A DNA stretch of 62,788 nt, the filler included, from Collodictyon triciliatum (taxonomy: Eukaryota): NCBI GenBank assembly GCA_043381765.1. It is 10 parts of 10 records of this genome, joined end to end, with 100 filler letters (N's around TTAATTAATTAA, not from the genome) between each part and the next. Parts side by side here need not be neighbours in the genome. Positions count along the whole stretch, not along the records: positions 56,756 to 62,788 come from JBHJMP010004758.1; 9 more parts are not named here. One strand, written 5' to 3'. Positions 1-62,788 of this stretch are shown in pieces (the stretch's first letter is position 1; every line of letters begins with the position of its first letter). A program made the translations under genes and the position numbers. The notes beneath the pieces were generated by a model. That model made no database searches and had not been told where the DNA came from. It saw only the letters and a list, made by a program, of their open reading frames with translations.

Positions 1-100
1 AGAAGAAAGAAGAAAGAAGAAAGAAGAAAGAAGAAAGAAGAAAGAAGAAAGAAGAAAGAAGAAAGAAGAAAGAAGAAAGAAGAAAGAAGAAAGAAGAAAG
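1..100 (+). repeat. (AAGAAAG)n microsatellite
   Basis: Perfect 7-mer array at the contig end. Confidence 0.95.
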
Positions 101-153
101 AGATAAGAAGAGAGAGAAAAGAAGAAAAAAAAACGAGACATATATTAGAGTAC

Positions 154-3100
154 CATATCTTCATCCAACCTCGGAAATAATGCCTGCACCAAGTCATGAG
201 CGAGCTGTAAATATGTAGAAATTAATCATCTTCTAGAGTAATTTTATGCAAGCGGATATTTTCTGATGACATAATTTAGAATTTAACTGCATGGTTGATA
301 GACTTCAAATCCATCACATTGGTCGAGCCCCCTAGCTTACTTTTCATGAAAATGAAAGGTTTTCTGTTGCATGTTACAGAGTTATGACAGAAAAAAAATG
401 TTAGAATCTACTAAAATCTCAACAACAGTTGTATTCTGCGTACAGGTAGAAATTGACAGCATCTAAAGCCATTTCTTGGTCAGATGTCAGCCCAAGAAGT
501 TGCATGAAATCTTTATGGCGGTATGTTGTAGGGTTGTTCGATTTTAGACTCCATAAGTAATCCATAAGATTCTAATATCACACACATCAAATTAGAAGTA
601 TGGTTTTTGTTTGTGTAGAACATAGAGGATAATAAATATGCAGATGATGAAGAGAAGAGACCAAATGACGTTTCCAATTAAAGGTAGGAACCATGCATAT
701 ATAACCATATATATATTAATTTTTTCCCCAAAGAATCGATTTAACCTCATCGGCTGCGGTTCTTAAACCATGCTTTCCAAGAAAGTAATCATATACAAAT
801 TCTGGTAGTGCCTGTCTTTGTGAGCTCTTTTTGTCATCTTTAGCGTCTGCCACAAGCTACATTTGTGAAAAGATGATTGCTAATATGAAAGGATTTTCTT
901 TATATTAAAATATTATATTTATAAATAGTTTGTTCGATTTTATCTGTACTTTAGCGTTAAGAATATCTGAGGTCATTTTTATAACGAATTTCATCGACTT
1001 AGCTTGCGGAGTATGCCCTAATTTCGATATAAAGTTTTTCAATAGATAGAAGGAAAATATGAAAACTACCGGGTTGAATATTTTTATACTCCTTAAAAGT
1101 CTACAATCCAAATGCGTATTTAGATATCTATATTCTGACCTGACTGTAAGGTCGTTATGAGAGACTCAAAAGATTTGGGTACAGAGATAAAATGGGAGGG
1201 CGTATTGCGGCGAATATTGGGCGAGTTCTTTGTACATACATTATTTTTTTTAAAAAAAAATATGGCAACCAGATGCAAATAATTATGAATCACATGTTAA
1301 AGTAATGTCAGAATATTTGTGGTTATTATCATTAACCCATTTATAAATCATATTAGTATGCGACCGATGGAAAATAACATGATGCATGGGCGAACGATTT
1401 GCATCTGGAGATTTTTTTTTTGACAGGCTAAGTTTACGCCGAGAACTCTTTCCGCTTGCTTCAGAGGACTCCTTTCGTGGCGGTGTAACATAACCTATAC
1501 CACGAGTATATATAGTGCCAAAACCTCCAAAACTATGACAAAGCTATAATGTGTTTCAAATCCAAGATATCGGTGATGCGGTACAGTATGTTCTTTTGGG
1601 ATGTGCCCAATAACTTACAGGAATATATAACCTCCAGATTATCATCCAGTAAGGATTTCCCGTCATCTGAGTATTTTTAAATGGGGAATACATAATTCTT
1701 TAAAATTCAGTTAATTAAAATGTATGAGAAAGTACTTTATTAAAAAAAATTGCAAGAAGAACCTCGGGTTTGACATGAAGCTTGCGTCGACTCAACGAAC
1801 TATATATTATAAATAGTCACATTGACAATTGGTTATCAAATAACAAGCAATAATATTAGGACTTGTAGGCGAAAGCAAACCTGTTTGACGAAAATACCAT
1901 CACCATTTTTGCGTATGATTATGGATTGATCTTTTGAATTTATGTCTTTGGCAACTATTTCAAGAGCTGTGAAATGAGAGAATGCGTCTAGTTCCTAAAA
2001 TAATTTACAAATATGTTTACATACACTGATTAATGCGAAAGGATATATTGATAATATAAAAGAAATGAAAAACAAAACAAAACAAAACAAAACAAAACAA
2101 AACAAAACAAAACAAAACAAAACAAAACAAAACAAAACAAAACAAACCAAACAGAAAGCAAAGAACAGATTGAAGAATTTTCTCACTTTATTATTCGAAC
2201 CAAATAAACATTATCAACAAAACATATAATTTACTGAAAATCATACAATAGTATCTTCAATGGGTTCGTGAAAATCAGTCATTTTGGTGGTATCAGTCTC
2301 AGCGACGAATTGTTGGAACTCTGTCTGCACTCAAGTAAGGAGTAATAACGGGTTCAGATAAAAATTGATCACCAGATATTTTTTTTTTTATTCTTCCTTT
2401 CAACTTTTGTGCAGGACCGAGGGGGTGATTGATCACCAGATATGGAGAATAAATAACTATGTTAATTCCAGCCTCTCCCAAAAAACAAACCTGTCTCATT
2501 TTTATTGCCATTTGAAATTGATCGTCAAAGTCTTGTAATTGTTTCTATTGGGTGAAATATTAAAATTTTGGGCTAAGTCAATTTTCACAGAATGATATTA
2601 CATATTCCAGCTACATCAATACCTGAATGTGAATTTTGTGCTTTCGCTCCAAGTCATCCACTTCTTTCTGGTGCTTCGCTAAAATTTCTGGAGGAGAAAA
2701 TGTTACAAAAAAGAATAATTATTGATATGTCTAATTATTATTATTATTATTATTTTTTAAAAAAAAACCCTGGGTAGCTTCTTCATTTTTTGAACATTTC
2801 GAACGAAGATCATCCAATTCTTGGTTCATGGAGCTCATTTCAAACATGCGATGTTCCAGAAGATCATGCATGTACCGCATTTGCTTTTGTAGCCTATTAA
2901 TTTACCAACGTCAGAATATTTGGATTAAAGAAAAAAATACGAACCATTACACGGCTATCTTAGAAATTACTCAATTAACTTTACTCCGAGTTATTCACAC
3001 AAAAATTTGAATAATAAGGAACAAAGTGAATTCCATGAAAACTTACGCCAGATTATGCTCATTCAGTGTATCAACAATTTTTTTTGCTTCGTCGTTTTTT

Positions 3101-5262
3101 AAGATATGTTTAATGGCATATGTAAGACGATGATACTTTTTTTCTTTACACATCTATTTATGGAAGGGTTGTACTGTAAATATTTCCAATACCTTGAGCG
3201 GTTTTCTTCTCCATTTCAATAAGGTAATTCAGAATCTAGAATTTTGAGCCAGTTTTGAGTTCTTTTCATTTTCATTTGAAAGATAGCATGATGACTATGA
3301 TAAGATGCCTCAAGATAGAAGAACAGAGGAAACACTTTTGCATGAAAGAATGGATACTTCATTTAGTTTTTCCAGAGAACTCATCCAAATTCGAGCTAGG
3401 AGCCTGCCATGCAAAGAGTTCACTTTTGTTACCTAGTTAATGGTATGATTTTTATTTTTTAAATAGTAAAACCTCAAGATAAGCCTGAAGGAATCTTTGC
3501 TATTTAACATAGTCGATAGAGAGCTTATTTATTAGCAAAATTTAGTGGCCAGTTTTTCAATGATTCAAAAAGCGCAACCTGCTTCAAAACCTCCATGAAA
3601 GCTAAAGAGAGGATATCGATGCAACTATCTTTTCATATAGTTGATGGTCACAATGAATCCGATAAATCACATGAAATTAAATGAGATTGAAGGAATCATC
3701 TAAACATTAGCAGAAAACTATACTTGAAACCATCATACCTGGATCTTCTTGGTGAACTCCAAATTTACCTTCTTCCGTTAGTTTATCCAAACTAACCTCA
3801 TCCCTACTATCTATAAGTCAATAGTAAAAGGTTGACAACTTACAATATACTAATTAAAAGAATATGTAATGGATTATTAAAATCCTTCGAACCTTTTTTC
3901 TTTATAAGATTAGTTGAAGCGTGTAAGTGGTCAGGTTTTGATGTCGGTGAGTTATTTGTTCTTTTTTTAAACATGTCATGCAATTCAGAGGAGAGGTTGC
4001 TGACATGATCGTCGTCCTATGTGGAAATTAGTGTTGAATGGGATTTCGACTACTATATAAACCATTTGCACATATGATTGAATAAATATTCTCTTACCAG
4101 TCTTAAGGGAATGAAATCTTTGCGAAACTTTTTGAATGATGATTTTTCGTACTTCCATTTCTTCACGTGCTTTGTTGTGCAACATGGATTTTATTTTATT
4201 CAAAGTAAAGATTTTTTCCAACTTTATCTATTAAATTTACCTCAATAATTAAAGGGTCAAAATTAAGCAACTGATTTATCCAGGACTCAATAGACTCAGC
4301 CTCTCGTTTGTTAAGTGAGCGAATTTGGGTTTGAATTGGTGATTCCATCCTAACAGGCTCTTCTATAAGTGAAATAGAACATATGAGAATATGCATATAT
4401 AACCCATTTTGCGACATGTACTACCTTTCGTTATTTGATCGAATCTTATGTGATCTGGTGCGGCAGTCACTCCGTATTCATAATTGAACAGAGAACTGGC
4501 AGACGAAAAGTCTCTATCTTTATGAGATATCCAACCCAACTAATCGTGTTCGACAAAAAAGAAAAAAGAGCAAAAACAAAACAAAACAAATTATTACCAT
4601 AGTTAATAGCTAAAATAATACCAGGTGCGATACTTACCATATCTTACGAGGTAAATGATTAAATCTGAGAAAAATTAGCAAAGTCTATATTGAATAATTC
4701 AGCTGTATTAGGGACCATATAGATATACAACGCATTTGGAATCCTACAGAAGACTTGGAGCCCATACTTGCTGTTAGAGGCCTGGATCCACAAGAATTTG
4801 TGTCTAAAATCAAAACAAATGAATCACTGCCAGGTAAAATAAAAGGAATTGAATATAAAATAGGTTTACAATTATGCATGATGAAAATGGAATTGAACCA
4901 TTTGATTGAAGAATGTTGATATATTCAGAAGTGATTGAAGCGCTTCTTATTGGATCGATGTATCCGATGGACATATAGTCTGGCGGTATATATTCAGACG
5001 TGGATTTCGGATGGGGCCGTGTAGCTTGAGAGCTCGACCTCAACGCCGGGGATGAGGCTCTGCTCGGGGGTGGATTCTTTAAAGGGGTACTACTGGAATC
5101 TCCTGATGTAACAGACTCGTCTGACTGGGCCATACCCGCTACGCGATTGTGTCACAATAGTAGAATTAAAAAAGTTAAGAAAAATAAAGGGGGACAAATA
5201 CAACGGCACTATATCCTTATGATTAACCTGACTTTGATTGATAAAAATATTCGCTACTAAAT

Positions 5263-5359
<97 letters not shown>

Positions 5360-5902
5360 TAATAATAATAAAAATGCCGGTTGAAGGTAAAGCTGCTTTC
5401 AAATGAGATATCGGTCATTTCATCGATCATACCATTCATCTTATTCGTTTTGGCAGGTGGCGGGAGCCTCCCCGGGCGTATGTTTTGTGCATAGCGGACA
5501 TATCCAACAATCGGAGTAGATTTACGAGCGGCTGATTTGTTGGATGTTGCTGATTGTGTCTGTGCAACAGCTGCAGTAGCAGCACCAACAGTGGATAGCG
5601 ACGATGACGACGACGAAGAAGCAGCAGCAGCCAAAGGTAGCGGAGAGGCAACTGCAGGCGGCGCTTGTGGGGAGGAAGTGATGATTGAAATAGAAGAGCC
5701 CAGGAGCGAAGACGCCCGAGGCAAGACAGGCGCGTGATGTGTGCTTGCGGATGTGTTTGGATCCACGTGGAGCGCAGACGAAAGCGGAGACGAAGCGGAA
5801 GGAAGCGGAGAGCACATGCGATTGCAAATGACGACGGAGAAGGAGGCGTTACTTGCGACGTTGTTGGAGCCGAAGCCCATGGTCTCGTCGACAGGAGAGT
5901 GC
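154..5902 (-). CDS. Multi-exon coiled-coil protein, partial at both ends, with axonemal dynein light chain-like and TSNAXIP1-like motifs
   Basis: GT-AG spliced exons. The Ser/Ala-rich exon 5433-5902 splices in frame (AAT G|gtatga...cgtag|CG GGT ATG) onto the 5133 ORF. Motifs: LAFMEVLKQ|VTKVNSLHGRLLARIW and LVADAKDDKKSSQRQALPEFVYDYFLGKHGLRTAADE|NLMDYLWSL. Some internal junctions are unresolved. Confidence 0.6.
5264..5370 (+). repeat. (AAT)n microsatellite, intronic (similar arrays at about 14454-14548, 39264-39367 and 43228-43325)
   Basis: Perfect trinucleotide arrays. Confidence 0.95.
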
Positions 5903-6048
5903 CTGCATGAGAGGGTCTTTTCTTTTCTTTTCTTTTCTTTTCTTTTCTTTCCTTTTCTTTTCTTTTCTTTTCTTTTCTTTTCTTTTCTTTTCTTTTCTTT
6001 TCTTTTCTTTTCTTTTCTTTTCTTTTCTTTTCTTTTCTTTTCTTTTCT

Positions 6049-6148
6049 NNNNNNNNNNNNNNNNNNNNNNNNNNNNNNNNNNNNNNNNNNNNTTAATTAA
6101 TTAANNNNNNNNNNNNNNNNNNNNNNNNNNNNNNNNNNNNNNNNNNNN
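6049..6148. other. Artificial contig linker N44-TTAATTAATTAA-N44 (also 11331-11430, 17473-17572, 23613-23712, 29775-29874, 35912-36011, 44392-44491, 50528-50627, 56656-56755)
   Basis: An identical 100-bp spacer with six-frame stops occurs nine times. Confidence 0.98.
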
Positions 6149-6427
6149 TTTTTTTTGTTTTTTTGTTTTTTGTTTTTTTTTTTTTTTTTTGTTTTTTGTT
6201 TTTTGTTTTTTGTTTTTTGTTTTTTGTTTTTTTTGTTTTTTGTTTTGTTTTTGTTTTTGTTTTTATTTTTGTTTTTGTTTTTGTTTTTGTTTTTGTTTTT
6301 TGTTTTTTTGTTTTTTATTATTTATTTTATTTCGTGGTTAGTGCCAGATTTTCTCGCTTCTGTCGACTCGTTTGGTTGCGACGTCTTCACTTGCTGTTTT
6401 CTTAGCTCCGTATCAGTTAAGCGACGG

Positions 6428-7061
6428 CTACTCTTTTACGGCCCAGTCAGGTAAAGACCCAACTTCGATACCGTAGATTGCATTTCCCATCGAATACATC
6501 ATCGCCGAAATCATGAACACGCCCAGGATGTTGAGAGGAAGTCCCGTCCACGCCATGGCCTTAACACTAATCAGACCTACAAAACGAATGAGCTCATTTC
6601 AATACAACAATGAAGATTCGCGAGCCTTATATGATGTGTGAGTTTAAAAGAGCTGGCTTGTAAACATCTCTCTAAATTCCTCGGCTGAAAGAGCCTCTCA
6701 ATAACTTCATAGGAGTGTATAGGGAAAGTAAGCGATTTGATTTTGTAACAAAAGGAGGAGATGACTCGCAGACCTGTAGAATACGCAACGCCATTAGGCC
6801 CAGTTGCGACCGGAAACATGAATGCATACGATGCTGCTATTGTGGTTGGGACCATTAAGAAGCGCGGGTCGATTTCTGGTAGGCAGAATGAGAGTTCAGC
6901 AACCCGGCATCGAAGAGTAAAAAAAAGTGAAATAAAATGAAAAATAGAGAAAATGGTATTTAAATTGCACTGACATGGAATTAATGAAAGAAAATCACAT
7001 ATTGGTGCCTGATGCAAAGGGCATGTAAAAACTGTGAGAAAGGTCTTAGATTCAAGAAAAT

Positions 7062-7141
<80 letters not shown>

Positions 7142-9804
7142 ATTCCGATGCACATCTGCCCAACAATCGGAAGGAAGAGGGCTGATGCTGCTGTGTTTGA
7201 GGTGAACTCGGTCAGAACAGCCATGGATAGTGTGACAAAGAACAAAATCCAGAAGGGAGGGAGGCTTTCTAGTCCTTCCAAATATCCTCCGATGATTTCG
7301 GAAAGCCTATTAATACAATAACAAATTTCATGGTCTTTACAAGGGTACATCTGTAGACAACGGACGATATGGAAACAAAGATGCAACAGTCAATAATGAA
7401 TTTCATACCCAGAGTCCTCGAAGCCGCGGGACAGAGCAAACCCACCCCCCAAGATGATATAGATGTCCCACGGAAGCGCTTTCAGCTCTTCGAGTCCGAG
7501 AATGGATTGGTCAGAGTTAGGAGTATCCGGAAGAAGGAAAAGTATCGATGCAGAAAAAACCTATAAAATCGAAGGGCATGTCTAAGTAATGTCTTTAAAA
7601 TATTATGAAACTAAATACCTAAAGAACATAAAATTGATCCAAAGAAATTTTGAATTGTAAGTTGGCATCATATTTGACTTACAACAATTGTCGAGTCGGT
7701 GATGTAATCTGTCCATGACCAGCCCTCCATAAAGTCAGGCTCACGAAAGAACCACAAGGCCACGTTGAGGACAAAGACGGCCAAAATCTCTTTCTCTGCG
7801 AAACCCAAAGGCCCCATTTTCGTCAACTGTTCCAAAAAAAAATAAGGAGATATTTAAGTCAATACCGCGATAACCGCGCTTCAATTTCGTGTCTGAGTGC
7901 TGGCAGACCTGATTACGTGGTGATTTTTTGTATGCATAAGGCATATCACATATTTGAATAGGGCTTGTGAATGTGACAAAGCAAATGAATCAGCCAAATT
8001 CAACCTGCTGTCGAACGATGTCCATTTCGAGCTTGGGTATGCTTTTACGGTGAGGCCAGATGTAAATGCGAACAAGATATATCCACAAGAAACCGTTGAA
8101 TATCAAGGCTAACGGCAAAGCAAAAGAGGACCAAAGCATAAAAGAAATCTGTTGACATCGAATGGCTCAATATTCCGGTTCATGATAACTCTTTAAAATT
8201 ACAGGAAATTGAAATGCATTCATATCGACTAGCTGCTATAAAATAAGAGTTTTTTTAAAGGTAGAAAACGCAATTTGATGAAAATATTATGAACCTCTGG
8301 TGAGTCTGGGAAAAGAGTCTCCAACTGGCCTGTAAACAACAGCTGTGGTGCCTTCATGTCATTTTTTTATGTAAACGAATAAAAAATATTTGCATTAGCA
8401 TGAAATGTTAAACATTGAAAATATAGATATTTCAAAATTGATTCATAAAACTATGACATTAAGGATATGCGGATTACAGTTCCAGTGAGAGTTGCCGTCC
8501 CTCCAATAGAAGTAGCATATGTTACAGCAAAAATGAGACCTGTAGCAAAAGACCTCATCGCTTCTATTTCATCATAAGATGTGCATATGGTCGCCATTCG
8601 GTCGATGATTGCCAACGCCATCGGCATCTTTGAGTGATAAAAGTAATAAATTTATGGGAAAAAAAAACACTTTGCAAAACATTGTATTTCAACAAGAATG
8701 GTTTTCTGTAATGCCTCGACGACTTCTATAGGATGATAATACATGGATGATGAATGTACTGATGGATTATGAAGATGAAACCATGATAAGGGCTGTCGAT
8801 GTATTTGCAATCCACATGGACACAAACATGGAAGCGATGATGAAGGCCAACATCACAAAATGTGGTGATGACCCAATTAGCGTAATGATAGTCAAAGCAA
8901 ATCGCTTGTGTAAGTCAAACTTTTCGATTGCCAAAGCCATCAAACCTGCCGTAATTTGAGTGAAATAAAATTATGACACTATTGAATTCGAGAAATAACA
9001 TAATTATTGACAATATTAACACTGGTAGAGTATTTGTACTAATTTATATTTCGGTATATCAAGAATTGTTGGTCGAGGTACCTGACCCGATAAAAACAAA
9101 GGATGAGTCTGTGAAGTAAGATGCACAGATATCATCTCCACTCACAATTTCAAAGAGTGGGTAAAAGAATATTGGAAACAGTGATGTAACAGGGAGAGGC
9201 AAGCATTCGGTTAACCTAAAAATAATATACAAGACTTTGAGAGACAAGAGCGAGCTATGATTGCCTTATTCTGCTAGTCAAAAATAGGAAAAAGGGAAAA
9301 AAGGAAAAGAAATCAAAGTATCCAAAAAAAATAGTAATAAAATAGAGAAAGACCAAAGAACAGCCATTATGAGAGTCATTCCGCTCATCTGCCACGCCTT
9401 TGCGTCCTCACTTCCTGCGCTCAAAATAAAAAACGGAAGAGATGCCAGAATACTTCCTATGATAATCATCGTCTGCATCCTTCGTGTGAAATGCACCTTC
9501 TCAGCGAATATCTGTAATGTATTTGATACTCAGCACCCTTGGGAGGTACGTAATGTATGATCGTCTTGAAAAGGAGATTCATATTATGCGATATATAAGA
9601 ACAAAGCCTGTGAGCAAGGTACATATTGATCGCTTGACAGCAAAAGAGAAGGGGAAAATCGCGTTCAAGGCGCACCGAGGTTTTTTCTGCTTTAGACGCT
9701 CTCTTCTCAGGGTGAACCGAACCATCCAGTGCGGTGTATGGAACCAGCGGGCTCCTGTCATTGGGTGACTCCATTGCTGGCTGAATCCCGACTGCTAGCG
9801 ACAT
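6428..9804 (-). CDS. SLC13/DASS family Na+-dicarboxylate/sulfate symporter
   Basis: Spliced exons give MAVLWLTECLPLPVTSLFP, SMWIANTSTALIMMPMALAI, SIGGTATLTGT, LTEFTSNTAASALFLPI and AASYAFMFPVATGPNGVAY. TAG stop at 6428-6430. Start ATG at 9804 or 9774. Confidence 0.92.
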
Positions 9805-11710
9805 TATTGCCCGCGAGTTCTGTTGGGTCGGTTCTAGACCACAGGTGGTTAGTTCACCGCAGGTTTCAAGTGATCGTCCTTGGCTCCAAGCATATGAAGT
9901 CGACGGAGTCACTCGGGAGAGAAGGTTGGCATGGTATTAGAGAGGCATGTGATGGCGTACAAGGGTTTTGTGTCGCTTCAGGTTGGTTAAACGTGGGATG
10001 GGAATTAGACTGGCTTGCTGGCTCATATAATGACTAATATTTTATTGTTGAATGTTTCTAGAACAGAAAATGCAACTTTTGACACAAAGTACGGTATTTT
10101 TTGGGCTTTACCGGCTTACATTGGCCGCACTTTGTGTGGCGCATAAAGTTTGTTGTTGGGGTGGGTATATCTCGTGGTGCGAATGAAGGGCGCGAAACCC
10201 TCAAGCTGGAGCAAATCGCTATTATTCTTAGTCCAGGAAAACAGGAGAAAAAAAAGAGTGAGAGGACAAGGTGTTGGGCCAATTGCCCGCCATTCTTGCG
10301 AAATCTGGTGTCCCCTTTATGAACACGAACGCCAGTCTCACGGTGGTTGTCAGGAATGCGGCAATCGTTTCTGGCATTAAAGGGTGCATGGATGTATTCA
10401 TGGAGTGGTCATCTCTCCTTATCTCCAGTATTTTTTTAACTTGCCGAGAATATAATCATCCAGTAATTTGTCACAAAAGAGACGCTCTGTCAATGTCTGC
10501 CACTAGATGAATTCCCAGGCGTCTCTCATTCTATTTTGTGAAGTCCCATGAATTTTGACACTCTTTGCTTGAGGCATAAATACCTGTCTGTACTGAGTAG
10601 ATATTCTTTTTTTTATTTCGTGATGCAAATATGACCACCAATCGCTCATCGACCCGGCCTTACACAATGAACGCACAAATTAATAACATTAGTGAAATGA
10701 AAGGTTTGTAACTGTCCATTCGGTTATTTTGTTTTTGCAGGGTTGATTAATTCTTGGTATCTGGTTGGCTCTCTGGAGGAATAATCACTTACATGGGTTT
10801 ACTCATACACCCAGCATCCAGTTGGCACTGATAATTTTGGTGCGCAAGAACGATGAAGAACATGTGGAATTCAGCCGGAAAAAAAAAAGTACAACAGTCT
10901 TGTAAATCAGAAGCAAATAGGAAAAATATGGTCTCTATTGGGGGATGTCTGTTCATGGGCTGTTGGGGGAAAAAGACAACTAAAGACTGGATATGATCGA
11001 GTCATCCCTGTCTTGGATGCAGATACTTTTTCCTAGAGAAAATGTGTTCAGTTTTCTTTTGTTCTATGTTTTGGACTTTTTTGTAATTTCTGGTTCGTTA
11101 CACATGCTTTTTTTTTCCCTTTCTTTGGTTCAAAGTGGTTTTGTTGCACATGCCAGAATTTTGAAGCAACTTTCATTGAAGTCTTGAGCTTTGATGACAC
11201 GATGATTGCTAAATCCTTTAAACAAGCTGTTCTTAAAATAATCTAATCTGGAGAACAGCGAAAATTACTTGTTCGCCACCACCACCCCCCCCCCCCCCCC
11301 TTCCTTTTTTTTTTTTTTTTTTTTTTTTTTNNNNNNNNNNNNNNNNNNNNNNNNNNNNNNNNNNNNNNNNNNNNTTAATTAATTAANNNNNNNNNNNNNN
11401 NNNNNNNNNNNNNNNNNNNNNNNNNNNNNNTAATAGTAATAGTAATAGTAATAGTAATAGTAATAGTAATAGTAATAGTAATAGTAATAGTAATAGTAAT
11501 AGTAATAGTAATAGTAATAGTAATTGTAACAGCAATATGTAAATACACTCAAAAAATAGGAAACAAGAGATAACAGTAAAGGATAACAACAAATTTGCCT
11601 CCTAGAATAACTATTTCAGTTATTTTAAACGAATAAGCCAAGCGGCAGCCAGTTTTTTCCCTTTATTTTATTGTGGCTCCAACCTGATGTACAAATAATA
11701 TTTACCCTAG

Positions 11711-12094
11711 GGAGTACGACCAAATGAATGGATATGGTGTCATGCAATGGTACATCAAAGAAACAGACAGTTACGATACCTATGAAGGTCGGTTTATTGC
11801 AATTATATACCTCACTGATGAGCTAAGTCAATATTTGGAAAAGGACATATACATAAAGCGACAAATCGAGCTAGTTAGAGCACGAAAGGGACATACTATT
11901 CAAAGAAACGAATTAGTCCATCTGCAGTTTTTAACCTAGGTGTCAACCAAATAGGTACCTGGAAGGATGGGATGCGGCATGGAAAAGGGAAGCAAACTCA
12001 GCCAAACGGCATGATTTTTGAGGGAGAATGGGCATCTGACAACCCTGCAAGAGGGTTTTACATAGCCCCGTCAAAGGATAAGTTTGAGTATTGA
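11711..12094 (+). CDS. 3' end (last two exons) of a MORN-repeat protein
   Basis: EYDQMNGYGVMQW...DTYEG|TWKDGMRHGKGKQTQPNGMIFEGEWASD...EY-TGA. The 5' part lies off the contig. Confidence 0.85.
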
Positions 12095-12834
12095 GGATAT
12101 TCGCCTCTTTCTATTTCACATCTGATAGGTTTTCAGCACGAACGTGCTATTCCCTAATCTTGACATCTTCAATTGTGTTCCACCACAACCGGGGAACAAT
12201 CTCCAAAGAAATAAAAAAGATGTATATACTCAAATATCCTCGCTTCGATATTGGCTGCAACTCCACTAGATTATGCCAATGGGAAAACTTGTAGCTGTGA
12301 AACTGCAAGTTTAATCTGACCATTTCCCAACTATTTTGCAGTTACCAATTATATAAAAGGAATAGAAACGAAACCGCTTATTCGCAACACATTCATGACA
12401 TTTTGGAAAACAATTGTTCCTATAAAGTTGCCATCTACGTATTTGCTATAATATCAAAGGTTCGTATTCTTTGGAGGAGTTGTATTCTTTTATCTTGGAC
12501 AACAGCAAGATTACGTTGAGAAACCAAACCAGCGTCTAACATTAAGAAACAATTTGTTTGGATGTTGATAATAGGAAATCGACCAGTTCATTTGTAAACC
12601 TCGAGACATGAAGACGTCCCAGTCTCCCTTGTATCGGTCGATTCATTTTATTTCGTTTGTGTAATTATTTTTTTAAAAATGTTTTGAAGAAAACACACAC
12701 GCATACAAAATAATAATGAAAAAGTTACACCATCGTCTCAATCCGTCTCCCATCAAGATATTATTTATCGAGGGTGACTGCAAACTACGCAGCGAAGCGG
12801 CCGGAGGGAGACCTATTGGCGGAATCAAGGGGAC

Positions 12835-14453
12835 TCAGTCCCGGCGTTGGCAGAGGGCCAATTCTACGGGAGTCGTAGCAACGCTCCCACATCTGCACAA
12901 ACGCCTCTGTAGATTTCTCTATAGTCGATGGACGATAGCCGAATATCTTCACATCTCTGATAATGACATTACGAAAAATGTAAGTGATAATTCATATAGC
13001 ATCTGTAGTCTTCAAATAAGTCGGCGCTGGGTTTGGGGTCATAATAGATGTATGTGTTTTTCTTCGAATTGAAGTGAAGTGTAATTACTGCAATAGGTCA
13101 TTTAATAGTCCAATATGTCCAAGCCCTGCATGGTCAAAGTCTGAACCGACTTTCGTATCTGTTCCGTAAATAAAAAGGTGAGATATCACAAAGCAAAAAT
13201 CAAAAAAAAATAATCCTTTTATTCAAAATGAAAGTTGTCATCTTGATAAATACCAGGAATAGTTCAGAATCGTTATTCGTGGATAAAATAGAGTTCAAAA
13301 CTGCCTCATCATGGATAAACATAAAAAAAATCTCACCAGGATTTTGCAAGAGTTGCTGATTCTCAGTTTTCTCTTTGTCCCCACTTGCACCACAAGACTC
13401 ATTTCGATTCCCAAAGCGTGGTCGAACTTGTTGAATGAAACCATTCAAATCACTTGCAAATGCAATCGTAATGTTGAGGCCACGCTCTCCATACTCCAAT
13501 GCCTGTGCAAACGATTTTGAGGACCCATCGCAGTCGTTGGGCACGATACTGTTTGGATACTGTTTTGTCTCTAATGCACCCGTTCTCAAACCAAAGACAC
13601 CGCCTGTCTGTCGGATGGCCTTGATAACCCAGTCAGGCGATGTCTTTTCCTCACCTGATTTTTTGTCGGTCATGATGGATCTCAAATGGCCATGAGAGAC
13701 GAATAGTGGGTAATAATTCCGTTGCTAAAAAAAGGAAAAAGAAAAAAAGAAAAAAAAAAGGAACTCTCAGCGTATCACCACCAAAAAAGTGACATGTTAA
13801 ATCGTTAAGACGAAATCGAAAGAATGTTATCTACTGCTGCACAATTTCTTTCGGTGATGTGTATCTTACGATGGAAATATCAAAAACATCCTCTACTCCC
13901 CTTTCAGAAATGTGCGCAATGTCAATAAGCATATTCTTATCCATCATGATTGACATCAACAATTTTCCGTCATCAGTCATCCCTTTCATATTTCTTCCTT
14001 GCTCATCAAGTTCAAAGGGTCCCTCTGGACGTAGAGCCTAACAAAATTCGTTCACATCGAACAAACACATTCGTGACATACATTCATAATTAACATATGG
14101 TACTATAGAGGGATAATACTTGTCAATCTTACAGTTTAAAACAAGCTAGCAAGAGTAGTAAAATCTCACTTGAAATGCCTTAAACATCGGGTTATGAATG
14201 GCTGGTCCTCCAAAGCGATTGTTTAACTGATGTATGGGCATTATCGAGCGCACACCCATGTCATAGTATTTCTGAAGTTGAACTTCCCATGGAGTCCCAT
14301 CCTTAGTGGGGTATTGAAAGAAATTTAAAAGCAGGCGACAGAATAAAAATTCATATTTTGTTTAGTTGACTAATTTTGAGCAACGAGAGAAGAAAGAAGG
14401 AATGACCAAACCCTCATAAACTTTCTTACTCAAATTTCGTCAAGTGGACTTCC

Positions 14454-14552
<99 letters not shown>

Positions 14553-15935
14553 TAAAAAAACAAGTAAAATACCCGTGTAACGAAGAGATCAGACACCTCG
14601 ATAGCAAGGATAATCGCCAACTTCCCCGAACCAATAATCCTGCGAGCATCCGCTGGTGTGAGTGCAATCTCCAACCAGTCTCTCTTCCTTACAAATTGAA
14701 TGGCTGCCTATTTTTGTTTTGTGATTTTGTTTTATTTTTTGGATTGATAAAGAAAAAAAAAGAACAAGCACCAGAAATTTAAAATGAGCCCCACAAGCAA
14801 AAATCATGAATAATAGATAGCGTCGATTGATTACATCCAACTGTTTGTTCACGTTGCTCATTTCGTCACACGTGAACCCACGACGGCGGTTTGCTTGTGG
14901 CATTAAACGACAAAGCTCATAGAAATCCACAGCAGACATCATCATCAGTGTCATACCCGACCGGAAAGCTTGGTACAAATGCCCCTCCCAGACCTGATTT
15001 TCATAAATATATGTATCAATATATAATACAACTGATTTCTAACCACAGATGTACGTGACATGCCGGTGTGTCTATCTAAGGCATTTCGATATAAACATCA
15101 TAAAAGAAAGAGCACACCTATAAGATAAAAAAAAGAAGCTGTGATGCAGATGCGAGCACGAGAAATATCCGCATAAACTGTAAAAAAAATTTAAAAAAAA
15201 AGAGAAAACTTAACCATTCAATCAAAATTGTGAAACGCAACCAACAATACAAGACCCTAAATGACAAGTTTAAGACCTGTTGGTGAGCTATCGTGTCCCA
15301 TCGAGGCCATCCTAGCTTACTTTTTCGACCGTAGCTCTGTGATGAATCTTCAGACCACCCTGTCATAACAGTGTGATGTCAGCCCTTTATGAGAAAGTAA
15401 AATGAAGCAGACAAAAGATTCAAGCAGCACCCAATGTCTTGTTTGGATGGTTCCCAGTATCGCCTGTGGAGCCGGGCTGAAGCCCGATGAGGTCGTTGAG
15501 GTTGTCAAAGAGTGACACAGCATGGTCTCCATTCTGATCATCGCCACCCACATTGCCACTGCACGGATGCAATGCAACGTTTTCTGCTCCCTATGCGAGG
15601 GTGTACATGTCTTGAGGATTAAGTGTTGAAGGAGTCGAAACCCCCCACAAAAAAAAAAGAAAAAAAAAGGAGGAAATAAGAAAAGACAAAGAAGAAAACA
15701 TAGAAAAGAGGTTGTAATGGAGCGCGTGTGATCGAGTCACCTCATAAGTCCATGCATCGTCTTTTCCTTTGGCAAACCAGCCGCCAGCAAACGCCATCTC
15801 GCCAAACTGATGGACGTGCAGATCGGCGAAGCCAGGCAGCGCAAAGCTGAGGGGAAACTCGGAGACTGGGAGAGAGTCCACGACGAGCGGAGACGCCAAC
15901 ACGAAGGCAACGATAAAGCCAAAGTGGACTTGCAT
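12835..15935 (-). CDS. Secreted membrane dipeptidase (peptidase M19, amidohydrolase fold), bacterial-like
   Basis: Signal peptide MQVHFGFIVAFVLASPLVVDS. Motifs GFADLHVHQF, WPRWDTIAHQQVW, KLAIILAIEVSDLF, HQLNNRFGG, LIDIAHIS, SHG, ASDLNGF, GLGHIGLL and EAFVQMWER. Ten exons join in frame by GT-AG. Confidence 0.88.
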
Positions 15936-16204
15936 CCTTGCCAGCAACTATATTGTTGTTGTTGCGTTTTTCATTGACTCTTTTTTTTTTCTAAAAGAAA
16001 TGGATTCTGTCGATCTATTCAAAGTGGTGGATACATTCACGACGTGCGCGCCAACCGGCTTCGCGACTCAGTTTGTTCTACTCACCAAGTACGGTACTGT
16101 TGAACGTCCCGGTTTGGATATGACTTGTTTGGTTCTTTTCTTTTTCTTTTTCTTTGTTCGGGGTACAAACGTCAGCCAAACTAAAGGTATAGCCCCGACG
16201 CTGA

Positions 16205-17260
16205 TGCGGAAAACCCCGAGTGGCACGCAAGTCCAAGAAGACCCATGCAAGGAAGCCGCCTGCAAGTCTGTCTGATCGGATAGTATTTTTGCACGGAGTC
16301 GAGCAAGTCGTTTACAACAAGAACAAGGCCCGCAGACTTACAGATGCGCTCGCCTCCTTCTTGAAAGAGAACAAACTTTGGGAAGAGTCCATCCAACTGC
16401 ACTTATAGGACAGCGAGAGCCTTTGCCTGATCGCCTTCCGCACTGCAGAGAACGCCTGAAAGCTTCTGGAACTGAGGCAGGTAAGTTTGATCGATATTAC
16501 GATCAGCTTCAGCAGAAGTAGACCAACAGAGACCTTGGTGATGCTCTGCCAACTACCGCTGGACGTGTGGCCGCAACTCCTTCGCGAGGATCTGAAACCG
16601 TTCAGACCGACCACGTGGAGATCAAAAAGGAAAATGCTTTTTCACAGACACGGCCGTGGCGAAGCTTCTTTGCCACAAGAACCAGCTCCCTGCAAAGTTT
16701 ACGGTCATGGGAAAAAAGTGTCCAAAGCGCATCCTCAAATAGAGTCCGCCAGCCGCGAACAACGAACGACAAGTAAAAGCTCCGCAAAAGAATACAACCG
16801 CCAAGCATACAAGCAGCAATGGCTAAAGGAAGCCAAGGCCAAGCAAAATCAGAATCCGCAAGACTCACAGCAGATACGCGCATACAGCGACAACGACGAT
16901 GACATTGTAGGAAATCTCGGTTCCTCTTCAGAATCTTCACACTTGAGCCCTCCACCGCCAACACCGGAAAAGCTCGCGCATCGCAAGACCCAAGAGAAGC
17001 GCATCTCCAAACCCCTTATCTGAGTTGCCCAGCAAGAAACGCAAGGAAAGTAGCCCGTTTTCCCCTCAAAATACTCATCCTGTGGAATGAAATAGGATGT
17101 AAAACTTGTCTGAGATAGATGATTGAAAGGACTCTTCGGAATCTATTGGAGAAGTAACTGCCATGTGCGTACTTTCATCAACCTGACAACTTTATCCGTT
17201 CTTCTATCAGTCTCGAATGCAACCAGAAATCGCGTTGGAGCTGATCACTTCGGGTAGAAT
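16205..17260 (+). mobile_element. Decayed non-LTR (LINE-like) retrotransposon: ORF1 plus start of the APE endonuclease
   Basis: Intronless, GC-richer frame broken by TAG/TGA. It contains RRM-like CLIAFRTAENA*KLL, VMLCQLPLDVWPQLLREDLKPF and a degenerate knuckle CKVYGH, then a basic/low-complexity tail. At about 17065, PLKILILWNEIG resembles the APE domain-I 'WNxxG' motif. Confidence 0.6.
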
Positions 17261-18215
17261 AATCTATGTGTGAGAACACACTCCTTTTTATCTTGTTTAC
17301 TTCATTCTTTTTCCAATTCCATTTCCTTTTCCTTTATCTTTTCCTTTTCCTTTTCCTTTCCCTTTCCCTTTCCCTTTTCCTTTTCCTTTTCCTTTTCCTT
17401 TTCCTTTTCCTTTTCCTTTTCCTTTTCCTTTTCCTTTTCCTTTTCCTTTTCCTTTTCCTTTTTTTTTTTTTTNNNNNNNNNNNNNNNNNNNNNNNNNNNN
17501 NNNNNNNNNNNNNNNNTTAATTAATTAANNNNNNNNNNNNNNNNNNNNNNNNNNNNNNNNNNNNNNNNNNNNCTCTTCTCTCTCTTCTCTCTCTTCTCTC
17601 TCTTCTCTCTCTTCTCTCTCTTCTCTCTCTTCTCTCTCTTCTCTCTCTTCTCTCTCTTCTCTCTCTTCTCTTGAGGTTGAACTGACTGCGACTCTCACCG
17701 ACTGAGGGGGCTTCGGAAGAAGAGAGGGGAAATGGGGGTGACTCGGGCGGCTTGGCTGGATGGGCCCTGCTTTGCGGTCGCCTCTTTGCGCCCAACGAAC
17801 GCGCGATGCGAATATACACGCACGCTTCCGCTGCAAAGATGTGATTCTTGTGACAACACAGATTCAAAAATTCAGCATTGGTGGGAAGCAATGAAAGGAG
17901 AAAAAAACCCCCTCCCCAAAGAAAAATCAATATTGGCGCTTGATGGAATACATGAATGCGTTTTATGACGCGTTTTATTCTAATACTGGAATTAGATTGA
18001 TGGCATGAAAAAACTTGCTCGTCAACTTTTTGGTCTTTCGTGGGGTTCGGCTTTTTGGTTCGGTGTGCAAGTAAAAGCCACAATTTGTTTCCAGGGTTGC
18101 ATTGTTTGTTTCGATGTAATAATATTGTCTTTTTATTGGTTTCTCTTCTACTGGGATCAAAATAAAGAGAGGTTGTGGTATGCTGGACGGAAACGATGGG
18201 ATGGGGTGTGGTCAG

Positions 18216-19776
18216 CTACTTCATCTGCCAGTAAATGATAAAGGAAATGGCACCAAGGAGAAGGAGTATTACTGCAATGAGCATCAGTTTGTTTGACACC
18301 ATTCGCTTCCCCATGGATGTCATCACACGCTTGGCATCGGAAATCTTGCTTTGTGCGTACCCCAACTATTCAGAGGTATTAAGAGAAAGCATGATTAGCA
18401 AAGCCATTGCATGTATTTTTTTCGTTTATTGTATTGTATTGTATTGTANNNNNNTGTATTGTATTGTATTGTATTGTATTGTATTGTATTGTATTGTATT
18501 GTATTGTATTGTATTGTATTGTATTGTATTGTATTCAAAATTATGAATTAAGCATCCTCCATATATATTGCACAATATGGATATTATTGAACTCCGTTAA
18601 CCCACATTATCGCGAACCCGTTCCAGCGTGTCGCGTTGTTCAGACAGGTCACTCAAAATTGCAGTTCCGACCTGCTCCGATTCCATCACAGAGCGTTGCG
18701 CCTCTTGTATCCTGGCCGATGTCTGGTTGAGACGATCAGTTGTATTTGTAACCTTTTTTCTCTGCTGGTCAGAAATATCCTACAAATTTTGCAATTATAA
18801 CGCGGCTGTTCATAAACCATCGGGGTTATTGGTTACAGTTTTATAATTTCACTCTGGTGCGTAGAATGTTAAAAGAGAAAATATTTTAACATTCGAACCA
18901 TTCCTCCTTTCTTGTTATTTTTTTGTTCATAATAGTTTATCTGAAAACATTTTATGGAGCAGATTCTTCTGAAACAAAAACATGGATTCTCGTGTCAATA
19001 TATATATTTCAACATACACCCATTTCATAGGCGTTTGCATCCATCAATGCAGCTCGAGTTTCTGCTTCCTTGGCAGCAGCAATCGCCTTCTTCAGATTAG
19101 ATTTGTAAGTGGAAACCTGTGACCTGTACTCCTTCACACGGCCAACATAAGTGGACTTCTTCGGCTCCTGGACACTGCGTGCCTCCATGTCCATTTGCTG
19201 TATCTGAAAATATAAAATACCGAATAAATATACATCGCTTATAAACATCAACTTAACACTTGCCGTGTCTGTGACTGAAAAATATGGAGAAGATGCGTTT
19301 GATAATGTCTATCATAATCACGCACCAGACTTTCCATTTCTTTGAATCGTTGCTCCAGTTGCTTCTCTGATTTTCGTCTGTTTTCTAAGAGCGGCAAATA
19401 AAGAGAGGAAGGAAAATATGTCAATCTTTGGAACAGACTTCACTAGAATGGAGTGTCGAGAGCTAATCGGAAGAAAAAACCATGAACCAAAGAAAAAAAA
19501 TAAGAATAGAAAAAAGGATGGATATGAATTGCTTTTGTTCATGAACAGTTCTAGGGCAAAAGATAAACTGCAAGAGTAATTGGTTCTGAAACGTAAAAAC
19601 ATTCATAAACATCCGCCATTACATATTGAACTACAGAAAGATCCAATGGAGTAAGACGTGGTGGCATTACAGAAAAGATCACCTGGCGACTCTCCGCTGA
19701 CACTGTCGATTCCGCGCGTGACTTCATTTCTGTGCGTGAGATAGTCGCTCTCATAAGTTTGAAAGAGATCAGCCAT
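18216..19776 (-). CDS. VTI1: Qb-SNARE VTI1
   Basis: MADLFQTYESDY...E|NRRKSEKQLEQRFKEMESL|IQQMDMEARSV..., a SNARE motif, and a C-terminal TM segment ending ...FIIYWQMK-TAG. Confidence 0.92.
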
Positions 19777-20368
19777 ATCTTTTTACGTTTGCAGCAGAGA
19801 ACGCGGCTGCAAGTTCTAGAGATAAAAGAAGCAACATTGATTAAGTTAGAAAAAAAAAGCGAGTATGGGCAAACTCTGAGCACAGAGAAATGTTCACATA
19901 AACGCTGCTGGTTGCCAAGGTTTCAAGAAGGCTGGATTAGCGTTTGAAGGGTGCGTGTTATATAGAATACAAGAGGGCAAGAGAGAGGAGGAGGATAGAA
20001 ATATGCGTAATTGACAAAGTAAAAAGAGAGAGAAAGGCTGGGCGAAGAATGAAGTGGGAGAACATTCACAACTGGGCGATAAGCTGTCTGATGGACGCGT
20101 CTTTGTTTGAGGAAAAGCCTTGATCGATCGATCACATATAAAAAAAAAAAAAGTGATCAAACAAAAGGAAGTGGATTCAGTGAATACCGACTTATAGGGG
20201 ATGAATGAGCCAGTTTGGCCTTGTGTCTTTTGCTTTTTGCGACTATCATGGGTCATCGTCATCGGCGCCGAGGAAAAAGAAAGAGGGTTTATTGTCAGCA
20301 GCGTTCTGTGATTACGGTGCGTGATATTCAGGGTTGCGTTGATGCACGTATGCTGCTTTTTCTTCGTC

Positions 20369-23300
20369 TTAGTGCCAGTTTTCAAGAGCGCTTTTTATCT
20401 TTTGGATTTTCTCTGGGGTGGCCGACCATTTTTCTGCGCCTGCCTGATTCTGAAGTATGTAGACGTGTGTCGCAAAAGGCAGCAAAAAGAACCTGTCTTC
20501 ACTCTCTAAGATGCAAATAGGAGGAAGTATAAAGAAAATATTAATTCAAGGAGGAAATCCACCAAGTAAGGAGAGATATATGCCAAGCCATAGAATCGTA
20601 TTAATCAATAAGATGAAAAAAAATATGTCAGACACGTGCAGCGCGAGGTTGTCGACAGTGATATGATGAATTGGCAACAACCAAGCAGGAGTCGCTGGTT
20701 CTCTAATGTATCCCCTCAGAAATTGGTCGATAGAGACCAACTGCAAAGAATGAGTCAGCCTGCTCTCATGGACTTACCGTTCACCAAATGCTGGTTTCCA
20801 AGAACGTAGCTGTGTCTCTTCCCACTGACAACAAAATCGCCTCGGTTGAACGGACTCGATCCCATGGTGGTCAGATACTCCGCAGGTGGGTCGTTCCAAT
20901 CAGGAACAAAGACGATAAAAGAAAGCGGTCGGGTCGATGACAAAAGGAGTTGATTAAGACGAATAGCCATTCTGTCCATCACCTGTAACATTTCATAGAA
21001 GCATAATCTCATTAATTGAAGCATTAAAGGTTATTTCGAGAGATACATGAACAGGTATATGTGAATGTGTATGTGGTTGTGGTGGTGGCTGTGGTTATAT
21101 CATGCAGGGATTACCTCTTCTGTGTATGGCGGGCCAGTTTCAAAGGAGCCCTCTGATGGGGTGTAGTCGAAGAAAGAACCAACAGAGCCGAAGAATCTAT
21201 CAATATCCGGAAAGGCTGAACCAAATTGCTTCAAATAGCAGTTGAGCGGAGACGCAAACGACCCCTGACAAACACCAAATTCCCTCAATAACACTTCGAA
21301 AACAGATGTAAGAGCAGCAGCATGGAAAGATACTCCCTCACGCTCACCTACATTCAGTTTATGGATTACATATGAATGTTATCATCATCGTTCATTAAAA
21401 GAAAAATGCAAAATGACATTTGAACCAAGGGGAAAGGTATGAAAGTATACACAGAAAAATAACAGCCCTTTTAGACTAGGAACTGAATGTCTAGAAACAT
21501 CGACGATGAAATGAGGGTTTGAGAGATTTTTGTATGATTAACGCCGATTTTCTTTTGACAAAATTGATTATTTTTAAAAATAACTCATTCAAGATTTTGG
21601 CTCGATAAATACCTGGACCGAAGAAGGTAGTGTATCTTCGTAACAAAACATACAGCCTTTCGCCAAACCTTTCTTGCGATGGGTCTACCGAAACTGAATT
21701 CAGCTTGTATAAGGAGTGCAACTTATTATAGTGCCTATTTGAGATTTCGTGGACATCATCCTATTTTATTTTATTTTTGGGATTAAAGGTATAGTGAGTG
21801 ATTGAAACAACTCTAGATAGAAAAATAGTATAATATATAAATCAAAGAAATAAGAAGAGATCAGGCTGTATAAAAATGGAAATGGCACTTCTAAAGAAAA
21901 TGATGCATGTCAGCACTATTGGTTGAAAGATAAGTGGTAATCAAAAACATACCTTGAAGGTGATTCGCACTTTCTCTTCCACGATATCCACCTTTACGCC
22001 GCTTGACTCCATGATATCTACCATAGCTAGCTTTTCAGAGATTGATTGAGAGTAATCAATAACTCCTGAAATAACTTTGTTTATGCGAGATGAATAGTAT
22101 TCCTTGAGGAAAGGTTTGCATCTTTGGATCATCCCTTTCAAACGGCTGCTAACATCCGATGCTTTTGTTTTATGCAGTTTGTGATCTTGGTCAGCCCAAA
22201 CTTTCTCGCCAATCAGAAACTGCAAATGATTAAACAGTGTTACCAACAAGTTTTTGTACTAACGTCAGAGAGGGAAATGTATCCTGATATTCACCAACTT
22301 TTCGTTTTTTCTTATCAAATCTGTTGATTAAATGTTTGCACTTTGATATTAAAACGAAAAGAAAAGAGACTTCTTGAATCTCTTGGGCAATTTTTTTAGA
22401 GCTAGAAACGCCTTCGTCTTTTTTTTCTACAGACTCGGCCCCGTCTTCAGAGCCAGCCTCCTTGTCTTTGGAAATGGTCTCGTTCACTCGAATACTTACA
22501 GATCCTAGGTATTCCCTGAATACTTGTAACACCTCGTGAGGGGTAAAGTAAGTGAGGGACTTTCATAGGAAGCCTCGTCGATTCACATATTGGGCTATGT
22601 AATATAGCTTAAACGTGTTGCAAAATATGTAACTCTTAAATGAATCATATTCCGAAAAGAGTCAGATAGCCATGAATCAAGATTGTGTATAAAAATAAAA
22701 AGAATATGAACGACATATGCGAACTGTAATTGATGTCGAATATATGTTAATATTAATATATATTCGGCATCAGTAATGAATAAGAAATAAAGAAATATGA
22801 TACCCTAGATAACTCGGAGCGCTGACTCCACGATAAATATGTGGAACAAGGTAAGTCTGCCAATAGCTCTCTTCTGAGAACATCGCCCTCGGACGCAACT
22901 GATGGGTTGGTGAGCAAAGGATCGTCTCCTACATTGCATGTAAATTATATGTACATCATATATTGCAGAGTTTGAGTATTTCAGAAGTGGCGGGACGATA
23001 TGCCTAAATTTTTTATATCAAAAGCGCATATGGTGCATTTGGCGGCAACTTTGGAATTGAGGATGACGTTATCATCTCGATGGTACAGAAAAAAAAAAAA
23101 GAACAAGGGCTCTAGGTGCGTGATATATTGGCGTATATATACACAAGAAGATGAAAAGACAAAGATAATAAGGATATAGGGGCAACATAACAATGAACAA
23201 ATAGATTTCATTCATTCAGTTCAAGGGGTGAAAGGATGATAGATAGTACCCTTTCTGCTCTCTGATGGCTCTGAAAGCTGCTGAAATAGCCAGCGGTTGA

Positions 23301-23376
23301 AGGATTCTGATGGTGCTTTTGTTTCCAGGTGTTCCTTACAGAGATTGTCATAATAGGTTCTCATCCCTTCGACCTC
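20369..23376 (-). CDS. PCIF1: PCIF1/CAPAM-like cap m6Am methyltransferase (5' partial)
   Basis: APSESFNRWLF, LLRRYTTFFG, FASPLNCY, SAFPDIDRFFGSVGSFF, EGSFETGPPY, PLSFIVFVPDW and last exon ILQNQAGAEKW...ENWH-TAA. Confidence 0.88.
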
Positions 23377-24339
23377 CTAATGATATAGTTAAATTGGTAA
23401 GATAAGCATGTCATTCTCACAAGATAAGATATCAATATTCTTCAAGTATATACAGCAATCCACCATTCGTTTCTATGTATATTTTCTAGTCTTAAGAGTA
23501 CATTATCATCGCTTCTTTTTTTTTCTTTTTTTCTTTTTTTCTTTTTTTCTTTTTTTCTTTTTTTCTTTTTTTCTTTTTTTCTTTTTTTCTTTTTTTCTTT
23601 TTTTCTTTTTTTNNNNNNNNNNNNNNNNNNNNNNNNNNNNNNNNNNNNNNNNNNNNTTAATTAATTAANNNNNNNNNNNNNNNNNNNNNNNNNNNNNNNN
23701 NNNNNNNNNNNNAAAGGAAAAGGAAAAGGAAAAGGAAAAGGAAAAGGAAAAGGAAAAGGAAAAGGAAAAGGAAAAGGAAAAGGAAAAGGAAAAGGAAAAG
23801 GAAAAGAAAAACGAGAACGAAGGAAAAAGAAAAGGAAACAAATAAAGAAAAGAGGGAAAAGGAGAAGGAAATATTCAACTCTTACTCTTTCGTGATTTCG
23901 ACGAGATCCTCAGATGACACGGTGTGCTGCTGGCGATCGGGTTGAACAGCTGCTGGGAAAGCCCGAGGTTGGCCACGCAGTCGACATCAGTTTCTTCTCC
24001 AGCGTATTTCACCGCGCAGCAAAGACAGTATTTATGCTGCTGTTATTCGGGGCTCTTCATAGCACGCTTGCTTTGAAAACAGATATGCAACGTTTCTGTC
24101 TGCTTCATCTCTGGCTTTCCTGCTTTGTGAGTTGCTGCGATTTCCTGTTTGATTGTTTGTGATTCTGCTTGATCGAAGAAATCCGTTTGATCTGGAAAGA
24201 CTGAAGATTCATAGAAATACAGCTTATTTGGTGACTGATATTCGTTATATAAGGGAGGAAGTGCATCTGCAACGCCACTAAATCTTGCATTTTTCTATTT
24301 TTCTTTTTCTCTTTATTCTGGTTTTTGAATGAGTATTTG

Positions 24340-25367
24340 CTAGCTCTCATATTGGTCGATGCAATCGTGTTTCCTTGGGATTGAGGAAGTCGATTCATAT
24401 CAACATGAGCATCACGAGGAAGACCGATGTCTGCACAACAGGCGCGGGCGGGAGGTTTCTTGGTGAAGACTTGGGAATGGCAGTTGTATGCTGTGTAAAG
24501 TTTTTGCCATCTCCTGATTCCCAAGAACACAAGATATATCGGTAGAAAAATAATAAGGTATCAGATAGGCTATACATGATATATTATATACATGAAATGA
24601 CCGTAAAGGATGAGATTTGGATTCAAGCTTTTCTGGCGATGGCATGTCAATAATCTATCCAGTGAATGATTATACATGGAACGTGGATTTCGTTAATCGC
24701 CGCAAAGTCTTTCGTTTGACGGAGAAGGACAGCGGTTTTGACAGCATTTGCAAGAGATATCTGCCAGTCTCCACAATGACATTCATATTCTCCAAACCAG
24801 GCTGAGTGCCTCTTGAGTGGCGTGAAAGTGATTCGGCACAGTATACGCACACACAGATAGCCCAAATGGTATCCCATCATGATGAGGAGCTATATTGAAA
24901 AAAAAAATATAAACGCGTGTCTTTGGGCAATTGATTGTTCGTGATAAACCCTGGTGAGCTTGGCTTTGGACATCGGCTGCAAGCTCCGTTTTCTGCGATG
25001 ATAAAAATATTTTCTTTCAGTTTGGCTTATTGAGTGAGGGATTTTGTTCTTTTTGTGAGAAATTCTTTTATGCAACAAGTTTTTCTTACTGCGTTTTATA
25101 AACAAGAAAGTGATGGAGTGCTTGGTTGTGGAGTATCCACCGAGGGATTCATTCCGCTTAGCCCAGAGGCGAAGAGGAAGCCCTTTGCTGCGGTCGTTTG
25201 GCTAAGAATAATATGCGACTTTGTTATGCGCAAAAGTACTTTGGTCGTAAGAGAACTTGTGCAGCAAGTATTGGGATAATACAATACCTTAAAGGGCCGA
25301 TCGCTTTGGGGGCAGATTCCGTGTGGATGATGTCCTTCGTAGAGCGTCTCTTTTGGGAGTCAACCAT
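24340..25367 (-). pseudogene. RIDA: RidA/YjgF/UK114 family, unprocessed pseudogene
   Basis: IIHTESAPKAIGPLS|QTTAAKGFLFASG, LENMNVIVETG/ISLANAVKTAVLL...FAAINEI and PPARACC...LPRDAHVD. Single-base frameshifts at about 24760 and 24396, plus a phase-incompatible acceptor near 24800. Confidence 0.8.
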
Positions 25368-25686
25368 TCCTTTGGCCGAGGCTGTGATTTTTATTTTGTG
25401 AAAAGTCTGCTCACCCAACAAAAAACATATCTTTAAAATCAATAAGAAGTCATATTCTGCGGTGGTTTATACTCACGCTAAAACAAGACCAAAAATACAA
25501 CAAAATAATAACCAAAAAACTATTGGAAAAGGAAAACAAAAGGTAAATACTCAATAGAATTTCCTTTCTTAAAAAACGCTAGATAAGCTGAAAGCGAAAG
25601 GATTATGCTTGCAGCGCGCCTTCCTTGATTTGCGTGCGAAAAAAAAGGTACGGACTTTCCCAAGCACAGAATAGAAGACAAAGGTC

Positions 25687-27990
25687 ATGTCCGCAGGCTA
25701 TTGCTGTAAGTGAAAATATCTTCGTGTCTCTTCATCTATACATTCACTTTTTATCTTTTATTTCTCTATCTTTTTTTGTTCACCATTCCGATATCTTGCT
25801 AACACGTCGATTCCAGGAAAAAGTGGCCATCAAGAGACCAAAAATTAGGGTGTCTGCAGAGAATGCTTCTTCCATTTGGTTGGGACAGATACACCAAACG
25901 ACTGTCATCAACAGGTCTTGGAATTGAGAAAAGCGCGACTAATCTTGTTCAGTTTATTATTTTTTGCATCATTCCTAGATTATACGACTCAATGTAAGTC
26001 ACCAAGTCTCATGTAATTTTTTAAATGTTGCTTATTCGACAGAGGCGACAAAGCAGCGATTGCAGCGTCGAGTGGGAAAGGTAGTAGAATCACACAAAAT
26101 ACCATATCTGGCTCTCTTGCAGCACATTTATTTAATCGATTTATTCTCTGTGGTATCATTAAATCAGATTCTATGGAATCGTTGGAATTTATGATATTAA
26201 AATCCAATTTTCTTAATCATTATTATATTTTCATATATATATAATTCTGGATTTTATTGATAACTGTTTTGCTAACCATTCTTGCATTATCCACTTGTAG
26301 ACTCCAACGTGTCGACCCATGTAATGACTCCGCTGGATAAAACACAAGACTACAGCATGACTTTGTTATTCTGTATGTTGACGAATGAATTGCAGTAATC
26401 ATATTTTATTTTTTTATACTTAATTTTTTGTTATCCATTTTGATAAAGTGTGTTATTTTCTTTTAAAAAAAAAAACAGTCATTATTTAAATCTTTCAATA
26501 TTTGAGTATATACCGTGATGATTACCCGGAGGCTCTCCCATTTTTTCTTGTTAAAATACCCAAACACCTTTGTGTACTCAACGTATATACCATTAATGAC
26601 AAAAAAATGCTACAGACGTTTGCATCTGATGCTTTTGACTATGATCTATTTTTTTTTTTATAAATATAAATTATAACGCAGACCGTGAAGCACAACGAGC
26701 AACAATATGAAAACCCATTGAACGTCTCATAGAATGAGCTTTATGGATGGATGATGGACAGAACAAGAAGACAATCAGACAAAGGAGTAATTGTAATTCA
26801 TCTACTTATCCATAAAAAAAAATTATTCTTGTCGCATCCAGCTCAGACATGCTCTTTTTTATCTTCTAGAAAAAAAAAATGCAGACAACTAATCCCCCAT
26901 AATATCTCACCCTCTCTTATTTCAAATTATAGGCCTTTATTTGCGGAGACTTTTGCAGACAGGCAGTCAACCATGGTGCAGGACTTCTACGCACTGACAA
27001 AATCGCTACTGGACACGGTGCAGACGAAATGGTAGACTGGTGTGATGAATATTATGTCCATCGATTTATATAAACATTCTCCCAAAAATTATGAAATACA
27101 TCATTCATATATTCGATTCAGCAATCATGCTATTTGAGTTTGTTGTAGGAGATTTCAACTATTTTCGTATTTCTCTTCTCATTAGTTTTACGTGGAGATA
27201 TCGCTCGAATTCAACGCTGCTCAAGTATTACCTCAGGAAGCCAAGCTCTGAGTTAAGCATGATATAGTACTATTACATAATAATAGGCAAATCTGCCTAT
27301 ATTTCACAAAAACAATCACAAGAAAACTCACACATATATTAATCTGTACACTTTATTACAAATACATTCCAATTTTTTTGATTACTTCAGGCTCATTCCC
27401 ATGACACAAACCTCTCAAGTTTTGCTACAAGAAAGAGATTGGGATGTGAACTTTCCTCTCTTTAAATCCTCGACAATCATAAATAGTAAATACTCAAAAC
27501 GTACCTTCTTTCCTTTAAGGTATGCACCGAATGCCTATGACAGGTTTTGTCGAGATTATCACAGAGATTTGGAAGGTTTTTGGCCGAGTGAAATTGTAGG
27601 TTTTTTTCATCTAAATGTGTTCGCTGTACTAATAGCATTAAAAATAAATACGAAAATAGATATTTCGTGTATTCTCTTTACTACCATACAAATCAGTGGC
27701 CTTTTTTTTATATCAAAACCCCATGTAATGTTTAATTTGTACGATTGATTTATTTCATGCGGATGCACTGAGCATGTGTCTAGACTTTCTCAATAGATAT
27801 CATCCAATCGGTCGAAGCGATGACTTTTGATAATCAGGGCGAACTCCTATGCGAAGTGTGCGTTCACGATGCGGATACATCAGCAGCCAAAAAGTCTGCA
27901 AAGCGTGCTTTCTGCTCGATAGTTTTATCACGGGCTTCCAAAACTCACGGTTGGAAAGGCGAAGAAATGGGTTTGTCTTTCCTTTTTTTC
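25687..27990 (+). pseudogene. CTU1: CTU1/NCS6 (cytoplasmic tRNA 2-thiolation protein 1), unprocessed pseudogene
   Basis: Recognisable blocks across frames: IKRPK, VCRECFF, IHQT, YRDD, ELYGW, KIATGH, RGDIAR, YAPNAY and RCGYISSQKVCKAC. Multiple frameshifts and in-frame stops; introns retained. Confidence 0.85.
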
Positions 27991-30085
27991 TTTTGCTGCA
28001 GTTAAGTGGCACTTTCATTTCTTCGCTTTTACTGTCATTTTTTTTTCAAATCAAATTGCTTCAACACCAAATACTATCAGCAGTATTCTGTGCAAAATAT
28101 TTCTCTTTTTCCGAGTCGCAATGATTGACACATCTGTCGTTTTGTTAATTACATAAGGAGCAGTCATTTACCGAGTACAGTGCAGAGTCATCAATGAAGA
28201 GGCTCGATGCCAAACACAAGATAAACATCAAGTTTTAGAATGTAAAATAGAGCTTTAAAAGCAAAATTGATATCAAACGAAAAAAAAAAATTTCGAATAA
28301 TTTTGATTTTATTATCCTTGAACTTCAATATTTTCTCACAAGTGGAGATGATTACTTTTTTAAATGCTTGGCTAATCTATATTAGTGATGCTTTGAGTTT
28401 ATGGACCGATTTATAGACGCTGCAATATTCGGCCGCAGCGATGAGCAACCGTTTCATAAAGCACAACATAATTCTAGCAGCTGGAAACATCGTCATATCT
28501 CCGTATTCAGTCGACGTCATAAGCTGCGGAATGTGGGAAGGAATGAGCACTTGTGCGTCGGGATTGCGCTCCGATGCAAGAAGAACGAGAAAAATAAAAT
28601 ATTTATCTTGTATGAAAGAGTGAGAAAAACAGAAAAATTGTGTTCTCTTACACATTGATGATGAATGATGTGCAGCAGATTGAATTATGGACGACATACT
28701 TTTCTCACTTTCATGGCAAAGAGAACCTTTGCAAGATGCACCGTGGCCATGCAAACAACATGCGAATGAGGCTGGAAAATATCATTTAATCCAGTGCCTG
28801 GAAAAAATCGAATTAGCGCGATGGAATCAAAGAAATATCTAGGATGATGTAATTGCAGAGCATCTGAAAAAACAGTTGGGCACTTGGAGATGAATAAGTA
28901 TCGACGGTTCAATTAAGCTTCCGATTCTGATAGTAACAAATAAATATGTATTGGTAACAACTGCAAACTTACTTTGATTTTTAGAGTGTTCCGACGGCGA
29001 TGGTGCTGTGTTGGTCGGGCATGTATCCACACTCGGCGTGTATGTCACCATTGTTTGAACAAGAAAGATGATTTTATTCTTTTCCTGATGTTTTTTAACT
29101 CATTTACACCAAATATCCAAATAATGGCTTCAAAGTTATGTTTTTCTAGTCCAAAAAATACATCTATATCTCTTCATGTGCTTTATTTAAAGGTAGGTTG
29201 TATTCAGTGCCCCTTTGGTTTTGCACAAAAACCACACGGGTGGCAACCAAGCCTCAACTTGACGACGAGAATGTGGTCTACGAGCACTACCGGACGCGAC
29301 TGGTAGAGCGAACAGAAGGGATGCAGGAGAAGGGACTCTACCCGGCCGGCTGCGTGGTGCGCCTTGTGGGCGAGTACACTGAGACACTGACGCGCCACAC
29401 GCCTGTGCTTGCTGGTGCAGCTGTGCGAAGTCCACCGCACCCGTGAGTGCGCCACGGAGGGCGTTGTGCTGCTGGCATCCGACCTGTCGAGCGGCCTGGG
29501 CCTTGCATACCCCTGCAGGGAGACGGCCGAGCGCTTTGTCCCACAACAAAGGCGAAGCCACACCACAGCTCGCGTCGATTCCAGAGCCAGCACACACACC
29601 AACCCTGGCAAAACCCCCCGCCAACCCCAAAGACTCCACAAGAGGCTCCCCTTCTACTGCGGACAAAGACCCAAACGCGTCCTCCAACTCGGCAGGCACG
29701 CTCACAGGCAAAGCCGCACCCAACGCCGCCCCACAGCGGACACAAACAAAGCCCGTCGCCACCCAAGCGAAGGCNNNNNNNNNNNNNNNNNNNNNNNNNN
29801 NNNNNNNNNNNNNNNNNNTTAATTAATTAANNNNNNNNNNNNNNNNNNNNNNNNNNNNNNNNNNNNNNNNNNNNTTTCGTTTTTTCTTTTTTTCGTTTTT
29901 TCGTTTTTTCGTTTTTTCGTTTTTTCGTTTTTTCGTTTTTTCGTTTTTTCGTTTTTTCGTTTTTTCGAAATGAAATTAAAAGAGGCAACCGAAGAACTAA
30001 ACCCAGTATCTTTTGCCCAGCCTTTCTTACTCTGCAGTATTTCTTTTTGTTTTATTCTTTCTTCTTCTGGCAAGAACCTGCAAAG

Positions 30086-32132
30086 ATGCTTCGTGTCCTT
30101 CATCCTGTCACGAGTCACGCTTTGTTTCGTCACCGGCCTTTAAGTCTTGCAAACTCGCCTTGTTTTTCGACTCTGTCGAGAATTCGTCTCTGGAAGTCGA
30201 ATCTGCTGTGGTGTTTGAATGGACAACCTTTTGCTTCTACCGTGCAAAGAGTGCAAAGCCAAACAAGTCTTTCCTTGAGGAAGTCATTCAGCAGCAGCGG
30301 TCTTTGTCGCTCGACGTTGTCAACTGATTATCCCATCGATGTTGTCCTTCCTCCCGTGGATTATCCTGCACCCGAGCCAAAGAAAGTACAGCGGAAGGTG
30401 GCGCCGCTGATTGTGAGAAAGATGCATCCTGGACAGCTTGTCGTTCAGAGGGGTATAGCTCACGAGTGTCATAATGTGTTGCTATATTTGTTATGTTATT
30501 ATTTTTTTACATTCTTACATTCTTACATTCTTTCATTTTTATATTAATATGAACTCGATTTCATTATCAATAAAAATCTCATTTTTTATTATAATACGAT
30601 TTTTTTATCCTTCCTTTCAATTTTGTGCAGGATGGTGGACATATTATGATTTTGTATTTGCCTTATTTGACTTCTCTGAAATCATCATGTATTATATATC
30701 TGTTTTGTTAGTCTTTGGATTGAGAGGAAGAAACATCACCTTAAGTTTTATAATTATCTATTATATGCATGAAAATTGCTTTTGCTTTTGCTTTTGCTTT
30801 TGCTTTTACTCTAAAAATGAAATCAATAGGTGCTATTTGCAGGGTAACAAGAGTCCAGGATATGAGCAGAGGAGTGCACCGCGATGTTGAGGTTTTTAAA
30901 TTATCAAAAAAAAATTCGAATAAAACTTGCTCTAATGACTATGAATCATGAAACACGATGCAGTGCCTAAGAATGTCTATCCTTAAGTTACCTTAATTAG
31001 CGAAGAAATACCTCGCGCGTAATTTTATATCTAAAATGTTTCTGATTGAAATACTCAGGTTTTCTTTGAGAACACAGAAACAGGAAACAAGCATTCCGAG
31101 ATATTCCGAGCCACTCGTCTTATGATAGGTTTTTTTTAAAATAAATATATATAAAAGGAAAACAGATTTTACAACAGCACTGATCGAAAAAATATGGGAC
31201 TCCCCAATTATTCTGCATTTAATGCATCTGCCTTATCTATTTCATGCACCAGAGCCCAACATAGACCGCGTTAGATACAAATTTGATCAGCGCGATAAGT
31301 TTGGTTCGTTCGTCTTTTCCAAGGCACAGCTGCGAAAGCCTGGAGAACAAGGCGTTGTTGCATCCCCATTCTCGATTGGCGATGCAGCCGCATACCTTGT
31401 TCGTAAGTTACATATTCATGCACGTGGAATAGTTTCATTTCAAGATGAACCTTCCTTGTGACATCTTTATTTTTTCTATTTATGTAGTGTATTAGTATAC
31501 TTATCACTTTTCTATTCGATTTGTATTTGTTTATATTCAGTCATTCATTCATTTCATAGCTGGAGGCGAATACTATCTTTTGTTGAGTGATAAGCGTGTT
31601 GTTGGCATCGATATGCCACGCATCGTTCAGTGTATGGTGTCATCAATCCGCCAAGTATCACCACCACAAGAGAATTCCAGGTTAATATCATATTACCCTC
31701 TTTTTCTTTTTTTCTTTTTTTTTTTGTGTTCCATATTTTCTCAGTCGTGCGTATAAGCATTTGCGCATTTTTATCATCATCACTATTTTGCGAATAAAAA
31801 TCGAAAAATTAAAACATGATGAAATAATATCCCCATGCCATCTCCTACGTTTAAACCGTATTATTCACCTCAGGCAAAAGCCTCTATTCTTGGGTCGGCT
31901 CCAGTGCGGTATCGAAGTCGAGATACCGGAGGACACAAAAATCGGATATGTCTTGAACATAGATCGACTAAAGAATGTAGTTGTCCTGGAACCGTTCTCT
32001 CCAAAACGACAAATCACGCCGATGAAGACAAAAATGTCACCAGAGGAAAAAGAGGCACGTCGACGAAAGACAATCAAGCAGTATGCAAACATCAAAATGC
32101 TTCGCTCTTTCAAAACCGACCGAGTTGAGTGA
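30086..32132 (+). CDS. Elongation factor P-like protein with a mitochondrial-type presequence
   Basis: Arg/Ser/Leu-rich N-terminus without acidic residues. Spliced core VRKMHPGQLVVQRGIAHE|VTRVQDMSRGVHRDVE|VFFENTETGNKHSEIFR...FVF...EQ...IGDAAAYL...GIDMP...GRLQCGIEVEIPEDTKIGYVLNIDR matches the three EF-P domains in order and spacing. Confidence 0.75.
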
Positions 32133-32525
32133 TGGTGAAGAAACGTGCACCAATCATTTGTCCAGCTAACAATAAATAAGTAGAGATAAGGAAAGGTACT
32201 AAAGTGAACCAGAGCCGCATAGTCATCAATATTTTTGTGATGTAAAAGGAATAGAGAGAAAAAAATTTTATGTATGTAATATGTCTAGCAACTTAAATCT
32301 GAAACCCCATGGCGATGAAAAAAAGGGAGAGAGAATATATAAATAACTGTAGTGATTTGAATCTAGCCTTTTATTTGTTTTTTTCTTCCTCTTGAATTTT
32401 AGCCAATTCACAATTGAATAGTGTGTTGTTTCCTTCTGTTCTTGAATTGTGTTTATAAAGAGAATTTTGCTTTCTTTTCGCGGTCGCACAAAAGAAGAAA
32501 CTTTTTTTTGGATGTTCTTTATTGA

Positions 32526-34081
32526 TTAAGCATTTCTCCCAAACAAATTCGAGCACAAATCATCCAAGACAGGAGGATATTCCCTATTGAGTGGAGCCAT
32601 GAAGGAAACAAGCTTCTCGTGCACAGTGAACCTAGGAATTGTTCCAGCTTGTTACAAACGATTTGTTCCTTCTGTTTTTTCTTTTCTCGATTCTGGTGTG
32701 TGTTTTTTTATCTAAAAGAGGTAATGAATCAACCATGAATTGACAAGCATATTAACTACCTTATTTTTCTGCCCTTGCTTGCTCTTTGGTCCACCTTCTT
32801 GCGCAATTTGCCCTTCGCTTGAATCATAGCCAAATATTGTCGAGAAAGGGCGATTGGGTCGGATGAATCTATACACAGATGTCGCATTAGAGCTGTAAGG
32901 AAATTTTAAATGGTAGAACTTTATCATGGTCATGAGAAGAAACATGTGTCCATAATTTGTTGATATATAGTGGTTACCGGCTCCAGTTTTGCGCTCGATG
33001 AGTTCTTTTAGGATTTGGGAATAAAAATCCGTATCGTCAAATATCTCTTCATCATAATCAGCCTATGCAACACAGAATTTTATTTATTTTATGCAATCCT
33101 GTCATTTGAAAATATTGATGGGTTGTAGAAATTTCTTTTAAAAAATGGCAAAGCCCTTATGCTCTATTTTTTTTTTTGTTTGTTTTACATTTAAAAATAA
33201 ACCTCTTCTTTACGGGCGACATTTGTATCCTATTATGAATTGATAATAGAAAAGGAAATTTAAAAGGCATGAAATTCATGTACAAGGATATTTCAACTAA
33301 ACTAAACTAAAACGATTTCCTGTTGCATTACACGATAACAATCAGTTATGTGTATATTGATTATTAATATTTTTTTACTAGTTCTCCAATAATATGATAC
33401 GACGATCTTTTCAGTTGTGTTCTCTTTTTCAATCGACCCTCGTCCGCAAGGACGTGTTCCACTTGTTTGAGAATCGACTTGTTTTATATTACAGATTTTA
33501 AGTTGCTCAGTAATTAACCGCTTCTCGATTAATATTCATAATGGATAACTAGGCGAGTGAATTTTGGAAATACTTGGTTCATGGATTTGAGCTTTTTCCC
33601 AGTTAAATCTCCAGTGAAGAGTTGCGTTTTTCGGTTCCACCGGTCAATAGAATCGTTCATAAATCCTTCGAAGCTAAACATATAGCATGCAGCATACTTG
33701 AGCTAATCTTGAGTGGCATAGTATTCATCTGCACAGAAAGAATTCAACATCATCAGAAAAAAAAAAAAGTGATAGGACCTTGTATCTGCTGCAACGACAT
33801 CAGTCCAGTGGCTTTCAATGTCATGTTTTGGTGTCTCTGTTGAAATAGACACAATTAAATTTCGAGACTATGTTGACAGTATCCGACTTTCAAGTATTTG
33901 TACTTTTCAACGTATATTCTCATGCATGGTTGTATTCTGTAATTAATCATGAAACATGTTATCAAAAGTATTATCAAAAATGAAATACCTAAAGTCCGTT
34001 TTCTGTTCCAATTTGGTATTTGCTCATTAGACTCACATAGCACCTTAGAAAAGTACATAGTTAAGGTTAGTGCACATGAGC

Positions 34082-34157
<76 letters not shown>

Positions 34158-35823
34158 GAAATCAATATATCATTATAATAGTAATGATTTAAGTGATTTT
34201 TTCGGGACTGATACACAACCTGTTTGCATTCGAGAAGAGAATCTAGTAGAGCTCCTGTTTCTTGTATCGCCAAGTCAGAGAGTTGAGAGACTCTCTCGTC
34301 CGTTGATTCGGTAACAAACGATGAGAATGTCGTATTCTGTTGTAAAATAAAATTAAATAGAATACAATATAGTACATCCCGTCAAAATGGATTTAAACTT
34401 GGCGATGTGACCAGAATAGGTTTTTTTTCTCATGTAAATTCAAGGAAGCCCTTTAATCAGATAAGTGGTGAATAAAGTTTTTTTTTTACCTTGGGGAGTT
34501 TATTTGCCAAAGCGACGGCCTTTTGCAAACGAATGCGGACATCGATGAATTGGTCCCATAAGGCCTTTAACATTTTGTTGGTGTTGTTTGGTAGTTTGTT
34601 TTATCAATTTGAACTCATAAAGCAATAGAATATCAAGATGTACAATACCAAGTGGTTATTTCTTTAGAATTATAAGCTTAAACTTTTGTATGTTTGCCTC
34701 GTGTTACCATTTGATTCCGAACATGAGATGCTTTTTCTACATCCCTCGATGCTCCTTTCTGGAATGTATCCACTGCCTTCCTACAGAAGCCATCCAACCA
34801 AAGTTCAACAAGGCATTTTAATCATGGCATTAAGTCTCGTGAATTTTAATTGTAAATAGCTCGCTTGCATGCAGAAGCCAACCACCGACATACTTTTCTT
34901 CCTCTTCCAACTCTTTCTCTATCATTTGAAGGGCTTCGTTGTTGCTGTTCATGAAGTTAGAAAATCCTTCATCTGCATCATCCTCACCTCTAATTGTATC
35001 GTCATTACCGTCTTCAGAGTAACCTTCCTGCGATTTACTCGTTAAGATGGTCGCCGTCTTATATAAATAGTCTTACAAAAATGAAACACATAAAGGCGAC
35101 AAAATTTAACAATTTACCTCAGATGAACTCCATTTTCCATCAATTCCATCGTCTCCTTCCTCTTCATCGCCCGCTTCGTCATTATCTCCATCAATATTAT
35201 CATTTTCATCTGAGCTTTGGTCATGGTCTTCGCTTTGCTGTCCGAGTTCATCCTCAATGTCCCCGATATCTGCTTCATCGTCTTCAATATCCCCGCCATC
35301 ATCTCCATTATCGTTGTCTTCATCTTCAATGTATCCGTCCTCATCCTCATCATCATCATCTTCGAAATCATTTAGCTGCTTCCTAGAACTTTTCACTCCG
35401 GCATATTTCCCATCGAATAGGGCAATATCTCCTCTCAATCGCAGTTTTCTTTAACAAGTAACAAGAAATGCATTTAGGTATGGAATGAGAAAATAAGTGA
35501 CGCAAATATATAGCGTTATAAAGGTGGGCGAGATTCACTTTGTCACAAGATGACTGTTGATATAATATATTTTTGTATGTTTTCAAACCTAACCCAGACC
35601 CCTTTTTTTTCAAACATTTTATTATTTTTTACAAAAAGAAACACTGTTCTTTATAATCTTATTTGAAAAGCGTACGACTCAGGAGCAGCTTGCAATGAGC
35701 CTATTTTAGGTGCAATTTCGCCGCCGAATCCGTCCTCATCATTCTCTAATAATTCCTCTTGCTGCTGTAGAAAGCTTTTCTTGGTAGAAAAATGGCCCAC
35801 TTCGTTGTCTGCTGGATCAAAGT
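32526..35823 (-). CDS. AATF: AATF/BFR2 (Che-1) 40S biogenesis factor, 5' partial
   Basis: Acidic N-terminal region, ALWDQFIDVRIRLQKAV, IFDDTDFYSQILKELIERK and KVDQRASKGRKIR|FTVHEKLVSFMAP...NLFG. TAA stop at 32526. Includes a 27-nt microexon at 33203-33229. Confidence 0.92.
34081..34156 (+). repeat. (CAA)n microsatellite, intronic (also about 55867-55966)
   Basis: Perfect array inside the AATF intron. The second array lies in a kinase intron. Confidence 0.95.
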
Positions 35824-35833
35824 CTAAGAATAA

Positions 35834-35872
<39 letters not shown>

Positions 35873-36011
35873 AAAAAAAAAAAATAAAAATAATTTTTTT
35901 TTTTTTTATTTNNNNNNNNNNNNNNNNNNNNNNNNNNNNNNNNNNNNNNNNNNNNTTAATTAATTAANNNNNNNNNNNNNNNNNNNNNNNNNNNNNNNNN
36001 NNNNNNNNNNN

Positions 36012-36109
<98 letters not shown>

Positions 36110-36113
36110 TAAC

Positions 36114-36243
36114 CTGAGGGATCTGAGAAGCTTCCAGGTGGACAAACCGCGCAAGTTGTGTTCTGCGCAGAGACCTCAACAGTTGCGGTCCAAGCAACGA
36201 AGCAGACAAAGAGCAAAGCGGAAGGGCGCTGCTTCGATCGCAT
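36114..36243 (-). CDS. First exon of a secreted or membrane Cys-rich protein (remainder off the contig)
   Basis: MRSKQRPSALLFVCFVAWTATVEVSAQNTTCAVCPPGSFSDPS: signal peptide plus a CxxCPPGxF motif, followed by a G|GTTAG donor. Confidence 0.65.
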
Positions 36244-36773
36244 GTATGCCTGCGCAGGTATTCATCTTTCGATTATTATTATTATTTTCCTTGTCGCATT
36301 ACTGCTGAGAAGAAAATAAAAGGAGAAAGAGATTCCCTCCGCTCATTCGTTTCTGTCCTCTTCTGTTTCTATGTGGGATCGTGCTCGCTCCTCCTTTTCT
36401 CTTCTTTGCGTTCGGCTGGTATCTTTTTGTCCTTTTTTTTTTTCCTCTGGGCTTTATCTTCGACATACTGACATATTTGTGATGGAAACAAACTGGGCAC
36501 TTGCAAGAGTATCAAAATTAAAATAATAATAATGATATGCGTTCATAACTAGAAAGTAAGTAAATAAAAAAAGTGAAGCAGATAAGGCGGATGCATGAAT
36601 CTTTATTATTACTAAGCCATATACACGTGCGCGCTTCATCGCAGAAAAACAGGCCAGGTTACAATCCTGCTTGTAAAGAGGCAGACTTTGTTGGTAGATT
36701 TGCATGGAGCGGGTGGCGAGAAAGGAAAAGAGAGGCAGGGCAATGCAGGAGCAGAGGCCAACGAGCAGCCGGC

Positions 36774-42515
<5,742 letters not shown>

Positions 42516-42816
42516 TTCGTCTCCCTCTCCTTCGGATCTTCTGAATTGATCACAGGTACAAAGTCTTCACTTCACGCTTCATCTTCTTTACACTCTTTTC
42601 AACACCCTCTCTTTTCTGTTTTTCTTTCTTTCTGGTTTGATCCGTTTTTTGATTTATTTTCCAGCAGTCACGCAGAATGATCTTTTTAAAACTTTGTAAT
42701 TTGAATCTGATTTCCTATATGTGGAAAAGGGTGCAAGCGGCTTTTTGACTGTTGCAAATGTTCAGTCCGTTTCATTTACTTCGGCGATTCCTTGCAATAA
42801 TTTATAGATCTGTCCA

Positions 42817-43227
42817 TCACAGAAGAAGGTCGCGGCCCCAGATGGATGTCGCTAGCCACATAACAACAGTTCTCATGATTCCCACGTAGTCTCGAATATT
42901 TTCTCTCCAGGCTCGGTACCACGGGTCTGCAATAAAACATGTTAAGAGCCCCCCCAGCCTTCGGGAAATCAAACGTTGCTTGTTTTGCCTGGATGATAAG
43001 ATGGTGCGCAGAGATATGATTCATTCGATTACAATGTTTGCGGCGATAAGCGGCGACTTCACGAACGCAATGCGTCAGGATAAAATAAAACGTGTTGACT
43101 GGAGTTCCGAGACCAACATCAAGAGATGCGAGATAGTTGCTTTTTTTTAGACGAAATATTAATCATTCAATTCAGTACATGCGTATTCTGGCTTCACTAT
43201 ACTTTAATTATAATGATGATGATGATG

Positions 43228-43326
<99 letters not shown>

Positions 43327-44286
43327 GCAATAGTAATAGTAATAGTAATGCAGAGCTAATCACAACTCAGACAGGGGATACTGAATTTCGTTGACCTACT
43401 TAATTTTGAGAACCAATATCAACCTCTGTGGAACGTTCGAGAGAATGGACAGAATCTGCTTCGATTGTTTGTTGACTTGTGTTTGAAGTCTTTTCTGGTC
43501 TTCAATCGTGAATTCTGAATGAAATCCACCTTTCATAGACCTGCATTTTTTTCCCGAACCATTAGTTGAGTCCTTACTATTGGCTCATGTATCCGCAAAA
43601 AGACCATGCAGACAAATGGATGTTCATGCACAGGAGACGCGCCATATTCATGACATGAAAATAGGAAGGACAATTAAGAAAAAGAATGTTGCCTATCGTA
43701 ATCGCGCCCAGTGATGACGACAGTAAACAACTTGAAGTACTTCAGAACTCCAAACTTCTTACACATCTCCAACGCTGTTTTTTCGTCTTGGAGAATCAGA
43801 CTTTTCCACAAAGTACAATAGTCGATGCTAAACTCGTAGAACAAAAGTTGGTAATTGGCCGTTAAAACGATTATGCATTTGGCATAAAACCAGACATATC
43901 AAATCAATATGTACATTCGATGAGCCATTACAGGCGTGCATATGAACCCAACAACAAAAATTAAAATAAATAAATATTTTGGTAAGTACCGAAATTCTTC
44001 GTCCATCTCTCGATAAAGGCCATGGTCTAGAAGGACGAGCTGGGGTTTGCTTTCGTTATCGGGATTTCTCCTTACCAGTATGTTTCCTGTTGGATGGTTG
44101 CATCGTTATTTTAACAGATGTTCGTATAATTTATGCTATTTGCATCAATGCAGAAAAGAATAAAAATTAACACTTTTTATTTTTTTTAAAAAAATGTCTA
44201 TTGTTCAAACCAGGATGTGGGTCGGCATGCACAAAACCATGCTTGAATGCCTGAATACAGAACGTATCTGCCAATATACTGCATAC
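42817..44286 (-). CDS. ABC1/ADCK (UbiB) atypical kinase, 3' part (ADCK1/5-like)
   Basis: FKHGFVHADPHPG|NILVR...QLVLLDHGLY, DYCTLWKSLI and PQRLILVLKIN. TGA stop at 42817. Confidence 0.9.
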
Positions 44287-44317
44287 CTGCTCAACAATAG
44301 GTCCATTAATTGCGCAC

Positions 44318-44364
<47 letters not shown>

Positions 44365-44493
44365 AAAATTAAGAGAAAGGAAAAGATATATNNNNNNNNN
44401 NNNNNNNNNNNNNNNNNNNNNNNNNNNNNNNNNNNTTAATTAATTAANNNNNNNNNNNNNNNNNNNNNNNNNNNNNNNNNNNNNNNNNNNNAC

Positions 44494-44674
44494 CGAAGAG
44501 AAACTGAGGCGGACGCTTGGCATACAGATGCGTCTCCGGCAAATGGATCGGATTCAACAAAACTGTTGCCTTCCCTTCGACTGGAATCACATCCCATATC
44601 TCCACATCGCCACCTTTGATTTCCGTCGAACTGAGCGGGCGAATACGCACCGACACAAACACGTTTTCTGTCAT
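44494..44674 (-). CDS. Kinesin motor protein, first exon
   Basis: MTENVFVSVRIRPL... is the kinesin motor N-terminus. The exon ends at TTC G|GT at the contig edge. Confidence 0.75.
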
Positions 44675-44803
44675 GGACGGCGCAAGAACAGTTTTTTCCT
44701 AGGGGAAGGAAATCAACTTGAAAGAATGACCAGGATACTTTGGTTAACTCGAAAGAATAAGCAGTTAGTTATTAGGTATGTTGATGGTCTGCAAGGATGT
44801 TCG

Positions 44804-44948
44804 TATTGTGAACCGATCAAGTAGAGTGTCGACTCGTGATATCGAAAGACAAGGACACGTCGCTTGTTTGATCGGCCTCTTCCGCCCGAATATATTCACA
44901 AGTCACCGTGCTAACAAGCAAGTCCATCACGAAAGAGTGATTCAGTCT
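44804..44948 (-). ncRNA. Candidate H/ACA-type guide RNA (3' hairpin plus ACA)
   Basis: Minus strand: GCCGATCAA/TTGATCGGT lower stem, an internal pocket, and GTGTC/GACAC plus CTTGT/ACGAG upper stems. ACA lies 16 nt from the pocket top. A weaker 5' hairpin has no clean ANANNA box. Confidence 0.4.
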
Positions 44949-45191
44949 GATCTGGATCATTGATGGTATCAATACAAAAGCATCTGCCACACTTAAAAAT
45001 TATATTATGTATATGTTACTATGATGCGATTTATGTACTAATATGAGTAAGCCACTGTAATAGAGTTTATATATAATTTATCTATATATTCCATATTTGG
45101 TGTTCCCGATATCTCTTGATGATGCCTTTTGTAGAACATACGATAGAATGTTTTCTTGGGAACTGACAGGCGTTTCCTGTCCCATCGAGTC

Positions 45192-45332
45192 ACCTGTCCG
45201 CAGGGGATTGGTTGCACCACTTATCTCGTGACCGCCTGCGGGCTTAGCTTCTGGTCTCACGGGCATGCGTGCGCCAGGCTGAATGCTAACTCCTTAGTAC
45301 TCAGCAACACCAAGGAATAGTAGTGCCCGTCG
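45192..45332 (-). ncRNA. Candidate box H/ACA snoRNA/scaRNA
   Basis: Minus strand: hairpin 1 (ACGGGCA/TGCCCGT; GCTGAGTACTAA-GGAG-TTAGCATTCAGC), H box AGACCA (45257-45252), hairpin 2 (CCGCAGG/CCTGCGG), then ACA (45197-45195). About 140 nt; a GC-rich island in an AT-rich intergenic region. Confidence 0.55.
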
Positions 45333-45527
45333 CTTTGTTGGTTGCTTTATTGAAGTTTTTTGTTCGGGTTCATCAAACTTTTTTTTGGTTTTAAGTTTCC
45401 TTATCCTTTGATCGTTACCTCATCTGTACTCAGGTATTTTTAGTGTATTTTTTGAGTTTCCTGGGTTCATTTGATTCTCTATTAGCCTTCTTATTTTCTT
45501 TTCTTTTCTTGTTTTCTACAGAAACGG

Positions 45528-48024
45528 ATGATTGTAAAAGACTTTTTGGAGCTGGAATCTACAGCATGGGTCTCTGTCATACTTTCCTCAATATGCTACG
45601 GATCGAGTTACGTAAGTAAAACGCACAAAGTCAAAAGTCGTTCGACATTTTACTAAAAAAACTAAATGCCTCTACATGAGACGATTATTTTACTTATTAA
45701 TGCTTGATCAGAGTCATCACGCTCCTCTAGTTTAAATTTGCTGAGGCAAAAATTATACTTCATTATAATTAATATTCAAACTAGTATTGCAGTGGCAACC
45801 ACGCAAAGACTATATATTGATATTTCTAATGGACCGGTATTATAATTTGCGTATTAACTACTTTTGATTTTTCTGTTGATTTAGATCGTCACAAAGCGAT
45901 ATCCAACAGGAAACGGGCTCATGTTTGCGTGGGTATGAAAAGCATGTCAACACATGCCACCGTTATATAAAAATAGCTTCTGTTTTTTTAGCAACAAGCA
46001 TTAAGAAGTTTATATTGATAGCGAATCCCGCTAACTTCAGAAAGAGTCCAAGAATTGATGTGCTTCATTATACGCCAGTTTTTTCATAAATATAAAACAC
46101 TCAGCTGAGCAATTACTTCAGGCCATGTCCATGGGTAGTTTGATTGTGGACTTCTTCTGCTCTCTCTTTAACAAACTCATTTTTGTTAATTCAGGTGGGT
46201 CTTCATGAGCCAGTGAACAAAATAATTATAAACACCATAACTACTCGTCTACGTAAATAAATCCTATAATGTTCCATATTTTATTTTTGCATTTTTTTTG
46301 TTTGGAGTGAGAAATGTGTGGATTTACATATCAGAGTGTTTCAGATGTGGAGATAGAACAGTTTATTTCATTTTTTAATTATAAAATGTACAGATTTTTA
46401 GGAATCCTTGGAGGGAGTCTATGGGGAGTCGGAAATCTGATGACGATTATTGCCATTCGTCTGATAGGACTTGGCCCTGCATACAGCATATGGTGTATCG
46501 CATGTCTGGTTAGTGGGTGGCTATGTGGGCGTCTTGGAGCTTTTGGAATAGCAAAACCAGATATTAAGAGCGCAGCATTAAATATTCTCGGTAAAAAAAA
46601 CATTCTCTCCTTTATTTCTTGCATTGCTGTGATGGCACGTACAGTATCTTCGATTATCTTCTAGGAATATATATATCAATAATTTCCTATAATATATATG
46701 TCCTATTAAAAGGAACTCTTGATTGCAGGTGCGTTGATTGGGGTATCTGCCATTGTAGTCTTTTACTATGTTCGAAAGGACGAGCAACTAGAAGAAAGAG
46801 ACTGGGACGGATATGAAGAGTATCGCCCCAAATCAAAGCCACTTGCAAAAAGGGTTTTGGAAAATGATTTTAACGGAGTGCCTGGCCAAGAGATCGAGAA
46901 AAGCTCTGACTTGCTGTAAGGATTATATACTTGATACATCAAATCTAAATACACCCTTAGTTTTCTTTTTTTTAAAAAAAATATTATCACATATAATAAT
47001 TGGAAGAAAATGACATATTCAGTTCTTTTCTGGATAACTTGGAGAAAACTCCAAAGCAAATTCTTGGTGTCTTGATAGCGACATTAATTGGTGGGTGATA
47101 TTAGGCCTTGGAGACTATATTTAGTTAAGCTTTGACAATCTTGGTAATTTTACAAATATAGAGCATTCGTCTACTTTTTTTTTTTTTTGAAATTTCACAC
47201 AGGCTTGATTTATGACTTCACTGGAATACCAAACCAACTCTGGTATGAGGACAAACAAGATAAGGAGGACGAAGGTGGAGACGACGGTTATACCCCACTG
47301 GATTTCGTTTTTTCACAATTCATGAGAATATTTCAGTTCATGAATATCATCTTCATCGTTCACATCGTCTTCACAAAGAACAAGCCCGAGGTATTATCTA
47401 TCTCTTTCTCTTTCTCTTTCTCTTTCTCTTTCTCTTTCTCTTTCTCTTTCTCTTTCTCTTTCTCTTTCTCTTTCTCTTTCTCTTTCTCTTTCTCTTTCTC
47501 TTTCTCTTTCTCTTTCCTGAATATATTGATGAAGTGTTTGGGAACTTACTCACAAAATCACCAGATGTTCCCAGAGACCATCCTTCCATCCATGGTTTGT
47601 GGCATTATTTGGGCTGTTGCCAGTGCTCTGAACTTCATCTCGAACAGTACACTCAGCTACGGCATATGTATGGCTCTAATTATGTATTCTTTCTTCTACC
47701 AAACGTGCTCTATCCAAAAATAAAAAAAAATAACTATCTGCATAGGTACTCCTAAGTTGAAAATGATGTACCTTGTGATTTATTCAATTTTATTTATGAA
47801 AAAGAATTTACACAATTGTTTAATGAATGAATTTCTCTGACAATGCCCTGATAACATCTCAAATTATAGCCTTCCCGATGGTTTGCATGGGCCCTGTCAT
47901 TGTGACTGCGCTGTGGAGCATTCTCTACTTCAGGGAAATCACACACCCGAAGCATATCGGTCTTCTTGTTGCCGCTTTAGTATTAAATCTAATTGCTGTC
48001 CTCTTCATTGCATTTTCGGTCTGA
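45528..48024 (+). CDS. TMEM144: TMEM144-family (DMT superfamily) membrane protein
   Basis: [31 protein letters not shown]...[10 protein letters not shown]...[19 protein letters not shown] and [23 protein letters not shown]. Probable 5'UTR intron at 45434-45521. Confidence 0.88.
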
Positions 48025-48414
48025 TGTCGCTAAACACAGCGCTCCAAGCATGACCTCCACACAAGAAAAATGGCGCAGTCTCCATTTGTGAGGCATGGAG
48101 CTCGGCCATACTACCCCGTCGTCCGACAATGAGAACGGCAGAAAATAAAATAAAATAAAATAAATAGCTCAATAAATAATGAAGATGAATAGGATATAGT
48201 CAGATTAAACGATTTAAATAGCGTCAATAGACCTCGATGACATGTCAGAAAAGTAATACATAAACGGAAGAAACCAGCGCGGCACACAATGAAAAATGAG
48301 CCTATAACGAAAGTTGGCTGTTATTTTATTTCTGTGCGGTTTATTTGGAAACCTCAGAGGCCCGTGGATGAGAAGCTATAAAAGCTCCATAGAGACAAAT
48401 AGTGTCTCTCGATA

Positions 48415-50066
48415 TTAATTTTCAAATGGAAACTTTTTGAGCTGTGAAAGCTCAGAAGGGGACTTTTCGGGTCTTGATGACGTGATTCCAGCCGTGGGTA
48501 AAGCAAAAATCTTGAATAATCGATATTTAAATCTCATGATTATTTTATAAGGAAAAAAAAAAAAACAGAAGAAATCGAAGTACCTCTTATATGATTCACC
48601 TATACATACAGCTAATATCCAACCATGTGAATCACTCATGAAAAATAAAAAAATAAAAAACATATGGTACCTTGTTTTGCGATATGTCCAGACACTCAAG
48701 CGAATTTAACTGCAAAACCACCATGGGAAAATCCTCAAACTGTTAATGCAGTTTTCATTATTAAAAATCAGATATATCCTCATGACGCATAATGCATTTT
48801 ATGCAAGCGAAATAGCCCTTCTAGCTGGTGATAATAATGTAATTACAAAACGATTCAGTGCTGGGTCATTCTCACTAACCTGGTTTGCATGCAAGCATAA
48901 CTTTCTCAAGGCGGTCAGCATCGAAAAGGAGTCAGGCAAAGTCGACAGCTAATTAGTGTTAAAGTTTGGTTTCTTGACTAGAAGGAAAAAAAGAAGCTTA
49001 AACAAGTGCGAAATACTAGGGATATATTATTTTATATTCAAGAACAGCCAAAATAGTAAAACGGAAAAAAGGATACGAAGGTTGTGATTGATAAACTAAA
49101 ACAAGACATAAAGGGATTACTCTGTTGTGAGACAAGTCGATAGACTCTGTGTTCACCCATTCTAACACTTCACTTGTCAGACTCTTAATCTGTTCATGCG
49201 GACGGAAAATGTCGAAGTATTGGACATCATCCAAATCATGACTTAATTGATTTGCTCGTCTTGGAGTCCGGTTCCTGTTTTTGTATAAATCCATCTCCTG
49301 AACGCTAACATGCGCTCGTTTCTGTTTAAATCTTGGAGCATTATGGAAATTCCAGCTTAATTGAGTTAGACTTCTCAGTGCTGAAAAGGTCATCGGTAAT
49401 GCATAAATCTAGATGAATAAATAAATGATTAAATGATTAAACGAATGAATGAATTAAAAGCAACATTCTGACTTTTCGTTTTTGTGTACAGTGTCAAAAT
49501 TTGCAGTCGGTATTTAAGAAATATTCCGAAAAAAAATAACGAGAGAACGAGAGAATGGAAGAAGTATGAATTTTTACATCTGTGTCTGAAATAGAAAGAT
49601 ACTCAAGATTCGCCAAATTAGAGAGGGAATCAGGTAGGACTTCTATAAGGGTATCATGGATACATAAACTCTTTAGGCTTTTAAGATTCAAAAGCTGTTC
49701 AGGAAGTGATGTCAGGTTACATCCACTTAAATCTAGGTCCTCAAGCAAGCAGAGTGATGATATATTTGGAGATATCTCCTCACAAGGATTGTTAAAAAAG
49801 CATATGAACGTCAATTTGGTCGCGTAGAAAAGATTCTCAGGTATACACGTGAAATCGTTGTACTCTAAGTAAACTTCTCTCAAGTTCGTAAGATACGACA
49901 TAGCGTCGGGTAATTCTGAAACACTGCTATCCGGAATACTGAGCCTAGTGCAATTTAAGATGTCCTGTGAATCATTTCCTCCGCTGAATCCGAAGTGTAG
50001 AGGTCGTATGGATTCGAAGTCGTACAGCACTTGCTTTTCCTTCGTTCGGACGGTTGGCTGTGACAT
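48415..50066 (-). CDS. Leucine-rich repeat protein
   Basis: Repeated LxxLxLxxNxLxxLP units over five exons. The 3' end and the start (50066 or 50117) are uncertain. Confidence 0.85.
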
Positions 50067-50337
50067 AGAGAATAAAAGAATTTGTTGAAAGGGCTTACAC
50101 AAAGGTAATGACTTCATGGAGAAAAATAAACATGAAAGAATAAGTTATAAAAAAAAAAAAAGGACAGAAAACATGAAAATACTAAATCAGAAAAAGGAAA
50201 AAGGAAAAAGGAAAAAGACAGAAGGTAGGAGAGGACAGAAGAGTAGAGCCGCTTGTATGTAAGGTCTCACTAGTAAAGAATAACAAATGACTTACAACAC
50301 CATTTTTTAGACCTTCGAGGAAGCCACCATAAATCGT

Positions 50338-50397
50338 GAGTTCTGAGAGTTCTGAGAGTTCTGAGAGTTCTGAGAGTTCTGAGAGTTCTGAGAGTTC
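50338..50397 (+). repeat. (GAGTTCTGA)n 9-mer tandem repeat upstream of the LRR gene
   Basis: About 6.5 perfect copies. Confidence 0.9.
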
Positions 50398-51205
50398 CAT
50401 TCGTTCTTTATTCTATTTTAATTACTTAAGAACCACGCTGGCGTTTATCTAGTTTAGTTTTTTTTTTTTTTCATCTCTAAATTTATGCATCCTTTTCTTC
50501 TTATATATATATAACTCAATTTACTATNNNNNNNNNNNNNNNNNNNNNNNNNNNNNNNNNNNNNNNNNNNNTTAATTAATTAANNNNNNNNNNNNNNNNN
50601 NNNNNNNNNNNNNNNNNNNNNNNNNNNAAAGAAAAAAAGAAAAAAAGAAAAAAAGAAAAAAAGAAAAAAAGAAAAAAAGAAAAAAAGAAAAAAAGAAAAA
50701 AAGAAAAAAAGAAAAAAAAGAAAAAATATTAAAAGGAATATACACTTTGTTTACATCCAAGGACAGTTTATTTCCCTCTCACAAAACCCTTGGTTTGCAA
50801 CGCATTGGCGATTCTCAAGAAAAACCAACACAATCACCAGGTGCAAGCATGTTCAATAATACTGGCTTTTGTCAGAATGGCTATAAGAGCGGAAGTTCTG
50901 ACTAAATAAATCAGTAAAACACTTTCTTTGCTTCTATTTTTTTTTTTTAATGGTAGAAAATGAGATGGGAAAGTGTTGGAAGTGACAGAAGGCTCTGTTG
51001 TAGCCAATATCGGAAGGCTGTCCGTTTGGCAAGTGCTCTATCTCATTATTAGAGACAAAACGCCACCATAATTCAGACAACTTCATGCTTCATCAGACAA
51101 CCCTACAAATACCACAATTGTAAGTTCGAATGACAAAAAAACCCTTTTATAAAAGGACATAAATATTCTACATCAGACGCTTGCATGGCCACATAGCATG
51201 AGAAC

Positions 51206-56510
<5,305 letters not shown>

Positions 56511-56896
56511 CTGCATTCACATTGTATCTTTGAAATTAGCGTGCAATATAATAATATATGAGCAAAATTTAATGCACATAAATGAAACAAACAAACAAAC
56601 AAACAAAACTTATACACAAAATGAAAAATGAAACTGGGATTATACTATGGTAACTNNNNNNNNNNNNNNNNNNNNNNNNNNNNNNNNNNNNNNNNNNNNT
56701 TAATTAATTAANNNNNNNNNNNNNNNNNNNNNNNNNNNNNNNNNNNNNNNNNNNNAGAAAAAAAGAAGAAAAAAAGAAGAAAAAAAGAAGAAAAAAAGAA
56801 GAAAAAAAGAAGAAAAAAAGAAGAAAAAAAGAAGAAAAAAAGAAGAAAAAAGAAGAAAAAGAAGAAAAAGAAGAAAAGAAGAAATCCACAAAAAAC

Positions 56897-57252
56897 CTCG
56901 TCAGCAATAATCCCTATGAGACTCGGATCGTCTATTGCCTCGGACTTTGCCATTTCCAAACACCAGTGTTCAACCTACGCAGAATGGCTTTTACAGATTA
57001 TCTCCATGCCTGAAATCTATGGACGCCACTTTACAAGCATGTGTGTATATAAATCTCAAGCTATGAAGAGACATCTACTGTTTGTTTCATAAGAACGACA
57101 TTCTCTTTGACTGCGTGTTTTTCCACCAGTGACTCTGCGCGATTCGGCAGCCGATCCCCACAGCGTTTGTTGCTGGCTGGCAAAGCACAGAAGAGATTAT
57201 TGCTGCACTATAATTTCCACAACAAGATAAGATACCGTACAACAATTCTCAT
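56897..57252 (-). CDS. 5' exons of an unidentified gene divergent from SPEF2
   Basis: In-frame spliced model MRIVVR|NKRCGDRLPNRAESLVEKHAVKENVVLMKQT|VEHWCLEMAKSEAIDDPSLIGIIADE|gt. No family recognised. Confidence 0.4.
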
Positions 57253-57659
57253 CGGGATAATATGTCCAGAATAAGCGACCGTTGTGATCGACTTTACAAT
57301 ATCACAGCTGGCAGTATTCGATCAAAGCTGGAGTCGGCCTCATCTGAAGTTCAAAGACACAAAACCCACTGATTTGCTTGGCAAGTTTATCTTGACGGAG
57401 ACGTTTATTCTGTTTTAATCAAAACAATGCAGGGAAACACTGGCCATAGCTTTGAAGTTTAAGAAGCCCCACCCCAAAATATATACGCACTGCAAAATAT
57501 TATTCAGCACTCAACTTTCCCCTTATATACTTAAACTGCAACCAAAACCACTCGAATAATAATATCTGCGAAAAGACGAATACCCATGTGTACTGGCAAC
57601 TATACACACTGACTGCTCCGCATATATTTTTTAACATTCTATGTCCATAAAAAAAAGAA

Positions 57660-57715
57660 GAAAGAAAGAAGGCTTTGAATCGAATAAAGGAAAAAAAAAA
57701 GAAAGAAAGAAGGCT
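57660..57715 (+). mobile_element. Ultra-short poly(A)-tailed retroposed insert with 15-bp TSD (copy 1)
   Basis: GAAAGAAAGAAGGCT [TTGAATCGAATAAAGG A10] GAAAGAAAGAAGGCT. Confidence 0.85.
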
Positions 57716-57850
57716 CTCATAAACACAATAGATTTCCCTTGTCTAGTTTCGACTGAGAAAGCCAACCATATTCAAAGAGACCAGGAAGATCATTCTCAGC
57801 AAGACACGGGAAACCATAGCAAAAGAGATAAAGACTGGAAACGTGGAAAC

Positions 57851-60800
57851 ATGTCTGAGATTCTTGCAAGCTGGTTAAACGAGCAGATCGGACTTTCTTC
57901 CAGAGTAGATCCGCGATCTTTGGAACTGGACTTCTCCAACGGGTTCCTGTTTGGCGAAGTCTTGCACAAACACGGGCTGCAAAGTGACTTTGACATGTTT
58001 GCGAATCGCTCCACAACTGAAAGCAAAGTTCTCAACTTCTCACGCCTGGAAACTTCATTGAAAGATGCGCTCGGGATTGTGCTGACCTCAAAACTTGCCT
58101 CTGATATAATGGCCGAGAAGAAAGGTGCAGCAGGAAAGCTTTTACTGCAGATGAAGCTCGCCCTGGAGAATCTCGCAAAAGGTATGTCTTAACTTTACTT
58201 AAACGCCTACACTTTGAATCGAATAAAGGAAAAAAAAAAACTCTACTTAAACGTGGAGTGGCATCATCCGGTATTCGTGTAGATTATATTGCATTTATTT
58301 ATTTATCGCGTTTCTGTCTTTGTTGAAGTGCCCTGTTACTAAAAGTCTGGTGATGTTTTCATTTCGATTTAGTAAAGCCAACATCATTTTGATGCAGTAT
58401 CGATATGATTTTTTTAAATTCTTAAATCACCCATCTCCTTTAATATTGTGTTGTTTATTCTATTATACTCTTATGCCCTTTGAATCGAATAAAGGAAAAA
58501 AAATACTCTTATGCCCTATCATCTATCTTCTAACATATTTAAGCTAATCGGTCTTTTATTTAATTATTTAATTAATTTCCCTTTAACAGCACGCAATGCA
58601 ATTCGAGATACCACGAGATTGAACTCTTTATGGAGTTCAAAGCCATCGCAGAAGGCACAGGCAACTCTGAAGTTTAAAGAGTCATTGCGTCAGAAGACAC
58701 CGCGATATTACGATCTTTCCAGTGCAGCTCACCTGAAGAAATACACCGATGAAGGAGAGCGTAACAAAGTTTGCAAAAAAAAACCTATTCAAATTAACCA
58801 ATTCATATACCAATGATTCATTAATTCTACAAAAAATACAAGGATTAATATCCAATTTACCGAATTATATTATATTATATATTATCATTACCTTAAATGA
58901 AATTAACTGGCCTAAAATTCAATTTTTACAAAAAAAAAAAAAAAAAGCAACTTTCTGCACGACTTCAGCAGCAGGATGAAGATGGTCGACACGAAAAGCT
59001 TTCCGCTCGGCGACAAGACCAAATCCATAGACTCAAAGACAATCAGCGCTCAGCGAAGGAATGGGATGAGCAGAATGCACAAATACACTTACAGTCTCAA
59101 CAGTCACGAATGGAAAGGGAAAGATACGAGCGAGATGTGGCTTTGGCAAAGGAGGAAAAGAAGCGACTGAAGGCCGAGGTATATTCTTTCTCTTATATTT
59201 TCTTCTCCTTCTGTTGATGATGTTCAAGCATGTCAATCTACGACATCATATCATATTTCTACATCATATATTCATTATTCGTGGATATATAATGAACACG
59301 GATACACTTTTTTAATTGTAGAACGAAAAAAGAGAGCTGGCCCTTGACATCGAGAGAAACATCGAAAATTTTGAAAAATCTATTGGAATAGCCGCACCCA
59401 ATTATGTATGATTGTCTTCGTTTCTCTGTCTTTATGTTCTTTGTGGAATGTAGCAAAAATATCTTGAGTTAATATCACCATTATCTGTTTTTTTCTTCTT
59501 CTTCTTCAAATATTAATATGAAAAATTAATAAACAAAGGACAACTCAAGCGACGAAAATAGTATGGATGTAGACCATTCGCTGAATATACTTCACAATGA
59601 CGCCGATATTGTGGTGGCTTCTCATACGACTGCATATGAGCATATCGAAGAACTGAAGAAAAGGGTCCCTGGGGCTCAAGAAATGAAGATGGAGTCAGAA
59701 GATTTCATTCGAAAACTTAAGGTTAGCCTTTCAATGTTTCAATCATTGACAACAATCACCTATATATTTTGCAATAATTCGAAAATTGAGTATTACCCAT
59801 TTTTTCTTCAACAACTTAACAAAGCCATAACCCAGTGGCTAGTATAATTTTTAATCGAAAAAAAATATAAAAAATATGTATAACGGGGATATTCAGGAAA
59901 AGAAGCAAAATGAGGAGCAAAATAGACTGGAGCGAGAAAAGAGGCGGCGAAAAGTTATGCTCGATCAAATGAAGGCATATTCTGAAGTCGAAACAAAACG
60001 CGAGGAGCAATTAATTGTATCTAAGCTGATGAAACAATCGGATGGAGAGAAGCTTCTTGGAAACAGGTAATATTTCTTCCTAATCATTATTGAATGACTA
60101 CCCAATAAAGTTATTTTATTTTCTACAAAGAAGTAAAATCAAATCTGGGTCGATACATGAAAATAATTATTTTCAAACTTCTTTACATAGGCTCCTGTAT
60201 ATTAGACGTGAGAAAGAAGTAGTGAGAAAAAATCGGGCGTACAGAGAAAAACAATATGCTGAGCAAAGATACCGGGACATTATGTGTGCTTTAGAACGAG
60301 ACAGATTAATTGCAAACAGGAATGAGGAAGAATACCGAGAGCAAGTCTATATTGTTTTCCTTTTTTTTTTTAAGTTTTTTCTTTTTTAGTTTTTTCGTTT
60401 TTCTCTTCTTTTAAATAACATGAAAATATGACATAGAGATACTACCGAACTTAAATACGTCCCATGATATTTAGATCCAAATTGAAAAAATGAGACTTGT
60501 TGAACATAATCGCATCCGCAAGGAGCGAAAATATGATGAACATTACAAATTCTGTGTTGATATCATGCGCGATATTGTTGGGCTCTCGTGCAAGGTTTGT
60601 CCTAAACACCTTTAAAGATTTCATGGGAACCATACATGATGTAATATTTAACCAAAAATTTTATAAAATATAATATTATCGCTGACATAATAGATTGGTC
60701 ATTACCGTGAGTTTCATGATGGTTTAATATCGCCCAAGCTGCTACGTGAATGGTTGTCATTCTTCTTCAACAAAATTTCGTTAGATGAACCCGTAAGTCG

Positions 60801-62707
60801 GACGAGTCCACGTTAGCTGTGTTCCACTTTCTTTTTATCTTACCATATCACAATACATATCCTGGAACGTGGTGAATATAGGTTAAATATTTAAATATGT
60901 TTATTATTCCTTTCAATTAATGCAAGGTGGTGGGAATGTTGGCTTTAAGATTTAAATAATTGTGTAAATAAATGACATAAGTTTGATCACTTAGACAAGT
61001 TCGGGCCTTCCAAATGAGATTCTCATGGAAGTGGACTTTGAGCAATATTTTTTGAATCAGGGAGAGTGGGCTCTGAGGTTTTACATAATTTTTTTCAATA
61101 TGAACAAAACAATAACTCAATGCACAGTACGTCTACATGTCTCTTTCCATATGTGATGTAATTTAGTTATTTTTATTTTAATGTTTTTTCATGCGCAAGT
61201 GAGCCCGAGATACCGAGCATTATTTTGTCCAAAATCGTTCAAGAAATAATCGATGTTATTGTACCTGCTCCCAAAGCACCTGAGCCCCCAAATCTCCCCA
61301 CATTTTCATTCAAGGTAGAACAAACACTCTCCTTGGATATTTTTTTCTTGATAATATTTGACCTCCTGAAGCAATAATTGAGATCAATTCGTAACCATAG
61401 CATACAGTATTTTTGGGACATATTTTGTATATAATTTTCTCTGTATTTATAATCGAGTTACTAACCTTCATGTGTTCTTATTTTTCCCAGGCGTGTATTT
61501 TTGGGAAACCATTTTCAGGAAAAAGTTCACAGGCACTCCAGTTGTCTCAAAAATATGCGCTCTCCATACTCGTCCCGGAAGTTTTACTTCAAGAATCTAT
61601 CAGGTCGAATGCTGATTTAGCACTTTTCAATAATTATAACAGCGCATTCTTAATATCATTACGATACTTGGGTGTCAGTTTAACTAATTTTCGACCTTTT
61701 TTTTTTTTTGAAAAAAAACTACAGTGCTTATGAGATGCAAGAAATGAACGAGGAGGGAACCGAGAAGTCTGAGAGAGCTCGTCTTGGAGAGGCCGCTTTG
61801 CACATTCTAGCCAACGGGGAATATGTAAATTACACGCTAAGCATCAAATACATGCCGTAACCAACCAGAGGCCTTCTCTTTCAAGAGGACATTTTTCAAG
61901 AATACAATTGAATTATAGAGAATTTATGATGCAAGGTACATTATATATTTTGTCCCCTTTACTAGGTCGATGACGAACTGATAGTTCGGCTTATAACAAA
62001 TGCTATTCGGAGGCTTGGAGAGGACGGAAGTGTGGTTGGATGGATTCTCGATGGATTCCCAAGAACGTTGAAACAAGCTCAGTTACTAGAAAAGAATTTG
62101 ACGGGGTGTGTATCTATTCGCAAATATTACTTTATCTCATTTAATTCATCCATGAAGCGACGTTGCTACTCTTATTAGAAGTTTTATACTCCCTTACATA
62201 ATTGAGTCCAAAATACTCTACAAAATCCATCAGCATAAAAATTAATGACTGATGATATATGATTGATTGACTATGCTACTTGCATCCAGGTACGACTCAC
62301 AGCCTGCGGAACACGTTTTTAAGTCAATAGATGATGGAGTCATTCATAAATATGTCATCAGAAAATCGCGCCTCCTATCCCCAGTGGGAAGCAACCTGCC
62401 GATCAATCATACAGTCATCCAAGCCGGCGTTGATGCAGCTTTTCGTTTGGATGTCTCCGATGAGCTCATCATACGTCGGGCCGTTGGAAGGCGAATCGAC
62501 CCTGAAACGAGCGTAGTGTACCATATTGAGTACGACCCTCCTCCACAAGACGAAGTAAGACAAAATTATTTACTATGTAGCCGCATTATTACAATATTAC
62601 ATCAGGGAAATATGATTGATTGTAAAGACACAGGGTGAGGTTTACAAGATGCACTTATTATATTATTTGATTTGTTACTGAGTCGATACTTTATTTTATT
62701 TGCTTTA

Positions 62708-62779
<72 letters not shown>

Positions 62780-62788
62780 GTGTGTGTG
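57851..62788 (+). CDS. SPEF2: Sperm flagellar protein 2 (SPEF2/CPC1/KPL2), 3' partial
   Basis: CH-like N-terminus MSEILASWLNEQ...FSNGFLFGEVLHK...NFSRLE, coiled coils, and an adenylate-kinase-like domain (GKPFSGKS, GWILDGFPRTLKQA, RRAVGRRIDP...YHIEYDPPP). Confidence 0.95.
58191..58253 (+). mobile_element. Ultra-short poly(A)-tailed retroposed insert with 15-bp TSD (copy 2, SPEF2 intron 1)
   Basis: AACTTTACTTAAACG [CCTACACTTTGAATCGAATAAAGG A9] AACTCTACTTAAACG (one mismatch between the TSD copies). Confidence 0.85.
58465..58517 (+). mobile_element. Ultra-short poly(A)-tailed retroposed insert with 15-bp TSD (copy 3, SPEF2 intron 1)
   Basis: ATACTCTTATGCCCT [TTGAATCGAATAAAGG A7] ATACTCTTATGCCCT. 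Confidence 0.88.
62709..62788 (+). repeat. (GT)n microsatellite
   Basis: Dinucleotide array at the contig end. Confidence 0.95.

What the first reader, a model, noticed from the sequence alone, without database searches (positions are those of the whole stretch)
57660..58517. Three ultra-short (23-33 bp) poly(A)-tailed retroposon inserts, each with its own 15-bp TSD, clustered at the SPEF2 5' end
Seen: TTGAATCGAATAAAGG(A)7-10 occurs three times in 860 bp, all on the + strand (one upstream of the SPEF2 ATG, two in intron 1). Each copy is flanked by a different 15-bp direct repeat, so these are independent insertions, not a tandem duplication. The insert is essentially AATAAA plus a tail. Copy 2 extends 5' to CCTACACT. 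Copies 1 and 3 share the same 5' breakpoint, and the target ends in CT, matching the element (microhomology). Copies 2 and 3 sit at TT|A sites. Established: poly(A) tail, variable TSD, 5' truncation and microhomology are the signature of target-primed reverse transcription by APE-type LINE machinery. Inference: either an extremely truncation-prone LINE/SINE, or a minimal 'tail-only' retroposon with a local hotspot. Sense-oriented AATAAA in intron 1 could cause premature polyadenylation of SPEF2.
Basis: partly seen in the sequence, partly recalled or inferred. Interest (0 to 1): 0.85.

Follow-up and report, generated by a model that had tools for sequence, protein, structure and literature searches.

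The report
Three tiny poly(A) retrocopies at SPEF2
Three 23-35 bp poly(A)-tailed inserts with their own flanking duplications really do sit at the start of a SPEF2 gene; they look like aborted copy-and-paste events of a LINE-type reverse transcriptase, a known process in an unusually miniature and clustered form.

Summary
TTGAATCGAATAAAGG occurs exactly three times in the window, all on the + strand within 860 bp. Each copy has a pure A-run of 10, 11 or 8 and its own flanking direct repeat of 17, 15 (one mismatch) or 15 bp. Copy 1 lies 176 bp upstream of the SPEF2 ATG. Copies 2 and 3 lie in a verified GT..AG intron 1. Flanks are otherwise unrelated.

A fourth mini-insert of different sequence, with the same anatomy, lies at 2364-2443. 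Four such inserts are seen against 0.1 expected.

The best reading is independent, recent target-primed reverse transcription by an L1-like LINE enzyme. Each event stopped after 16-24 nt and was sealed at a 2-nt microhomology.

The parent element, the genome-wide copy number and the cause of the clustering (P about 3e-4 or less) could not be tested, because no eukaryotic DNA collection was open. There is no RT gene in the window.

The host looks choanoflagellate-like. The window is a chain of about 6-kb pieces joined by linkers, so SPEF2's neighbours are unknown.

This is a new member of a known kind and of moderate interest.

The parts
57658..57674 (+). Copy 1, 5' target-site duplication AAGAAAGAAAGAAGGCT (17 bp; the first 2 A's could belong to the tail instead)
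   Evidence: (longest exact direct repeat)
57675..57698 (+). Copy 1 insert: 16-nt core TTGAATCGAATAAAGG plus 8-10 A. It lies 176 bp upstream of the SPEF2 ATG.
57699..57715 (+). Copy 1, 3' target-site duplication (identical 17 bp)
58191..58205 (+). Copy 2, 5' target-site duplication AACTTTACTTAAACG. It starts 9 nt after the exon-1 splice donor.
58206..58238 (+). Copy 2 insert: CCTACACT plus the 16-nt core plus 9-11 A. This is the longest copy.
58239..58253 (+). Copy 2, 3' target-site duplication AACTCTACTTAAACG (one mismatch to the 5' copy; 10 bp exact)
58465..58479 (+). Copy 3, 5' target-site duplication ATACTCTTATGCCCT (15 bp)
58480..58502 (+). Copy 3 insert: 16-nt core plus 7-8 A
58503..58517 (+). 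Copy 3, 3' target-site duplication (identical 15 bp)
57851..58181 (+). SPEF2 exon 1 (CH-like domain PF06294). The host gene, not part of the element.
58182..58589 (+). SPEF2 intron 1 (GT..AG, 408 bp, about 322 bp before the two insertions). Holds copies 2 and 3 in sense orientation.
2364..2443 (-). Fourth mini-insert of a different sequence on another piece of the window. A 16-bp duplication (ATTGATCACCAGATAT on +) flanks a 48-bp insert that on the minus strand ends ...GAAGAATAAA plus an A-run.

Best explanation
These are three separate, evolutionarily recent insertions made by target-primed reverse transcription. An L1-like LINE protein (apurinic-type endonuclease plus reverse transcriptase), encoded somewhere outside this window, nicked the bottom strand at an A/T-rich site. 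It primed on the poly(A) tail of one and the same RNA species, most likely the 3' end of a LINE or SINE family whose AATAAA sits directly in front of its own A-tail. It copied only the last 16-24 nt. The short cDNA was then joined to the upstream end of the target. In copies 1 and 3 this happened by annealing at a 2-nt CT microhomology. The second nick, 15-17 bp downstream, produced the duplications. Shown here: the anatomy of the inserts, their independence, their youth, and a second insert family of the same build. Inferred: the enzyme, the identity and length of the template RNA, and abortive synthesis as the reason for the tiny size. The clustering at the SPEF2 5' end is real but unexplained. 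I rank a regional target preference (open chromatin at a gene start) slightly above the other options, without direct evidence.
For: Exact 16-nt core three times on one strand. Pure A-runs of 10, 11 and 8 nt directly abut the 3' duplication. The three duplications differ and measure 17, 15 and 15 bp. That is the length the abstract of PMC4245944 reports for human L1 (15 bp), and it says this length is set by the LINE species. The 3' end is constant, with two different 5' ends. A CT microhomology is present at both short copies. This fits the 'annealing' 5'-joining pathway named in that abstract. Copies 2 and 3 sit at TT|A, and copy 1 sits in a purine tract whose bottom strand is T/C-rich. Compare the L1 endonuclease consensus 5'-TTTTT/AA-3' (abstract of PMC8565326 as listed). 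Flanks are unrelated. A fourth A-tailed insert of 48 bp with a 16-bp duplication and a different sequence shows the machinery is not tied to one RNA. Four A-tailed inserts with duplications of 15 bp or more were observed against a mean of 0.1 per simulated window. Four of 40 simulations had one, and none had a duplication longer than 15 bp. AATAAA lies 2 nt (family A) or 0 nt (the fourth insert) from the A-run. mRNA-derived L1 products have it 10-30 nt upstream (PMC5110952, abstract and passages), so a retroposon tail fits better than an ordinary mRNA end. Near-perfect duplications and cores with zero differences indicate recent events. Very short products have precedent: a 6-nt Alu plus A40 insertion in SERPINC1 (PMC4859970, Table 1 passage). 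L1-superfamily LINEs are active in the unicellular holozoan Capsaspora (PMC4007536 passages).
Against: No parent element, no longer copy and no RT or endonuclease domain was found. The window holds 0 further copies of the core or of the 19-mer with the 5' extension. It also shows 0 RVT or Exo_endo_phos hits in 207 ORF entries. All 4 of 4 inserts are under 50 bp, which a normal L1-like length distribution would not give. Copies 1 and 3 share the same 5' end, which could mean a short template and not random truncation. Only 2 of 4 target sites are TT|A. The other two are G|AAG and CC|ATAT. Three copies within 860 bp, with none in the other 55,855 bp, is not expected for dispersed insertion (P = 5.7e-4; 3e-4 or less per piece). 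In the nearest named relatives, published surveys report no complete poly(A) LINE. M. brevicollis has LTR elements only, and S. rosetta has two partial SLACS-like fragments (PMC6875170 passages). Raw reads were not available, so an assembly artefact is not excluded.
Confidence: 0.7

Rival explanations
1. Tail-only micro-retroposon. The template is itself a very short polyadenylated RNA of about 18-26 nt plus tail, from a tiny master locus or a processed RNA fragment. The inserts are then full-length or nearly so, not truncated. It is still mobilised in trans by a LINE enzyme.
For: Copies 1 and 3 have the same 5' end. All 3 copies are 33 bp or less, and no longer copy exists in 62 kb. The unrelated fourth insert is also tiny at 48 bp.
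Against: Copy 2 extends 8 nt further, so at least two 5' ends exist. The shared end of copies 1 and 3 coincides with a CT microhomology that explains it without a fixed RNA end. There is no promoter-like or structured RNA signal: no Rfam match and no stable fold (z = 0.38). No such short retroposon family is known to me (recalled, not searched exhaustively).
Confidence: 0.12
2. Local self-seeding. Copy 2 arrived first from a source elsewhere. Its sense-oriented AATAAA plus A-run in intron 1 caused premature cleavage and polyadenylation of SPEF2 pre-mRNA. Those locally abundant short transcripts, which end in exactly this tail, served as templates for copies 1 and 3 nearby. A variant: the tail is the 3' end of the SPEF2 mRNA itself, which lies outside the window.
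For: It explains the clustering. Copy 2 is the longest and the only one with a mismatch in its duplication, so it is plausibly the oldest. Copies 1 and 3 have perfect duplications. The bases before the core in copy 2 (CT) are compatible with the junctions of copies 1 and 3. Copy 2 cannot derive from copies 1 or 3, because its 5' extension does not match their flanks.
Against: There is no evidence that the intronic signal is used. LINE enzymes are not known to reinsert locally (recalled). One mismatch in 15 bp is a weak clock. The same junction data fit a distant master equally well.
Confidence: 0.1
3. Assembly or gap-closing artefact. Overlapping contig ends were not merged, which gives a false 'duplication', and the small gap was filled with an abundant A-tailed read such as cDNA or adapter-like contamination.
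For: The assembly is fragmentary. The window is ten pieces of about 6 kb joined by linkers, and 13 of 18 piece ends are microsatellites or homopolymers. The duplications are all k-mer-like in length, 15-17 bp.
Against: The A-tail is always on the side and strand expected for retroposition. The tail lengths and 5' ends vary. A different insert sequence shows the same anatomy. One duplication has a mismatch, which an unmerged overlap would not. The 46-nt locus has only chance-level matches (E of 3 or more) in 72,556 plasmid records, which include vectors. The 22-mer occurs only twice in prokaryote genomes, both times inside a coding sequence and with no tail.
Confidence: 0.04
4. Repair-templated insertion without reverse transcription. 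Breaks in this region were patched by a polymerase copying a nearby sequence, one of the other copies, as in polymerase-theta end joining.
For: All copies lie within 860 bp of each other, a distance over which such copying is known to act (recalled). Microhomology is present at the junctions.
Against: This route does not produce 15-17 bp duplications of the target, nor a constant A-tailed 3' end with varying tail length. The fourth insert, on another piece, has no nearby template.
Confidence: 0.03

Closest known systems
5'-truncated L1 / L1-mobilised insertions of mammals (target-primed reverse transcription)
   Same: Poly(A) tail abutting the 3' duplication. Variable-sequence duplications of about 15 bp (PMC4245944 abstract). 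A/T-rich nick sites. A constant 3' end with 5' truncation. Microhomology-assisted 5' joining. AATAAA placed directly before the tail (recalled for L1).
   Different: All four inserts seen here are under 50 bp. Tails are only 8-11 A. The three copies of one family are clustered within 860 bp. The host looks like a choanoflagellate-like protist. No parent element has been identified.
Extreme truncations in human disease, e.g. the SERPINC1 insertion of 6 nt of Alu plus A40 ('shortest Alu insertion', PMC4859970 Table 1 passage)
   Same: It shows that the same machinery can leave only a few template bases plus a tail.
   Different: In humans this is a rare outlier of a family whose normal copies are about 300 bp. 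Here it is the only form seen (3 of 3, and 4 of 4 counting the second family).
Class 1 templated sequence insertion polymorphisms (PMC5110952, abstract and passages)
   Same: Short non-LINE sequences with duplications and A-tails, inserted by L1 ORF2 protein acting in trans on polyadenylated RNA.
   Different: There the polyadenylation signal lies 10-30 nt upstream of the tail, and each insert has a unique source. Here the signal is 0-2 nt from the tail, and the same 16 nt were inserted three times.
L1-superfamily families CoL1-CoL4 of Capsaspora owczarzaki (PMC4007536 passages)
   Same: Active L1-type LINEs in a unicellular relative of animals, with duplications but no conserved target sequence.
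   Different: Those are full families of 12-51 copies with long 3' UTRs. I did not see their sequences, so no relationship to this tail was tested.

Membership tests
Products of an APE-type, poly(A)-dependent (L1-like) LINE | Pure poly(A) tail at the 3' end, directly followed by the 3' target-site duplication | tested here: met
   A-runs of 10, 11 and 8 nt abut the duplication in 3 of 3 copies. The same holds for the fourth insert.
Products of an APE-type, poly(A)-dependent (L1-like) LINE | Each copy is flanked by its own direct repeat of variable sequence, roughly 7-20 bp | tested here: met
   17, 15 (one mismatch), 15 and 16 bp. The expected number of such structures is 0.1 per simulated window.
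Products of an APE-type, poly(A)-dependent (L1-like) LINE | Common 3' end with variable 5' truncation points | tested here: inconclusive
   There are only two distinct 5' ends among three copies. Copies 1 and 3 share one.
Products of an APE-type, poly(A)-dependent (L1-like) LINE | Insertion at a TT|AAAA-like endonuclease site | tested here: inconclusive
   TT|AA and TT|AT for copies 2 and 3, G|AAG for copy 1, and CC|AT for the fourth insert. Four sites are too few for a consensus.
Products of an APE-type, poly(A)-dependent (L1-like) LINE | A parent element in the same genome that ends in the same tail and encodes an endonuclease and a reverse transcriptase | not testable with these tools
   None is in the window. 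No eukaryotic genome collection was open. The prokaryote scan gave only 2 chance hits inside a coding sequence.
SINE | Internal pol III promoter or a tRNA/7SL/5S-derived head | tested here: not met
   The inserts are 23-35 bp. There is no Rfam match at gathering threshold or at E up to 1 around the cluster, and no tRNA-like sequence. A full-length SINE parent elsewhere cannot be excluded.
Truncated processed pseudogene / class 1 TSIP (mRNA 3' end) | Polyadenylation signal 10-30 nt upstream of the tail (PMC5110952) | tested here: not met
   AATAAA ends 2 nt before the A-run in the three copies, and runs into it in the fourth insert.
DNA transposon / MITE | Terminal inverted repeats and a duplication of fixed, short length | tested here: not met
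   The insert has no inverted termini on direct reading and no stable fold. The duplications are 15-17 bp, longer than those of any DNA transposon superfamily I recall.

The most novel reading that the evidence does not exclude
The 16-24 nt tail is a self-propagating micro-retroposon, which would be the shortest retroposon family described. It would either be made from a tiny polyadenylated RNA, or be re-seeded locally because each sense-oriented copy creates a new polyadenylation site whose transcripts end in the same tail and are reverse-transcribed back into the neighbourhood. In a choanoflagellate-like genome it would also be the first footprint of an active poly(A) LINE machinery in that group, and a class of mutation that ordinary repeat annotation misses.
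Probability: 0.12. Interest if true: 0.7.

Novelty: new member of a known kind. Interest (0 to 1): 0.4.

Why it matters
If the reading holds, this genome has, or recently had, an active L1-like retrotransposition machinery. The genome's closest named relative in my searches is a choanoflagellate, a group whose published transposon surveys found no complete poly(A) LINE. The visible products of that machinery are micro-insertions of a few dozen bases. Inserts of this size are below the reach of routine repeat masking, yet each carries a sense AATAAA into promoters and introns. They could therefore be an overlooked source of regulatory and 3'-end variation in compact protist genomes. The tight cluster at one gene start, if it is not an accident, would point to a target preference or a local template supply. 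Neither is described for poly(A) LINEs.

Tried and rejected
Parent or longer copies in the window: none. Of 41 loose matches to the 15-nt tail, 30 lie in three 8-bp microsatellites, 8 are scattered two-mismatch matches (one is the tail of the fourth insert) and 3 are the copies themselves. The two closest scattered matches, at 11654 and 24304, have no flanking repeats.

Kilobase-scale A-tailed elements: the 9 candidates with 10-12 bp 'duplications' are at chance level, and several would span piece linkers, so I rejected them. A 12-bp repeat at 52391/52490 lies inside a kinase exon, so I rejected it too.

A hairpin in the tail: none.

Relationship between the three copies and the fourth insert: the alignment is marginal, with 95 of 2000 shuffles scoring as well. 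I keep it only as a lead.

RNA families and tRNA genes near the cluster: none.

Prokaryote genome scan with the 22-mer: 2 hits, both inside one conserved coding sequence of Flavobacteriales MAGs, without tail or repeats. These are chance hits.

Plasmid and vector comparison: only E of 3 or more.

Motif string in papers: 0.

Cluster look-up of the closest SPEF2 relative: the service was switched off.

Third homology search (CEP76 exon): nothing found.

My early idea that copy 1 lies in a divergent promoter shared with a kinase gene is withdrawn, because a linker separates the two pieces.

Not checked: metagenome contigs and viral contigs, which were closed. Any eukaryotic genome or read set. 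The supplements of the S. rosetta and Capsaspora transposon papers, which may hold LINE 3' ends to compare with this tail.
Full report
**Observation**

The 16-mer TTGAATCGAATAAAGG occurs exactly three times in the 62,788-base window. All three copies are on the + strand, at 57675, 58214 and 58480. No further copy appears even with two mismatches allowed. Chance expectation is 0.16, and 0 of 100 shuffles reached three.

Each core is followed by a pure A-run of 10, 11 or 8 nt. Each insert is bracketed by its own direct repeat:

| Copy | Direct repeat | Length | Coordinates |
|---|---|---|---|
| 1 | AAGAAAGAAAGAAGGCT | 17 bp exact | 57658-57674 / 57699-57715 |
| 2 | AACTTTACTTAAACG / AACTCTACTTAAACG | 15 bp, one mismatch (10 bp exact) | 58191-58205 / 58239-58253 |
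| 3 | ATACTCTTATGCCCT | 15 bp exact | 58465-58479 / 58503-58517 |

Only copy 2 carries eight more 5' bases, CCTACACT. A 19-mer that includes them is unique in the window even with three mismatches allowed. Copies 1 and 3 begin at the same base. In both, the upstream repeat ends in CT, the two bases that precede the core in copy 2. An alignment of the three loci with about 60 bp of flank shows that only the insert is shared.

**Gene context**

The ORF that starts at ATG 57851 carries the CH-like domain of sperm flagellar proteins (PF06294, E = 5e-19). It is 74% identical over 110 residues to the N-terminus of a 1531-aa SPEF2/CPC1-type protein from a EukProt transcriptome, and 45-49% identical to mammalian SPEF2.

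A tblastn of that relative against the window gives 11 collinear segments. Residues 1-111 map to 57851-58183 and residues 111-170 map to 58589-58768. So 58182-58589 is a true GT..AG intron, which also follows from direct reading.

- Copy 1 lies 176 bp upstream of the ATG.
- Copy 2 begins 9 nt after the splice donor.
- Copy 3 lies about 90 bp before the acceptor.
- All three are in the sense orientation of SPEF2.
- The later exons are conserved, so the gene does not look damaged.

**The window is not one contiguous stretch**

The window contains nine identical 100-bp linkers, N44-TTAATTAATTAA-N44, which give a stop in all six frames. They cut it into pieces of 6048 (cut by the window start), 5182, 6042, 6040, 6062, 6037, 8380, 6036, 6028 and 6033 bp (cut by the window end). 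Thirteen of the 18 piece ends are microsatellites or homopolymers. I found no gene that crosses a linker.

The simplest reading is a chain of separate, similar-sized contigs of one fragmentary assembly. The finding lies wholly in the last piece (56756-62788) and is unaffected. However, nothing can be said about SPEF2's upstream neighbour. I withdraw my interim idea of a promoter shared with the kinase gene at 53.6-56.3 kb. The other nine pieces (55,855 bp) are best used as a sample of the same genome.

**Is it a class, and is it beyond chance?**

A scan for direct repeats found a fourth structure of the same build on the first piece. A 16-bp repeat (2364-2379 / 2428-2443) flanks a 48-bp insert. 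On the minus strand this insert ends in GAAGAATAAA running into an A-run.

I ran a controlled scan of all 296 A or T runs of 6 or more, looking for flanking repeats of 12 bp or more with at most one mismatch, within 600 bp. It found four cases with repeats of 15 bp or more. These are exactly these four inserts. The mean was 0.1 per simulated window. Four of 40 third-order Markov simulations had one case, and none had a repeat longer than 15 bp.

Candidates with 10-12 bp repeats at kilobase distances are at chance level, and several would span linkers. The fourth insert aligns only marginally with the three copies: CCTACAC..TTGAA..GAA against CCTGCAC..TTGAA..GAA, with 95 of 2000 shuffles scoring as well.

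**Clustering**

Three uniform points in the window fall within 860 bp with P = 5.7e-4. Zero copies in the other 55,855 bp bounds the density at one copy per 18.6 kb at most. At that bound, a 6-kb piece holds three copies within 860 bp with P = 3e-4. At lower densities the probability drops to between 7e-6 and 5e-7. The cluster is thus not what dispersed insertion predicts, unless the window was picked after the fact from very many.

**What it is**

The anatomy is the textbook footprint of target-primed reverse transcription by a poly(A)-dependent LINE with an apurinic-type endonuclease:

- An A-tail abuts the 3' repeat.
- The repeats differ in sequence but are uniform in length, 15-17 bp.
- The 3' end is constant while the 5' end varies.
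- Microhomology is present at the 5' junction.

The abstract of PMC4245944 reports 15-bp duplications for human L1. [quoted passage not shown] Copies 2 and 3 sit at TT|A. Copy 1 sits in a purine tract whose bottom strand is pyrimidine-rich. Compare 5'-TTTTT/AA-3' for the L1 endonuclease (abstract of PMC8565326 as listed). The fourth insert sits at CC|AT, so the target consensus is undecided.

The AATAAA lies 2 nt from the tail in the three copies and runs into the tail in the fourth insert. In L1-mobilised mRNA fragments it lies 10-30 nt upstream (PMC5110952, abstract and passages). That favours the tail of a retroposon, in which the signal precedes an inherited A-run, over an ordinary mRNA end. 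That L1 is organised this way is recalled. For SINEs with AATAAA and A-rich tails I saw only the start of the abstract of PMC8466645 in the listing.

Zero differences among the cores, pure tails, and perfect repeats in copies 1 and 3 point to recent events.

**What could not be found**

- The window holds no parent. There is no reverse transcriptase or endonuclease domain in 207 ORF entries of 75 aa or more.
- There is no RNA family hit, at gathering threshold over the whole window or at E up to 1 around the cluster.
- There is no tRNA gene.
- The tail has no stable fold (z = 0.38).
- The only nucleotide collection open to a pattern scan holds prokaryote genomes. The 22-mer hit two Flavobacteriales MAGs inside the same conserved coding sequence, without tail or repeats, which is a coincidence.
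- A comparison with 72,556 plasmid records, which include vectors, gave only chance-level matches.
- The motif appears in no paper of the library.

**Host**

The PCIF1 exon at 21103-21378 (minus strand) is 70% identical to a EukProt transcriptome protein. It is 65% identical to Salpingoeca rosetta, the best named hit, and 59% or less to fishes. Together with the SPEF2 result, this suggests a choanoflagellate-like unicellular holozoan. The placement rests on two exons.

Published surveys, read as passages, give the following:

- Only LTR elements in Monosiga brevicollis (PMC6875170).
- Two partial SLACS-like non-LTR fragments in S. rosetta (PMC6875170).
- Four active L1-superfamily families in the filasterean Capsaspora (PMC4007536).

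An L1-like machinery here is therefore plausible but not yet documented for the group. A 2025 chromatin paper on choanoflagellate transposons holds no passage on LINEs.

**Why so short, and why here?**

Very short products are known as rare outliers. One example is 6 nt of Alu plus A40 in SERPINC1 (PMC4859970, Table 1 passage). Here all four inserts are under 50 bp. Three explanations are possible:

- The enzyme or the host aborts cDNA synthesis very early. This is my preferred reading.
- Longer insertions are purged from a compact genome.
- The templates are themselves short.

The shared 5' end of copies 1 and 3 is explained by the CT microhomology, but it is equally what a fixed RNA 5' end would give.

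For the clustering I see three options that the data cannot separate:

- A preference for accessible DNA at gene starts.
- A local template supply. In this model copy 2 arrived first. It is the longest copy and the only one with a mismatch in its repeat. Its sense AATAAA would create prematurely polyadenylated SPEF2 transcripts that end in the same tail. The SPEF2 mRNA's own 3' end lies outside the window.
- Selection of the window after the fact.

An assembly artefact is unlikely given the consistent polarity, the variable tails and the second insert family. Only reads can exclude it.

**Verdict**

This is a real and tidy feature. The process is known, but here it appears in an unusually miniature and clustered form, probably in a protist lineage where it has not been described. 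I class it as a new member of a known kind and of moderate interest. There is a minority chance, about 0.12, that it is a truly minimal or locally self-seeding retroposon.

Noticed in passing
window 2364-2443 (minus-strand insert 2380-2427): A fourth A-tailed mini-insert of different sequence (48 bp, ending GAAGAATAAA plus an A-run on the minus strand), flanked by a 16-bp direct repeat. It has the same anatomy as the three SPEF2 copies and shows only marginal sequence similarity to them.
   Followed up: partly
window 6049, 11331, 17473, 23613, 29775, 35912, 44392, 50528, 56656 (each 100 bp): Nine identical linkers, N44-TTAATTAATTAA-N44, split the window into ten pieces, most of them 6028-6062 bp long. 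The window is probably a chain of separate similar-sized contigs, so adjacency of genes across linkers is unproven.
   Followed up: partly
piece ends, e.g. 36012-36106 (A95), 35835-35870 (A36), 44319-44368 (A33 G A16), 23519-23605, 29880-29966, 50631-50717, 56756-56875: 13 of 18 piece ends are homopolymers or microsatellites. These include 8-bp-period arrays such as (GAAAAAAA)n and (GAAAAAAC)n, and also (TTTTCC)n and (TAATAG)n. The genome seems very rich in A/T-biased simple repeats, or the assembly breaks at them.
   Followed up: no
window 7064-7138: A 75-nt A homopolymer lies directly next to an exon of a sodium:sulfate symporter-like gene (minus strand, PF00939 region). No flanking duplication was found, so it is not evidently a retroposon tail.
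   Followed up: partly
window 49497-50144, 51209-52553 and 53620-55078 (minus strand): A leucine-rich-repeat exon and two sets of Tyr/Ser-Thr kinase-domain exons. They suggest tandem or related kinase genes typical of holozoan protists. The LRR exon lies on a different piece from the kinase exons.
   Followed up: no
window 19012-19308, 20758-21760, 36777-41859, 46311-47723: Other recognisable genes: a Vti1-type v-SNARE, PCIF1 (cap m6Am methyltransferase family), CEP76 (four domain hits) and TMEM144. Two genes share one 6-kb piece, which indicates a compact genome.
   Followed up: no
L001 301-322 and L002 301-322: The 22-mer from the inserts occurs by coincidence in two Flavobacteriales MAGs, inside one conserved coding sequence (peptide ..SFESNKGKLPWP..). 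It is unrelated to the finding.
   Followed up: yes
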